Shown in pieces: positions 1 to 64,000 of a stretch of 64,000 nt of DNA. The translations under genes were made by a program, and so were the position numbers. Positions within the stretch are counted from its first letter, which is position 1; the number at the start of each line of letters is the position of its first letter. This DNA comes from Setoptus koraiensis (lineage: Eukaryota; Animalia; Arthropoda), in NCBI GenBank assembly GCA_048013815.1, contig CM106586.1, forward strand, positions 2,170,001 to 2,234,000. The letters are read 5' to 3'. The notes under the pieces are model-generated. The model saw only the letters and a list, made by a program, of their open reading frames with translations, had not been told where the DNA came from and searched no databases.

Positions 1-859
1 AAGCTGGCGCATTGCTATTATGAGAGCACAGTTATCACGGCAACTATCGCCACTGAGCTAGTGAGCTAGCGAGCTAGTGAGCTAGTGAGCGGATAGTTAA
101 GCGCATAGTTAGCGGATACTGGGTCGCTTTGGCAACGACGGGAAACACATTTTGTTTTAGAAAAATGTGTATTGAATAGCTACACACACAACCAACACCG
201 ACAACACCGACAACACCGACAACTCTGACAACACCGACAACAGGCAGCCTGTGGCTTTTATGGCAACTTTATCCGGCGAGTTGGCGCATGTTCTCTTGCA
301 GCGTGCGTTTGTGTTGTGCCCGTGCGATTGGCTAACTAGCTCAAATAGATATAGATAATAGTATATAATCTAATTTATTATTATAATATAATATATATGA
401 CACGGTATATATATCCTGTATGGCAATTGGATGGCAGCGGGATTAATAATATATATTATTGTGCGTTACTTTTTCGGTTGGATTGTTATTTTTGTGCAGT
501 TGACTAGTTGACATTAAGTGTAATGGATAGTGCACGGGCTATAGCGACCACCTGGCGAGCGTAAGAGTTTAAGTTTGACAAGTCATATCGTATGTTTGCA
601 TGTGTCCATTTCGCTTTGTACTAACTTGGTATAACTTTTACTCTATATCTACTGTTTAGAGTGTAACAGTGCTAGTGTATAACTTATACAGTATAAGTTT
701 TATAAGTTAAGTTATGTGAGTGGCTATAAGTAGATATAGACAGCTTGCGCAACAATAACAAGCTGTCTACTATGTATATGAGCATGGATCACATTGAGTG
801 TCTACAATGATCTGCTTACCAATGATCTGCACCATCCAGCTTGTTACGGGTGCCGGTGC

Positions 860-985
860 CATTTGTCAGCTGTCAGCTGACAGTTGTCAGTTGTCGGCCG
901 ACAGTTGTCATTTGTCAGTTGTCATTAGTCAGTTGTCATTTGTCATTTGTCATTTGTCATTTGTCCTTTGTCGTTTGACATTTAC
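860..985. repeat. Degenerate heptamer tandem array (TGTCAGC / TTGTCAG / TTGTCAT)
   Basis: Directly visible: tgtcagc tgtcagc tgacag ttgtcag ... ttgtcat ttgtcat ttgtcat ttgtcct ttgtcgt. Confidence 0.85.
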
Positions 986-3900
986 TTAAGGTTAAAACTG
1001 GACACACAAAGGTGAAGCAAACTAACAACACCTATACTCATCTTGCTGATGTCATCACTTTGGCCAGCGTTTTTGTCTTACTATTTTTGTTTGTGTCTCA
1101 ATTTTGATCATTGTTGTTGTTGTTCGTGTCCAACTAACAACAACAATCACAAATACAATCTGTTTAGCAAACCAATGCAACCAATCAAACAATACAAACA
1201 CATTGAACACAAATCAATTTTGTCTCATCTAATTCTGTCTTTTTGCGCTTGTGTCACCAATTTCACCTGTGTGTTTGTTTGTCGCCTTTAGTGTGACCTT
1301 GGTGTAGTTGCGAAATTGCAAAATTGCAAAATTGCAAAATCTAAACCCCAAACCCCAAACCCCCCAAAAAACAAACAAACAAATACTCTCAATCATTCGC
1401 AGTTGTCAGTCACAATTGCGCCAGAGACCAATACAAACAAACCTTGCTTTTGGTGCCCAACAAATATCAGTGGCATCAACAGACAGGTGCCGCAACACAA
1501 CAAATTGGAGCTGGCAAAAGTAAAAAGCACAATGCGTATGCCGCATGACCATGACAATAATAACTACTAATATATACCAGCCATGATAGACTATATGTGT
1601 GCGTATCGACTAGACTACAAAGTGGCTCGAGTCGAATTCCAATTCCAATTCGCAATCGCATTTAAATTCAGATTGAGCCGTTCCAGTTGAGACCATAATC
1701 TATGTGGCTCCCTTTTATCTTTCAACTCCCTTTGCTCCCATCCATGTCCGCACCTATCACCTTGTGTGCAGCTGAGCTCCCATTGTGCTAGTGTATGGTC
1801 TGGTGCATGGTATAGTCACCAAACTGCAGTGTATGGTCCAGTGTGCAGCATTGTGATGGGCATAGCGCCGCACGGGTACATAGCGCCGTTCGCGACCTAT
1901 CATTACTGTGATGTGTTGGCGTGGTGTCACAACACAGTGAGTGCGCGTTTGTAATGGCACACAACAAGAGCATAGGCCAGCAACAACCAGTTCAGTTGGC
2001 CCCATGATTGGCCCCATTTTGTTGCCCACAGGCGCATATCAACTCATGTTCAGGTGTACAAGTGGTGCTAGTGACAACACGCTGTCTCTGCTTGGTGTCG
2101 TTGGCTCTCCACTGCTGTCTATGTGTGTGTGTGTGTGTGTGTTGTTGGGCCCCATTCATTGTCTATATTTTATTGAGCACAAACCAAACTAACCGCACAA
2201 TCAATTTGTTGGTTGGCAACTGTAAATAAATTCCCGTTCAGCCGGCTCGGTAAACATGCAATATCAAATGCTGCTTATCGGTTATGCAATCTCGGTCAAA
2301 ATTATCTCTGTCTTCTATCTCTGTCTTCTGTAGACACACACACACTATGCTTGCTATGTTGGCGTCACAACGACAACAGAGAAGCATGCACACAAGCAGA
2401 TTAGATCTTTTTATCTTGGCATTACTTTTAGCCACGCCATAGCAGCCAACATAACAAGATTATCTATCACATCCCGTCCAATCCATACATTATCTATCGT
2501 CTTAACTCTCTTGTCAGCCTCCCTCTGGCACTCCCTCTCTGCCTCCCACTAGCCATTTAACACATAGTGTGCAGCTGGCTAATATCATGTGAACTATACT
2601 GATATTGACATGCATAAGACGGCCCCAGATACATGCATATGACGTCAGATGAGGGCATGAGATGAGGCCAAGAGATAAGTTGAGGCCGAGCGGAGAATTG
2701 AATTGTTTGCTAGCTGTTGCGTCTCGCTGCTGCTGCCGCTGGTTGGCTCATTTCTGTTGGGCTCATTTCTGTTGGGCGTATTTCATTTATTGTTGGCCCC
2801 ATGTCCAATGCCAGCCAGTGCATGTATGAGTGCAGTTGTATTTAAATGGCAAATGGCAAATAGCAAATAGCAAATAGCAAATGGCAAGGCTACCATTAAC
2901 CCGTCTGTCGGCCATTGTCATATTTATTATTCACACACAGCTCATAAGCCAGCCATTATATATATGTATATATTCATGAATATTCACCAAGCGATGGTGA
3001 TCTTAATCAGATATTTCAAGTTGAATTGCAAAGTCCGCCACTTGTGTCCAATGGCGAGCTGCCTGTTTCCTCCTAATGCTCTAATGGTCAACTAATTGTG
3101 CCAAAATCTATATGATATACGATGCAGCAAATAATAAATGCACGTTGAACAAAAAGAAATGCCTCGGCTCGCCATTAGAGATGACCGGCCAACTGGTCAG
3201 TGTGACTGGCCAAAATGACTGATAATGCAACCATTTATTCAATGAGTATTCAAAGGCAATTCTACGAGCAATCGATGAACATTGGGTGCGCTTCCGATGT
3301 TACTCATAGTTACTCGTATGAGTCATAGGGTACGAGTATTCAAATGAGTTGCCATCGAATATATACACTGAATGAATAATATGAGCAGCATTTATCTCAT
3401 CCATGAATACGTCAGACATTGGCACTCGTTCGCAACATATCACTCATTGTGCCAAACTTTATTATAGGTGCGCCACCAGGTGAGAGAAAAATGACGCCCA
3501 GTTGCCCATTGTAAGTGTGTGGCGATGATTGGGTTTATTGTTGGTTGTGTGTGTTTGTTGTTGGCCCCACGTCAAGTCTATTCATTTCAGTTCATGACAA
3601 TTGTTTGTTATCGCCAGCCAGATATGAAATGATATGAAATGAAATGACAAATAACTAACTATATACACAGTGTATTGTTCGTTTCATATTGGTCGCTTCA
3701 TATCCAAACTAAATCAGATGGCCGGTTGACTTTGATTTTGGTGGCTCGAATGTCGAGTGTCGAGCCCACTCACAATCATTCTCAAAAAGTTAACACAAAC
3801 AAGTGGCTCCATTCAATTGTTGTTTGTGCTCTTCCGTTTTTTATTCTTTTGCCTCATGCCCTGACAACTCATATTCCATAGTTCACGTCAGGTGCCGCTA

Positions 3901-4103
3901 GATACGCATATATCCATTGCCCATTGTGAGACACACACACACGCATTCTTTCGTCGGTGCTTTTATTCACGTCAGTTTATATCACATCAACACACACACA
4001 CTGACTGCTATTGAATCAATGCAATTGATATCATGCTGCAACTAACAATGCCATAACTATACCACTTTCCATTTCACAACAAATTTGTCACACGCACACA
4101 CAC

Positions 4104-4107
<4 letters not shown>

Positions 4108-4156
<49 letters not shown>
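4108..4156. repeat. (CA)n microsatellite, about 24 units
   Basis: Pure CA run visible in the sequence. Confidence 0.95.
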
Positions 4157-4159
<3 letters not shown>

Positions 4160-6258
4160 GCACATGTACACAAACGCAAACACGTTTAACGTTATACGCA
4201 CGTTGCGTAATATCACGTGATGCAGCCATATAAGCTATTGATATGATATAAGCAGCTTGCCATGGCCAGTTGTTGTGCGTATTGTATTGCGCAATAAGTA
4301 ATGCCTGGCGCGTATTGTGTGCACTGTTTGTTGTTGTCATGATATCGTGACGATTTAGACAAATCATCGGCGACATCTATCGGTGATGATCGATGGGGCC
4401 CCTACATTTGTGTGCCCAAATGTATGTGTGTGCGCTTGTTGCCCCCCCCCCTCCTAACACAATCAAATAATCTTGCTACTAACCTAGCCACTAAGTTATC
4501 CGTTTTCAGTTCAATGCAACGACACTTAACTACAACTAGGGCTACGCTCATGACCATTTGCATAGCTTGTCGTGCCTCGGTGCTGCCAAGACCAATGTGG
4601 CAAGACCGACAATTGAATAAATAATCTAATAGGCGCCACGGGCTAAACTCGCATTCTTGCACAGTGCGACTTACTCCACAAAAAGGCCGCATACACACAC
4701 ACACACACACGTATACAAATGTGAGAAGCTAGTGCATGCACACAAAAGTGCCCCATTGGTATTTACTCTAGGTGCATTGAGCTCACCTGAGTTCAGCACA
4801 GTTTACCTGTTTAGTCGGGCGTGATCTAGGGGGCCAAGTACAGTTATAGGCACACACGCACACTCACACACCAGTCAGAGAGAGAGAGAGAGAGTGAGGC
4901 AATGTTGAGAGTTGTTGGCACAAGAAGAAGAAGAAGAGGAGCACGACAAATAAGCAGTGGCACATTATCTAGCCAGAGCAAATAAAATGCAATCCGTTGC
5001 AAACACCCACGCATAGTGGCACACGCAAAGGTATTGTGTGATATGCATAGGTGCATGATTATGCAACAAAAGTCACCAAGCGAGCTAATGGCGCACATTG
5101 GAGCCGTTGCAACAATAGTTTGGCTTCTTCAATGTCCCTAAATTCGCTCGCTCATTTGTTTGGCTTGACTTGCCACTTTGGACTGGCCAAAATGCGACAC
5201 ACACGACCTATTGCCACATTGAGGCGACTCATTGAGATTATTTATAAAGTCTCTATCGTGAAGATGAGCAAATTTAGAGAGATTTATCAACTAGAATTAG
5301 TGCTATTATGGGCACACTGACCAGGCAGCGATTGTAGCATAAAGTGTGTTTATTTCCCAACTTGTGTCCATCTCAGAGAACACCCGCTGGTCCCCTTAAG
5401 CGTGGGCCGCATAACACAAAATGTACACAAATGTACACAAAATGTAGAAAAAACTGGGCCCAGAAATAGGCAAGCAATAGTCGTTGTCTCACTGATAATA
5501 ATAAGAGCAAATATTGACCCGAGCTTTAGTTGCATGAGCGGCCTAACGGGTCAGGCAACATTTGTCTACGTTTGTGTAGCTTACGCTGTAGCTTACACTT
5601 ACTTGTTAGCTAACAACATATAATATACAATATACAATATATAATATATACAATAAAATAAAACTATTACGATGAATCAAAGGGAAGCCAACAAATCAAT
5701 GGCAGCGGTGCCACGGGTACAGGTATAACGAGCTCACTGTTTTGTGTTCGTTGCTCGTGCTTACAATCACCATTGAGCTCGTGCAACTTGACTGTTATTA
5801 CTACTATTATTATTACTATTACTGTTATTATTATTATAACTCGCTTGTCGTATATCTAACACAATACAAATATTGCCAGTCTTATTGTGTTCATCAACAG
5901 GTTCAAGCTCATTAGTCCAATGAATGGCTTAACCAAGCATGCATAACTAACGAGTAACTTACAAGTCACGATTTGTAACTTACAAGTTGTGAGACCCAAT
6001 TGGTTGCATTGACAAGTGCATTGATTGACAATAATGACAGCTGTCGTAATTGTCGCTCACCGGAAGAGCATGTCATTTCTAGCGGCCAGCAAACGTGTTA
6101 TCTGGTCTATAATTGGAGTTATCTGGCTTATAAGCCAACCAATTCTCTAATAATATCCACAATTACATAACATGTTGCGAGTTACGTTGCGAGCCTGTGC
6201 ACATATTGCAAGAAAACTGTCTGATTGTTTCATTGTTGTTGTTCATTTCATGCAACAT

Positions 6259-6259
6259 C

Positions 6260-6320
<61 letters not shown>
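6259..6320. repeat. (CAA)n microsatellite, about 20 units
   Basis: Pure CAA run; the overlapping poly-Asn ORF at 6197-6400 is not supported as a gene. Confidence 0.95.
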
Positions 6321-9300
6321 CTGACATGGCTTCAGTTAGTCAGCTATGCTCAACCACTAATGGATACTTATTGAGTGCGAATGGCCTAGTTATACGATGA
6401 TCACGTAATAATTTATAATAAACTTTTTAGTTGTCACGTTCTGCTCGTTGTTTGTGGCGCCTCTTGTACAACTAGACAGAGCAAGCCGGTAGTGAAAGCA
6501 TGTACACACTTGACTTAAGTTTCCTCTTTAGTTGTGTAGTGAAGTCTGCAAAGTGTTTCAGTCACGTAACATGCAAGTGACTGGCATAATGACATTGTTA
6601 TTTTATTATTTGGGAGCGCAAACAATTAATATTAACGCATTAATGCAACAACAGCAACACCAACACCAACAACAACAACAACAACAGCAACCACCGCTGC
6701 GACCACGACCCATCATCGAGTTATTTCGATGAATAAACTTGCGTTCACTCATCATGCAAACAATTGAATAATGATGGAGAATAAAATAACGGCAAATATT
6801 TCCATTTCAGGCCTGCCATTCATTTGAGTTTTGTGCTCTGTTGCTGTGGCGCTCTCTCACCCCGTTACGGGCACCAGTAACAAATAAAATTAAATTTTTC
6901 TATGGGCACCTGTCAGTGCCACCAGCGGCTAATACCTGGCTGCGAGCTGGGTAATTGCTAAGCCCGCAATGCCTTTCATCAGCCTGTTTCGTCATTACTG
7001 TTGCTGGTGAGAGCTGTCTGAGAATTTGCCTAATGACAAAATGACAGAATGACAAAACGGTTAGCGTGTGAATATTCAAATGATTATACGCAACACTAAT
7101 ACACTTACACACACAGCATTGCGGTGCCTCACAAAACTGATTATAACTGGGCACTACATGCTGTGTAATGGCTCCTTTTTGGCTGGTTGTCGTGGCCGGT
7201 TTTGAGCCATCATTAGCGAACAGTTGAACGGCAACGTGCAAAGTTTGCAAAATATGCTCATATTCAATTCATCGATGCGTTGTTGTTGTTGTTGTTGTTG
7301 TTGATGACGTATCTTGTATCATATGTAACAAGAATGTGTTGTTAGCCAAAATTGGCTGCGGGCGAAACAACGAGATACCGTGTAAATGAGCGATTTGAGT
7401 TGTACGTTCACCCGGGGCCGATATTGATGGCATGAGTGTCGGTAAAATGGTTTTTGCGGGCCGGCCAACAGCAGCGAGATAAGCTTACATTGTATATCCG
7501 ATCTTGATGCGTCTTGTTGTATTAGGCGCATGATATCGGATATAAGTGAAACGCACATAAAGCGCCCACACACGCGCATGTAATCTCTAATTATTTGCTC
7601 ATTTTATCTCACGATCCAATAACCTTTAATCACATAAAAGGCCATAAGGTACATAGGGTACATAGGGTACATGGGCGCAGCACAGTGGCAGCATATATCG
7701 CGATAAAGCGATGAAGGTGTCTCTTTTGTGCAAGGCCTAATCTTATGTAACAGCCGATGTGTGCCACTGATTTTTGCCAGTGTCTCGGCGACAAGCAAGC
7801 AAGCGAGTGAGTTATTTCCTTTGCTCTTCTCGTTGTGCCTGTCAGTGTGGCTACCAGCTCGCAATTTAATGATGATGCCCATGTGCATTTTGTGGGCCAT
7901 TCTGAGGCCGACATTTTCTCATTAAGTATCGCTCATTGGTGCTTGCTGCAGCTCGCCTATTTCTCTCTCAATGTTAATATGCTGTTCGCTGTTTATTGGC
8001 ACAACTGCACACAATTGTGCACTGCTCTGTCCTGTGTCTCTAGCACGTTCTCTATAATACGCTGATGCGCGTGCTGGTGCTAAATTCAAATTAACGCCGG
8101 GCCTCACATTCTTTTTTCTTTGGGCGCGACCTATTTTTTGTTTGGCCTCTCGTCGGGCCAGCGCAATCACGTGGCAAGCTTAAGCAAATGATGCAAGCAC
8201 ACAAACAAACACACACACGCACACGCACACATACGCACAAATGATTGCATAAAGACGAACTGCACAAAGGAACGAAATGTAAATTTATATTGAAAGTAAA
8301 TCTCAATTAGCCAGTTAGTTGTGACAGTAACTATGAGTTAATAAGCTGCTCATTTCTGCAACAACAACAACAACAACAGCAACAACAACAGCAACAACAG
8401 CAACAGCAACTGTAACGACAGCTGCCACTGCACAGACCACGCAATGCAATTGTTGGCATGAGAGCACGTGATATTTATTTATAAGTGGCCTCGTTCTCTC
8501 TCTCTGGATACTCTCCTTATGCTGTCTCTCTGTAGTATGCAGTGTGTAGTGCATAGTAGGCAGCATATAGTTACGTAGAATGTAGTTACGTAAGCACACT
8601 GGTACAAGTGTTTGTCTCGAGTCGAACGTTGCCAGCCAGTGTGTAATGGCAACATTGGCTTGCTTGTGTCAATTATCAACAAGCAAATTTCAAACATGCC
8701 TGTGTGTGTGTGTGTGCAAACGAACAAAAAGAAACAAGTCAAAGTTGGCTCAATCTCGTTAGCAAACAACCTCAGATGTAACGGGCCTTTTTGGGCTCGC
8801 CAGAGTCATTAGGGTATTTGGTATTTGGCAAGGTTGCTGCTGTGACAACAACTGGTCAACAACTGATTAGCCGGTCATCGTCAGATAAATCCAAACTAAA
8901 ACCCAAATGAAGTGCCAACCAGCCAACCAACCAATCGACCAAACGAGCACAAAGAGGTGAACAATGGCCAATTTGATGGTGGGCAAAGGAAAGAAATTAA
9001 GAAAAGAAAAGAAAAGACAGTTCGCTCTTATTTTCCACTTGAACAAATCCGGCATCCGTGACTGCTAAATCCCCGACACGCTCGCAAGCCGTCACATATC
9101 CCCAACACTATACATCTAGACAGTCGGTTGTGGCGTTTGTTTTACTCACTCACTGGCCCCACCATTAGCTCGCTATTGGCTGGCCAAAAGGTACAAGTCA
9201 TGCCAATGCTGCAAATGATTGCATTGATAACAACCAAACACACAGTTTTATACTCTTTTGTCTCTGTCCCTCTCTCTCTCTCTCTGGTGAGTAATCAGTT

Positions 9301-12300
9301 AACTATCTCTGTCTCGTGTCATACACTCGAGCAACGAAAGAGCCGAATAGCTTAATTGAAGCACAGTTATTACATTTATATCATGTTATTTACATCATAT
9401 CAACTTGCCAATGTCAATGTCCCAAGCACTGACATTGGCAAACAGTAAGCAGGACACCATCATCGTGCAGTAGCATCTACTACATAAACAAAATATTATC
9501 ATATCTATATATATCTAATATATCCATATCTTATGTGTCGGATGTATCAGCAAGCAATATCTTTCAAGGCTCTATTAACTGGTTAGTTAGATCAAGTGTT
9601 TGTTTGCTACTTTGTTTGCTATGCTGCCCACAAACGGCACAAATGTCTCAATGAAAAAAACCAGATTGCCTCTATTTTTGGACCGTTATCTTCTGTCATC
9701 GCTTAGTTTTTGGTTAGTTTTGTCTTGATGTCGTGTGATGATTTGATTGACAAATGTTGCCAACTTACCTGGTGAATTAGGCTTTTCTAGCAAGATTTCC
9801 TCGTTTCATTAATGGCATTTGTGTGGCATTAATTATGAACAGCACTACAGTGGCGCTGCACTAATCAATATGCATGCCCTGTGCCATATTCGCTAATTAA
9901 CTAACAGGTTGTAAGTACTTAGATGCAAATTCAAATCTACTCAGCAGAATCATATCATGCACGATTGTTCGCATATAAACTTTTACTTTTGCCTTCACAA
10001 ACACAATGAGCCTCGTCGGATTGAGTCTGTTGCTTATTCATAATACATATATATGTAATAATAACGATGTATATATAATAATAACGATGATGGTCATTGC
10101 AAAACAAGCCACTGTGTGCTCTCAATGCAGTCTAATTGCTAACTATAGCAATTAGACTGCATTGAACCGAGTTATATTAGCTAATAAACCGTAGCTAATC
10201 ACGTAGGTGACAAAGCCACATTAGCTGGCCTTGGTATGCTAGCATATTATCGAGCAATTGCCATAGCAACCCATGGTCCTCTATACAATGCAGTCTAGTG
10301 GCGTAGTTATTAGTGGGTCCCTTGAAAACTAAATGCACTTGCTCACAATTGTCAATTTAATATTCACTCACTATTTTATAGATGCGATCAATATATTAGC
10401 ATGATATCAAACATGGCGTCGATTGGTATCATTTATTGGCACCAAGCGAGTGTCTAATAATGAGCAGACAATTGACTCAATTATCGATGAGTTTATTTAT
10501 ATTGTGAGCAACCATTTGGGACAATTGAAATGAATTTTAATGTGTTGCCATTTGTTTGTTTGTTTGTTTGATTGCTCAAGTTAACATTGGCTTGAGATCA
10601 TTTATTGCACACAATTGATTGGCTAGATAATCTAATGGTCTCTATATTAATGGATTCGTCAGCGTTCACAACAGCATACCAGTTACAGCGCCAAGCAAAC
10701 GGATAATGCTGGTCGCCCACTTCTATTGTCTGTCGCCTCATATCATATGAGTCATTTGTGTGAGCCAGCCCAACTAGCTAAATCGACTCAACTGGCTGTG
10801 AATAAGAGCAACCATTATTTAACGACCTAACCATTTGAAAAGAAGCCAGCCAGCCAGCCAGCCAGCCAAGTGCCATTGCCTGGTGCTTTTTGATGACATT
10901 TTCGCTGTCATTTCCAGTGCCATTTCGTTATACTCAATACACCATTGGCCCCATTTACAGTGGCGTAAGCAAGTCATTTCTTTTCAACTATTACATCTCT
11001 ATGCGAAGCAATGTGCATGGCATAAGATCATTTAGTTGGCACAGTTTGGACAAGCCCTGGCTGAAAATGTGATGACAGTCACACTTATGCAATAATCATT
11101 GACCATTTAAACATTAATCATTAATGTATTAACTCTATTAACTGCCCCATCAACTGCTCGTTGGTCGTTTAGGCTGCTTTGTATTTATTTACATTTTAAC
11201 CATTAAACAAGAGATTGATATTGGTAAAAGTAGCGAATTTCTCATTCATTTATCAGCATCATCATATTGTTTTTGTAACTACAGTATCGCATTTAGTGTC
11301 AGTCTATCAGTGTTGTAAGTAACAACTTTGCCTAGGGCGCCATTTCTAACGGTTCAAGGAATAATCTTGAGTCATCTTTGCTGCAAAATCTCTATAAATA
11401 AAAATATTTATTAGATATTGTTTTGCACTGAATTTAACAGACAGCCGACAAACATTGTTTGATATAGGTGCAAAAATGTTTGCGCCCCAAGGAAATAAAG
11501 TTAAATAAAATGTAATATATAAAATTGTTTGCAAAAGAATAGATTGAATTCTTTTGGCAATGTCATCTGATGGATAAAGTTTTTTGCGACATTAAGCAAT
11601 TTATTGATGGTTGATTCACATTCTCATGGAATCGTATTCCGTGTTAGTTTCTATCTTGCCCATTATGTAACCCCATTATGTAGCTATAAGCATAGTATAA
11701 GCAAGTTGAAGAGCAATAGAGAGTCGCACAAATTTGGTTGTAAGTTGGATTTTGAGCCAAGTTGTTGAGTTGCCAGTTTCTTTTATATTTCGTTATCGGC
11801 TTGCAGCATTTGACAGTAGCATTTATTTGCGGCTAACATACACAGCAATTGTGTATAGAGTTTTCAGTTTGTGCCAGCAAACACAAAAAGTATCATAGTA
11901 ATCATTTTGGTCATTCATAATGTCGATAGTTATTGTGCTAGCTTGATTGTGTCATATCTCACACACATGGCGATTGTTTGAGATCATCAGTCAAAATATA
12001 ACAACAAAAGAAGCTAATACGCCATCATGTCCACCTGTTTACACCTGTTTGGGTGGACTGTGGTTGTGCTGTTGTCGTGTAGCATTGTTGTGGCCAGATA
12101 AATGTTGTTGCTTGTCAGTTTTTCGCCACTGATATTGACCAGATGTTTGTGCTTGTACGTGTGTGGTGTTGCAATTGTTGCCATTATATACAGAGAGAGA
12201 GAGAGACTTGTTAGATTGCCATTATATCAGACAGACCCATAGCAGCAGCACCCACAAGTCCATTCAAGTCCAAACTATAAATAACTGATGATGATACAAA

Positions 12301-12966
12301 CAACAACAACAACACGATTACGACATCTAGGTAAACATTGCTTGGCACACATATTATTCTTATATTGTTGTTATACCGTTGTTGGTTGCTTCGTTTCAAT
12401 ATTATATAATAGCAAAACGAACCTATAGATAGAGAGATATTTATTTCTAGATTAAGTGCAAGCATCTTTTAAGCACAGCACAACAACAATAACTAACTTT
12501 ACTCTATAATATAATAATAATATAATAGTAATATAATAACTCTTCTCATCTACTGTTTGCCTATGTCATAAATTGTGATCATCAGCCGCTTAAATTGGAC
12601 AGCTTCAACAAAAGCAAGTGAGGCATTGGTCGAGATTGGCCAATTGGTGTGATATATCGCGGACTACAGGAAATACAAGCCAAAGATTTGATTTTGTTTT
12701 AATGAGTGGTCAAGCAAGAATCAATCAAAATTAATTCATTGTGCACCACCTGCTGCCAGTGTTTAAGAAATATAATAAACAATGTAAATTGTATACAAAA
12801 TAGCTCATCAGAATCGAAGCGGACCAATAAAAGCAATTGTATATCCTGCCTGAGTGCAGGCTCCACTTCAGTCCATGAAGGACTAAGTGGCTCCTCGTGT
12901 CAAGACAATCATCAGCAGCAGACTTGCTCCATTAATAGTGATAATAATAATAGTAATAATCAGACA

Positions 12967-14678
12967 ATGATTGGTAGCAACAATCAACAATCATCGCAGT
13001 CCAACAGCAACGGACTACAACAGACATGGATTGCGTTAGATGACAATCCTATTAGTCAACAATACGAGTGCCTCAAGCCTAAAATTAATCATGCCTCTAC
13101 GGGACCCTGTCTTAGTTGGTTAATATATGCAGCAACAAAAAAACGAACTAGCGACCTTGCCCAATTACGCAACTTGAATCAAACGCAATTAACTAACGAT
13201 CAATCTGCTTATGGAGCTAGCGGTTTGAGTGATGCTCTCAGTGTTGCCTATACCTCATTGAAACAACGCAATTCATTTAGTGGATTGAGCGCCGCATTAA
13301 GCGGAAGCGGCCCATCAGCAGCAGCTACAGACACAACAAACAAATCAATTAATAGAACAAACAATAATTATAACAACAACAATAATAATAATAATAATAA
13401 TAGCAATAATTATAACAATTTAACTGATCAAGACAACAGCACTGCCACTAGCCATAATAACAATCAAGCAATTGATCAGCAAGCAAATGTATTAATTAAT
13501 TCCTGTCATGATACCAATATCAATGTATTCCATAATGATTTTACACAATTTCCACCAATCTATGGTAGATGTGGATTGGCACAGGTGCCTGTACAACAGC
13601 GTTTCTACAATCAATTATTACAACAGCATATCAATGAGCTATCATTGGGCAATAAATTATCTGACAGAGTCAGTATATTCTTTTATGACAAGAAAGCGCC
13701 GCAATTATTTGAAAATAATTTAGCCAATGCAACACAATGCTCAATGCAAATGAGCAACAGCACAGTTGTCAGGGCACAACAATCTTATTTGCAATTGGGA
13801 GACGCAATTAAATACAAAAAGAAAGATCTCGCTTTGGCTCAAGATCTTTTGAGATTGGGCGTGAAACATTTAGAGAGGAACCGTCAAATGAAAATGTTGT
13901 TACTGTTGCAAACAATAGAGGAATCATCTAATACAATAGCGTTTGTTACAGAGGCCATTTTGTGCAGTTTGCAAAATTGTATCGATCTCAACAACAATCT
14001 CGGCTTTCCACTTGTTTATATGGGACAGGAGTTGTGCTTGGGCACCACCAACAGCCACAACAATGCTATCAACAAGGCCACCATTGACAACTCAGCTAGT
14101 AAGATCAATCAAGACCATTTGGAACAACAGATTGGCTATTATCAATTGACACAATTCGAAGTGAAATATGGTCTATTGCAGGTGAGTTCGATTGACTGAC
14201 AACAATTGTGCCCACTTGTTTTATAAAAAATAAATCTTGTTTTGCTCCGTAAATAAATTTCTCTTTGGCTATTGTGGATATTTTAAGAAATGGAGCTGGC
14301 CATTCGATTCGGTTGTGCAATGAACGTTTATCGTGCGTGACACAAAGCAACTAATGATATCATTTCAATAATTACATAATTTCCGACTTGACCAGCCTTA
14401 ATCATCATGTTGTTATCTGCCTGTCACGGACACTTCCAATAATAGTAACTTGTTAACTGAAGCTAACACTGTCAACAACGTGATTATTGGCTCACAATAT
14501 CAGCTATTGAAGCCAAATGTTGTTATGTCAGAGTTGCTTGGAGTCGGCCCACAATGTTGCGGTGATTGTGGCACCATCATGGGCGACAACAACAACTGCA
14601 GTTGTTGCAGCAGCACAAGAGAGATGTGCATCCGAATTGATTAGGTAGTAGCTCAAGCTCTCATTACGTGATCGTTGG

Positions 14679-14751
<73 letters not shown>

Positions 14752-17700
14752 GGTGGTGGTGTTGATGGCGACTGTGACTGTGATTGTGATGTTGATAAGG
14801 TAATCACGTAATCAACTAATGTTATTCAGGACATGCTCAAATTGTTGGGTGCACTGTCACACAACGTATAACAGATGATTACGTAACAGTGGCTGGGTAA
14901 GTGTGCTCAGCATTTAGATTTACAGTTAGCCATTACGTTACCAGCAAACCTGTCTATTGATAGAAGTGTCCCTCTCTATATATGCTCTCTCTATATATAG
15001 AAAGTGAGTCTATAGTAAGAAAACTTGCACTTTAACACCTGATTTAGTGGTTATTCTGTGTGTTAGTTGTGCGGTGTCGTAATGGCTTCGCACGAGTTGA
15101 CAACAGCAGCAGCAACAACAACTATACCAACAACCGATTTTGCCGCTAGCTAGTTAGTTATTGCAGCTAGTGTGAGTGGTGTGTGTATTGGTTAAGGTTA
15201 GACGATAAATAAACCTAATCGAAATAAACGACCCATAATAATAGAGACGACAACAGAGACACTTGCTACTGTTCATTCTATTTAATGCTCCAATGGTAGA
15301 TTGTCGCTGATACTTGCTTCTGGCCAAAACATAATGCAATTCGGACAAGAATTTATTTATCGCTTTATTTACCTGCTGATTTACTGTTTGCACCACGATA
15401 ACTCACTTGTATCCTATCTAAATCATGAAATCACTTTTGAACAAATGATTGCAGTTTAAAAGTTTGAAGCTTGCCAGCAGCACAAGCTTCAAGCGTTATT
15501 TTGTTACAAATAAACAATTTTAGATTAGATTTACGCGCCAAATATCGTGAAATATCCCCAAATATCTCTAGTTGATAGTTTTGGTGATTTCTAATGGCTT
15601 CCTCACAAGACGACATGTACAATATAACATCTTTAACTCTTTATTGCGATCATTGCTCGAAATGATGGTACGCTCAACACCCGCGATAAAGTATCATCAG
15701 TTTACCAAATATAGCCATCGAGGCCCGTTTCCTAGCCGCTTGTCAATGAGCCCTGAACAAGAGACAATAATATTGCAGCTCCATCTATATGAAGCGGCAC
15801 GTATACCCGCACTGAGAGGATTGAATCCGTTCGAGACGTGTCAAGATTAATTCAATCGTCCATCGCAGCCATTCTTTGTGCCCCATAATCTCTTCGTGTT
15901 TCATATTCCATAATAGTGTGTGTGTACATGTACTGATTGCAAGAGTGGCGGTCCAAAAGAGATCTGTCGCAAACAATAAACATTAGGACAAAATATGTGC
16001 TCAACTGGCCATTATGATGGTCAAATTACTAAACTCAAACTTTCTATCTTTTCTATTTGTATCATGTCCATCTATTGGCTCAACACGGCGACACACACAA
16101 TTTTGGACGACAAATTGTCATTTAACCGGTCAGATAACCGAGGCATTGCTGTATTTGCATTATTCTAGCAAGATTATACATCGCAATATTAATGCAAAAT
16201 CTATATTGATCAACATAAGAGGAACGTGGAAATTAACAGGGCTAGAGTTTGCTTTGAAGAGCAACGCTGAGCAGGGCTTAGATCCAATGGTAAGTACCCA
16301 TACCTCCACCTATTTCCATTTTGAATCTCATTGATATTCCTTTCAATGTTACCATTAATACGGTTATGGATATTATTATAAATTGGATGACAATTGGTTT
16401 AATTCGATGACTGTGTGAGAATTTCTAACTCACAATCGTACAATCGTCCCTTGCCCTACGGATAACTAAATTTTCAGCGGTGTTCAGGACACTGCTCGCC
16501 ATGACGTAGATTTTGCGTTAATCATCAACAATCAATCTTTATATATCAATTCAAGTCATGCTGTGAGAGACAGGCAAAGATATAGTGGCTTTACTACATT
16601 TATAATCAATTTAATTCGCCCATTTGATTTGGAGCGATTCTATTCCAGGCTGATTCTGGCCCAAACCGGGCAAAACCAGACCGAACCAGGCCAAACCAAG
16701 CCGAGCCAAGCCAAACCAAGCTAACCAAAGAAATTGAATTCAATTCAATAAGCAATGTGTGCCTCAACCGAATCAGTCTGGCCGAATCGCCAGGCTGCTC
16801 AATAGTTGAGACCGCATCGCTACACAGGCGCTCAGCATGGCATAGAAGTGAAATGAAAATCACTTGCTGAAGTCGAGATTGAGGCCCGTTGAGAGGCTGG
16901 CAAATCTCGAAAAGAAGAGGCGAGTTGAGAGCCAATTAAGAGAACATGCGATTCTTGAAAGGAAGCGATTGATTTGGCGCCTCTTCTCTGGAAATTCTCT
17001 CAGCCACATCATAGTGAGGCGAAAAGGAGATAAAATTTCTCGCTTCGTTCAATTTGTTACATTCGATCGATTCCATTTGAGTCGCTCTCATCAGGTCGCT
17101 CTGTGTGTGTGCAACCGAATCATCTTAATTTTATCTTTCTATCATATATATCTTGCCATGCGATCTGAACAACAATTGAGAGAGCCACAAGCTATGATCA
17201 AAGGCTGAGGGAGAGAGAGAGAGAGAGAGTTGGTTGCGAGAGTGCGCGAATAAAGAGGCACATAGAGGCGCTCGCGGATAAGCGTATATGGCACTGATAG
17301 TTGGCAAATCGCAAACTCTGTTCTGATTCGATTCAATCGGGCTGATCATCACAAATGCCATGCCAGTGATTCACTGGGTCTCGATATATGTGTGTGTGAG
17401 TGAGTGTGTTTGTGATCTGTTGTTCAATGATCATGAAATAAAACGATACAGCAACTGTCTATATGAATCGGATAGATCTTTTTCGACTGACAAAACAGTT
17501 CGCTAGAGTGAAGAACTAAGTGCAGAGTTACCCAAGAGTAGATAATAGATTTCCAACTCGGACAAGTCTCCACTATCTAATTGGAATTCAGCGATGGCCT
17601 CATTTTATCGCTGCCAGTGATTGTCTATGTAATTCTATGTAGTTTTTGTTCTGCCAGCTAGCTCTCTTATCGCACAACCACTGAAAACTAGTGCACATTC

Positions 17701-20700
17701 AATTGGGTGCTCAGCTCATTGAATAGGCAGCAATTCAATCAGACTTTAAATTGCCAGCTTCACAATCTGACAGGGCTAGGGTTAAGCTCATCTGGTGATC
17801 TTTCAGGTGATACTTTACTCACTACTGACACTCACTTGTGTGTCTTGATCGGTCTGTGTGGCACCTGTAATTGTAGCCTTACAATCAATAGGCACACAAT
17901 TCAATCAATTGTCTAAAGAAAAATTGCTCGCCAACATTCGGTTCCGCTGGCACATTCACTCATGCCGGGTTTTTTTAACTGAATCGGACTTTAATTCAAA
18001 AGTAAAACTAATATATTCTCTCACATTTTGCCCCATTGAAACTATCTCAAATGCTTGTACAGTTATCACGGCCCTGCCCACCCTATAACAATAAGATTAG
18101 CCATTGTGTTCAGCCTGAATTAGATTATTTTGCCCCAGAGATTCAATTGAGTGAATCATGCTCACCACAATCGGATATGTTCTCATTGGGCATATTAATT
18201 ACACAGATATTTAATTATAAAAGCGCCACAAGTGAACCATTGGATGATTTTGATCAATACCAACGAAAAACAAATACACAATTGTATCGGAATAAGCCAC
18301 TGATCGATTGCGACAAAAACTCCAACAATTATCTCAAGCAAATTGAACAATTGAATTTCAATATAGTGAAATTTTCTGCCAGACTGCCACGGCTGTTGGA
18401 GGAGCCACTGAAAAGTTTGTTAGATGTAGATCCCAAGAAACGTTTAAACTCCGAAGGTTTCTCCATGGTAAATGATAAATTCCATCTAAAATTTTCATAA
18501 CAATAGCAATATAATTCCCATGGCATGATACATTCATCTTGTTCTATACCTTGTTTGTTACGCTGTATCATATTGGCATGTGCTGTACGAAATTGATCAA
18601 TTTTAGATAAATTATTTCACCAACGACGGAATTCACGCTCTTCAATATCTGGATATGATCAACACCAAAGATTCTGCCTACAAATCTAACTTTTATCACA
18701 ATCTCACCGGAGTACTGGATCAGGTGCCAAAGGTAAGAATTAAAATATGCTATTGAGTTACAAGTGAGGTTGCGCCAACTAAAACTGCTTACACCTATTG
18801 CACTAAAGCTCATGTACAATGTGCTCGTTTGTAGACAATGAGGCGCTATTAATCCTGATTAATCCAGCTAAATTATTATTCTGATGACAGCGTGACTAGT
18901 TTATGTCTGTGTTCAGGAACGTGGAACGTGAAATGTGTCTGATGAAACAAGACAATTTCATCATGCCTCATGCAAAGTGGCAAATTTTTTATCATTTTAT
19001 TCCTCTTAGAAAAAAAAACATACACACGTTGATTGTCGGCGATGAGAGAGCGAGATTTATATAATATCTGATGTTAACATTATAATTGTGTAATGTGGTA
19101 AGGAAAAGAAGCAAAAAGAATTGAGAGAGAGCTCGTGTGTCGTGTCGCTCAGTTGTGACAAAGAACATCTATCCAAGCGTATATGAATGTAACTCGTTGC
19201 CTGTATCTATGATATATACCGAATCATGTTAAGCATTATTATTATACAACATTGGGTGCATCCCATTCTCCAACATGACCGAGCACACATGACAATCTCT
19301 CAAGATGCAATCAATCAATCTCATGATATTCCATGATCCTCTTTGATTATGATCGATGGGTTGACGTTTCGGAAGGATATTGGGTGCACTGAGTCGACTG
19401 AAATAGAACTGGAACTAGAATTTTATGGTCAAACGTGTTTACCACTCTTTTCGGGTGTTGGACATTTTTAAGCATCACCACTTAAAGTTCTGGTGTCAAG
19501 AGCCATTTCATCAATGGCAACTAAAACCACGAATAGAATTAATACCGAAATCTCGACATAATCTAGATTGATTGTCACGTAAGGCTTATTGTTGCTGTGG
19601 CTGTCGTGTGTTACACACACACTACAATTCATTTACATATTTTAATTTGCATAATTAAGCTTTTTCAAAATTTCTGATCTAATGGCTCTTTATTTATCAA
19701 TTGGACCATTTAATATAATTGTTGGTCAAAACAGAAAATGTGGTACCAGCATATATTGCCGTCTATTTTGGATGAGATACAAAGAAATGAACTGGTGGCG
19801 ACCATTATTGAACCAATTCTGTATATTTTAAATCATTCCAATACTGATGAGTTTGAGCTCATATTGTTGCCATTTATTAAATTGTTATTTTATGTGCCAA
19901 AATCTGTACGGGTAAGTTTCAAATGGAAGGCTCCAATCATTCTGTCCCACGGAATAGTCCAACTTAAATATTAATGAGACTCAACTTGTCGTTTCAATTT
20001 CTATTCTGATTCGCACCAATATTGCAAATTAATGATCACTATAGGCTACTGTTAGTTTATTAGATAATTTTCATATCATCATCAACAAAATTCGACAATC
20101 GTATCCATATGAAAATCAATCAAAATTACATCAACAACAGCTATCACAAATGTCACAACTCATGTTGACTTTATTGGATTCAGGAACCATTCAAATTCAA
20201 TCTTCGTCATTGGATGCTCTCATGCATATAGTTGATTTTATCGATCACGATTCAATAGGAACACGAGTGATATCCAAGATACGTCAAATATCTGAGGCAA
20301 ACATTAACGATCTAAATGTAAGTATCTCACAGCCAATATGAAGACATAGTTACTTCCAGCGATTGATCGCGATGCGAATGTAACCTTGAACCACTAACAA
20401 ATACATAAAATTCGTCTCAGAGAGGGCCTATGTTCATTCAAATAATCTCAGAATTATACTGATGACTTTTACTGACAAAGTTGAATGGTTTGGAAAATAT
20501 GATTCATCGTATTTCGCTTATTCTATGATATACGATTATACCTTTGAATGGAAACTCTAGATAATAATTCTTGAAAATTTTATTTTCTCTGTTGCTTTAC
20601 TAAAATAATTATGTAATTTATATGCCAATAAATGAACAGATACAACTTAAAGTTTTGAGATGTCTTGAATGCTTCTTAATTAGACTGAATAAGACAGACA

Positions 20701-22731
20701 TCTTGAACAATGTCTTGCCAGTTTTGGTTAACACAAGAATAGATGATCATTCAATACTAATACCACTCATAGGTAAGTTTATTTTTTTATCTATATACTG
20801 GGTGCCAATCTGATGTCTACATTCTCTAACTTCACTTGTCACCGGTTGATGATTCAATTTCGGAATGTCTGTTTGTTTTATTATACTTCTCATATATATG
20901 TCTGCAGGTATTTATCGTAAAATTATGGATAATGATGAACAAAGATCAGCGTTGACATGCAATTTGCTGGCCTCACACATTATGCCGACTCTTTTGCCAG
21001 CATTAGTTTGTCCTGATGTCACCATGAATGAGTTTTCCTCTTCGATCGAGCTCTTACAAGATATGTTGGATAACATAAAAAATATCCAGAGACAGAGAAT
21101 CAAATCTGGCATAAATACTACACGTAAAGAAGAGTGAGTTATTGATAAAAATGAACTGTTATGTTTTATTTTAATTGATATATAATTGAATATAATGATT
21201 GCTGTTGGGGTGTTAATCAAATTAACTATTTTCAATTCCTTTCCTTCCAGCCAAGCCTATGGTGAAAATTGGTTAACATGTGGTGCTGATTCGAGACAAA
21301 CCCATGTTGGTAGTAACTTGCGACAATCAAGTTACAATTCAGCCTTGCCATCGATGCAACAAACCACTTCCGCCCATCAATCTTTGAGTAGATCTGTAAC
21401 ACCTAATCAAACAACAAAATTGAATTACCAAACAATTGAAGATGATACCAAACAGACTAACACTGCTAATACAAGGTCATTTAAGATTAGCAAGCCATTG
21501 AATGTGCAAGGCTTACCCTCAACAATGATCACTTCCGCTAGCTCATTAGAGAACAGTACTAATGATTCTAACCAAACTGACAATTATAATAATATAATGA
21601 ATTCGATTGATCAATATTTCAATGTTGCTAATGATGACAACGACAACAAGGATATTGATTCACACAATCAAGAGCTTAAGCCTAATATCGATAGTCAACA
21701 GCAATCAACATTGAGCACAACACAATCATCTTCAATAAAAACAGCTCAATCGACACAAGTGTCGCCTGTCCATGCATTTCGAATGAAAGAAAAAGAGCAG
21801 CAACAACAGAGGCCGCCCACATTGAGATTAGAGAAAAGAAGAACCAGTATAAGTATGGATGATGTAATCAGACGGATGTCAATGAACGCATCATCAAGTT
21901 GTTTGTTGGGTAGTGGTGGAACGTCAGATAGTAAGAACTCAAGCAGTAATTGTGGTTTCTTAAAAGTAAACAATCAAGTGCCAGGTAGAAGACATTCAGA
22001 TAACACAATATTGCCCCCTAAAATCCTGATAGCCCCATCATCGCCTGATCATTCGATTGCGTCAAGATTAGGCTCGAAATTGAAACTTAATCTTTCAAAC
22101 CAAAAATTGTCATCATCATCCAACAAGGGTTCTAAATGCAATCTCGCTGCAGCAGCCGTCAATTATACCAGACGACACTCCAGTGCCAATGACAATCAAC
22201 CATCTATATCGCCATCACTGTTCTTAAATTCATCTACATTTAAGGTAAGCTTTGAAAAACTAATAAATAATGTGCAGCTCTATGATTATTGTGGAGGGTG
22301 ATAATAATGATGAAGCTTAAGTCCTAGATTTAATTATTTTAAAGTTCAAATAATCACCATTATGTAATATTGATCCGTACTCCGTAATAATTAATTCTTT
22401 CGATTATATACATACAGACGAAAAGCAGTTCAAATTTGGGTTTTGATTTCCTATTAACTAATCGCTCTATGAAGAGGAGATATTCAACTGCCTCTATGCT
22501 CGGACACCAGACTCAACGCAAAGCTGAAAACTTGATAGAATCGATAGGTAGTGCTGGTATGAAAGGAATGGTAAATATCTGTATAGTTGCCAAAAAGGCT
22601 CATACCTACTACATCCCTTTTTACATAGTTATTAACCAAAAGTTTTCCTAAACTTCTTTCAAATCTTCCATCATCTATCATATCATATTCGCAATGTTCT
22701 TATGATCCAGCAACAAATATTTGGAAAGTGA
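12967..22731 (+). CDS. SCYL2: SCY1-like pseudokinase (SCYL2/CVAK104 family), 11 exons: 12967-14181, 16134-16289, 18063-18467, 18607-18732, 19735-19911, 20045-20317, 20640-20772, 20908-21133, 21251-22244, 22418-22570, 22711-22731
   Basis: Peptides NPISQQY..ASTGPCLSWLIY, VSIFFYDKK, EVKYGLLQ|ITEALLYLH..IIHRNI..GTWKLTGLEF, DYFAPE..SDMFSLG and ALQYLD..KSNFY match SCYL2 kinase-like and HEAT regions in order. All junctions are GT-AG with compatible phases (0,0,0,0,0,0,1,2,0,0). The first ATG and the last two exons are less certain, and it may be a SCYL2 paralog rather than the ortholog. Confidence 0.85.
14679..14760. repeat. Compound (GTT)n(GGT)n microsatellite in intron 1 of the SCYL2-like gene
   Basis: Directly visible run. 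Confidence 0.95.
16655..16725. repeat. Degenerate pentamer array (CCAAA/CCAAG/CCGAG) in intron 2 of the SCYL2-like gene
   Basis: ccaaa ccggg caaaa ccaga ccgaa ccagg ccaaa ccaag ccgag ccaag ccaaa ccaag. Confidence 0.7.
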
Positions 22732-22936
22732 CCGCTCAAACTAGTGAGGTCGATCGCACCATGGAGGCTATCTAAGGCATTATGTTAATATCACGATTAT
22801 TGACATATCTACATGATTGGGAAGCTCAAGATATCATACTGTTCAAAAATACATCGAGTACATATGTTGAGCATTTAGATTATAATATTGTGAGGTGAAA
22901 AGTCTGGCTGTTATTCTTTCGAGTTTGTTTGATTGA

Positions 22937-24850
22937 TCAGCTTGATTGTTGCTGATAATTGGCGCCATAAGCGACTGTCACGGGTTGTTGTCCAGAAACA
23001 AGCTGTTGTTGGTATAATTGTTGTTGCGGAAATGTTGGGGCAATATGTTGTTGAATAAATAAACCTTGCTGTTGATGTTGTAGTTGTTGATTCTGTTGTT
23101 GTTGTTGTTGTTGATTTTGGTTCTGTTGTTGTGGCATGAGCAGTTCAGTACTATTGCTCTGGACATTATTTGTTACACCATTTACCAGCATCGGTATGAT
23201 ATTTGTTCCGTTAATATGAGTTGGATTTACTCTGTTTATGATATTTGAATTCAAATGATCTCCCACGCCCGAAACGGATATTTGTTGAGACTGCTGTTGG
23301 ATTGGCATGCTTGTACCATTATATGAATTCACTGTCATGGGCACAGTCTCGTAGGTAGACCAATATTGTTCACTAGGTGAAATTTCATTCATACCAGGTG
23401 GCGGTTGGACAGGCTGACCGGTATACCTGAAGTAAGGATTCTTCAAGTCCAATGAATTTGAAGCTCTAGTTCCTAGTTCCTTGATCTTTAACTCAATATC
23501 GACATCGTAGCTCTGACGTTTATTTGATCTAAGGACACAATGACCTATTATAGATTGTCCTCTGTTAACGAAAAGCGGTGTGTTTAATAAGCAGCGAACT
23601 TGATACCAATGAGTTAATTGTTGTGACGGAGCAGTGGATAACCAGATTGTTTGTTGAGTACCAATAAATGCGACATCGAACCAAAATGCAAGGCCATGAA
23701 TTTGCCCTGTCTGGTTTGATATGAACTCTAGAGGTATATTTATACAATGAAGGTCAGTCTCGTGGGCTTTCTGGAAATCAACAGTGTGTCTGATTGTCTT
23801 GGCCATACAAATCCTTATGTCGAAAGTATCAACAATAGGTTGTCGAAAATATTCGTTGGTGGCGGCAGCATGTAATGCGCACAGGTTAACTCCATGAAAG
23901 TCATTTGACAACCAAAAATTCGCTTTGTTCGTTTGTTCCATGTAAAGTTGTGCATCAGTAAAGGGTGCTACGTGTAAATCACCACGCGATGGAAACATAC
24001 GTCCCTGTTCAGGTGACTTAAACCATTTCTTTGCGTGTAAGTAGGTCTCCAACATACGCTCATTGAAGAGCATGTAACCCATTGGCTCAGATATAATGAT
24101 GTCCACTGGCTCGGGCAAATTGATTTCCTCAATTTTACCAGCTAACACTTCAATCTTACCAACACAACTGTTCGCTTGAACAAGTAGTTGAGCGTGTTTA
24201 GCCATAGATGAAGCCTCAACTGCATAAACCTTTTTAGCGCCAGCTTGCAATGCAAAGAATGACAATATACCTGATCCGGCGCCTACATCTAGCACTACTT
24301 TATCTTTGAAGTCATCACTGTTGGCTAATATTGCTCGCTGATACGTTGACGTGCGAACATAATCTTGCATCATGTTTTGTTGTTGAGAGAGGTAGCCATA
24401 AAATTGAAAATATTGGGATGCCGACGCGGAGTCTGTACGTTGGGAAAAAATGGATTTTTGACTCGACGTCTTGAAGCCATCAATCAATTTTGAAAATCTA
24501 TCTAATTCTATCTTATCCGGGAATTCTATTAATAAGGTGCTTGCCCTGTTCTCTTCGTACAACATGTAACTAGTTGAATCAAAACGAGAACTCTCTGAGT
24601 TTCTGTAGAAGTTAACTTCGTATATTACATTCTCAGTCCTTTGGATTATTTCTTTATTGTTATCATGATTATTTGTCGTATTGTCATGTTTGTCGGTAAA
24701 TCTCAATAAAAGATCTTCAGACTGGTCGATGGCAACGATTGTTCGAGGCTGTTCTGATCCAATATATGTGAAACGCCTGTCCGGTGACGATTTTAATAAT
24801 TTCACGTTATCAAAAATACGGTTTTTTCCTACTAGCGAAGAGTCAGACAT
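22937..24850 (-). CDS. CARM1: Histone-arginine methyltransferase CARM1/PRMT4, single coding exon (ORF open to an upstream ATG at 24994)
   Basis: [33 protein letters not shown] (SAM motif I), [15 protein letters not shown] (double-E loop), LTHWYQ (THW loop), N-terminal PH-like region and Q-rich tail. Confidence 0.97.
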
Positions 24851-25453
24851 CTTGAAATATTTCAATACAATTACAATAATTGATACCCCGAGATTCCATT
24901 TAGTGTCTTGTAAATCGTAATAATAATAATTAATTTTGATATAGTCGCCGAACTGATATAAACCAATCACTTTTATTTGAACAACGCGCAACATTGCTGG
25001 CTGAGTTGTGAGTTTTCTGTAGCGAGTACATTGCTGTCGTTGTAAATCTAGGGGAGATGAAGCCTAATTTTCTGATGCTTTTTCCCCCAATAAATAACAT
25101 AGTCACTAGTTTGCGCTAGATGGCGCTATGAAAATGCAGCAGCACATCCTGTCTTTTCCTGTCCGTGTGTCACTAGACTCAACTATTCACATTAGTATGT
25201 GTGTGTGCATGTTACACACTACTCCAACGCCAGTGTTTCAAAACGTGCATGGTACCAGCGAACACTTGCCAACACTGAGTTGTTGCTTACTGTTTCTAAG
25301 CATATATGTCCGTTTATTATTATTTATTAGGATCGACCAAAAATATTGTTTGGAATTTACCAGATATTAATTAGAATCCGAAACTACTAACGAGATTTTT
25401 CCAAACAACCATTTAGGATCTGTCGAAGATAACCGAATCAAATTCATTTCAAT

Positions 25454-25914
25454 ATGGTTCAGCGAATGACCTACCGTAGGAGACTGTCCTACAATACCCA
25501 ATCAAATCGTAGAAGAATGTAAGTAGTCCGAAGCCACTAATGTTGGCAATGCATTGATGCTCAGAATATAACCCTATCAAACATATATACTAACCATTAA
25601 TTTGTCCCGTTCATTTCCGACACCTCAGATCCAAGACACCTGGAGGAAAGTTGGTATACTTGTATCCCAAGAAGCCTGGATCAACAGCCTCCTGTGGCGA
25701 CTGTAAGAACAAGCTTAGAGGCATTGTCTTTATGCGCCCGAAGAAACTGGCTAAAATATCACGAAGACAGAAGACCGTCTTTAGAGTGTATGGTGGAACC
25801 AAATGTGTCAATTGTGTACGCCAAAGGATAATGCGTGCCTTCTTGATCGAAGAGGGCCGCTTGGTGGCCAAGGTGATCAAGCAACAGCAAGTGGGTCTTG
25901 GAAGAGTAAAATGA
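25454..25914 (+). CDS. RPL34: 60S ribosomal protein L34 (eL34); exons 25454-25518 and 25629-25914
   Basis: MVQRMTYRRRLSYNTQSNRRRI|SKTPGGKLVYLYPKK..C..C..RVYGG..C..CV..RIMRAFLIEE; 110-nt GTAAGT..CAG intron, phase 2. Confidence 0.97.
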
Positions 25915-26001
25915 AATAAACAACTCAGATCATAATTATTAAAAATCACAAAACTTAACATATAACCATTTTGTAACAAATTCTAGAACTCGTTTTGCTA
26001 C

Positions 26002-26472
26002 TCAAGATTTTCCTTTTATTTTGATTTGCTTCTTGAGGACATGAGCGCTGGATGGCTCTATTCTTTTATAATAATCTTCCTTTGTTTCCACTATTTCAAA
26101 GCCAAATTTCTTGTAGAACTCTATAGCTCCTTGATTGCTGATTTGTACATGTAAATAAATACTATCGATACTACCATCTTTTTGGACATAATTTAGTACG
26201 TGTTCAACCATCTTAGTTCCTATACCTAGCCTCCTGTAAGGGGCCAGGCATCCTAGTGTCATAATGTAAAGACGGCGAGTGTTGTCTGTGGTATCGATCC
26301 GGCAGCATACGGCCCCAACGACTAGGTCATTATAAAAGGCTAGTTTAGCTAATTCTTTAGCCGCTAATACATCCTTGTAGAACTTTTCATTATAATTTAC
26401 GGGGAAGATTACTTGATTAAGCCTTTTGAGTAGTTTCACATTATGTTGAGTAATATCACCTAATTCCATCAT
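26002..26472 (-). CDS. NAA50: N-alpha-acetyltransferase 50 (NatE catalytic subunit, San), intronless
   Basis: ELGDITQHNVKLLKRLNQVIFPVNY, LYIMTLGCLAPYRRLGIGT, YLHVQISN, YYKRIEP. Confidence 0.97.
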   Translation of the reverse strand: MMELGDITQHNVKLLKRLNQVIFPVNYNEKFYKDVLAAKELAKLAFYNDLVVGAVCCRIDTTDNTRRLYIMTLGCLAPYRRLGIGTKMVEHVLNYVQKDGSIDSIYLHVQISNQGAIEFYKKFGFEIVETKEDYYKRIEPSSAHVLKKQIKIKGKS

Positions 26473-26975
26473 TATGGCGACTTGATGTTGATGTTCTATG
26501 AATAGAAAAAACGTGAGGGAATATTAAATAATTCTGCCTGAGGACCTCGACGTTAATACTGAAGCGACCCTAGTGGGCAATATTTGTATCAGTCTGGTAC
26601 GCAGTCTATTACAGATTGTAACTTACATTGCCAACTCTCGGATCACAGTCGTTTTGTTAAGCATGCCTTGTGTGAATATTTAGTGATTTCAATCTTTTGC
26701 ATCATGTGCAAAAATGAACTTCGCACAGAAGTCGGCGAATCCAATATAAATGCTCAATTCAACGTAGGTGATTGCCAGGTCCCACACCAGGCACAACAAA
26801 AAATGTGTGCGTAATCATCCTATATTGCGCAGTTGCACAGAGTAGATACTGCCGGCGAACAATTCGGCCGCATGTTCACGTCAAAAACCATAAACCAATA
26901 AGAATTGATGGGAATATATTGGTATTCTCAGATTAGTAATTTATAATTTGATAATAAGTATAGTTTAAATACAAC

Positions 26976-28593
26976 ATGGCGTCTGATTTTACAAGCGGAG
27001 ATGCAAACTCTGATAGAAATGTAGAAATGTGGAAAATCAGGAAGCTCATCAAGAGTTTGGAGGCAGCCAGAGGGTAGGTATTGGCATATTGAAAAAAAAA
27101 ATTCATTCGTAATCATCGGGCGACTTCAATTCTGGGACGATATTAGCTGATTTCATCATTGTTCTCGTATCAAAGAATCTGAAAATCCGTTCCGTATGTC
27201 CTCTCTATTGCCACCCTAACATAATGAATCCTTTATTTCTACATAATATCATCACCGCAGAAACGGAACTTCCATGATATCGCTTATTATGTCGCCCAAA
27301 GAACAGATATCAAAAATATCAAAACTTTTAGGCGATGAGTTGGGCACAGCTTCTAATATAAAATCTCGTGTTAACAGGTTATCAGTGCTTGGAGCAATCA
27401 CATCTGTACAAAATAGGCTAAAATTATATTCTAAAGTCCCACACAATGGTCTTGTTATTTATTGTGGTACGATAGTAACTGAAGATGGAAAAGAAAAGAA
27501 AGTCAACATAGATTTCGAGCCCTTCAAACCGATAAATACAACACTTTACCTATGTGATAATAAATTCCACACGGAACCTCTGACTCATTTACTTGCCGAC
27601 GATAATAAATTTGGTTTTATAGTCATGGACGGTAATGGAACTTTATTTGGTACACTTCAAGGTAACACTAGAGAGACATTAATGAAATTTACAGTTGATT
27701 TACCCAAGAAACATGGTAGGTTCATAGAGAAATTACTTACTCCATATTCTACTTTTATTTTAATTTTTACTTTAGATAACATGTATCCGTAATATTATTT
27801 AATTCTTATTTGTTTTATAGGTCGTGGTGGTCAGTCTGCGTTACGTTTTGCACGTCTACGTATGGAGAAGCGTCACAATTATGTTCGTAAGGTAGCAGAA
27901 GTAGCAGCTCAACTTTTTATAACCAATGATAAGCCTAATGTTTCAGGACTTATTCTAGCCGGATCTGCAGATTTCAAGACTGAGCTCAGTCAGTCCGATA
28001 TGTTTGATCAACGGTTGCAAGCCAAAATATTGAAGCTTGTTGATGTTTCATACGGTGGAGAAAATGGATTTAATCAAGCCATCGAACTTTCCGCAGATCT
28101 GCTGTCCAATGTTAAATTTATTCAAGAGAAGAAACTGATCGGTAGTTACTTTGATGAAATAAACAAAGACTCTGGTAAAATCTGTTACGGAATAACGGAT
28201 ACGATGAAGGCCTTGGAGATGGGTGCAGTGGAAACAATTATTGCATGGGAAAACCTAGAACTGCAACGTTATGAACTTTTGAAAGCATCTACAGGAGAGA
28301 AAGAAGTTTTACATCTAACCCCGGAACAAGAAAAAGATAAGAAACGATTTGTAGATAAAGACACAGGTGCCGAACTAGAATTAGTGGACTGCTGTCCGTT
28401 TTTAGAATGGCTGGCCAACAATTACAAGAAGTTTGGTGCGAATCTTGAAATTATCACTGATCGATCATCGGAGGGAGCCCAGTATGTCGAGGCGTTTGGT
28501 GGCATTGGTGGCTTATTGAGGTACAAAGTAGAATTTGAAGTTATGAATTTAGCTGATGAAATTGATGAATTTGACCTTGGAGATGAGATATAA
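26976..28593 (+). CDS. ETF1: Eukaryotic peptide chain release factor 1; exons 26976-27073, 27261-27715, 27821-28593
   Basis: [15 protein letters not shown]|[26 protein letters not shown]|RGGQS (GGQ motif); GT-AG introns of 187 and 105 nt with matching phases. Confidence 0.98.
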
Positions 28594-28956
28594 TATGACA
28601 AGAGTGATCCAGACAGGATAAGAACCCAGCATCCTTACAACTGCAAGTTATGCCAAAGTTGTTTCTTATTATTATCATCCCCTGAACGATACGACCATAA
28701 CTGATTCCAAAATAAAGTGTTACGCTCGATGTGCTGCAAGAGATGATACGTTGTTTTCTCAATATATTAAACGCCAATTCATATAATCTTGACTTTTTGT
28801 TAACTCATGGATCGAAGAAATTTTAGGAAATTCGTATAGACCTTTGTTGATGCCAAAATGTAACCCTGGGAGTTTGATGCCGTGACTTGTCAGAAGTAGA
28901 GTCTGGAATTTTGAGTATGTATCAGATCATCTCTGATTCACATCTCATCATGTGCG

Positions 28957-29037
28957 GATATCGTGGCCGAGTGGTTAAGGCGTCAGGCTGCTATCCTGAT
29001 GGGTTCGCCCGCGCAGGTTCGAATCCTGCCGATATCG
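28957..29037 (+). tRNA. tRNA-Ser (anticodon GCT), long variable arm, no intron
   Basis: Acceptor stem GATATCG/CGATATC; A box TGGCCGAGTGG; anticodon arm TCAGG-CTGCTAT-CCTGA; variable arm GGG-TTCG-CCC; T arm GCAGG-TTCGAAT-CCTGC; discriminator G; T6 Pol III terminator at 29043-29048. Confidence 0.96.
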
Positions 29038-29170
29038 ATTACTTTTTTGCATTATTTTTTTGTCGCTATGATCAATCATGCTATCTCTGATCTTCATCTA
29101 ACATGTTGCTTTTGCCATATAACAGTTTATTTTAAATATATATAGATATTTATCCAACAACGAGTCAACC

Positions 29171-30475
29171 ATGATTAGCTTACGTATGATATCCACCGAT
29201 GACAAGGAGGTCGTTCGACAACTCCGAGAACTCCAACAGCCGGCAGTATTTTTTTCTGAGGGTCCAGCTGAGCGTCGCGAGCGTCTCAGGCAAGTACTGA
29301 CAAAACTAGGACCGGACGCTTTAGAGAAGATCAAATCACCTCACATCACACAGAGCATTGATGCTTCCACCAACAATGGGGAAACTTGGTATCACGAAGG
29401 CAGCGAACTTCTGAAGAAAAGCCGTTTTCGCATAGCAAAGTACAGCATTGAACAATGTAAGTCGAGACTGGATATGGATATGCTGAAACAATTGGAGCCT
29501 ATCTCTACCAGATTTGCGCCTCAACAAGAATTGATCAAGAGACTTAGGACAATCGACGATTGTGGCAGTCAGATAGGTGATGATAGACCGCTGTCGTCTT
29601 GCAATTTTAGTCCTGATTCTACTTTGGTTGCTACCTCATCCTGGAGCGGACTCTGTAAACTATGGTCAGTGCCTAACTTGATACATCAGCATACCCTGAG
29701 AGGACATACATGTAATGTTAGCTATATAACATTTCATCCTAAATCCACTAGGAATCAATACTCCAACAAATCTATAAATTTGGCATCATGTTCGGTTGAT
29801 GGCTCAGTCCTACTATGGAATCTCATAGATGAAGAGCCCATTCACAATCTCAAAGGCCATGAAGGACACAAGGTAACGCGCGTCAAGTTTCACCCAATGG
29901 GCGAATACCTTGCAACTTGTTGTTCTGATAAATCGTGGCGATTTTGGAACTTGGAACACCTCGAGGAGATCCTTCATCAAGAGGGACACGCGGATGCTGT
30001 CTATGACATAGCTTTTCATCCTGACGGCTCGTTGGCCGCGACAGCTGGTCTGGATTCTTTCGGAAGGATATTCGATCTCAGGACAGGAAGGCAAATAATG
30101 CTTTTAGAGGGTCACCTCAGAGGACTACTTTCAATTGACTGTTCACCAGATGGTTATCATATTGCAACTGGTAGTCAAGACCATAGTGTCAAAATTTGGG
30201 ATCTCAGAAAAAGAACTTGTGAATATACCATACCCGCTCATACGAATAATGTTGTAAAAGTCGTGTTCGAGAAAAGAAGCGGCTGTTATCTTGCTACAGC
30301 CTCCTACGACAAGAGTATAAAGCTATGGTCAAAGCCTACCTGGGCTCCGGTACAGACATTGTATGGCCATGATGAGCGCATTATGGGCATGGATTGCTCA
30401 GAGAATAGTGAATTATTTGCTACATCATCCTACGACAAGACATTCAAATTATGGAAATCCAAAAGAGATGTATGA
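29171..30475 (+). CDS. PRPF4: U4/U6 snRNP protein Prp4 (PRP4 motif plus 7 WD40 repeats), single coding exon
   Basis: STDDKEVVRQLRELQQP..EGPAERRERLR, SQIGDDRPLS, LHQEGH..VYDIAFHPDGSLAAT.GLD.FGRIFDLRTG. Confidence 0.95.
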   Translation: MISLRMISTDDKEVVRQLRELQQPAVFFSEGPAERRERLRQVLTKLGPDALEKIKSPHITQSIDASTNNGETWYHEGSELLKKSRFRIAKYSIEQCKSRLDMDMLKQLEPISTRFAPQQELIKRLRTIDDCGSQIGDDRPLSSCNFSPDSTLVATSSWSGLCKLWSVPNLIHQHTLRGHTCNVSYITFHPKSTRNQYSNKSINLASCSVDGSVLLWNLIDEEPIHNLKGHEGHKVTRVKFHPMGEYLATCCSDKSWRFWNLEHLEEILHQEGHADAVYDIAFHPDGSLAATAGLDSFGRIFDLRTGRQIMLLEGHLRGLLSIDCSPDGYHIATGSQDHSVKIWDLRKRTCEYTIPAHTNNVVKVVFEKRSGCYLATASYDKSIKLWSKPTWAPVQTLYGHDERIMGMDCSENSELFATSSYDKTFKLWKSKRDV

Positions 30476-30635
30476 TCATATCATCGAAAATATTGAGGCT
30501 CTGTGATATAACTAGGTGATTCTAGCGAATTAGTTTGATTTTTTTTTATTTATTCTAAAATGACATTCAATTACATAAACGCTTTTATTGTAGACTGTCT
30601 TTTTTTATGTTCTCGTATCTGTATCTCTCTGTTTA

Positions 30636-31959
30636 TCAGTTATTGGGTAATGCCCACAGTGTGGCTGTCTTGTTGGCGCTGGTTGTGACGAATGTGAAGT
30701 CGGTCGGATGCCATTTAGCTTGTACAATTTTATCATCACTCTCAGCAACACAGACACTTGGTAATGGAGCGGTCAAATCACCCTGCAAGTCGGTCAAAAC
30801 TACACGCCCGTCGTAGCCGGCCGTTAACAGATAATATGCTTTAGGTGAGAAACTGACCGAACGAATTTCGTCTTGATGAGGCTTAAATGTCTGAACTACA
30901 CGTCCTCCTCTAATATCGTAGATCATGCAAGTTGCATCATTATGACCACTAATTAGTACCTTGCCGGTAGGGTCTACTCGAACAGCACATACAGGAGCTC
31001 CAGGTCCCTTCCCGGAATTAAGCATGGACGGTGCTGATATTATAGATGTGCAACCCCGCGTTCTCAAGTCCCAAAATCTTATGGTACGGTCTGTGCTGCC
31101 GGATACAAAGTTTGCTCCTCCCCAGGTGTGTAAAGATAGCACTGGTGCAGAATGACCAGCCATAGATTGAAACGGAGTGATGGTGTCGCAATCTGTAACA
31201 TAGATCTTATTGTCACCGCCTCCGGCTGATATAAGTAATGAAGTCCCATTTGTGTGATCGTCTATAAAGCAGAGGTCTCTGACGGTTCCATCATGCATGG
31301 TCAATTTATATTCATCGCCTTCAGGACAATGAGTTATAGAATTGTAGCGTACAACATGGATAGTTTGATCGTTTGAGCCTGTGGCTATCAGATCCCCAGT
31401 CGTGTTGAAAGCAACACAATATATTGATCCACGATGGACTTGCAGAAATTTGAATAATATCCTTGGTGTGGTGGCAATGTGATCAGAATCTAGGTGACGT
31501 AATTCATGATCGGCTGGATAAGAACAGATACGCAATGTACGCGAATTGGATCCTATAGCATAAACCTCCCCATTGGGATGAAAATCTACGGCTCTAATGG
31601 CCTGACTATCCTCAAGTTTGTTGTATGGTATAAATTCTGGCTTCGTGTCTGGAATAGTAAGATCATCATCAGTTGGAGAGTACCTAGACCTCACGGGACC
31701 CTGTTGCTTTAAAGATATAATAAAAGATGGGATATTAATATCAAAATAGGATCGTGATTAATAAGTGTGTGTAGAAGTTTTTATCTCTGTGCCCATAAAC
31801 AGATTGAGTTAATTTATAATAATTTGAAATTACTTTTTGTACTATATCAAAGATTCTTTCTGGCGAGTAATAATTTTTGATAGGTGACGGAGAAAAGACT
31901 TTGTCTAGATCTCTGGGCCTCAAGGGCGTCAATCTCTCCTCAAGTAAAGAGAAATTCAT
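30636..31959 (-). CDS. WDR47: WDR47-like WD40 propeller protein; exons 31959-31834 (tentative) and 31700-30636
   Basis: EDSQAIRAVDFHP.GEVYAIGSNSRTLRIC, HRGSIYCVAF, MHDGTVRDL, CMIYDIRGGR, LTDLQGDL match the WDR47 C-terminal propeller. There is a phase-0 acceptor at 31700 (caacag) and a phase-0 donor at 31833. Confidence 0.85.
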
Positions 31960-32369
31960 GATGCTCAAAGCATCAAGTGAAGTGTAGATGTAAATGTATA
32001 ATAATTAAGATTAATCAATTATTTCAAGCCAACTTGAATGTTGCCCAGAGATGCATTCCCAACAATTGCATCAAAGATACAGCTGCAACCAGAACAATAA
32101 CACCAAACGAGAGCGAGAAAGAGCTCGTGCCTCATCACGTACTGATAAAAGGTTGAGTGTTTTGACCGCGGGTGGCGCTGCGTCACACAAACTATGATCC
32201 AACGTCAGATGAAATGAACGAGAACTATTTTGAGTACATTATTGATTGAGAAAGCAATAGGGTGAGTGTGTCCGAACAGGAGAAAAATTCCGAAATATGA
32301 GCGCCTCTCTGCGGATAAAACTTGCGTCAGTAAAACGGAGCGTAAACGGAGACCAGAAAAAGGGCGCCA

Positions 32370-34925
32370 TTACGCACCAGTGTGACAACATGTGTCACTT
32401 TTTTTTGTCAACAGGATGTTGAATAGAGGGTCAAATGGATAAATGTTGCAAAGATTTTCAATGTAGACTAGAAGAAATTTCTGCACCCCAAACTTAGAGT
32501 TGTACAATGAACAGAAAATGCGATATGAGGTGGATATGTCTGTTGAATGTTGACTTACAAGATGAACAAAAGGACTTGAGATTGCCCACTGAGGATGCAA
32601 ATGGATAGGCTTCAAATGAGGTTGACTGCCCAATATTTTACGCAATTGTTCATTAGCCGGTGCCAAGCCAGATCTGAGACTACCAAATGGTGTAGCGTGC
32701 CTGATACCATAATATTTACTTGCTGGTTGTGCGTAATAGTTTGAATGTAAATAATAATCGTCCGAAGCTAGATTATAATTACTATTACTATAATAGCCAT
32801 GAACTGGACAAGCTGGATCAAAGCCAGGAATGGAAGATAAAGAAGGCGATCTCTTGTACATAGACGTAGCCGATAATGGTCTCGATAGAACCCTACGTGA
32901 AGTCATTGGCGATGAGTACGAAGAATAAGCAGTAGTTGGTCTATCTAAACGGTGTACAACGTTTGAGGGTGGCAAAACGGTGGTAGTTGGCGTTGTTGCG
33001 GTCGGTGATTGATAACGAGATATTGGCGACGGCGTCATACTCTGACTACCAGTACTATTGGTTCTATGTAATCCTGTTGCTGGCGAGACAGAGGAAGAAG
33101 AAATAGTGGTCCGTTTATTTAATTGGCCGCTCTTAGCTGGTGGACTTGTTGATGCTGCCATAGAAGGTAATAAAGATTTTGAGGTGTTAGTCACTCTATT
33201 GACTTTTGAAGTCGGAGATGATGATAAAGAAGATACTGCTTGACCGCTACCACCATAAGCAGGTGGATATGATCTGATGTAACTATTATTATTATGTTGA
33301 TTATTGATAGATGATGGCAATGATGGAAAAAGATTACTAATATTACTGTAACCGTGATAATAGCTTATACTATTGTGACGCTGTTGAAGTCTATGTTGTT
33401 GCCGATTATCAAAATTGTTATTATTATTGCTATTAGAGAGGTAATTATTTATATTTGAGTAACTCTTGCTTAGGGCGTTGTTCCTATTCAGTCTACTATT
33501 GGTGCTATAACTATTATTACTATTGCTTTTTGTGTTATCTGGACGCCGTAGATTTCTAGTGTTGATGTTACTATTAATATTATTACTATTAATATTATTG
33601 CTAGCTGCTTCTCTTAGAGATAGACCATTCTTCCTAATTTGATTGTCTTGTTTAATCGGTGAAACATTTGTGTCGGCAATTTGTTCTGTAATATCTCTAC
33701 TACCTCTATCATCTGTAACTTCATCAATATTAGACGAAGACGAGTAACTTTGTGATTCTTGTTGCTGATGCTGTTGATGTTTCTGTTGGTGCCGATTATC
33801 ACTTAATTGATCCCGATCATGCGATCCAAAAAACTTGCCTTCCCTTTCCTCGCAACTATCTAAATCCGAACTAACTTGTTGTCTCGGTAATTTGCTATCT
33901 CTCTGCTTATGATGAAACGATCTTTCATCTTCTGTAATGTTTGCAGCTATAGTGCCTGAGGGTTCGATTTGTGATTTTTGATCATCACTCGAGGATGCTG
34001 AAGATTCCGAAGATGATGATACTGGAAATGATACAACTTGACCAAAGTTAATATGGTGCTGTTGGTTGCTTTTTCTCAATTTACTCTTTTCTTGATTCGA
34101 AGATTCGTTAGATTGATCACCTTGAAAGTTTTGATTAGATGGCTGACCTGATGATGATGATGCTGGCTGTGATATTGATGAGGTGTTGCTCGTTGTTTTG
34201 GCTACTGTTGTATCAGTATTATTATTGTCCTGATCTCTATTTGAAAGGACCATCTCTAGTTGGCTTGATTGGCCAATATCATTGACATTTTGATTGATTT
34301 TGGTTTTGCCACCATTTCCAAGCTTCTCATCATTGTTATTAGGAGATGATGGTAATGCATCATTATTGTTGTCATTAATTGATTTTATTGTTGATTCAAT
34401 CTTGTTTTTTGTAATTGGCAATAGTGATAACGGCAAAGATGAAGCTTGTTTTCGTTGATTGCGAATATCAACAATTACATTGCGTGTTGTTGTGACTGGC
34501 TGCTTATTTATTACATTATTTGTAGCAAGATTTTCAATTCCAACTTGTTGTGAACTCAACAATCTCGAGTTCGGTACTCTACTACTAGTGGTGGCACCAA
34601 TCTGTTTTATATTTGAATTGGAGGGTTCTATATATGTGCGACAAACACGGCTCAAAATTGGAACTGATTGTTGCTGTCTCTTAGTTAGTTCTTCGACTAA
34701 TCTTTTAGAATTGATTCTTGACTCGTGTTTAATGTCGTTGCCACTTGTTTGGCGCGCACTTCTTGAAATCAAAGGGGCAGTATTAGACCTCTTTGATTTG
34801 CTTGTTGCAACTGCCTGATGTGGAGAAGGAGAAGTGGTAGTTGCAGTAGTAGAGGTAGTAGTAGTAGTGTTGGTACTAATACTAGTAGAAGATAATGACG
34901 TTTCTTTCCCCTCTGTTGTAGCCAT
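32370..34925 (-). CDS. Long S/T/N/Q-rich low-complexity ORF (about 850 aa), probably a large exon; may splice from the GTAAGT donor at 32558 onto the WDR47 exon at 31700
   Basis: 2.5-kb open frame in AT-rich DNA; perfect donor CTT|GTAAGT in phase 0; only short non-low-complexity motifs (FDPACPVHG). Confidence 0.7.
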   Translation of the reverse strand: MATTEGKETSLSSTSISTNTTTTTSTTATTTSPSPHQAVATSKSKRSNTAPLISRSARQTSGNDIKHESRINSKRLVEELTKRQQQSVPILSRVCRTYIEPSNSNIKQIGATTSSRVPNSRLLSSQQVGIENLATNNVINKQPVTTTRNVIVDIRNQRKQASSLPLSLLPITKNKIESTIKSINDNNNDALPSSPNNNDEKLGNGGKTKINQNVNDIGQSSQLEMVLSNRDQDNNNTDTTVAKTTSNTSSISQPASSSSGQPSNQNFQGDQSNESSNQEKSKLRKSNQQHHINFGQVVSFPVSSSSESSASSSDDQKSQIEPSGTIAANITEDERSFHHKQRDSKLPRQQVSSDLDSCEEREGKFFGSHDRDQLSDNRHQQKHQQHQQQESQSYSSSSNIDEVTDDRGSRDITEQIADTNVSPIKQDNQIRKNGLSLREAASNNINSNNINSNINTRNLRRPDNTKSNSNNSYSTNSRLNRNNALSKSYSNINNYLSNSNNNNNFDNRQQHRLQQRHNSISYYHGYSNISNLFPSLPSSINNQHNNNSYIRSYPPAYGGSGQAVSSLSSSPTSKVNRVTNTSKSLLPSMAASTSPPAKSGQLNKRTTISSSSVSPATGLHRTNSTGSQSMTPSPISRYQSPTATTPTTTVLPPSNVVHRLDRPTTAYSSYSSPMTSRRVLSRPLSATSMYKRSPSLSSIPGFDPACPVHGYYSNSNYNLASDDYYLHSNYYAQPASKYYGIRHATPFGSLRSGLAPANEQLRKILGSQPHLKPIHLHPQWAISSPFVHLVSQHSTDISTSYRIFCSLYNSKFGVQKFLLVYIENLCNIYPFDPLFNILLTKKSDTCCHTGA

Positions 34926-36483
34926 CACTAATCAGCTTAGGTGCCTATCATAGATATCTAACTCATTCAATTATATCTATAAATGCAACATCTGTAGCTA
35001 AAGATGAGATTTTCGTTTTTTTTTTTTATAAATGTGGAAGAAATTAGTAGAAAATTAGTTTTCTTTTTTAGACCAATTTATTAACAGATGCTATAGCTAG
35101 TCGGATCCGACATAAACACACAAACAAAGAAGGCTTGTGTAAACTAATAACAATGACGCAACATGTAGATTGTGCGAACTGAACAAAACAATTATTTTAT
35201 TCGTCATGATTTTATCATAAGTTCATCAAGTTCACTCGACAAAACTACTGATATATCATATCATTACAATGTTAGAGGCTCTAATGTAATTCAACACTCA
35301 TCTATCCCTCAATGGACTTTAGTTCAAACAATGTATGATTTGTAGTACTGGTGGTGTTATTATTCTCAATGTCAGCCTTGATGCAGATCAATATATTGAT
35401 GGGGCTAATAATGCTGATCACGATTTTACTTATGATTGTTTTGTTGTAGTTGCGATAATGGAGAGTAAACAGCTGAATTTAGCTGATAATTTGAAGACTA
35501 ATTTATATATATATTTTTAAACTCACAACGTCAAACAATAGAGCGCATCAAATTGATTCTGTTCAGCATCGAACTACTACAAGTAAACACGATGAAGACA
35601 AATATGACTCTACAAATATGATATACCTCTCACCTGTTAGGCTATGATGGAAGATTTTATCTGCAAACGTTTTTCAAGAATACTGTTTGTTGTTGTATAA
35701 TATATTATGTTGTATAGGCGCTTGTTATGGTAAATAAAACATAAACAAGCTGAAGTGTGATAGAGACAAATTTCGTCAAGTGCTGTTGGTTAAAGTTTGA
35801 AAATGTTTGCTCGAGACCAGAATGACAGGTGATAAATTTTTGTTGTTTGTTATACGATATCTTTCTTGTGTTCGCTAACCAAAACTTGCAAAAATTGTTT
35901 GTCTATTGAATAATGATGCCTGACGGTTCTAATGGGTTGTGTTTGTGTGTAGACAAGTTGTTTTATTAAAAATTCAAGTCATTAGTGTTACCTTTGTTAG
36001 TTCCTATACACTGATGGTAAGCCATCTCGATACAACAAGCACGATTCTATATTTAGTAGACCTACAATGGGTTAGGACTGTGCAGTACACTGTAATTCTA
36101 GGCTTTTCATCCAAGTACAGCGCCGTGTAGTTGCAAACAGTAGTATGATAACTTTCACTGGAAAGTATAATAGGAAATTTATGATGGATGATTAGAATTC
36201 ATATTTATTCGTGTCACTTGTTAAGTGTTGAGCCTCTGCTAAAACATCTACTCTCTCGGCTCATATTTCAGGTGCAATCAAATATGGTACAGGCCTGATT
36301 GCCAGAGCATTTGCATAACAACAAAAAATGTGACTGCCCCTTTTGCTATTGAACTAACAGAGTTTGGACTTACATTGTTCACTTCAGTGATGATCAAGGT
36401 TGATAACTGTTGAGATTTAACTACTTATCTAGTTGAATAAATCCGATACAAAGAACAGTAAGATATATCTTACTTTCTTTATC

Positions 36484-37879
36484 TTAAGCAAAACAAAATT
36501 GAAAGAAAAGATAATAAAAGATAGCAAGGATTCGAAGATTTCCTGCAGTTGCATTAGTGCTCAACAGTTTATTTGTTGCCGGACAGGAATCAATCTGCAA
36601 AGAACAGGTGAATCAGCAAGCTGCAATATCCTCTCTATATCTCTCACTTGATTTTTGGTGCGGAAAGATCTTTCGAACAATTTGTTGCAATTATTGAATG
36701 ATTGTCGAAACAAGATGTTACTGAAAGATACCAATATTTGTAATAAAGCTTGTTCAATTTAGCTTGTTCAAAGTTACTTAGCCAATGGGTAAAAATGCGC
36801 GACGATATTGAATTTTGTCGAGACCATATGTAGAGATATCATAGTTGTCCAGTAACTGTTAGCAATGCGTTTGAAGGGAATTTGTTTGAAAAAACTTGTT
36901 AGCTTAACGGAAATGAAATGATGTCCCGTAATTCCTCATGATAAGTACTGTTGTGAAGCCGTTCAGACGTACAATGTATTGTAGAGTCACTTTTGTTTAA
37001 CAACTATGATTGATAACTTGTTGTTGTATTCTAAACATAGAACAATTGAACAGTATAATACTTTAATAATGTTTGATGTTGATTAAATATTTCCAACTTA
37101 ACTATTGTTATCTTATAGCTGAACAATGATGTCACCATGTTCAATAAAACAAGTCTTGAATTTACGCTACACGACAATATAGTCATTTCACTTAAAAATA
37201 ACAAAGATTATAACCTTTCATGTCACACTTATGACATGACAAATTCTAGTGGATAGTCTAGTTGATTTGAATAAAAGATGAAACATTCAGCCGATAGGCT
37301 TGTCGCAATGTATATTTGATGTGGAACAATAGATGATTGTAGACAAACAAGCTATGACGTTCGTCCTGTTAATCTATTGAAATATCCCTCTATAAAAGCA
37401 CCTAGGACAGCAACCAAAACAAACCTTTCTCTGAACAAAATATTGATATATCGGACTTAAGGTACGCTGAACGTAGATGACTAACATTCTCTGTGATCTT
37501 TTTGTTGATTCACTTGGTTAGTATTTAGTCATCTGGTCTAGTCTTAGACAAATCAACAGCAGGATAAAGCAATAGATTACCAGGCATTACCAGAGTGAAC
37601 TCTTTTGATACAAACTTGTTGTGCTCAAGTCGGAGTACAGTGAGAGAGCCGAGAATGCGAGATTTACTTTCTATTTGAATATGGGTATGTTTGAGTAACT
37701 AGACAAAGAGGGTTAGATCAAGAGGAAAAATCGGTACATGCCATACCAATTTTTGCACTACCTCTTGATACATTTCTCTGGCCATTGACTGAACAACAAC
37801 GGTATACAACACCATGGAACACACATACAAAACTGCTCCTGCTATCTATTCATCGCAATACCACCTGCTCCCTTTCCAT
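36484..37879 (-). other. Possible multi-exon gene with very short exons and introns, ending in a hydrophobic tail; not in the ORF track
   Basis: Segments 36989-36909, 36855-36778, 36720-36648 and 36594-36484 join in frame across GT-AG gaps of 53, 57 and 53 nt. Further exon-like segments lie upstream, up to an ATG at 37879. No family recognised. Confidence 0.3.
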
Positions 37880-38264
37880 GAGTGCTGTAATTCTTGATTT
37901 CTAGTGATTGATTCTCGCTTTAGCTCGCTTGATTTTTGCTTGATAATTAAGTCAGAATTTGGCTCAAGCATGGAGGTAATAATGTTGCAAGACTGTGCTT
38001 AATTGCTTCAAGTGCTGTCGCTCTCATCAACTAATAATGAGAACACACAGGCAAAGCAAATCATTTGTACGGGTTTGATGTGGAACAAGTAAAACGAGCA
38101 AATCCAAACGAGCTGCTACTTTTTACGCATACACTTTATGTCACGATTTTTTTCTTGCTGTTGGGTCTCTACTATCAGTACTATAGAGCCAAGATAAATG
38201 AGTATATGAATACCGAGGGCATTATAATCAATAGAAATTTGGTCGTCACACGGCCATGCTTTGC

Positions 38265-38938
38265 ATGTTCAATCAATTGAAAGGTTTCTCACAGCGTAAA
38301 CTGAATAAAGTTGAGACAAAAGTAGTAACACCATCAGGTGAGAATTTAGTTGAAAAAAGAGGAGCAAAAGGCCTGCAAGTGCTATCTAGCGATGCTCAAG
38401 GTCAAGAAGAACAAAGAAAGCTAGACTTGCAAGTTGGACTTATAGTACCCGGCTTGTTGATAGGTAAATATCTATTCTCTATTATATAATTGCAAATCAA
38501 AGCTAGCAAACCATGAGTGACTAACTAGTTAATTATCATTTCTCCGGTAATATAGCATCCGATGATGTTGCTCAACACAAGGAAAGTCTGGATACTTATG
38601 GAATAACTCATATATTGAACCTGGCTAGCGATGTTGAAAATAAATATGCTAGTGAATATTGTTACAAGAATGTAGACGTTCAGGACAATCCTGATTTTCA
38701 GTTGTCTCAAGTATACGACGAATGTTTCAATTTCATAGATGAGGGGAAAAAAGCAGGTAATGTTCTTGTTCATTGTAAGGGAACAGTTGGTTTGTCGAGA
38801 TCAACTGCAATCTGTGTTGCCTACTTAATGAAAAGAGAGAAGCTCAACTTTAACGATGCTCTAAACGCCGTCAAGGAGGCAAGATCCTTCGTGCGACCCA
38901 ATGATGGATTCGTGAAACAGTTGAAGGAAGCGCATTAA
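38265..38938 (+). CDS. DUSP19: Atypical dual-specificity phosphatase, DUSP19-like; exons 38265 (or 38256)-38463 and 38556-38938
   Basis: N-terminal LKGFSQRKLNKVETKVVTPSG and DLQVGLIVPGLLI are typical of DUSP19; GITHILNLA, DECFNFIDEG, VLVHC..SRS, AYLM, RPNDGFVKQL; 92-nt phase-1 intron. Confidence 0.88.
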
Positions 38939-39159
38939 AGAGGACTTGTAAGAATCGATGATTTATTCTATCAACAATATTCATGTCGGACAATATTAAC
39001 GTGAAATTGTGTGTCTATATGACTTTCAAAAATGTGTTAGAAATTTATGCAACAATAAAGTACAAAACCAGTGTAATACACTAGTGATGTTAAGAAGGTG
39101 ATTAATCAATGCAGTAATAATACTGATTAGTTTCGACGATTATCGACGTGACGATTGAT

Positions 39160-39525
39160 TGAAAAGAGCGGTACAAACCCGGGAGGGAAAAGTGGGAGCC
39201 TCCCGAGGGGAGGGCAACTCCCCACCTCCGACGATAGATATGGCCAGAATTGCTTATGAATTGCCCGCCATTAGCAACTTGCGCGCATGCTCGGACGTGG
39301 CGATTCTCAGGGCTCGCCCATGGTCGACTTGGGCGTGCCCGTTCAAAATGGACATCGAATGCGCACAAGATATTTTGACAACGAAATTCTCTGAATATGC
39401 GCAAAAGACGAAAATTGGTTCAATAGTTCCATTGGTCAGTGTTGAGAACAACGGAACTTTTGAATTTAGCGGCTACGTCTGCGCATATAGCGAGAGGCAA
39501 ACTTGCGATCATTATGGTACCCAAT
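39160..39525 (-). ncRNA. Candidate structured non-coding RNA (family unassigned)
   Basis: GC-rich island in AT-rich DNA with nested helices: ATATGCGCA 39395-39403 / TGCGCATAT 39480-39488, GACG/CGTC, TTCAA/TTGAA, AGTTCCATTG/CAACGGAACT, and a GC hairpin at 39191-39225. Confidence 0.35.
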
Positions 39526-39750
39526 ATCGCGTATAAAAATAGTAACGGTCAATTGTGTGAATTTGAATATTTATCTAATTTTTACTATTCAACAATAGTA
39601 ATCAGGACAGGCATTTCATTTTAGAAATCGTTCAATATAACTAATTGACATATCAACAATCAATAATTATCATCTCCCCTGACAAGCATCCGATAGATAA
39701 GCTAATTTGACTAAATACTAACATAATTAATAATAAATAAAAAAATAAAT

Positions 39751-40170
39751 ATGACTCTAGAAACAAAGGAACAAGTGACCGCTGTAGAGCAACCAACAGC
39801 CACCGACGAACAAACTGAACAGACAAATGACACTCAACAAGTAAAGTCATCGCCCGCTCAAAAATTCTGGGCCAAATTACTAAAGAAGGGTCCTACCCAA
39901 AGCCCCGCAGTCAAGGCAGCTAAAGCCGCGAAAGCCGCAGCAAAAGCCGCTGACGATGCAGCTAAATCAGCTGCTGTTGCAAGGAAGGCTGCTGACGATG
40001 CAGCTAAGGCCGCCACTGCCGCTGCTAAAGCAGAAGAGGAGGCCAAAAAAAGGGAAGAAGAGCAGCTAAGGCAACAAAAAGAGCAGCAAGAAGAACAACA
40101 GAAGCAACAAGAGGCACAGCAGACCGAGCAACCCACCAAGGTTGAAGTGACACCTCAGCCCACCGAATGA
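39751..40170 (+). CDS. Small Ala/Lys/Glu/Gln-rich predicted helical protein (139 aa), unknown function
   Basis: Clean ATG-to-TGA ORF after an A-rich leader; repeated KAADDAAK and KAAKAA motifs with varied codon third positions; no recognisable domain. Confidence 0.7.
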   Translation: MTLETKEQVTAVEQPTATDEQTEQTNDTQQVKSSPAQKFWAKLLKKGPTQSPAVKAAKAAKAAAKAADDAAKSAAVARKAADDAAKAATAAAKAEEEAKKREEEQLRQQKEQQEEQQKQQEAQQTEQPTKVEVTPQPTE

Positions 40171-40441
40171 GATCAACACTGAATGTCCATAACAACCACG
40201 CATTTTATACACCATTTTCAATCAATAATCAACATGTAAATCAGCGTATTAATATCTACAGGACATCAATAAATTGACCATGACACTATGATTTTATACC
40301 AATATTATTACCTGACATTATATTCTGATACAATAGACGCAGAGCACATTTTAATCGCATTCGTGTATCTCCTACTTGACTTCAACATATTTATTCTCGA
40401 ATGTAGTACCTTAATGCACTGGTTTGTTGAAAATCAACTAG

Positions 40442-42367
40442 TTACAAGAAATGTAGCTTGTTTCTGAGCCGGGCATGTGGGGCCTGTTTCAGGTGGTCCC
40501 CCACCAAGCGGACTAATTTCGTGGCATACTGACACGGAGCTGGTACGCTCATGAAATCTCTATTGAAGTAAATTTGACACAGTTTCAAAGCAAGATCTTG
40601 ATGCTCTGTTACACCATACTTCGTCTCATCCAGAGCTACTCTGTACAAAGTCGGATTGACAAACCGTCTATCTGATTTCGCGCTCGTCATTAAGAATCCC
40701 TTCGAAATTTCCCGCGAATCTATAACAGTTCCAGCTACAGAATTCTCTACCTTAGCATCAGCGTCCACTTGTGGTACATATTTGAAAAATCTCGCTGAAT
40801 TATTTCTATCAACGTGTACTATAGATAACAAAATCCTCAGGCTTGCATGCCATTTCTCCAGAGTAGGCTTCAAGATTTCAAGAAGCTTGTCAGGATTGTA
40901 ATGTTTCATAATACCCTTAACTCTCTTATTCTCCTCATAGTACAATATGATCTTATGAGGAACCAATGAGTTTTCATTTCTATATCTTGCAACTGCCAAA
41001 CTCACAAATTTTGCCACGAGACTCAACAGAGAGCACTCGTCAAAATTTGGCTCCGCGTCGGAATACCATTTCGTCAAATTAGCATTTAGAGACGAACAGA
41101 ATGCTATGGAGTATTTATATGGTAACCTATTCCGATCACAGTGTAAAGCGAAAGAGCATACTATCATATGACGAGGTAAACTCTTCAGAGACCATGGTTC
41201 GGCCCCGGTTTTAGCCGCAATTTGAATTGCGACTCGTTCCAATAAGCCTTTTGAACTCTCAGAGTTTTGTGCGAGACTTTTCAATGATTGTATTTTGATG
41301 ACTTGCGATGGGACTCCCTTGACAACGGTAAGCAGCTTCTTTATACTATCATACCTTTCTTTCTTATCTGAAGGTACAACGATGAGTACGAGAGAGCATT
41401 GATCTATGTTGAGGAGTGTTCGGATGGTTGAATCCAGCGACCCAATTGATCTAAAATTCTCAACTTCCGAATATGTACATTTGTATGTAAAACCTAAATG
41501 TTCTAACATTTTGGGTAGGTCAAACTTAACAAATTCTTTTAACAGAATATCCATTTCTTTATAAGTAACAATTGTTAGATTACCAACGATCGCTCTACCA
41601 GGAGTGAAAGCTCGAGGGGACATACAGTTGTCAATGTTCAATCTACAATCTTTTTTCATGGTGCCAAGACGTTTGACATCTAGTATGCAAGAAGACACTG
41701 TGATTAGTTGGCCATTTTTTGTCGAACAGCCGTTCTTCTGATTCGTGGGTCTAAAATTGTTTAGCCCATAAAGCGATTCCTGGATAGTTTCATAGAACTT
41801 TTTAATAGACTCAAATTCTTGCGAGGCACTAGATCTTGCTGATGGATACTGTCTGTCTAGTAGACCCAATAAAAAGCAAAATTCCGGTATTAGATAGATA
41901 GGATTTGTAGTTGAGTTTATAGACTTCCCATATTCCTTCACCAGAAGAAGAGGTTGACACGTACTTCGATTACTCAATTTAATGTTGTATTTGGCTTCTA
42001 AGTAATTTTTGAACGAGACAACAAGACCATCTTTTGTAGTGAATTCTGAGAAAGGAGTTTTTGTACAGTCGACATCTATAATTTTATAGATTTTGTTATT
42101 GTACAATGTAACAACTTTTTTGTGTCTTAAAGTTTCTTTTATGTGGATCCGAAAGAGGTTTATGGCGACTCTCTGAAATATTTCAACCATGAAATATTCG
42201 CAAGAGTATTTTTGCACGTACAATACCCTAGGTGTAATACTAACTTGCGCACCATGACGTATAACGGATAGTCCATCTACAACATCAATTCCAAACTTGT
42301 GACATATAGTTCGTAGTGATTTAAAGTCGAAATAGTCTCCATGAAGTTTGTTCCACAAATTATACAT
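40442..42367 (-). CDS. Divergent PIWI-clade Argonaute (partial L1, PAZ, MID, PIWI), single ORF of 641 aa; 5' end probably cut by the assembly artefact
   Basis: PAZ: VVTLYNNKIYKI.DVD..KTP.SEF, SFKNY...KYNI, QPLL, YLIPEFC.L.GL. MID: RYDSIKK..VPSQV, QIAAKTG.EPW. PIWI: GTVID, VNPTLY, SVPAPCQYA.KL, LRNKLHFL C-terminus typical of the PIWI clade. Confidence 0.92.
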   Translation of the reverse strand: MYNLWNKLHGDYFDFKSLRTICHKFGIDVVDGLSVIRHGAQVSITPRVLYVQKYSCEYFMVEIFQRVAINLFRIHIKETLRHKKVVTLYNNKIYKIIDVDCTKTPFSEFTTKDGLVVSFKNYLEAKYNIKLSNRSTCQPLLLVKEYGKSINSTTNPIYLIPEFCFLLGLLDRQYPSARSSASQEFESIKKFYETIQESLYGLNNFRPTNQKNGCSTKNGQLITVSSCILDVKRLGTMKKDCRLNIDNCMSPRAFTPGRAIVGNLTIVTYKEMDILLKEFVKFDLPKMLEHLGFTYKCTYSEVENFRSIGSLDSTIRTLLNIDQCSLVLIVVPSDKKERYDSIKKLLTVVKGVPSQVIKIQSLKSLAQNSESSKGLLERVAIQIAAKTGAEPWSLKSLPRHMIVCSFALHCDRNRLPYKYSIAFCSSLNANLTKWYSDAEPNFDECSLLSLVAKFVSLAVARYRNENSLVPHKIILYYEENKRVKGIMKHYNPDKLLEILKPTLEKWHASLRILLSIVHVDRNNSARFFKYVPQVDADAKVENSVAGTVIDSREISKGFLMTSAKSDRRFVNPTLYRVALDETKYGVTEHQDLALKLCQIYFNRDFMSVPAPCQYATKLVRLVGDHLKQAPHARLRNKLHFL

Positions 42368-42406
42368 ATCCTCTCACAAACAACAAAGAGAAAGAAAAGA
42401 AGAGAT
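42368..42406 (+). other. Degraded PacBio SMRTbell hairpin adapter (technical sequence)
   Basis: atcctctcacaaacaacaaagagaaagaaaagaagagat aligns to the adapter ATCTCTCTCAACAACAACAACGGAGGAGGAGGAAAAGAGAGAGAT (recalled from memory) and lies exactly at the fold-back axis. Confidence 0.88.
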
Positions 42407-45400
42407 ATGTATACATGATTGAACAAAACTTCATGGACTATTTCGACTTTAAATCACTACACTATATGTCACATTTGAATTGATGTTAATGACTATCCGT
42501 TATACGTCATGTGCGCAAGTATATACACCTAGGTATTGTACTGCAAAAATAATCTTCGAATATTTCATGTTGAAATATTCAGAAGTCGCCATAAACCTCT
42601 TTCGATCCACATAAAAAAACTTTAAACACAAAAAAGTTTACATTGACAATAACAAAATCTATAAAATTAAGATTCACTGTACAAAAACTCCTTCTCAGAA
42701 TTCACTACAAAGAGGTCTTGTTTCTCGTTCAAAAACTTAGAAGCCAAATACAACATAAATTATAATCGAAGTACTGTCAACCTCTTCTTCGTGAAGGAAT
42801 ATGGAAGTCTATAAACTCAACTACAATCCTATCTATCTAATACCGAATTTGCTTTTTATTGTCTACTAACAACAGTATCCATCAGCAAATCTATCCTCCA
42901 AAATTTGAGTCTATTAAAAAGTTCTATAAACTATCCAAATCGCTTTATGCTAACAATTTAGACCCACGAATCAAAGAACGCTGTTCGACAAAAAATGCCA
43001 ACTAATCACAGTGTCTTCTGCATACTAGATTCAAACGTCTTGCACCATAAAAAAGATTTAATTGAACATTGACAACTTAGTCCCCTCGACTTCACTCTGT
43101 AGAGCGATCTTGTAATCTAACAATTTTACTTATAAAAATGATATTCTGTTAAAAGAATTGTTAAGTTTGACCTACCCAAAATGTTAGAACATTTAGGTTT
43201 TACATACAAATGTACATATCGGAAGTTGAATTTTAGATCAATTGGTCCGATCAACCATCCGAACACTCCTCAACATAGATCAATCTCTCTCGTACTCATC
43301 TTGTACCTTCAGATAAGAAAAAAGTATGATATATAAAAAGCGCTTACCTTGTCAAGAGTCCCATCGCAAGTCATCAAATACAATCATGAAAATCTCGCAC
43401 AAAACTCTAAGTCAAAAGCTTATTGAACGATGCCAATTCAAATTGCGCTAAACCGCCGAACCATGCTCTGAAGAGTTTACCTCGTCATATGATAGATCTC
43501 TTTCGCTTACACTGTGATCAATAGTACCATATAAATACTCCATAGCATTCTGTTCGTCTCTAAATGCAATTGACGAAATGTATTCCGACGCGACCAAATT
43601 TGACGAGTGCTCTCTTTAGTCTCTCAAAATTTGTATTCATTGCAAGTATAAAATAAAACTCTTGTCCTCATAAATCATATTGTACTATGAGAAATAAAGA
43701 TTAAGTATTAGAAACATTACAATCCTACAACTTCTTAAATCTTGAAGCCTACTCGAAATGCATGCAAGCCTAGATTTTGTTATACTATATACACGTTTGA
43801 TAAAATATTCACGAGATTTTTCAAATATTACCACAAGTGACCTGATCTAAGTAAGAAATGTCTGTACTGGAACTGTTATAGATCGCGAAATTTCGAAGGA
43901 TGCTTATGACGAGCGCGAAATCAGATAACGTTTTCAATCCGACTTGTACAATACTCTATGAACAATATGTTAACAGACATCAAATCTTGCTTTGAAACTG
44001 TGCAAATTTACTTCAATAAGATTTCATACGTACCAGCTCCGTTCATATGCCACGAAATTATCCGCTGTGGTGACCACCTGAAACAGCCCCACATCCCGCT
44101 CAGAACAACTACATTTCTTGTAACTAGTTATTTTCAACAAACCAGTCATTAAGTACTACATTCGAGAATAAATATGAGTCATGAATACACAATCATTAAA
44201 AATGTCTCGCTCTATTGTATCAGAATATAATGTCAGTAATAATATTGTATAAAATCATATGTTATTCAATTTATTATGTCCTGTAATATTAATACGCTTT
44301 ACATGCTGATTATTATTGAAAATGTATAAAATCTGGTTTTATGACATTCATGTTATCCATCGTGCTGAGTTCCTGCAACGTGTGGTTGCTCGTCTCTGTC
44401 CTCTTTTGCTTCTTGTTCTCTTGCTCTCTTTTGTGCCTTAGCTGCTTCTTCCCTTTTTTGGCACTCCTCTTCTGCTTAGCACGGCATGCACCGTACTGCA
44501 TCTCAGCACCTCCTTCACAGCAGCTGATTTACTGCATCGCACCTTTTGCTGCGCTTCGCGCTTTAGCTGCCTTGACGCGGCTTTGGGAGACCCTTCTTTA
44601 TAATTTGCCCAGAATTTTGACGCGATGACTTACTTGTTATGTCATTTGTCTGTTTCATTTGTTCTCGTGCTGTTGTTGCTCTACAGCGTCACTTGTTCCT
44701 TTGTTTCTAGAGTCATATTTATTTTTTATTTATATCATTTATGTTATATTTATCAATTACTTATCGATCGATGCTTGTCATGAGAGATTAGTATTGTTGA
44801 TATGTCAATATCATATTGACGATTCTAAAATAAATCCTGTTCTATTACTATGTTAATAGTAAAAATTAGATAAATATTCAAATCACACAATGACCGTACT
44901 ATTTTTATACGATATGTACCATATGATAGCAATTTGCCTCTCCCTATAGCCAACGTACCGCTAAATTCAAAAGTTCCGTGTTCTCACACGGACCAATAAC
45001 TATTGAACCAATTTTCGTCTTTTGCGCATATGTAAGAATTCGTTGTCAAATATCTTGTCCATTCATGTCCATTTGAACGCACCCCAATCGACCATGGCGA
45101 CCCTGAAATCGCCACGCCGAGCATGCCCAAGTTGCTAATGCGCATTCATAACAATTTTGCCATACTATCGTCGAGTGGATTCCCTCCCCTCGAGCTCCCA
45201 CTTTTCCCTCCCGTTGTACCGCTCTTTTCAATCAATCGTCACATCGATAATCGTCGAAACTAATCAGTATTATTACTGCATTGATTAATCACCTTCTTAA
45301 CATCACTAGTGTATTACACTGGTTTTGTACTTTATTGTTGCATAAATTTCTAACACATTTTTGAAAGTCATATAGACACACAATTTCACGTTAATATTGT

Positions 45401-46938
45401 CCGACATGAATATTGTTGATAGAATAAATCATCGATTCTTACAAGTCCTCTTTAATGCGCTTCCTTCAACTGTTTCACGAATCCATCATTGGGTCGCACG
45501 AAGGATCTTGCCTCCTTGACGGCGTTTAGAGCATCGTTAAAGTTGAGCTTCTCTCTTTTCATTAAGTAGGCAACACAGATTGCAGTTGATCTCGACAAAC
45601 CAACTGTTCCCTTACAATGAACAAGAACATTACCTGCTTTTTTCCCCTCATCTATGAAATTGAAACATTCGTCGTATACTTGAGACAACTGAAAATCAGG
45701 ATTGTCCTGAACGTCTACATTCTTGTAACAATATTCACTAGCATATTTATTTTCAACATCGCTAGCCAGGTTCAATATATAGTTATTCCATATATCCAAC
45801 TTTCCTTGTGTTGACAACATCATCATGCTATATTACCGAAAATATAATTAACTATTATCACTCATTTTGCTAGCTTTGATGCAATTATATAAAGAATAAT
45901 ATGTACCTATCAACAAGCCGTACTATATATCCAACTGCAATCTAGTCTTGTTCTTCTGACCTTACATCGCTAATATACGTGCACCTTTGCTCCTCTTTTT
46001 TCAACTAAATTCTCACCTGATGTGTACTACTTTTGCTCACTTTATCTTTACGCTAAAACCTGTCAATGATTAACACAAAGTATCGTGTACGACAAGTTCT
46101 ATTGATTATAATGCCCTCTATTCATATACTCTTTATCTTGGCTCTATATACTGATATAGAACCCAACAGCAAAAAAAATCGTGACATAAATGTATCTAAA
46201 AATAGCAGCTCGTTTTGATTTGCTCGTTTTACTTGTTCCACATCAAACCCGTACAAATGTTTGCTTGCTGTGTTCTCATTATTAGTGAGACGACAGCACT
46301 GAACAATTAACACATCTGCAACATTATACCTCCATCTAGCCCAATTCTACTAATTATCAACAAAAATCAACGAGCTAAAGCAGAATCAATCACGAAAATC
46401 AAAATTACAGCACTCATGAAAGCAGTGATTCATGAATAGATACAGAGCAGTTTTGTATGTGTTCCATGTGTGTATACCGTGTTGTTCAGTCAGCCAAAAA
46501 TTATCAAAAGGTATCAAAAGTGGTATGCATACCGATTTTCCTCTTGAACTAACCCTCTTTGTCTATTACTCAAACATACCCATATTCAATAGAAATAAAT
46601 CTCGCATCCGCTCTCTCACTGTACTCCGACTTGAGCACAACAAGTGTATCAAAATTCACTCTGAATGCCTGTAATCTATTCTTATCCTGCTGTATTTGTC
46701 TAAGACTAACCAATACTAAATACTAACCAATAAATCAACAAAAGATCACAGAGAATTATCATCTACGTCACGTACCTTATAGTCCGAGAGATGCAAGATG
46801 TTTTCAGAGAAAGTATGTTTGGTTCTGGCCGAGCTTTTATAGAGGATATTGCAATAGTAGTACACGACGACTCATAGCGTGTGCTACAATCATCTATTTG
46901 CCACAGCAATAGATACATTGCTCACAGTATGTATACAT
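42407..46938 (-). repeat. Error-rich inverted copy of about 37300-42367 (second pass of the same read); includes a polished copy of DUSP19 exon 2 at about 45452-45830
   Basis: Colinear reverse complement of the PIWI, Ala/Lys ORF, GC island and DUSP19 region; about 10% shorter through single-base deletions, mostly of G. Confidence 0.93.
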
Positions 46939-46974
46939 AGCCTCTCTACCACAACATCGAATTAGAGATGAGAT
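46939..46974 (+). other. Second, more degraded SMRTbell adapter remnant
   Basis: agcctctctaccacaacatcgaattagagatgagat at the second turning point, flanked like the first by TATACAT and ATGTATA. Confidence 0.7.
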
Positions 46975-49900
46975 ATGTATACAATATACAATGTATATGA
47001 TGTGAACAATAGAGATGTAAAGACATATCAACTATGACGTCGTAATCCCGTTAATCGATTAAAGATCCTCTATAAAAGCACGACCTAGTACTGCAACCAA
47101 ACAAACCTGCTCTGATAACAAAGATTGATATATGACGTAAGGTAGCCGCTGAACGAGATGACTAACATTCTCTGATACTTTTGTTGAGCACTGTGTTAGT
47201 ATATATCTCTGTCTCGCGTAGACAAATCTACAGCAGAGAAAGCAAGAGATTACCAGCATTACCACAGTAACTCTTGTGATACAAACTTTGTGCTCAATCG
47301 AGTACAGAAGACCGAGAATCAGATTTACTTCTATTTAATATTATGTTATAACTAACAAAAGGTTAGATCAGAAAAAATCGTAAATGCATACCATTTTGCA
47401 CTACCTCTTATACATTTCTCTGCCATGACTGAACAACAACGTATACAACACCATGAACACACCATACAAACTGCTCCCTCTATCTATTCATCGCAATACC
47501 ACCTGCTCCCTTCATGAGTGCTGAATTCTGATTCTAGATGACTCCGTTACTCCCTTGATTTGCTTGATATTATCAGAATTTCTCAGCTGATAATAAGTGC
47601 AAGACTGCTAATTGCTCATCTTCGCTCTCAACTAATATAAACACACATCTAAGCAATCATTTGTACGGTTTGATTGAACAAGTAAAACGACAAATCCAAA
47701 CAGCTGCTACTTTTACGCATACACTTTATTCACATTTTTTTCTTCTGTTTCTCACTATCAGTACTATAGAGCCAATAAATAGTATATGATACCGAGCATA
47801 TATATACAATAAAATTTGTCGTCACACGCATACTTGCATTTCAATCAATGAAAGTCTCACAGCGTAACTGAATATTGAGACAAAAGTATAGACACCATCA
47901 TGAATTTAGTGAAAAAGAGACATAACCGCTATACTATCTACGATGCTCAATCAAGAAAACAAAGAAAGCTAACTTCAATTACTTATAGAACCGCTTGTTG
48001 ATAGTAAATATCTATTCTCTATTATTAATTGCCAATCAAACGACAAACCATGATACTAACTATTATTATCATTTCTCCGTAATATACATCCAATTTGCTC
48101 AACACAAAAATCTGATACTTATGATACTCTATATTGAACCTGCTAGCGATTTAAAATAAATATCTAGATATTGTACAAAATGTAACGTCAGAACATCCTA
48201 TTTCAGTGTCTCAGATACACGAATTTCAATTCATAGATGAGAAAAAGCATATGTTCTTGTTCATGTAAGGACATTGTTTCGAATCAACTCAATCTGTGCC
48301 TACTTAATATAAAAGACTCAACTTTACGATCGCGTCTAAACGCCGTCAAGAGCAAGATCCTCGTGCACCCAATATGATCGGAAACAGTTGAAGAACGCAT
48401 TATAAGACTTGTAAGAATCGATGATTTATGTCTATCAACAATATCATGTCGACAATATTAACGAATTGTGTCTATATGACTTTCAAATGTGTTAGAAATT
48501 TATGCAACAATAAAGTACAAAACCATGTAATACACTAGTATTGAAGAAGTGATTAATCAATGCAGAATAATACTGATATTTCGACGATTATCTACTGACA
48601 TTAGTGAAAAAGCGTACAAACCCGGAGGAAAGTGAGCCTCCCAGAGCAACTCCCCACACTCGACATAGATATGGCCAAAATTGCTTATGAATCGCCCCCC
48701 ATTACAACTTGCGCGCATGCTCGACTGCGATCTCAGCTCGCCATGTCGACTTGCGTCCCGTTCAAAATGGACATCGAATGCCACAAGATATTTGACAACG
48801 AAATTCTCTAAATATGCGCAAAAGACGAAAATTGTTCAATAGTTCCATTGGTCAGTGTTGAGAACAAACGAACTTTTGAATTTAGCGCTACGTCTGCGCA
48901 TATAGAGAGGCAACTTCGATCATTAGTACCCAATATCGCTATAAAAATATAACGTCAATTGTGTAATTTGAATATTTATCTAATTTTATTATTCAACAAT
49001 AGTAATCAGAACAGCATTTCATTTTAGAAATCGCTCAATATGACTAATTGACAGATCAACAATCAATAATTATCAGCTCCCCTGACAAGCATCCGATAGA
49101 TAAGCTAATTGACTAATACTAACATAATTGATAATAAATAAAAAAAAATATGACTCTAAAACAAAGGAACAATGACCGCTGTAGAGCAACCAACAGCCAC
49201 CGACGAACAAACTGAACAACAAATACACTCAACAAGTAAAGTCATCGCCCCTCAAAAATTCTGCCAAATACTAAAAAGGTCCTACCCAAACCCCGCAGTC
49301 AAGCACTAAACCGCGAAAGCCGCAGCAAAAGCCGCTGACGATGCACTAAATCACTGCTGTTGCAAGAAGCTGCTGACGATGCAGCTAAGGCTGCCACTGC
49401 CGCTGCTAAAGCAAAGAGAGCCAAAAAAAGAAGAAACACTAAGGCAACAAAAAGACAGCAAGAAGAACAACAAACAACAAGAGCACAGCAACCGACAACC
49501 CACCAAGGTTGAAGTGACACCTCAGCCCACCGAATGAGATCAACACTGAATGTCCATAACAACCACCATTTTATACACCATTTTCAATCAATAATCAGCA
49601 TTAAACGTATAATATCACAACATCATAAATGACCATAACACTATGATTTTATACCAATATTATTACCTGACATTATATTCTATACAATAACGCAGACACA
49701 TTTTAATCGCATTCGTATCTCCTACTTGACTTCAACATATTTATTCTCGAATGTATACTTTAATGCACTGTTTTGTTGAAAATCAACTAGTTACAAAATG
49801 ACTGTTTTCTGACCGCATTGCCTTTTCAGGTGGTCCCCCACCAAGCGACTAATTTCGTGCATACTGACACGGAGCTGGTACGCTCATGAATCTCTATTGA

Positions 49901-51502
49901 AGTAAATTTGACACAGTTTCAAAGCAAATCTTATGCTCTGTTACACCATACTTCGCTCATCCAGACTACTCTGTACAAAGTCGGATTGACAAACCGTCTA
50001 TCTGATTTCGCCTCGTCATTAAATCCCTTCGAAATTTCCCCGCAATCTATAACATTCCACTACAATTCACTACCTTAGCATCACGTCCACTTGTGGTACA
50101 TATTTGAAAAATCTCGCTAATTATTTCTATCAACGTTACTATAGATAACAAAATCCTCACTTGCATGCCATTTCTCCAGGGAGACAGAGCACGAGGTAGC
50201 TTCAAATTCAAGAACTTGTCAGATTGTAATTTTCATATACCCTTAACTCTCTTATTCTCCTCATAGTACAATATGATCTTATGAGAACCATGATTTTCAT
50301 TTCTAAATCTTGCAACTGCCAAACTCACAATTTTGCCACGAACTCAACAGAAGCACTCGTCAAAATTTGCTCCGCTCGGAATACCATTTCTCAAATAGCA
50401 TTAGAGACAACAGAATGCTATGAGTATTTATATGTAACCTATTCCATCACAGTGTAAAGCGAAAAGCATACTATCATATGACGAGTAAACTCTTCAGAGA
50501 CCATGTTCGCCCCGTTTTTAGCCGCAATTGAATTGCACTCGTTCCAATAAGCTTTGAACGCTCAGAGTTTTGTGCGAACTTTTCATGATTGTATTTTATG
50601 ACTACGATGACTGTCCTTGACAAACGTAACAGCGTCTTTATACTATCATACCTTTCTTCTGTATCTGAAGTACAACATGAGTACGAGAAGCATGATCTAT
50701 TAGAGAGTTCGATGGTTGAATCCACGACCCAATTGATCTAAAATTCTCACTTCCAATATGTACATTGTATGTAAACCTAAATTTCTAACATTTTGGTAGT
50801 CAAACTTAACAAATTCTTTTAACAGAATATCCATTTCTTTATAAGTAACAATTGTTAGATACCAACGATCGCTCTACAGTGAAGCTCGAGACATACATTC
50901 AATTTCAATCTACAATCGTTTTTCATGGTGCCAAACGTTGACATCTAATCAAGAAACACTGATTATTGCCATTTTTGTCAACACCGTCTTCATCTAGGTC
51001 TAATTGTTACCCATAAACGATTGCCTGATATTTCATAAACTTTTATAGACGCAAATCTTCGACACTAATCTGCTGATGATACTTCTTCTATAGACCCAAT
51101 AAAAACAAAATTCCGTATTAGATAATAGATTGTATAGTTTAGACGTCCCATATTCCTTCACAAAAAGTACACTACTTCATTACTCAATTAATGTATTTCT
51201 CTAAGGAATTTTAACGAACACAAACCATCTTTGTAGTGAATGCGAAAAGAGTTTTGTACATCGACATCTATAATTTTATAGATTTGTATTGTACAATGTA
51301 ACAACTTTTTGTCTTAAAGTTTCTTTAGTGATCCGAAAGAGTTATGCACTCTCTGAAATATTTCAACCATGAAATATCGCAAGAGTTTTTGCACGTACAA
51401 TACCCTAGTGTAATACTAACTTGCCACCATACGTAAACATATCCATCTACACATCATCCAAACTTTACAATAGTTCTTGATTGATCAAATTCTCCATAGT
51501 TT
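46975..51502 (+). repeat. Error-rich direct copy of about 37300-42345 (third pass)
   Basis: Colinear with the clean copy, frameshifted throughout, same deletion bias, and ends at almost the same position as pass 1. Confidence 0.93.
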
Positions 51503-52001
51503 NNNNNNNNNNNNNNNNNNNNNNNNNNNNNNNNNNNNNNNNNNNNNNNNNNNNNNNNNNNNNNNNNNNNNNNNNNNNNNNNNNNNNNNNNNNNNNNNNN
51601 NNNNNNNNNNNNNNNNNNNNNNNNNNNNNNNNNNNNNNNNNNNNNNNNNNNNNNNNNNNNNNNNNNNNNNNNNNNNNNNNNNNNNNNNNNNNNNNNNNNN
51701 NNNNNNNNNNNNNNNNNNNNNNNNNNNNNNNNNNNNNNNNNNNNNNNNNNNNNNNNNNNNNNNNNNNNNNNNNNNNNNNNNNNNNNNNNNNNNNNNNNNN
51801 NNNNNNNNNNNNNNNNNNNNNNNNNNNNNNNNNNNNNNNNNNNNNNNNNNNNNNNNNNNNNNNNNNNNNNNNNNNNNNNNNNNNNNNNNNNNNNNNNNNN
51901 NNNNNNNNNNNNNNNNNNNNNNNNNNNNNNNNNNNNNNNNNNNNNNNNNNNNNNNNNNNNNNNNNNNNNNNNNNNNNNNNNNNNNNNNNNNNNNNNNNNN
52001 N
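51503..52001. other. Assembly gap (about 500 N)
   Basis: Run of N. Confidence 1.
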
Positions 52002-52003
52002 NC

Positions 52004-55000
52004 GGAAACAAAGGTATTGATGACGATGATGACGATGATGATAACGATGGTACCGCTGATGACGATGATGATGATGACGATGACGCAGCAGATATAGTTG
52101 TGAACAAGAGAAAAGTCAAATCTACAACATCTAATAACAAAGCGAGACAGAAAGGATCAACAGCAAAGAAACAACCAAAGGTGGATGACGATGACGACGA
52201 TGATGACGAAGATGACGACGATGAAGATGAAATTATTGAGGACATATCAGATGCTGAGACTTTGAACAAACTGATTGAGGCAAACGATCATTTGATGGTG
52301 TTCTTTTATGACAAAGAAGACCCAAAAATATTTCAAAAAGCTAGTGATATTCTCAAACAATTAGAAACAATCGATGATGATTGTGATGACTATGATATTG
52401 GCTTTGTTAAAATCGACAATGATCAGGTGGCTAGAGAGTTTGGCCTTATGGATGAATTGCCGGCTTTGGTCTACTTTGAACATCAGTTGCCCTCAATCTA
52501 CGAAGGTAGTTATAAACCTGTTAGCCAGGTATTGGATTGGATACTAAAGCAAAAAAGTGAAGACACTATAGAAGAGGTAACTGATGAGATTTTAGAAAAA
52601 TTATTACTGAAACATCCTTATGTTCTAGTATTCTTCGCGCCAAACTCTTGTACAACAGAATGTGAAATCATTTTACAAGGTCTAGAGAGTATTGACGATG
52701 ACACAGATGATTACGGTATTTTGTTTGTTACGACAGACGATATGGATCTAGCTAGAAAGAGGGCCAAAATAACCAAATTTCCTACTTTGGTTTTATTCAG
52801 AAACAATGGTGACTCTAAAACATATAAAGGAAACTTAAAGAAACCGGATGAAGTTTTAAAATGGGTCACATCAGAAGAGGCGCTAGACATAACAAATGCG
52901 ATTGATCTGGTTAATAGGAAGATGTTTGAAAAGTTATTAAATACATCCAACTATTTAGCAGTTGTTTTCATCAAGGACAAATGTAAGAATTGTGACAAAG
53001 TTTTACAAACATTGGAGAATATTGATCATTTAACCGAGGATAACGATATAGATTTGATTAAGATCAATGACGTTAAATTGGCTCGCGAGTTCAACTTGGT
53101 AGACAATTCGCTGCCTGCATTAGTATTCTTTAAACATCGTTACCCTCATATATATCAAGGTAATCTGTTGGCAAAAGACGCTGATCAACAAGTGTTGAAA
53201 TGGTTGAACGAAGAAAAAAATAATCAAGAGGATATCATCGAGTTAGTATCGGGTAATATGTTGGATATTTTATTGGACAACATGAAACATTTGGTTGTAT
53301 TCTTCTATGATCCGAAATTGTGCGGTCAAGATTCATCGTCCATTGTTAATGCCCAGCAACAGGCTGCAAATCTAAAGTGCAAAAGAGTATTACAAGAACT
53401 GGAAAATATAGACGATGAAACAGATGATAATGGTATACAATTTGTCAAATGCGAAGACACTAAATACGCTAAATCGTTGGGTATTAGTCAGTTGCCAGCA
53501 CTTGTTTATTTCGAAGAATCATCATCGGCTCCAAGTATCTACTTAGGTGATCTGGAGGAGGAGGAGAGAGTCTTGGAATGGTTGCTGAAGCAAAAAAATG
53601 AGGACACTATTGAGAACATTAATAAGGATATACTGAATAAAATGATAACCCAACAACAGAAAGGTACCGACGGCGATGGCGATGAAGACGATGATGATGT
53701 TCAAAAGGAATATGTAGCGTGTTTATTTTACAAATTAAATCACGAAGATAGCGATGATATTGTTGAAACATTGGAACATATCGACGATGATCTGAGTGAA
53801 TATGACATCCATCTTGTCAAAATGGCCGACGATTTGATAGCAAAAAAATATGGTATTCGTCATCCACCGGGGCTGGTATTGTTTCGTCATGGTCTACCTC
53901 TCAAGTACGAGGGCGATCTATTCGATACCGATGAGCTAATAGAGTGGCTGACGAATCCATCAACATTGGAAACTAATGATGCTATAGAGCAGGTTAATGA
54001 AAAAATGTTTGAAAGATTCAGAGTGAACACAAACTATTTGGCTGTTTTGTTTTACAGTGAAACAAATGCTTGCAAGCAATGCAAAAGAGTAATGGAGGAA
54101 CTGGAGAAAATCGACGACGAAGCCAGTGCGGCTGGTATCAGATTCATTAAGGTGGACAATATGGATATCGCGCGCCGTTATGGAATTCACGCTCTTCCAG
54201 CGTTGGTATTCATATCAACGCCATCAGCAACAACATCGACCAATATTGGACAAGATCAGAGTCAGGCTATAATATATGCTGGTGATTTGAAGAAGGGCGA
54301 TAAGATACTAGAATGGCTAATGGAACAAAAGTCGCCCAATCTTCATCAAATCGAAGATTTAAACGGACGCCAATGTAGAGAATTGATCAAATCAAGAGAG
54401 CATGTGGCTATATTCTTTTACAACAATGACAACGACGAAGATTCAACGGATGATTGCGATGATCAATGTGCTATTATATTGGCTGGTCTAGAAAATATTG
54501 AGGGTGATTGTAAAAAGCATTCGATTACTTTGGTTAAAACAAATGATAAATCTATGCTGAAAGAATACGGTATTCAGCGAGATGCAGCATTAGTTTACTT
54601 CGAGCATGGCAATCAGCCTAGCATCTATCAGGGCGATTTGAATGCTGAAGAAGATTGTCTCGATTGGCTGATTCAGCAAAAAACAGAGGACACAATTGAA
54701 GAAGTTAACAGGGGATTATTTGAGCATCTAATTGAATCAAGTCACTATTTGGTTGCATTATTTTACAAGCCACATTGTAAATCTTGTACGGTTGCTTTGG
54801 AGAAACTAGAATCTATTGATGATGATTGTGACCTGTATGGTATCACTATGGTCAAGATACAGGATATACCATTGGCTAAACGATACGGTATTAAGACATT
54901 TCCAGCCTTAGTCTATTTCCGCAATGGGAATCCATTAATATTTGATGGTGATCTTCGTAATGAGCAGCAGGTACTAGAGTGGTTAATTGAGGATGAAAAC

Positions 55001-56008
55001 CGTGAATTAAGTGACGAAATCGAGGATATAAATGGAAAAATGTTGGACAAATTAATAGATTCTTCACCATTTTTGGCAGCCTTATTCTACGATGACGACT
55101 GTCAAGAGTGTCCTAAAGTACTGCGTGAACTGGAGAAAATAGACGATGACACTGATCTGTTTGGCATTGATTTCGTTAAAATTAATGACTTTGCTGCGGC
55201 TAGAAAATACAATGTTCATTCGTTTCCGACACTGGTTTACTTTAGAAAACAATCGCCATCCTATTACGACGGTGATCTTTTAGACGAGGACAGTGTATTG
55301 AGATGGTTGACCAGTAATGACGTGTTTGAGTTAGAAGATGAAATAGAAGAGGTCAATAGGCGCATGTTGGACAAATTAATGGAAACTAATGATTACATCG
55401 CAGTTTACTTTTGTGAGTACCAATTGAACATTTACATATCGATAGAGATATCTGCATCTAGTGCTCCAATTAATTAATTAATTTATTCCTTCATCACACT
55501 AATATGAAAAAACTTGAAATCAGATGACAAAAATTGCCCCACTTGTGATGTCATACTCAAAGAACTCGAGGGTATAGATGATGAAGCAGACAGTCTTGAC
55601 ATTATGTTTGTCAAAATTAAAGATATGAATTATGCCAAAAAATACGGTATAACTCAGGTGCCTAGTTTAGTTTATTTTAGGAAGAAATTTCCATCCATTT
55701 ACAGAGGTAGGTCAACAACAAACAGTTTTAGATTGATTGCGACTAAAATTTACTTATAGATGTTACCTTGATTATCACATTATTACTTACTCACACCAAC
55801 TTACATCACATCTCAATCATATCATCCATCTTATTATATCTTTGTAGGCGATTTAATGAGAGAGGAGAAAGTATTAGAATGGTTGCGCAAGAATAGATAC
55901 CGCAATCCAGAATTAAATTTGTTTATGTACGCATTGTTCAGCATAACAATATCATTTATTTTTTACACAATATTCCTAATGTTTTGTGTCAAAAAGAAAC
56001 AAGAGTAA
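52004..56008 (+). CDS. Acidic membrane protein with at least 10 tandem thioredoxin-like (PDI/calsequestrin-type) domains and a C-terminal TM helix; 5' end in the gap; exons <52004-55412, 55524-55706, 55848-56008
   Basis: Repeat unit IE.V...L..L....YL.V.FY...C..C...L..LE.IDDD.D..GI..VK.....A..YGI...P.LVYF....P..Y.GDL..E..VL.WL; phase-1 GT-AG introns; ends ..ELNLFMYALFSITISFIFYTIFLMFCVKKKQE*. Confidence 0.9.
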
Positions 56009-56519
56009 TAATAACTTATCATCGGCTACAAAATCTAATAATGTCAGCACACACACCGGGCACATCAACAACAGCATCGCCACCACAACATCTTTGATCC
56101 AATCACTAAAACCTAATAGAACCAAGTAAAAGCCAGACCATTTAATCCTGGCCAAATAAAACTGGCCAGTTACCATCTAAGATGGTGTTTATATTCTCAT
56201 GTGTTATTTACAATTAAACATTGGAAATCAATTATTAATGGAAATCATACATTGACCCTACTACAGTAATGTTTGCTGAAATGCGACAGATCCCCTCTCT
56301 GCGCTTGCTCTCTTGTGGTGCGAAAAGAAGTCTTCCAATTTCTAGAAGACTTTACTTTCGAAATCGCACATCTATGATACAACTTTCAAAGGCTATTCCA
56401 CATGATATGAGCCTCTCAGATTTTTTTTCTAATGGCTCTATTCTTGTAGATCTCGAGGTGCCGTTTATACGTTTCTTGTTTCGTTCTAGCAATATTCTGG
56501 TTAAATTCTGGCCGAATTC

Positions 56520-56790
56520 GGTCTGTTACGGGCTAGTGCGGACAGGAGGGCTGTGCCGAAACCCGCAAATCCGCCCGAAATGGGCGGCCGACACGCCCAG
56601 TCTGGGTGACTCAAGCGTCCAGAAAGCGTCCAAATGGGGCGAAAACAGTCAGGAGGCGTGTCTTTGTGCCCGACGGCCGCTAACGGTCTGTCAGGCCTGT
56701 TGACGCCAGTCGATCCCGTGTTAACTAACTCCGCACGCCCACTCCGCGGCTTGACACAATGCACGCGAGACGGACCGCACTGACAGAGTG
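56520..56790 (+). ncRNA. Candidate structured non-coding RNA (family unassigned), or GC-rich promoter of the downstream gene
   Basis: GC-rich island with helices GACACGCC 56590-56597 / GGCGTGTC 56655-56662, CCGCCC/GGGCGG, TGACT/AGTCA, GTGCGGA/TCCGCAC and TCTGTCAG/CTGACAGA. Confidence 0.35.
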
Positions 56791-57148
56791 TGTTTGGCAC
56801 AGTGTTGGTGGATCTGAAGCTTTTGTGCGGCTTGTTCGCCTGTCCACAGCCACACCACTATGGCACACAGAGTATAATTGAGTGGCCCACAATAGTTGTG
56901 TGTTGAAGAACTCGTGCAGACAAAGAAATGCAGCGTCCTGGTTGTTGCAGCCAACCATTTGCTTTATTCATTTTTCTATTCTATCATTATTGTCTATATT
57001 ATTTATATTTTATCAACTAATTCAAATCTATTGAACCACCATTGGCGATCAATCACAACAAATCATCATATTATAGCAACAATTTGTAATCATTGTACTT
57101 GAATCCGGCTGAATATTACACTATTCTTAGATTAATTATTAAGCCATC

Positions 57149-58696
57149 ATGGACCCCTACTCGCCGCCGCCGCCAATCCAATTTATTGAAACCGTAATAG
57201 ACCATTCGGATAATAATATGGTCTTGGATATTCCACCGCCAATTTTGCCCGATATTATAGCGGACTCATCATGTGTTTTATCTTCACCGCCACCACACTC
57301 ACAACAACAACTACAGCAACCCCCGCTGCCGCCTCAGCAGCCACCTTCTACAACCAATTTAGACTCGGCAATGACCTTTATGTCAATTAGTACTCCGCAA
57401 CAACAAGAACCACCTAAATCCATTCAGGAGGTTGTTGACGAATTTATTGGTTTTCTCAGAGATACTGACCCTGATATTGTCATGAAAACGGCACAACTTC
57501 TGCATGATTGGTCTAAGGATATGAATGGTAGAATGACTATTGGCAGTTCTGGGGAGATGATCCATACTCTTACCTCACTTGCACTCAGTAACGATTGTCC
57601 CGATGTAACTATCTATTATGTATCCAGCATTCTCAACAGTCTCTCTTTATGCCCAACCGGTCAAAGGGCCACCATTGAGGCTCCCCACGGTATGGTAAGC
57701 CTAATACACATGCTGCGCTCGGGATATGAATCAATAGTTATACACGCTTTGACAGCAATACACAATCTATTAGCCTACGACATCACCCAAGATGCAGCCT
57801 CTCAATTTAAAAGCCGCAATGGTCTTCCACAAATTGTCGCTCTGCTTAATGACGACAAAAATTACAAATTCTTGGCGGTGGTAACAGATTGCGTACATCG
57901 TCTTGCTCTTGGAGATCCCCAAAGTCAAAAGATCATACTAGATAACAACGGGGCTCAGCTACTTCTGAAGGCTCTAGATAATTATAATCAACGCAAGCAA
58001 CGTTTCGAAATAGCCAATGAAGTAGACTATCTCATCGAAAGATGTTTGGCAACTTTAAAACTTCTCGCTTCAAATATACAAGGAAAGGAGGCCATCATCG
58101 GACATCGCGGAATGGTCATTCTTGGTGAAAGCCTCGGCGTGAGCCGTCAGAGGATGGGCCCCAACGAGTCTAAGAATGATAACATATTAAAGGCCAGTCT
58201 ATTGACGTTGCGAAATTTATCTGATGACGAAAAGGCCATCAATTTTCCAAATTTGCAGCCTCTACTACATGAACTGGTCAATCTGGTACTTTCGTGTAAT
58301 GATTTAACTATCGTAACTTATTCTCTTGGAATACTAAGAAATTTAAGTTGTAACAATCAAGAAAATAAGAGTTTCCTCGTGAATGACGCTGATGCTATCG
58401 GAGCACTTTTACTCAGTATCAGGAGGTGCGATCGAGATCAAGAAATTATAGAGTCTGCCATTTTCACACTACGCCATCTGACACGAACCAGCAGGGAGGC
58501 TCGTTCCAAAGTCGCCAGTCTTGATGGTCTGAATATTATTGGATCCGTTTTGAACCAAGCGAATGAGCTCTCAAAGAAAGCAATCAGGCACTTGCTCCAG
58601 CATTTAAAGCAGGAACGTTTCGACGATCCAACCCACCAGAGGATATACCAGCTGGAGATGGAGATGGAATGTGGTAATAATTGGCACAATAATTGA
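57149..58696 (+). CDS. Divergent, truncated beta-catenin/Armadillo paralog (ARM repeats about 1-9), intronless, 515 aa
   Basis: ALTAIHNLL, GLPQIVALL..NYKFLAVVTDC..LALGDPQSQKIIL..GAQLL, TLKLL, LLTLRNLSD, GILRNLSCNNQENK and ESAIFTLRHLT are colinear with beta-catenin ARM repeats 3-8. Confidence 0.88.
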   Translation: MDPYSPPPPIQFIETVIDHSDNNMVLDIPPPILPDIIADSSCVLSSPPPHSQQQLQQPPLPPQQPPSTTNLDSAMTFMSISTPQQQEPPKSIQEVVDEFIGFLRDTDPDIVMKTAQLLHDWSKDMNGRMTIGSSGEMIHTLTSLALSNDCPDVTIYYVSSILNSLSLCPTGQRATIEAPHGMVSLIHMLRSGYESIVIHALTAIHNLLAYDITQDAASQFKSRNGLPQIVALLNDDKNYKFLAVVTDCVHRLALGDPQSQKIILDNNGAQLLLKALDNYNQRKQRFEIANEVDYLIERCLATLKLLASNIQGKEAIIGHRGMVILGESLGVSRQRMGPNESKNDNILKASLLTLRNLSDDEKAINFPNLQPLLHELVNLVLSCNDLTIVTYSLGILRNLSCNNQENKSFLVNDADAIGALLLSIRRCDRDQEIIESAIFTLRHLTRTSREARSKVASLDGLNIIGSVLNQANELSKKAIRHLLQHLKQERFDDPTHQRIYQLEMEMECGNNWHNN

Positions 58697-58810
58697 AGCA
58701 AATAAAGCGAAATACTGAGCTCTTTGTCGAAAAGATAGCACAGAAAAGTTAAAGCAGTGATCTCACAATCAGTGTTGATTGTGTTTATTATTTTTTTTAT
58801 AGACCTTTGT

Positions 58811-60623
58811 TTACATATCTAGTTTCATTGTTGATCGAACATCATCGATTTTCAAAATCATCTTCACAAGTTGAGTGGCAAGGCTGATTTGTTGTTGTTT
58901 GCTACTCAGAGTTTCTATGACATTAAGTTTCTTCATATCATTTGAGCCGGTAGACATGCAGTCCACTCCTATGTGGGGGTTGTTCTCAGCTACCTGTTGG
59001 GCCTTAATGCTCTGGACTGTCTCAATACCATGCAGACCAGAGTTTTCGGCTAATGACATTGGAATAGATTCTAATGCATCGGCGAACGCTCTAAAGGCAT
59101 ATTGTTCCAAAGATGAAATCTTATCTGCTTCTTTTGTAATTGCTAAACTGCAGGATAATTCGGCGGAGCCACCCCCATAGACAATACGGTTGTCACGGAT
59201 TAAGTTTCTTACAACGCAGAGAGCGTCATTGAGACTTCTCTTAGCTTCGTCAACAACCATCTGGTTTCCGCCTCGAATAAAAACTGTAACTGCTCTGCTA
59301 TTCTTGCAGTCCTCTATAACTAACATGCGATCTCTCGTTGTTCCAAAGTTAAGTTCACGTACGATTCCTGCGTAACCTAGTTTTTCAGGTGTTAGTTCTT
59401 CGAATCTAGGGACGATGCGACCGCCAGTCGCAATTGCAATCAGTTCGATCTCTGGACCTCCAACCCATCGAATAGCGGGCAATTCTTTCTGCAAGAGCAA
59501 ATGGTTTGCTTCATCATCGAAGCCCCATTGACATATAGCTAGATTGGCTCCGACTTTCTTTACCTGGTCGACCATTTCAACGAACTTTTCCTGCTCATAC
59601 TTTCTTAACTTTCTGTAATCTTCAACTGAGGTGACATCCAACTTGTGTTTGGTCTTTGGTTTAGGTGGTTCGAATGGGCATGTGAGTATTGCCATCCTTA
59701 CATTCTCTAATCTTTTCGGCATCTGTGGATGGCTGAAATCTTTGTCCACAATGACACCTTTGACGAGCATTGTATCTTCCATCTGACCTCCGGTTTTCGT
59801 TTCTATTTTGATAAGTTCAAAATCTACATCCCGACGATTCATGTCAGCAACTGACAAAATAGCGTCAACTGCAATTTCGGCGAACTGCCTCAAGCAACGG
59901 CTGACAATCTTAGAGCCGAGTGAGGTCATAGCTGCCTTGATCAGTGGCTCTTTGTTACTGTCATCCACTGGAAAGCTGTCACAAACGCTTTGCAGGTGTT
60001 GAACCGCGTGTTGAGCTGCCATCTCAAATCCATCAGCGATTCTGATTGGGTGAAGTCCTTTGTCGAGTAAGATTTCGGCCTGTTCAAGTAGAGCTCCAGC
60101 AAGAACTTTTTGTGGAGAAAATTATTAATGAATCAGATTCATGGAAATTAATTTTAGGCCATCAAATGAATCAAATAGGCATGCTAGCTAAGTTGGTTGC
60201 GAGACTAACCTACAACTCCGGTGGTTCCATCACCTATTTCATCATCTTGTGATTTTGACAGTTGCACCATCAACTTTGCTATTTCGTGGTCAACATCCAT
60301 ACATTTTAATATGGTGGCGCCATCGTTTGTTATGGTCAAATCTCCATCTGGTGAGACCATGATCTTATCCAAACCTTTGGGGCCCAAAGATGTCTTTAAG
60401 ACTTCAGCTACTCGTTTGGCAGCATATATGTGGGACTAATTTCAATAAGAATTAATGTTAGTGGATTATGGCCAAGAAACTCCCTTAAATAGTCGATTTC
60501 TATTGATGAAAAACCTACTTTTGTGGCATCGATACCAGTGAGTTGTCTTTGTTTTTCCTGGTCCCTGAGAATGAAAAATGGTCGACCATGTTCATCGAAC
60601 GCTAATTGTCCAACAGCAGCCAT
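58811..60623 (-). CDS. CCT5: T-complex protein 1 subunit epsilon; exons 60623-60519, 60435-60210, 60105-58811
   Basis: [48 protein letters not shown]|[33 protein letters not shown]; introns of 83 and 104 nt with matching phases. Confidence 0.98.
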
Positions 60624-60954
60624 TGTTTGAGCCAACCGATGTAACAAATTAATTAAATACTGATGGAACTTGAATGTAACTTGTGTAATTGTTTTGCCTA
60701 CCAAAATAATGATACCAAAGAGACTATTATATACTACCAGTGGTAATATCACACCAATATAGCATGCAAGCGGCATGGACAGGATGCTTTGTTGATACGC
60801 CCTCTACCGGTTGCACTTGATATGAAGAGCGGTAAAGTCAAACTGAATCAATGTGCCGCAGTTGAACAGATTCACGAATATAGACTTTATTTACAAAAAT
60901 ATCACAAGCATTAACTCGTAGATTGGTCAGTATCGACAGATGAAATTAAAAATA

Positions 60955-63789
60955 CTATCTGAAGGGTTGTTCTAACATCTCCGAGACGAGTTCAAGTATT
61001 TCTGGCGTCTTGAGTCTCCAGTTATGAACGTCTTTGGACACCTTAGTCCAAACCATACCGTGGCGAGGTTCGACGGCTGAACATCTGCTTCTGATCTCTT
61101 CTTGCTGCTCCTCGGTTCCATGGCTCTTCTCGAATTTATAGAGGTAGCCCCATGCATCACCGTAGTCGGAGTTTTCTTTGATGGCCCTATGAAAGTACTC
61201 TCTAGCCTTATTAGTTTTACTATCAGCCCAAAAATGTAAACTTATAGCCAACAATACATGAACACTCTCACAGTTTCTCACAGCATCAGTCATTTTAGAT
61301 TTCCTTTGGGATCTCGTTGCCATGTAGATCTGCTCAGCCCAAAGCAATCCAACATTTGGGCAGTCTTGCACTTCACGACACTCATGAAGTCCTTTTGATA
61401 ATTTCATTGAAGCCCCGTCGTCGTTCTTAGCCCTTCGCTCTAGTCGAACGGCCTCAAACCATAACTCAGCATCCCCTTTGTTACGTATTCGAGCTTTTTC
61501 CAAAGTTGATCTTGCCTCAATCACTGAACCTTTCTTTTCCTTCAATCTCGACAGACTAATCCACAAGGGTACGCTTGTCGGATTGTACTTGAGACCACAT
61601 TCATAATGGCGTATTGCTTGGTGTGCTTGATTTTCTTGTTCTGAGATTTGACCCAACATAAGATAAAGTTTATGAAAATCTGGGTATTCTCTAATACCTT
61701 CATGTAACAGACTCTTCGCCTCAGTCAAATTTCCTAAGCACCATTCGAATTTTGCGGATTTCATTAATACATGAGCGGTCCTTGATTCGCGACATGCCTT
61801 TGCTAAGAGCTTTCTTGCATTGTCATATTCACCATTCTCAGTATCTAATTTGACCGCCGCTAAGAGTATTTTCTCGCTGTTGGGGTTCGCTTCGAAAGCT
61901 TGGCACAACAATCTACGTGACTCATTGACGTTTCCCTGCCGCCATTTTAATTTTGCGGCCATCAGCCAGGAAGCCTCGGATCTAGGGCAGTTTTCGATAG
62001 CTTTCCCAAGAACAACCTCTAGGTTTTCCATGTTGCCATGTTGTCGTTCGAAATCAGCATATGGTAACCAGGCCAGCTCTGAACCGGGAGAGAACTTTAT
62101 GATCTGATCGTAGACAGCTCTGGCACATTCGTATGCCTTGATCTCTGTAAACTTCTCAGCGTTGTCCAAATATGCTACTAATCTTTCTTCTGTGTCGATA
62201 CCGACATCGATAACGTTTTCAATGATACTTCTGCATGTTAACTTGGCTCCTGCTCTCTCTGCCTCAACTGCTTCTTTCAACCAAAGATCTCTGTTGATTT
62301 CAACTCTTTGTTTTGTGAGCATATTGATGGATCTTCTGATGATTTTATCAACCATGTGCGTATCCCCATTCGCCTCAACCAATTTAGCGCCAGCTATCCA
62401 AATCTGCCTATCTGTTGGATTGCGGTTTCTTGCACTGATGAGTGTTCGCTGGGCATCGTCATAAGGCTCCAATTTAGCCAAGGATAGCCAAAGATCGACA
62501 CTGGTAGGACAACATTCTTCGCGTACAGCTTGAGACAGTAGAATTCTAGCGTTTTCTGGTTTCTCTAGCTCAACACTTCGCTTCCATATAATCTCAGAAT
62601 TTGGAACTGCTTCGCGAGCCTTCTGGAAGACTTTTCTTTTAGCTTCATCTTCAGACTCTAAATCAGCAGCTTTAAGCCATAGTTTCACCGAACTTGGTAA
62701 ATTTCTTATAGCTCGGACGATGATACCTTTAGACTCATCCAATGGATGCAAAGCTATTGCCTGGAGCCAAAGATCTACACTATCCGGACATCGCCGGCAT
62801 CCATCCATGATAAGTTGACGGGCAGTTCGGAGGTTTCCAGCTTCTTTTTCAAATTCAGCACTCGCCATCCAAGCGTTAGCTTTGTCTGGATTGGTATCTC
62901 TGACAGATTTTAATAACTTTCTGGTGTGATTGATTGCCGCGACATCAGTGGAACAACTGGGAGTCATTGATTGCAAACCAGTTAAATAACCTTTAGGATC
63001 AACTACTGTCTGACCGCCAACGCTATCAGATACTTGATTTAATCTGATTCCCATCAATGTGTTACGCGCTTCTCCTATTCTTCGAAGATCGAGACTACCA
63101 GGTGTCAGAAATTGAGGGCTCGTTTGGTCCCCGGCAACCATAGGAGTCTTTAATCCTGTGACAGGGTCGATAGATGTTACTTGTTTTCCTGTGGCAATTC
63201 CTGTCTTCATTGCAAGAACTGAGTCTGGAACGGGTGTTTGTTTGTCATGTCGTTGATTACGCTGTTTCCTATTCCTAGAATCACCAACTTCTGGAATATT
63301 AGCCCACTCTTGCTCGGTGATATGTGCTAATCCTGGCTTTAGATCTCTGAACAGTTCTTGAATTTTGGGACGTTCACGACGGTAATTTTCCAGTTCTATT
63401 TTTTCTTTCTCTATCCTTCGTTTAGTTTTACCTCTTTCGGCGATATGTGCACTGAGACTGGCATATATTTTGTCTGCTTCTTTGTCCTGATCATCTAAGA
63501 CGTCTTTGTTAAATAGAGATCCTCCATAACCGGCAAATTCATCATAATTGTTGTCATTAAGATCCTCCTCTTCCTCTTCATCCTTCTTAGCTACTTTTTT
63601 TGGTGGCAAATGTCTATCATCTGGAACATCTGATGATTCTCTGGCCGGTCCAATATCTGATCTGGTGGTGAATCCAGTTGCACCTCGTCCAACACCGGCG
63701 ACATATCCAATGGGCGCGGGTAAGCCGATGAAAGCTTTCTTATTCTTATTGACTAATGCACCGGGATGAGGTACGGCAGGTGGATTCAT
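60955..63789 (-). CDS. PRPF6: Pre-mRNA-processing factor 6 (U5-102K, HAT/TPR repeats), intronless
   Basis: PAPIGYVAGVGRGATGFTTRSDIGPAR, DNNYDEFAGYGGSLF, EWANIPEVGD, VVDPKGYLT, EPRHG..W..VSK. Confidence 0.98.
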   Translation of the reverse strand: MNPPAVPHPGALVNKNKKAFIGLPAPIGYVAGVGRGATGFTTRSDIGPARESSDVPDDRHLPPKKVAKKDEEEEEDLNDNNYDEFAGYGGSLFNKDVLDDQDKEADKIYASLSAHIAERGKTKRRIEKEKIELENYRRERPKIQELFRDLKPGLAHITEQEWANIPEVGDSRNRKQRNQRHDKQTPVPDSVLAMKTGIATGKQVTSIDPVTGLKTPMVAGDQTSPQFLTPGSLDLRRIGEARNTLMGIRLNQVSDSVGGQTVVDPKGYLTGLQSMTPSCSTDVAAINHTRKLLKSVRDTNPDKANAWMASAEFEKEAGNLRTARQLIMDGCRRCPDSVDLWLQAIALHPLDESKGIIVRAIRNLPSSVKLWLKAADLESEDEAKRKVFQKAREAVPNSEIIWKRSVELEKPENARILLSQAVREECCPTSVDLWLSLAKLEPYDDAQRTLISARNRNPTDRQIWIAGAKLVEANGDTHMVDKIIRRSINMLTKQRVEINRDLWLKEAVEAERAGAKLTCRSIIENVIDVGIDTEERLVAYLDNAEKFTEIKAYECARAVYDQIIKFSPGSELAWLPYADFERQHGNMENLEVVLGKAIENCPRSEASWLMAAKLKWRQGNVNESRRLLCQAFEANPNSEKILLAAVKLDTENGEYDNARKLLAKACRESRTAHVLMKSAKFEWCLGNLTEAKSLLHEGIREYPDFHKLYLMLGQISEQENQAHQAIRHYECGLKYNPTSVPLWISLSRLKEKKGSVIEARSTLEKARIRNKGDAELWFEAVRLERRAKNDDGASMKLSKGLHECREVQDCPNVGLLWAEQIYMATRSQRKSKMTDAVRNCESVHVLLAISLHFWADSKTNKAREYFHRAIKENSDYGDAWGYLYKFEKSHGTEEQQEEIRSRCSAVEPRHGMVWTKVSKDVHNWRLKTPEILELVSEMLEQPFR

Positions 63790-64000
63790 TTTTTTGCTCT
63801 ACCTCTTGTGAAATGCTTGTCAGTATATGTATCTTGAGAGTTGCGGTCATCCTGTCACATGATTCATGTGCACTTTGTATATCTAATAATGAGCGCCATA
63901 ATAATGCGGGGTTGTCATTCCAGAAATTACGCATAGAGGGAGCAAGTACAGAATACTAGGTGGGTACAAGCACTCACAGCGAGCCCTGGGTTAAAAATCA

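Follow-up and report, generated by a model that had tools for sequence, protein, structure and literature searches.

A PIWI protein predicted to hold guides without slicing in the mite Setoptus koraiensis, and an unsplit PacBio read at the 5' end of its gene

Drosophila Piwi and mouse MIWI2 act in nuclear transcriptional silencing independently of slicing, through guide binding and the recruitment of partners, and both keep their catalytic residues and an N-terminal nuclear localization signal. We analyzed a PIWI-clade open reading frame (ORF) of 641 codons (positions 40442 to 42367, minus strand) in a 64,000-nucleotide stretch of Setoptus koraiensis DNA, referred to here as the window. A functional model like that of Drosophila Piwi and MIWI2 is proposed for its product, but the catalytic residues are lost and the N terminus is not in the window. 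Siwi of Bombyx mori, MIWI/PIWIL1, and MILI resemble the S. koraiensis protein in their L1-PAZ-L2-MID-PIWI architecture, fold, MID pentad, and C-terminal end. They differ from it in carrying an N domain and an N-terminal tail, neither of which is present in the window, and in the DEDH catalytic tetrad, all four residues of which are replaced in the S. koraiensis protein, at an overall identity of 19 to 22% in structural alignments.

A closer context is provided by the Acari, from which PIWI-family Argonautes without DDH are already known (Nganso et al. 2020, PMC7659050). In Tetranychus urticae, DDH is present in only four of six PIWIs, and the PIWIs of other mites show variants, SRG and NDH among them (PMC7659050). 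The present protein is less unusual than the initial annotation of this DNA had assumed, PIWIs without DDH being known in several Acari (PMC7659050): the kind is established there, and the protein is an extreme case within it. Piwi-like protein 4 of Halotydeus destructor (P0011, reading DEVY) and P0022 (reading DADR) fall in the same 16-sequence clade as the query, keep YKQQK in the MID domain, and have an incomplete catalytic center. Among the 107 homologues aligned here, the DDH-lacking Acari PIWIs retain at least the first Asp, whereas the query has lost it, and its branch is four to five times longer than those of these mite relatives. For the eriophyoid mite Aculops lycopersici, the published account describes an expanded PIWI/AGO3 subfamily, with several PIWI paralogues, together with piRNA-pathway factors, and its passages on small-RNA pathways are silent on catalytic residues (PMC7738191). 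No orthologue of the query gene was found in the protein libraries searched.

Domains, fold, and phylogenetic position

The stop codon of the ORF (40442 to 40444, minus strand) directly follows the conserved C-terminal LHFL, and the coding part verified by reads, residues 7 to 641, occupies 40445 to 42349 on the same strand. A PAZ domain, described as recognizable in the initial annotation, spans residues 60 to 173 (41849 to 42190, minus strand; Pfam PF02170, E 1.4e-16). The Pfam Piwi domain, which takes in the MID end and the RNase H-like PIWI domain, spans residues 326 to 627 (40487 to 41392, minus strand; PF02171, E 1.2e-28) and matches the model over its full length, positions 1 to 302. 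Among solved structures, the best sequence matches are the PIWI-clade proteins PIWIL1/MIWI (9s0z, 8e-41), Siwi (5guh, 1e-36), and Drosophila Piwi (6kr6, 3e-36), and the top eleven full-length PDB sequence matches all belong to this clade (E 8e-41 to 3e-31).

Structural prediction agrees with this assignment. An AlphaFold2 model of the ORF, built on an alignment of 80 sequences, is confident (mean pLDDT 85.9, pTM 0.87), and its best fold matches in Foldseek are Siwi, MILI, HILI, EfPiwi, and MIWI (E 1e-44 to 1e-37, TM approximately 0.75), with Siwi first (5guh_A; E 1e-44, TMq 0.76). The top 18 fold matches are of the PIWI clade, and human AGO1 and AGO2 rank after them. On the basis of sequence and model together, the ORF product is a genuine member of the PIWI-clade Argonautes, complete with a PAZ and a Piwi domain.

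The N domain (Piwi_N or ArgoN), corresponding to the approximately 150 to 300 N-terminal residues of all relatives, is not in the window, and the sequence upstream of 42349 is an assembly artifact, as set out below. A tblastn comparison of the window with a full-length mite PIWI gave no further match, and no N-domain coding sequence was found past the scaffold gap.

Relatives of the protein are distant. A word-based protein search returned one match for the whole ORF and none for residues 7 to 217, and an exact look-up of the ORF product and of one predicted contig fragment returned no match. When 1.84 billion cluster representatives were searched exhaustively, 1128 matches were obtained, none above 35% identity, with the best relative at 34 to 35%. 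The query's terminal branch in a 73-protein maximum-likelihood tree measures 3.93 changes per column, the median being 0.86. The phylogenetic comparison proposed in the initial annotation thus nests the query within mite PIWIs: it lies inside the 16-sequence clade (SH-aLRT 99), the named members of which all belong to the acariform mites (Oppia, Medioppia, Brevipalpus, and Halotydeus). The detailed placement of such a long branch is uncertain. The nearest relatives (P0002 to P0005 and P0009, at loci L001 to L004) are intronless PIWI genes encoding 814 to 858 aa on Logan contigs from four public runs (SRR33593474, SRR30952567, ERR10900071, and SRR29131048). Their catalytic positions read D, D, and H, and in the tree they make up two separate groups, beside which the query attaches; they probably represent other eriophyoid-like mites.

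Catalytic tetrad and guide-binding pockets

In RNase H-type Argonautes, loss of the first catalytic Asp removes the metal site and abolishes slicing. When the query is aligned with 107 full-length homologues, this position is occupied by F406 (41150 to 41152; this and the following codons are on the minus strand), in a column that holds D in 106 of the 107, and HMMER alignments to Siwi and PIWIL1 agree. The glutamate finger is replaced by S446 (41030 to 41032), where 84 of the 107 homologues have E and 7 have D. E478 (40934 to 40936) stands in place of the second Asp, which is D in 104 of the 107, the YRDG motif having become YYEE followed by a two-residue insertion, and T616 (40520 to 40522) takes the place of the catalytic His, present in 95 of the 107, so that YAHKL reads YATKL. 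Substitutions also affect invariant neighbors of the tetrad (G to C404, R to Y477, and G to E479, relative to the same homologues). The loss of DEDH that the initial annotation had read from the motifs CSFALH, YYEE, and YATKL is thereby confirmed against the homologue columns. The query is the sole one among the 108 sequences compared (the 107 homologues and the query itself) in which all four tetrad positions are altered; about ten of the 107 representatives lack a catalytic Asp or the His yet carry YKQQK.

Placement of the tetrad was derived from aligned sequences and from the model's secondary structure, with Siwi compared at the level of residue ranges rather than single residues. In the model, the four positions fall on the strand formed by residues 401 to 411, at the start of the helix 444 to 466, at the end of the strand 472 to 478, and in the helix 610 to 626. 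As these are the strands and helices expected for an RNase H-type center, the structural check suggested in the initial annotation lends support to the loss of slicing. S446 is the least certain of the four because E444 lies two residues upstream, and in a MAFFT alignment with ten sequences, two catalytic columns moved by one or two residues. The initial annotation had allowed that structural alignment might bring alternative acidic residues and a His into the active site; in none of the alignments did the position of the first Asp receive an acidic residue or the last tetrad position a His. With F406, S446, E478, and T616 replacing the entire DEDH center, the protein is predicted to be slicer-dead, and the prediction that it is unable to cut RNA is well supported, in line with the earlier proposal that it does not cleave targets. 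The acidic residues E478 and E444, at or near two of the tetrad positions, count against this reading.

The guide-binding pockets present the opposite picture. The 5'-phosphate pocket of the MID domain consists of Y339, K343, Q355, Q382, and K386 (41210 to 41353, minus strand), the same YKQQK as in 105 of the 107 homologues, and it accounts for the residues that the initial annotation had recognized in RYDSIKK, PSQV, and QIAAK. The columns of Y339, K343, Q355, and K386 are 99 to 100% conserved and that of Q382 is 98% conserved, while the C-terminal L638 and L641 fall in columns that are 100% and 93% conserved, respectively. Considering all columns with at least 90% conservation, the query retains 13 of 13 in PAZ and 8 of 8 in MID (together 21 of 21) versus 21 of 32 in the PIWI domain (Fisher p 0.0018), and the losses in the PIWI domain take in columns around both catalytic Asp positions. 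This contrast supports the prediction, already made in the initial annotation for guide loading, that guide binding is retained, the binding pockets having been kept and the PIWI domain selectively changed.

The same pattern bears on selection. The signs sought of a pseudogene, namely stops, frameshifts, and an even loss of conserved residues, were not found: the 635 verified codons are open, and the PAZ and MID columns are kept in full. That the frame is open at the end of a terminal branch of 3.9 changes per site supports past selection on the gene, as proposed earlier from the length of the ORF. Much change, an open frame, and untouched pockets together suggest a long history of the lineage as a translated protein that binds guides and does not slice. 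A very long branch would also fit relaxed constraint, and no RNA run containing the PIWI gene was found among the public runs searched.

An unsplit PacBio read at the contig end

Support for the sequence was assessed with Logan contigs from four public runs (X1 to X4) of four studies, of which X1 and X2 are possibly one data set filed twice and X3 probably derives from the sample assembled. Together, the contigs of the four runs cover 40300 to 42349. Those of X1/X2 show zero differences and no gaps on 40300 to 41526, which includes all four catalytic codons, and the unusual residues are therefore not consensus errors; a window-like form of the gene is also present in X3/X4. Every public contig departs from the window at 42349. 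The first six codons (42350 to 42367) are supported by none of the four runs, and no contig from these runs was found on 42444 to 44300, the part of the second copy described below that was examined.

The genome of S. koraiensis, with two chromosomes and about 47 Mb, was assembled from PacBio CLR reads with Flye 2.6 and short-read polishing into 266 contigs, and three runs were deposited in 2025 (PMC11920263). A self-similarity map of the window shows 37305 to 42367 in forward orientation, 42407 to 46921 inverted, and 46989 to 51476 forward again. Between the first two copies, at the center of the apparent palindrome, 42368 to 42406 can be aligned, with raw-read errors, to the full 45 nt of the PacBio SMRTbell hairpin adapter (sequence as given in PMC5218489). 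The score of 46 is the highest anywhere in the window, where the 99.9th percentile of the background is 33. An ungapped adapter search with up to three mismatches gave no match because the adapter copy carries indels, and it was gapped alignment that found it. A second adapter-like junction at 46942 to 46974 is a weaker match (local score 26) containing both adapter stem ends and is flanked on both sides by ATGTATACA. The four flanks of the two junctions all open with ATGTATA(C)A, and this recurrence of ATG after the adapter marks the apparent start codon as library linker. The in-frame TGA stop upstream falls within the SMRTbell adapter.

The copies differ as raw reads do. The inverted second pass of the library insert (42407 to 46921, plus strand), which resembles a decayed copy of the PIWI and DUSP genes, has 56 mismatches, 449 deletion events, and 18 insertions relative to copy 1, and 366 of the 449 deletion events are of one base. 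The third pass (46989 to 51502, minus strand) is a direct copy of 37306 to 42312, has 84 mismatches, 443 deletion events, and 21 insertions relative to copy 1, and runs up to the contig end, where a scaffold gap of 500 N follows (51503 to 52002). These differences are the error profile of raw long reads and not divergence. The approximately 9 kb from 42368 to 51502 consists of adapter and extra, unpolished passes of one PacBio CLR read and is not mite genome. A single unsplit CLR polymerase read, comprising insert, adapter, inverted insert, adapter, and insert, has lengthened the contig end in this way, and the break in the assembly lies at 42349/42350.

It follows that the "start codon," the upstream stop, and the two adjoining "decayed copies" are artifacts. 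The apparent start codon and first six codons (42350 to 42367, minus strand), opening with the linker ATGTATA, are not mite sequence or are at least unsupported. The long intact ORF of the initial annotation thus stands for the 635 verified codons, which are open, and falls for its 5' end, with an unsupported six-codon start, a linker-derived ATG, and an upstream stop that belongs to the adapter; with an artifact at its 5' end, the ORF is not complete. The PIWI-like stretches at 42436 to 44120 (plus strand) and 49821 to 51409 (minus strand) were considered as old pseudogenes, a reading under which selection could have been tested on three copies, and this was rejected, as they differ almost only by 1-nt deletions and have an adapter between them. 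For users of this region, the assembly artifact is the practically more important result, and the same cause is worth considering for other "inverted duplications" of this assembly.

Some smaller observations attach to this stretch. All ORFs in 42368 to 51502 are artifactual, including a second DUSP ORF (45452 to 45826) and the remnants of a K/A-rich ORF (44313 to 44501 and 49172 to 49537). Copy 2 contains an error-free stretch of approximately 450 nt, matching 38555 to 39054, which is probably a product of short-read polishing. The segments 37308 to 37329 and 42350 to 42367 are alike in inverted orientation (local score 30 versus a 99.9th percentile of 23.9), a resemblance that may be due to chance or to a short inverted repeat truly present where the fragment ends.

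What lies upstream of 42349 in the mite was deduced from the contig tables of X1 to X4. In X3/X4, a contig of 1111 nt opens with the 30 bases 41716 to 41745 (plus strand), followed by approximately 447 bases absent from the window and then by 42349 down to 41716 (minus strand). Its last bases are thus its first bases in reverse complement, as is characteristic of an inverted repeat. Contigs join 41794 and 42349 on opposite strands at a depth of 108 to 122. A second form of the gene is present in these two runs and is equally deep, at approximately 107 for each form and approximately 225 where the forms are identical. This form carries deletions of 58, 280, 120, and 380 nt together with clustered differences; it was rejected as a counterpart of the window's copy 2, which is without those deletions. 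In X1/X2, depth falls from 22 to 11 above 41664, and contigs join 41526 or 41664 in inverted orientation to 42349 or 42248; one of these joins passes through 169 bases absent from the window. These joins suggest that the real genome carries a 5'-truncated inverted copy head-to-head with the PIWI gene, 0.2 to 0.45 kb away (169 to 447 nt). The real gene itself may be 5' truncated. In the shortest relatives, approximately 150 residues precede the position of K7, and an N domain could therefore just fit into the 447 nt of one sample and not into the interval of the other, or it may have been lost. The verified 5' end was also sought in JGI metagenome contigs, with no match.

Explanations for the gene and neighboring features

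The explanation we prefer, which we consider probable while leaving ample room for doubt, is that of a lineage-specific, very fast-evolving eriophyoid PIWI paralogue that is slicer-dead, has kept its guide pockets, and is represented in the window by an incomplete gene model. In such a protein, the guide would be held by the PAZ pocket at its 3' end and by the MID pentad Y-K-Q-Q-K and the C-terminal Leu at its 5' phosphate. With a small RNA bound, the protein could then act without slicing, either through the recruitment of partners or through occupation or sequestration of RNA, its likely role being silencing or sequestration, whereas any slicing would fall to PIWI and AGO genes with an intact DEDH. 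It could further be speculated that a selected PIWI without N domain and slicer center forms a pure PAZ-MID guide-holding module beside a decayed inverted copy of itself, with read-through yielding a hairpin RNA that feeds or regulates it, an idea to which we would attach little credence.

A different history is conceivable, in which a long slicer-dead evolution as a PIWI was ended when a real inverted duplication cut the gene at its 5' end, leaving a young and now non-functional relic whose frame is open because the event is recent. The contigs that pass from 42349 through 169 nt (X1/X2) or approximately 447 nt (X3/X4) into the inverted interior of the gene would be expected from such an event, as would the missing N domain, the heavily deleted second form at equal depth in X3/X4, and the failure of the gene to appear in any RNA run. 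Against this, the 447 nt could barely house an N domain of the shortest kind, contigs are unable to prove absence, and over 635 codons the intact copy shows no disabling change, in contrast to the four large deletions of its partner, which points to constraint on the intact copy. We therefore treat the relic as a serious possibility and judge it on balance to be unlikely.

Two further explanations concern the catalytic residues themselves. A metal site rebuilt from E478, E444 or D443, and D411 with H409 would leave the protein an endonuclease, and it is true that E478 stands in the column of the second Asp, that E444 precedes the glutamate-finger column by two residues, and that D411 and H409 lie on the first catalytic strand. 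The last two are no substitutes, however, since most homologues have D and H in the same columns in addition to the tetrad, and a Phe at the first Asp, a Cys at the adjoining invariant Gly, and a Thr at the His make the idea highly improbable, the more so as loss of the first Asp by itself ends slicing. That the odd residues are consensus errors of a badly polished long-read assembly might be suspected from the neighboring 9 kb of unpolished raw-read sequence, but the agreement of X1/X2 on all four catalytic codons and the window-like form in X3/X4 refute it at the level of reads, and its probability is negligible.

The protein combines the most complete loss of the slicer center among the approximately 110 PIWI-clade representatives compared with full retention of the guide-binding residues. 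It could serve as a clean natural test case of a PIWI with binding only, and it comes from a group of mites whose genome is streamlined and whose PIWI family is expanded.

Other features of the window can be described briefly. On the plus strand, 39751 to 40170 is a Lys/Ala/Glu-rich ORF of 139 aa without a Pfam match. It converges on the PIWI gene, whose stop codon lies 270 nt from the end of this ORF. Beginning 98 nt past the scaffold gap, an intronless gene at 52100 to 55477 (plus strand) encodes a protein of 1125 aa with many thioredoxin-like domains, an acidic N-terminal tail, and a TXNDC16_N match. A TCP-1/CCT chaperonin subunit is encoded on the minus strand at 58811 to 60022 and 60408 to 60776. 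Its 403-aa ORF covers only positions 96 to 485 of the Pfam model, and the N-terminal part appears to lie in the ORF at 60408 to 60776, so that this gene probably bears an intron. The long neighbors of the CCT gene are intronless, for example the PRP6-like gene of 944 aa at 60955 to 63789.

Follow-up and report, generated by a model that had tools for sequence, protein, structure and literature searches.

Passes over one PacBio molecule are joined into a palindromic read when the adapter between them is not detected. Such 'missed adapters' are a recognised read error (PMC7671305), and subreads of this kind have been patched with MARVEL. At the level of assemblies, HiFiAdapterFilt distinguishes a class D, in which an adapter lies inside a contig and the neighbouring sequence is inverted at the contig end. 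The same work gives the SMRTbell adapter as a 45-mer (PMC8864876). Imperfect sequence can also enter an assembly by another way, as what is put in by long-read gap closers has an identity of about 88% (PMC8848313).

Here we describe a repeated 9-kb stretch in the assembly of Setoptus koraiensis (GCA_048013815.1). It is not a real genomic feature under any reading. It is almost certainly an assembly artefact, formed by one PacBio molecule that was read in three passes and whose adapters were left in the sequence. The window, which is the whole stretch of DNA analysed, comprises 64,000 nt of CM106586.1 (forward strand, 2,170,001-2,234,000), and all coordinates are positions in this window.

Results

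The features of the stretch are as follows.

37305-42349, no strand: clean genomic segment of 5,045 bp, the SMRTbell insert; both noisy copies align exactly here
42350-42367, plus strand: flank before adapter 1, 18 non-genomic letters; run contigs stop matching at 42349
42368-42406, plus strand: SMRTbell adapter 1, 39 letters left; reverse complement of the published 45-mer
42407-46921, plus strand: pass 2, inverted re-read of 42349-37305; begins with ~19 letters of re-read flank
45214-45780, plus strand: error-free patch within pass 2; 100% complementary to 38610-39176
46922-46938, plus strand: non-genomic flank preceding adapter 2; aligns to 42350-42367
46939-46974, plus strand: putative SMRTbell adapter 2, poorly read; orientation as adapter 1
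46975-51502, plus strand: pass 3, direct re-read of 37305-42349; the first ~14 letters are flank
51503-52002, no strand: scaffold gap of 500 N; the sole N run in the window

Self-BLAST of the window reveals two large matches. The inverted match extends over 42404-46921 against 42370-37305 with 85.96% identity and 560 gap columns, and the direct match over 46989-51476 against 37306-42312 with 85.0% identity and 577 gap columns. No further large repeats are found in the window by this comparison. With 4518 letters against 5066 (inverted) and 4488 against 5007 (direct), both noisy copies are about 10.5% shorter than the clean copy. The passes follow each other in the order clean (plus orientation), inverted and direct, and all three span 37305-42349. 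Alignment of the ends places the end of pass 3 exactly at the equivalent of 42349, after which the gap begins. The original prediction had described this layout of clean copy, adapter, inverted copy, adapter, direct copy and gap, with both noisy copies about 10% shorter and derived from one interval, and it is borne out on each of these points.

The noisy copies have little in common with the rest of the window at the level of exact words; for 42350-45200, the share of 31-mers that recur there is only 2.2%. The ORF listing contains no ORF of at least 120 aa in these copies outside the perfect patch. This patch covers 567 nt without any error, and the local identity falls abruptly to about 84% on both sides of it. 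The clean segment itself holds a small ORF on the plus strand, an Ala/Lys-rich ORF and a Piwi gene on the minus strand.

The deletions in the noisy passes are dominated by a single base. In the plus orientation of the window, pass 2 has lost 379 of 989 G (38%), together with 7.8% of T, 3.4% of A and 0.9% of C. The corresponding losses in pass 3 are 362 of 971 G (37%), 8.6% of T, 4.0% of A and 1.4% of C. Thus, G makes up 67% and 64% of all deletions in pass 2 and pass 3, and its loss compared with that of C is highly significant in Fisher's exact test (p = 7e-118 and 2e-106, respectively). The commonest substitution is T>G, which occurs 23 times in each pass. GC skew is negative over all of 42.5-51.5 kb, with no change of sign between the two noisy copies, one inverted and one direct. 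The error bias follows the read orientation and not the template orientation in both passes, as had been predicted. A mutated inverted repeat is excluded, because the lost base would become C in the inverted copy. The earlier argument against pseudogenisation holds for the same reason, as both noisy copies have lost G on one written strand despite their opposite orientations.

The errors of pass 2 and pass 3 are independent of each other. Positions that differ from the clean copy in both passes number 89, compared with 82 expected, and the identity between the two passes (75.6%) equals the product of 0.876 and 0.866.

At the first junction the adapter is clear. The sequence at 42368-42406 matches 37 of the 45 letters of the adapter with a local score of 50, which is the highest in the entire window, where the background reaches no more than 33-34. 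Five of its seven deletions are G, so that the remnant carries the same G loss as the passes, in line with the original prediction. The second site (46939-46974), which had been proposed as a further remnant, matches 29 of 45 letters with a local score of 23, a score reached by 4.6% of background tiles. Taken alone, this match is weak and not significant. It is supported by its position exactly between pass 2 and pass 3 and by the alignment of junction 2 to junction 1 (score 63), which suggest a second, poorly read adapter. At both junctions the reverse complement of the 45-mer scores higher than the forward form (50 versus at most 34 at junction 1, 23 versus 18 at junction 2). One orientation for two adapters is expected of a polymerase reading round a circle.

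About 18 letters adjoining each adapter are also non-genomic. The flank at 42350-42367 aligns to its counterpart at junction 2, and all four flank readings share the core ATGTATACAT. No match is found between the flank at 46922-46938 and the clean sequence left of 37305. The flank at 42350-42367 is probably a barcode or adapter stem of raw-read quality; the 17-19 flank letters gave no convincing fit to the PacBio barcodes with which they were compared.

Independent support comes from four public runs, which were used as Logan contigs instead of raw reads and describe coverage at the k-mer and contig level only. For the clean stretch 38000-42367, a fraction of 0.89-0.91 of the 31-mers is present in these runs, and over 41500-42349 the long contig pieces show no differences. 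Contigs of all four runs match up to exactly 42349 and then turn into unlike sequence. None of them extends past 42349 into adapter or pass 2 sequence. Over the noisy copy, run contigs align only with many gaps that restore the missing G, and at the contig and k-mer level no public runs are listed for 45800-51502. The layout, the G loss, adapter 1 and the run contigs all agree with the earlier proposal of alternating passes round one SMRTbell with an under-called base.

The Piwi gene on the minus strand is truncated at its 5' end by the artefact, and the ATG at which it seems to start is part of the non-genomic letters. Relatives of the full Piwi ORF are only distant (at most 28% identity), and none were found for its 210-aa end piece. 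The sequence beyond 42349 is therefore not recoverable via relatives of this ORF. An 80-nt run contig joins 41286 to 41667 and skips 380 nt. An intron was rejected as the explanation of this join, since neither strand has GT-AG ends, 380 nt is not divisible by 3, and an ORF runs without interruption across the junction. A short diverged inverted Piwi copy, with 41667-41794 joined to 41258-41286 and a 380-nt deletion, can tentatively be placed about 0.4 kb past the contig end, although we regard its existence as somewhat doubtful. This putative fragment would be separate from the artefact. The intervals 41287-41666 and 41795-42349 are lacking or diverged in it. A reading of pass 2 as a true inverted paralogue was considered and rejected, as pass 2 follows the clean copy collinearly through both of these intervals. 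If the fragment is true, such a hairpin-forming copy next to the Piwi gene could give rise to small RNAs.

Discussion

The structure can be explained by the following course of events. A 5,045-bp fragment (37305-42349) would have been capped with hairpin SMRTbell adapters, and one polymerase would have read round the circle, over the forward strand, an adapter, the reverse strand, an adapter and the forward strand again. The G pulses in this well would have been badly under-called, with about 38% of G dropped, T sometimes called as G and C hardly touched. A dim or depleted G nucleotide channel may be the cause; our search for literature on the Sequel colour and amplitude scheme that would explain G dropout together with T>G found nothing usable. 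With such noise, two adapters would have been missed by the software, and three passes kept as one 'subread' that was cut only at the third adapter. The first pass would then have aligned to the contig end, and the overhang, consisting of flank, adapter, pass 2, adapter and pass 3, would have been taken as new sequence extending into the gap. It could have entered either through single-read depth in the assembler consensus or through a long-read gap closer. A gap of 500 N is typical of Hi-C scaffolders. If the present gap is of this kind, the assembler's own consensus would be the source of the tail. The overhang would have been beyond later polishing, since genuine reads are placed on the clean copy. 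The error-free patch at 45214-45780 counts against a plain raw read and would require an additional step of polishing, which is unproven; some later correction would thus have touched the read.

A real palindromic amplification of the 5-kb segment, mutationally decayed to pseudogenes, would also place three copies of one segment in the deposited sequence, and the run contigs do give hints that a short inverted piece of the Piwi gene truly exists past 42349. The bias of a decayed inverted copy would however be complementary, whereas here G is lost twice on the same written strand, and no mutational process is known to remove 38% of a single nucleotide. With a synthetic adapter at the centre, errors as expected if the clean copy had been read twice independently, and a sequence that is absent from the independent runs, we give this amplification practically no chance.

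The palindrome could instead have been present in the library and not in the genome. Fold-back chimeras from whole-genome amplification (phi29/MDA) would have this effect. Long reads of amplified DNA often contain palindromes (PMC6218980), and a low DNA input is conceivable because the genome is apparently small. At the turn of such a chimera no SMRTbell adapter is expected, but adapter 1 is clear, and three passes with identical ends at 37305 and 42349 and a junction 2 like junction 1 point to a circle that was re-read. The G dropout would be a feature of base calling in either case. Overall, an amplification chimera appears very unlikely. An unsplit Nanopore 2D read, or a read otherwise linked by a hairpin, would likewise yield an inverted copy from its template and complement. 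These reads consist of two passes and not three, and the junction matches the PacBio adapter specifically, which makes this origin exceedingly improbable. A PacBio molecule read in three passes, with its adapters left in, accounts for the structure best.

The value of this finding lies in quality control. About 9.15 kb of the scaffold is synthetic and should be removed. The original prediction gave the size correctly, at about 9 kb, but not the start: the insert ends at 42349 and not at 42367, and the stretch to remove is accordingly 42350-51502 (9,153 nt). Besides adapter sequence, it holds two ghost copies of three genes, ridden with frameshifts, and if left in place it would enter the annotation as pseudogenes, as a palindrome or as a gene amplification. 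A Piwi-family N-terminus or start codon read from this assembly is unsafe. For screening, the signature is a GC skew that is strongly negative and keeps its sign in the inverted copy, a shortening by about 10%, and a gap alongside.

A comparison with the known artefacts shows partial similarity to each of them. Like the palindromes of whole-genome amplification treated by Pacasus, this one is artificial and lies within one long read; unlike it, those palindromes lack an adapter where they turn and mostly consist of just two arms (PMC6218980). The inserts of LR_Gapcloser, of PBJelly and of TGS-GapCloser (88-95% identity, PMC8848313) resemble it in that sequence of about 86% identity lies beside a gap and abuts polished sequence, although a gap closer is here only a candidate route. 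The 'missed adapter' CLR subreads patched by MARVEL (PMC7671305) share with it an undetected adapter and passes joined as a palindromic read. They are usually split or outvoted at normal coverage, while the present read survived because it overhangs the contig end at single-read depth. In contrast to class D of HiFiAdapterFilt, the source here is a noisy continuous long read and not HiFi, and there are two adapters, three passes and an extreme dropout of one base. The adapters, with 37 and 29 of 45 letters left, probably carry too many deletions for a stringent screen and slipped through for this reason. As in class D, an adapter lies inside the contig with the neighbouring sequence inverted at the contig end, and the remedy is the same, namely trimming at the adapter (PMC8864876).

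Layout of the copies

The triple-pass structure in the window is almost certainly an unsplit SMRTbell read that was left in the assembly and not a biological feature, as the original prediction had proposed for 42368-51502. Self-comparison of the window shows that a clean copy (37305-42349) is followed by two noisy copies of the same segment. The inverted one (pass 2) aligns at 42404-46921 with 42370-37305 at 85.96% identity and 560 gap columns, and the direct one (pass 3) aligns at 46989-51476 with 37306-42312 at 85.0% identity and 577 gap columns. No large repeats beyond these three copies are found in the window by this comparison. The predicted order of clean copy, adapter, inverted copy, adapter, direct copy and gap is correct, and the noisy copies (4518 and 4488 nt against 5066 and 5007 nt in the clean sequence) are each shortened by about 10.5%, close to the expected 10%. 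The last letter of pass 3 corresponds exactly to clean position 42349, the insert end just ahead of the flank, and the sole N run of the window (500 N at 51503-52002) comes next. Such an end point is expected if the software detected a third adapter and trimmed the read at it.

Adapter remnants at the junctions

The two junctions were compared with the 45-nt SMRTbell adapter sequence (PMC8864876), which contains 12 G. At junction 1 (42368-42406), between the clean copy and pass 2, the adapter reverse complement is found with 37 of 45 letters matching. Its local score of 50 is the top of the 64-kb window on both strands, where the background maximum is 33-34. Five of the seven deleted letters are G, so the G loss claimed for the adapter remnants is seen here. 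The adapter predicted at junction 2 (46939-46974) is weaker: the match covers 29 of 45 letters and its local score is 23, which is not significant by itself, since 4.6% of background tiles reach it. This junction falls precisely where one pass gives way to the next, and it runs in the same direction as junction 1. The two junctions also align with each other (score 63, about 70 letters), and this alignment takes in 17-19 letters flanking the adapter on either side. These flanks are alike:

42350-42367, flank of 17-19 letters, left of junction 1
42407-42425, flank of 17-19 letters, right of junction 1
46922-46938, flank of 17-19 letters, left of junction 2
46975-46988, flank of about 14 letters, right of junction 2

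All four share the palindromic core ATGTATACAT. The flanks find no match in the genome at the left end, and at the right end independent contigs cease matching before the flank. At both insert ends they may represent a barcode or else an extended stem of the adapter.

Error profile of passes 2 and 3

Each noisy copy was aligned to its template in the orientation written in the window. Pass 2 differs by 565 deletions, 17 insertions and 49 substitutions, and pass 3 by 564 deletions, 45 insertions and 67 substitutions; T>G is the top substitution in either copy (23 in each).

Letters deleted in the noisy copies, by template letter
G: pass 2, 379/989 (38%); pass 3, 362/971 (37%)
T: pass 2, 7.8%; pass 3, 8.6%
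A: pass 2, 3.4%; pass 3, 4.0%
C: pass 2, 0.9%; pass 3, 1.4%

The excess of G over C deletion is strong in pass 2 (p = 7e-118) and in pass 3 (p = 2e-106), which bears out the predicted G loss in read orientation on both passes. GC skew is negative all along 42.5-51.5 kb and around zero in the clean copy. On the written strand the lost letter does not change with the direction of the template, which marks the loss as a property of a read, not of a genome. In decayed genomic DNA, the inverted copy would lose C on the written strand, and the original prediction was right to set pseudogenisation aside. The errors are also independent between the copies. Clean positions that differ in both number 89, against 82 expected by chance, and the 75.6% identity between pass 2 and pass 3 in the self-comparison equals 0.876 × 0.866. 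Each pass is thus a noisy reading of the clean sequence in its own right, not a copy of the other pass.

Independent sequencing runs

Four public sequencing runs (X1-X4) were available as Logan contigs. The tables of X2 and X3 are identical and those of X1 and X4 are also alike, so that the independence amounts to at least two data sets rather than four; X2 and X3 may represent a duplicate deposit of a single data set. Between 0.89 and 0.91 of the sampled 31-mers of 38000-42367 are present in the four runs. For 45800-51502 the 31-mer search lists no run, and 3.9% of its 31-mers recur elsewhere in the window, less than the 5% needed for listing. When contigs of the four runs were aligned on 41500-47400, those of all runs follow the clean copy up to 42349 precisely, the long pieces having zero differences, and then run into unlike sequence; none enters the adapter. 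Contig depth is zero across most of the noisy copy; de Bruijn contigs show presence rather than absence, and the picture is consistent. Where clean-locus contigs align on the noisy copy, for example at 45780-45920, their differences are a series of inserted G.

Alternative explanations

A real amplification that has since decayed is hardly credible, given the G loss irrespective of orientation, the synthetic adapter, the independent errors of the copies and the lack of independent support. A fold-back chimera formed during amplification is very unlikely: its turn would lack an adapter, and three passes sharing the same end points would not result. An origin as a Nanopore hairpin read is extremely improbable, since such a read comprises two passes and carries a different adapter.

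Consequences for the gene models

In line with the original prediction of about 9 kb, 42350-51502 (9,153 nt) should be removed. Two ORFs adjoin the affected region:

40442-42367, - strand, Piwi-family ORF with PAZ and Piwi domains
52003-55477, + strand, ORF of 1125 aa starting directly after the gap; Pfam gives several thioredoxin-type domains and an N-terminal domain like that of TXNDC16

The Piwi-family ORF has distant relatives only (at most 28% identity among the relatives found). It runs into the artefact, and the ATG that it seems to have, at 42365-42367, belongs to the non-genomic flank. The PAZ domain is preceded by only about 60 residues, so the gene's real 5' portion is missing from the assembly; its N-terminus is unsafe to read from GCA_048013815.1. 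The 1125-aa ORF has poly-Asp coding repeats at 52009-52240, and its own 5' end may likewise be truncated by the gap.

Public contigs extend past 42349 near the Piwi-family gene. A 1,111-nt contig of X1 and X4 spans 41716-42349, continues with 398 nt absent from the stretch and ends in an inverted, about 90% identical copy of 41716-41794. A 321-nt contig of X2 and X3 carries, within 199 nt beyond 42349, a 30-nt piece that is the reverse complement of about 41497-41526. Contig depth is doubled at 41688-41745. In a further contig, 80 nt long, 41258-41286 is linked directly to 41667-41717; an intron at this join was rejected, as it has no GT-AG ends and its 380 nt are not a multiple of 3. Taken as a whole, these observations point to a genuine inverted copy, short and diverged, of part of the Piwi gene a little past the contig end. 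This fragment and pass 2 are different things: pass 2 stays collinear with the clean copy through parts missing from the fragment.

An error-free patch in pass 2

Within pass 2, 45214-45780 is 100% complementary to 38610-39176 over 567 nt, with abrupt edges beyond which identity is back to about 84% (84-88% in the rest of pass 2). An error-free stretch of this length is impossible for a raw read, so some later correction acted here, probably partial polishing. ORFs of at least 120 aa are absent from the noisy copies except inside this patch. Contig depth over the clean counterpart of the patch (raised across about 38335-39163) is about twice that of the Piwi region: 235-247 vs 108-125 in X1 and X4, and in X2 35.6 vs 11-21. 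Flanks that occur nowhere in the window are present on some of the contigs here. Together, depth and foreign flanks indicate that a second copy of the segment is probably present elsewhere in the genome or missing from the assembly. At 45243 (clean 39147), the public contigs carry an alternative letter (about half of the depth in X1, 212/342 in X4, all in X2 and X3), which is an ordinary polymorphism of the clean segment.

Proposed origin

The unsplit SMRTbell read would have arisen from one molecule with a 5,045-bp insert (37305-42349) read around at least three times, in a well where G was badly under-called and two adapters were missed amid the noise. The palindromic 'subread' would then have been aligned by its first pass to the contig end and its overhang accepted as an extension into the gap, the tail being added by a gap closer or by the assembler's own single-read consensus. 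For the G dropout, we suspect a dim or depleted G channel, with T and G presumably sharing one detection colour. Our literature search on this cause and on a shared T-G colour found nothing usable. The finding serves as a quality-control flag and offers a simple screen for the rest of the assembly. Every element of the proposed course of events has been described in the literature: failure to detect adapters is a known kind of large-scale error in reads (PMC7671305), and sequence inserted by long-read gap closers has about 88-95% identity (PMC8848313).

What the first reader, a model, noticed from the sequence alone, without database searches (positions are those of the whole stretch)
57149..58696. 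Stripped-down beta-catenin paralog: binding groove kept; degron, alpha-catenin site and transactivation end lost
Residues of the ligand groove are conserved at the equivalents of human H260/N261 (AIHNL), K292 (YKFL), K312 (LKLL), K345, R386/N387/D390 (LRNLSD), N426, K435 (ENK) and R469/H470 (LRHL); W383 is replaced. There is no DSGxxS degron (only LDSAMT), no alpha-catenin-binding helix with Y142, and the protein stops after about repeat 9, lacking repeats 10-12, helix C and the C-terminal activation domain. Such a protein could bind TCF, cadherin or APC while being stable and transcriptionally inert, making it a built-in Wnt antagonist or an adhesion/signalling splitter. Comparable subfunctionalised beta-catenins are established in planarians and C. 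elegans; I do not know of one described for this lineage. The single-exon structure is compatible with retroposition.
Basis: partly seen in the sequence, partly recalled or inferred. Interest (0 to 1): 0.8.

Follow-up and report, generated by a model that had tools for sequence, protein, structure and literature searches.

The report
Truncated beta-catenin duplicate in a mite
A gall-mite genome carries, besides its normal armadillo/beta-catenin gene, a fast-evolving but selectively maintained short copy that keeps only the first nine repeats and their partner-binding groove, so it probably binds the Wnt transcription factor TCF without the parts that normally switch genes on.

Summary
The ORF at 57149-58696 (+) is a real 515-aa beta-catenin homologue (E 5e-40 to plakoglobin/beta-catenin; model superposes at 2.2-2.6 A). 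It has a disordered P/Q-rich N-terminus (1-86), ARM repeats 1-9 (90-487) and a short helical tail.

It lacks the alpha-catenin helix, a DSGxxS degron, repeats 10-12, helix C and the C-terminal domain.

The genome is probably Setoptus koraiensis, an eriophyoid mite. It also holds a canonical 802-aa armadillo on the other chromosome.

One syntenic 471-aa orthologue shares the truncation. dN/dS is 0.26. Predicted groove residues are 91% identical between orthologues against 54% elsewhere.

The mite's TCF N-terminus docks in the groove in silico (0.75 against 0.00 for controls).

- K312 is not conserved (it is Q); 'LKLL' is K345.
- Retroposition cannot be inferred, because the parent gene is also intronless.
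- Degron loss is not specific to this copy. The canonical Arm of this and 14 related mites lacks it too, as another note of this scan (s1-338125) also saw.
- Axin and APC were not found.

No RNA data could be laid, and function is untested. This is an independent, more extreme analogue of planarian beta-catenin-3/4.

The parts
57149..58696 (+). Complete single-exon CDS (515 codons plus TGA) of the truncated beta-catenin paralogue
   Evidence: ORF list; PDB phmmer E 5e-40; start context gccatcATGg; start MDxYSPPPP conserved in orthologue P0001
57149..57406 (+). Residues 1-86: disordered N-terminal region, 23% P, 12% Q, no basic residues; no degron, no alpha-catenin helix
   Evidence: pLDDT under 50; composition and motif scan; alignment to canonical Arm
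57350..57388 (+). Residues 68-80: conserved short motif TTNLDxxMTxMSI, sitting where the alpha-catenin helix lies in canonical proteins; role unknown
   Evidence: Conserved between the two orthologues; no similarity to the canonical helix
57416..58609 (+). Residues 90-487: armadillo repeats 1-9 with the positively charged ligand groove
   Evidence: pLDDT mostly above 90, 27 helices; Foldseek to beta-catenin/plakoglobin, rmsd 2.2-2.6 A; alignment ends in helix 3 of repeat 9
57761..57766 (+). H205/N206 = human H260/N261
   Evidence: Invariant column in 31-sequence alignment; in predicted TCF interface
57926..57931 (+). Q260-K261: the K312 column is Q (both orthologues), with a basic residue shifted to +1
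   Evidence: Alignments
58202..58225 (+). L352 (W383 replaced) and R355/N356/D359 (= R386/N387/D390)
   Evidence: interface list
58367..58369 (+). K407 = human K435 (charged button kept)
   Evidence: Invariant column
58472..58477 (+). R442/H443 = human R469/H470
   Evidence: Invariant columns; interface list
58625..58672 (+). Residues 493-508: predicted extra C-terminal helix after repeat 9, non-homologous to repeat 10; possibly caps the exposed end of the superhelix
   Evidence: AlphaFold2 secondary structure, pLDDT about 87-90; tail evolves fast, dN/dS 0.66
58701..58706 (+). AATAAA polyadenylation signal 5 nt after the stop codon
   Evidence: Sequence read

Best explanation
**What it is (shown, about 0.95).** A protein-coding, lineage-restricted duplicate of armadillo/beta-catenin in an eriophyoid mite, probably Setoptus koraiensis. 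It is reduced to a disordered P/Q-rich N-terminus plus ARM repeats 1-9.

**How it most likely works (inferred, about 0.45).** The conserved groove of repeats 3-8 still binds the N-terminal beta-catenin-binding peptide of the mite's single TCF/Pangolin. It may also bind the core of the cadherin tail.

The protein lacks repeats 10-12, helix C and the C-terminal domain. It therefore cannot recruit the C-terminal co-activators of canonical Arm. Without the alpha-catenin helix it cannot link cadherin to actin.

It would then act as a stoichiometric competitor or buffer that tunes how much canonical Arm reaches TCF, like planarian beta-catenin-4.
For: **Homology and fold:**

**A separate canonical Arm exists in the genome:**

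**Only one orthologue is known.** P0001 is 471 aa and 56-58% identical, with the same truncation and the same convergent CCT neighbour. An exhaustive HMMER search of 1.84 billion representatives found only that cluster (E 4e-285); the next hit is 9e-49 and canonical.

**Purifying selection.** dN/dS is 0.26 (bootstrap 95% CI 0.19-0.35) at dS 1.15. The neighbouring CCT gene has dS 1.22 and dN/dS 0.007.

**The groove is more constrained than the rest.** Of the predicted interface residues, 41 of 45 are identical between orthologues, against 190 of 353 elsewhere in the ARM domain (Fisher p 6e-7).

**TCF hot spots are kept.** N426, K435 and H470 are conserved, and K508 in the window copy. The APC hot spot W383 and the Axin hot spot F253 are replaced (hot-spot table in PMC7776579).

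**TCF is present.** The mite TCF (L014:1324-2370, minus strand) keeps an N-terminal DEVKxY motif.

**In-silico docking.** Complex prediction of paralogue 85-500 with TCF 1-60 scored ipSAE 0.75 (three runs: 0.77, 0.74, 0.75). The best of 3 controls scored 0.00. Runs agree in at least 70% of contacts, and partner pLDDT is about 60. That mark was reached by 51 of 78 solved complexes and 2 of 108 mismatched pairs. The interface is the canonical bipartite one on repeats 3-8.

**Functional precedent.** Planarian beta-catenin-3/4 bind TCF, do not activate, and inhibit beta-catenin-1 (PMC5643146).
Against: - No expression evidence. The four RNA runs laid gave zero reads even on the adjacent CCT gene, so the organism is not in them and there was no test.
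- K312 is Q, and K312E abolishes TCF7L2 binding in human beta-catenin (PMC7776579).
- The docking pass may reflect memory of solved beta-catenin/TCF complexes. It shows likeness, not binding.
- Only 47% of interface residues match the canonical consensus, so specificity may have shifted.
- Repeats 10-12 are reported to mediate beta-catenin nuclear transport (my own knowledge, not checked here). A nuclear role is therefore not assured.
- The P/Q-rich acidic N-terminus could be an activation domain.
- Conservation rests on only two sequences.
Confidence: 0.45

Rival explanations
1. Cytoplasmic or junctional groove-binder. It binds the classical cadherin tail (core region on repeats 3-9) without alpha-catenin. 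It would thereby cap, buffer or uncouple cadherin rather than act on transcription.
For: One classical cadherin tail with a catenin-binding motif is present (L036:1480-1872, PF01049 E 2e-26). K435 and the repeat 3-8 groove are conserved. Repeats 10-12, linked to nuclear transport, are missing (own knowledge). [quoted passage not shown]
Against: K312, a salt-bridge partner for cadherin as for TCF, is Q. The cadherin contacts on repeats 10-12 are gone.
Confidence: 0.18
2. Neofunctionalised scaffold. The groove has been retuned to a lineage-specific ligand that is neither TCF nor cadherin.
For: About half of the groove positions differ from the canonical consensus, yet they are fixed in both orthologues (47% against 91%). 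The branch from all other beta-catenins is very long, about 3-4 substitutions per site. There are conserved new N-terminal motifs.
Against: The residues kept are exactly the TCF/LEF hot spots, and the docking to TCF is confident.
Confidence: 0.15
3. Alternative co-activator. It binds TCF and activates through its own P/Q-rich acidic N-terminal region, giving a degron-less, C-terminus-independent Wnt effector.
For: The N-terminus is 23% P and 12% Q, acidic, with no basic residues, and disordered. Parts of it are conserved.
Against: The N-terminus differs by long indels between the two orthologues. No BCL9/Legless gene was detected, and the ARM1 BCL9-contact leucines are changed (L156F, L159F and L178W, read from the alignment). 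There is no precedent.
Confidence: 0.1
4. A decaying or functionless duplicate, or an annotation artefact whose real transcript continues into further exons that restore repeats 10-12.
For: There are no RNA data. It evolves about 35 times faster at non-synonymous sites than the neighbouring CCT gene.
Against: The ORF is intact in two species separated by dS about 1.15. dN/dS is 0.26 and no bootstrap replicate reached 0.43. The groove is 91% conserved. Both orthologues stop at the same place, with an AATAAA signal and a convergent gene 40-115 bp away. No repeat 10-12-like coding sequence exists elsewhere in the genome or window.
Confidence: 0.05

Closest known systems
Planarian Smed-beta-catenin-3 and -4 (Su et al. 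2017, PMC5643146)
   Same: They arose by gene duplication, are C-terminally truncated (last repeats, helix C and transactivation domain lost) and retain the TCF/cadherin groove. Beta-catenin-3 also lacks the alpha-catenin site. They were shown to bind TCF and to inhibit the signalling beta-catenin.
   Different: The origin is independent (flatworm against mite). The planarian proteins keep the GSK3 sites and are controlled by the destruction complex, and they lose only the last two repeats. The mite protein has no degron, loses repeats 10-12, has K312Q and W383L, and has no functional data.
Canonical Armadillo/beta-catenin (same genome, L001:1159-3567)
   Same: It is homologous over ARM repeats 1-9 (about 30% identity), has the same fold, and most groove hot spots are identical.
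   Different: The canonical protein has the alpha-catenin helix, 12 repeats, helix C and a C-terminal tail ending WFDTDL. It evolves slowly, whereas the paralogue sits on a branch of about 3-4 substitutions per site.
Drosophila Neural Armadillo isoform and vertebrate plakoglobin (as discussed in PMC5643146)
   Same: Both are beta-catenin forms with reduced C-terminal transactivation. That paper tested whether they could inhibit beta-catenin/Arm, and proposes C-terminally truncated forms as TCF competitors.
   Different: They are produced by alternative splicing or by an ancient vertebrate duplication. They keep all 12 repeats and the N-terminal regulatory and alpha-catenin sites.
C. elegans beta-catenin paralogues (HMP-2, BAR-1, WRM-1, SYS-1) and insect arm duplicates
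   Same: They show sub- or neofunctionalisation of beta-catenin after lineage-specific duplication. HMP-2 is the next-best PDB sequence match after beta-catenin and plakoglobin (E 9e-20).
   Different: Those paralogues keep a full-length ARM superhelix. None is described as a repeat 1-9 stub. The insect duplicates are cited from my own knowledge, and the primary paper was not retrieved here.

Membership tests
Beta-catenin/armadillo/plakoglobin family (homology) | Significant sequence similarity to beta-catenin ARM repeats, best among ARM proteins | tested here: met
   PDB phmmer: plakoglobin 5e-40, beta-catenins about 1e-38, HMP-2 9e-20, other ARM proteins 1e-6 or weaker. All database hits are armadillo or plakoglobin.
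Beta-catenin/armadillo/plakoglobin family (homology) | Beta-catenin-type ARM superhelix fold | tested here: met
   AlphaFold2 pLDDT 84; the top 50 Foldseek PDB hits are all beta-catenin or plakoglobin, rmsd 2.2-3.0 A.
Canonical (bifunctional) beta-catenin | Twelve ARM repeats plus helix C and a C-terminal transactivation tail | tested here: not met
   Homology ends in repeat 9. A stop codon and AATAAA follow. No repeat 10-12 sequence was found nearby or elsewhere.
Canonical (bifunctional) beta-catenin | N-terminal DSGxxS GSK3/beta-TrCP degron | tested here: not met
   No motif in either orthologue. The canonical Arm of this mite clade lacks it too.
Canonical (bifunctional) beta-catenin | Alpha-catenin-binding helix with Y142 | tested here: not met
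   The region is replaced by an unrelated P/Q-rich sequence, disordered in the model.
Canonical (bifunctional) beta-catenin | Both charged buttons K312 and K435 | tested here: not met
   K435 is kept (K407). K312 is Q260 in both orthologues, with K/R at +1.
C-terminally truncated inhibitory beta-catenin (planarian beta-catenin-3/4 type) | Paralogue arising by duplication alongside a signalling beta-catenin | tested here: met
   There are two loci in the genome, canonical on C1 and short on C2.
C-terminally truncated inhibitory beta-catenin (planarian beta-catenin-3/4 type) | Loss of the C-terminal transactivation domain with the TCF-binding groove retained | tested here: met
   TCF hot spots N426, K435 and H470 are kept, but K312 is not.
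C-terminally truncated inhibitory beta-catenin (planarian beta-catenin-3/4 type) | Physical binding to TCF | tested here: inconclusive
   In silico only: ipSAE 0.75 against a best control of 0.00. That mark was reached by 51 of 78 solved complexes and 2 of 108 mismatched pairs. The pass may come from memory of solved complexes.
C-terminally truncated inhibitory beta-catenin (planarian beta-catenin-3/4 type) | No reporter activation, and inhibition of the canonical beta-catenin | not testable with these tools
   This needs TOPflash or in vivo assays.
C-terminally truncated inhibitory beta-catenin (planarian beta-catenin-3/4 type) | GSK3 sites and control by the destruction complex | tested here: not met
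   No degron. Axin and APC were not detected in the genome.

The most novel reading that the evidence does not exclude
Eriophyoid mites may have dismantled the beta-catenin destruction complex. Their canonical Arm has no degron and Axin and APC are undetectable, yet Wnt ligands, two Dishevelled genes, TCF and cadherin persist. In the Setoptus lineage, Wnt output would then be tuned not by regulated degradation but by a stable, truncated beta-catenin that competes stoichiometrically for TCF. That would be a rewired control logic for a core bilaterian pathway.
Probability: 0.1. Interest if true: 0.8.

Novelty: new variant of a known kind. Interest (0 to 1): 0.45.

Why it matters
C-terminally truncated beta-catenins that compete for TCF have been proposed as a recurrent way to fine-tune Wnt signalling, but the functional case rests mainly on planarians. 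An independently evolved and more radical version in an arthropod would add support to that idea. This version has nine repeats, no degron and no alpha-catenin site, and its groove is under clear selection. It also offers a natural minimal TCF-binding beta-catenin for structure-function work. It sits in a miniaturised mite lineage whose canonical Arm also lacks the phosphodegron and in which Axin and APC were not found. The pair of genes may therefore show how Wnt/beta-catenin signalling is controlled when the destruction machinery is reduced.

Tried and rejected
**Expression.** Read laying with four RNA runs carrying the same species label as DNA holders gave 0 reads on 5.5 kb, including the housekeeping CCT gene. 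The organism is not in those runs, so this was no test.

**Dating the duplication.**
- ML trees put the short pair on a branch of 3-4 substitutions per site. It attaches by long-branch attraction to a rotifer sequence or to fish plakoglobin.
- An AU test does not reject a clade with the eriophyoid canonical Arm (p 0.44).
- Shared-derived-state counting was uninformative: 9 eriophyoid-like, 7 outgroup-like, 25 neither.

**P0239.** It looked like a possible intermediate paralogue. It is a multi-exon, 12-repeat gene from an unrelated assembly (GCA_905250885.1) and was rejected.

**Retroposition hallmarks.** No poly(A) remnant and no flanking direct repeats were found, and the parent is intronless. 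The question is undecidable.

**Pathway-component searches that misled or came up empty.**
- The Pfam CTNNB1_binding model missed the mite TCF. TCF was found through its HMG box instead.
- The weak Axin_b-cat_bind hit is off-frame inside a retrotransposon pol. The weak APC_r hit lies in a UBR5/EDD ligase.
- RGS hits are of R4, R7, GRK and sorting-nexin types. One (L049) had no PDB match.
- ARM hits are importin-alpha-like, an unnamed 915-aa ARM-repeat protein (perhaps p120-catenin) and importin-beta.
- BCL9 was not found, which is a weak negative.

**Other.** Rfam found nothing in 55500-59000.
Full report
**Observation**

The window has an uninterrupted ORF at 57149-58696 on the + strand, 515 codons. 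Pfam sees an Arm repeat (E 1e-8). phmmer against all PDB chains gives plakoglobin 5e-40 and some twenty beta-catenin constructs near 1e-38, aligned over query residues about 90-474. C. elegans HMP-2 follows at 9e-20, and unrelated ARM proteins score 1e-6 or weaker.

An AlphaFold2 model built on a 34-sequence alignment has mean pLDDT 84. Residues 1-86 are disordered. Residues 90-487 form a confident ARM superhelix, and there is one further helix at 493-508. The top 50 Foldseek hits in PDB are all beta-catenin or plakoglobin, at rmsd 2.2-3.0 A over about 400 columns and 30% identity. The object is real and is a beta-catenin homologue.

**Residue check**

I used a 31-sequence alignment of the two short proteins with 29 canonical beta-catenins. 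Human numbering was fixed from the zebrafish full-length chain, whose index is human minus one.

| Human residue | Short paralogue (both orthologues unless noted) |
|---|---|
| H260/N261 | H205/N206, conserved |
| K292, F293 | K240, F241, conserved |
| K345 | K304, conserved; this is the 'LKLL' lysine |
| K354 | K313, conserved |
| R386/N387/D390 | R355/N356/D359, conserved |
| N426 | N398, conserved |
| K435 | K407, conserved |
| R469/H470 | R442/H443, conserved |
| W383 | L |
| F253 | I |
| K312 | Q260, with K or R at +1 |
| K508 | K in the window copy, Q in the orthologue |

One of the two 'charged buttons' is replaced.

No DSGxxS-like motif exists in either orthologue, and the serine of 'LDSAMT' is not conserved. 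The alpha-catenin helix has no counterpart. Homology stops in helix 3 of repeat 9. A non-homologous 28-residue tail follows.

**Organism and genomic context**

The genome handle has two sequences of 24.22 and 24.53 Mb. The canonical Arm of this genome is sister to a clade of about 19 unnamed contig proteins. These include the one named eriophyoid sequence, Aceria tosichella, at 65% identity.

The published Setoptus koraiensis assembly (Phytoptidae, Eriophyoidea) has two chromosomes and a scaffold N50 of 24.53 Mb (PMC11920263). The window is therefore very probably from that mite. This is an inference.

Genes here are largely intronless. The canonical Arm (802 aa, L001:1159-3567, ending WFDTDL), TCF and Dishevelled are single ORFs. 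The single-exon structure of the short gene thus carries no information about retroposition. There is no poly(A) remnant and there are no flanking direct repeats.

**Is the truncation real?**

- An AATAAA lies 5 nt after the TGA.
- A convergent CCT/TCP-1 chaperonin gene ends 115 bp downstream.
- The only orthologue, P0001 (471 aa, 56-58% identity, Logan contig of run SRR33593474), starts with the same MDxYSPPPP and stops at the same place after repeat 9. It has the same convergent CCT gene 40 bp downstream.
- A six-frame search of the genome with the canonical repeat 10-to-C-terminus found only the canonical gene.
- A permissive tblastn of the window found nothing beyond weak cross-repeat noise.

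**Distribution**

An exhaustive HMMER search of 1.84 billion cluster representatives, using a profile of the two short proteins, found only the P0001 cluster (E 4e-285). The next hit, at 9e-49, is a canonical beta-catenin. At least 17 eriophyoid-like canonical Arm clusters are present in the same collections.

The short gene therefore appears restricted to this mite and a close relative. That relative shares 98% amino-acid identity in CCT, at dS about 1.2.

Its branch from all other beta-catenins is 3-4 substitutions per site. The time of duplication cannot be resolved. An AU test does not reject an origin from the eriophyoid Arm (p 0.44), and shared-state counts are uninformative.

**Selection**

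Nei-Gojobori estimates between the two orthologues give dN 0.30, dS 1.15 and dN/dS 0.26. The bootstrap 95% CI is 0.19-0.35, and none of 2000 replicates exceeded 0.43.

| Region | dN/dS |
|---|---|
| ARM domain | 0.23 |
| C-terminal tail | 0.66 |
| Neighbouring CCT exon (dS 1.22) | 0.007 |

The gene is maintained by selection but evolves fast. Constraint is concentrated in the groove. Of the 45 ARM residues in the predicted TCF interface, 41 (91%) are identical between orthologues, against 190 of 353 (54%) elsewhere (Fisher p 6e-7). Only 47% of those interface residues match the canonical consensus. The groove is functional, but it has been partly re-tuned.

**Partners**

- **TCF/Pangolin.** The genome has one gene, found through its HMG box (L014:1324-2370, minus strand, 348 aa). 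It carries a shortened N-terminal motif, NDEVKNYANDP, followed by a helix-like stretch.
- **Cadherin.** There is one classical cadherin tail.
- **Wnt.** There are about six Wnt loci.
- **Dishevelled.** There are two Dishevelled-like genes.

Complex prediction of paralogue 85-500 with TCF 1-60 scored ipSAE 0.75, against a best control of 0.00. That mark was reached by 51 of 78 solved complexes and 2 of 108 mismatched pairs. The runs agree in at least 70% of contacts, and partner pLDDT is about 60.

TCF residues 4-12 lie on repeats 6-8, and the TCF helix (24-45) lies on repeats 3-4. This is the canonical bipartite mode. Such complexes are solved, so the pass shows likeness, not proof of binding.

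The hot-spot table in PMC7776579 fits a TCF-biased groove:
- LEF/TCF hot spots N426, K435 and H470 are kept.
- The APC hot spot W383 and the Axin hot spot F253 are changed.
- However, K312, whose K312E mutant loses TCF7L2, is Q.

**Mechanism**

The best-supported reading is a TCF-binding protein that may also bind cadherin. It lacks the C-terminal co-activator platform and the alpha-catenin link, so it would act as a competitor or buffer for canonical Arm. This is analogous to planarian beta-catenin-3/4, which bind TCF, fail to activate and inhibit beta-catenin-1 (PMC5643146).

The binding, the lack of activation, the localisation and even the expression are inferred, not shown. The rivals are:
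- a cadherin-capping role;
- a re-tuned groove for a new ligand;
- a co-activator that uses the P/Q-rich N-terminus;
- a functionless duplicate, which the selection data make unlikely.

**Comparison and novelty**

By homology it is a member of the beta-catenin family. It fails four defining features of a canonical beta-catenin: 12 repeats with the C-terminal domain, the degron, the alpha-catenin helix and K312.

Relative to planarian beta-catenin-3/4 it is an independent and more extreme variant. It loses three repeats rather than two, and it has no GSK3 sites.

Full-text searches found no paper linking eriophyoid mites with beta-catenin. The Aculops genome paper does not mention Wnt, armadillo, catenin or Axin.

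**Side observation**

The canonical Arm of this genome, and all 14 eriophyoid-like canonical Arm proteins checked, lack a DSGxxS degron. Three other acariform mites have it. In this genome the homologous stretch reads NSYMESSNNLY in place of NSYLGDSGIHS. Another note of this scan made the same point (s1-338125).

Neither Axin nor APC could be found:
- The only two DIX genes are Dishevelled-like.
- None of the RGS genes that could be typed is Axin-type; one hit (L049) had no PDB match.
- The weak beta-catenin-binding-motif and APC-repeat hits are spurious.
- No APC_rep hit or APC-like ARM protein was found.

Caveats apply. Short-motif models are weak in six-frame searches. BUSCO completeness is 89%, and about 3 Mb of the assembly is unanchored.

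If the absence is true, degron loss in the short copy is not a special feature of that copy. The pair of genes would then be interesting as part of a rewired pathway.

Noticed in passing
L001:1159-3567 (G000:C1:6877413-6879821) and proteins P0123-P0142: The canonical Armadillo of this genome, and 14 of 14 eriophyoid-like canonical Arm proteins, have no DSGxxS beta-TrCP/GSK3 degron. In G000 the site reads NSYMESSNNLY. Dinothrombium, Sarcoptes and Oppia Arm keep the degron.
   Followed up: partly
G000 whole genome: No Axin was detected: both DIX genes are Dishevelled-like, and none of the RGS genes that could be typed is Axin-type. No APC was detected: no APC repeats, no APC_rep hit and no APC-like ARM protein. 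About six Wnt loci, TCF and a classical cadherin are present. The destruction complex may be lost in this lineage. The searches are of limited sensitivity, and about 3 Mb of the assembly is unanchored.
   Followed up: partly
L035:1378-2268 (G000:C1, about 16.947 Mb): A second, short (296 aa) Dishevelled-like ORF appears, by reading the sequence, to have DIX and DEP-like parts but no PDZ domain. It sits beside a 472-aa ORF that reads as DIX-PDZ-DEP Dishevelled (L034:379-1797). Only the DIX matches were scored; the other domains were not scanned.
   Followed up: no
L014:1324-2370 (-): The single TCF/Pangolin is only 348 aa. Its N-terminal beta-catenin-binding motif (NDEVKNYANDP) is compressed and diverged, and the Pfam CTNNB1_binding model does not detect it.
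   Followed up: partly
L001, canonical Arm residue equivalent to human D390: The canonical Arm of this genome reads LRNLSVG (D390 replaced by V). The short paralogue and Aceria Arm keep D.
   Followed up: no
window 52100-55759 (+): A very long ORF (1125 aa plus a following 81-aa ORF) is made of about ten tandem thioredoxin-like units. Each ends in an acidic 'IDDD..D' box and a 'PALVYF...Y.GDL' motif. It was not identified.
   Followed up: no
window 56269-56958, both strands: In the 1.4-kb gap upstream of the short beta-catenin there are overlapping ORFs of 77-144 aa on both strands, in a locally GC-richer stretch. Rfam found no match, and the region was not explained.
   Followed up: partly
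L040:5984-9970 (-) (G000:C2, about 7.656 Mb): An intact-looking 1329-aa Ty3/gypsy-type pol ORF (RT, RNase H, integrase). It was met only because a spurious Axin-motif hit lay off-frame inside it.
   Followed up: no
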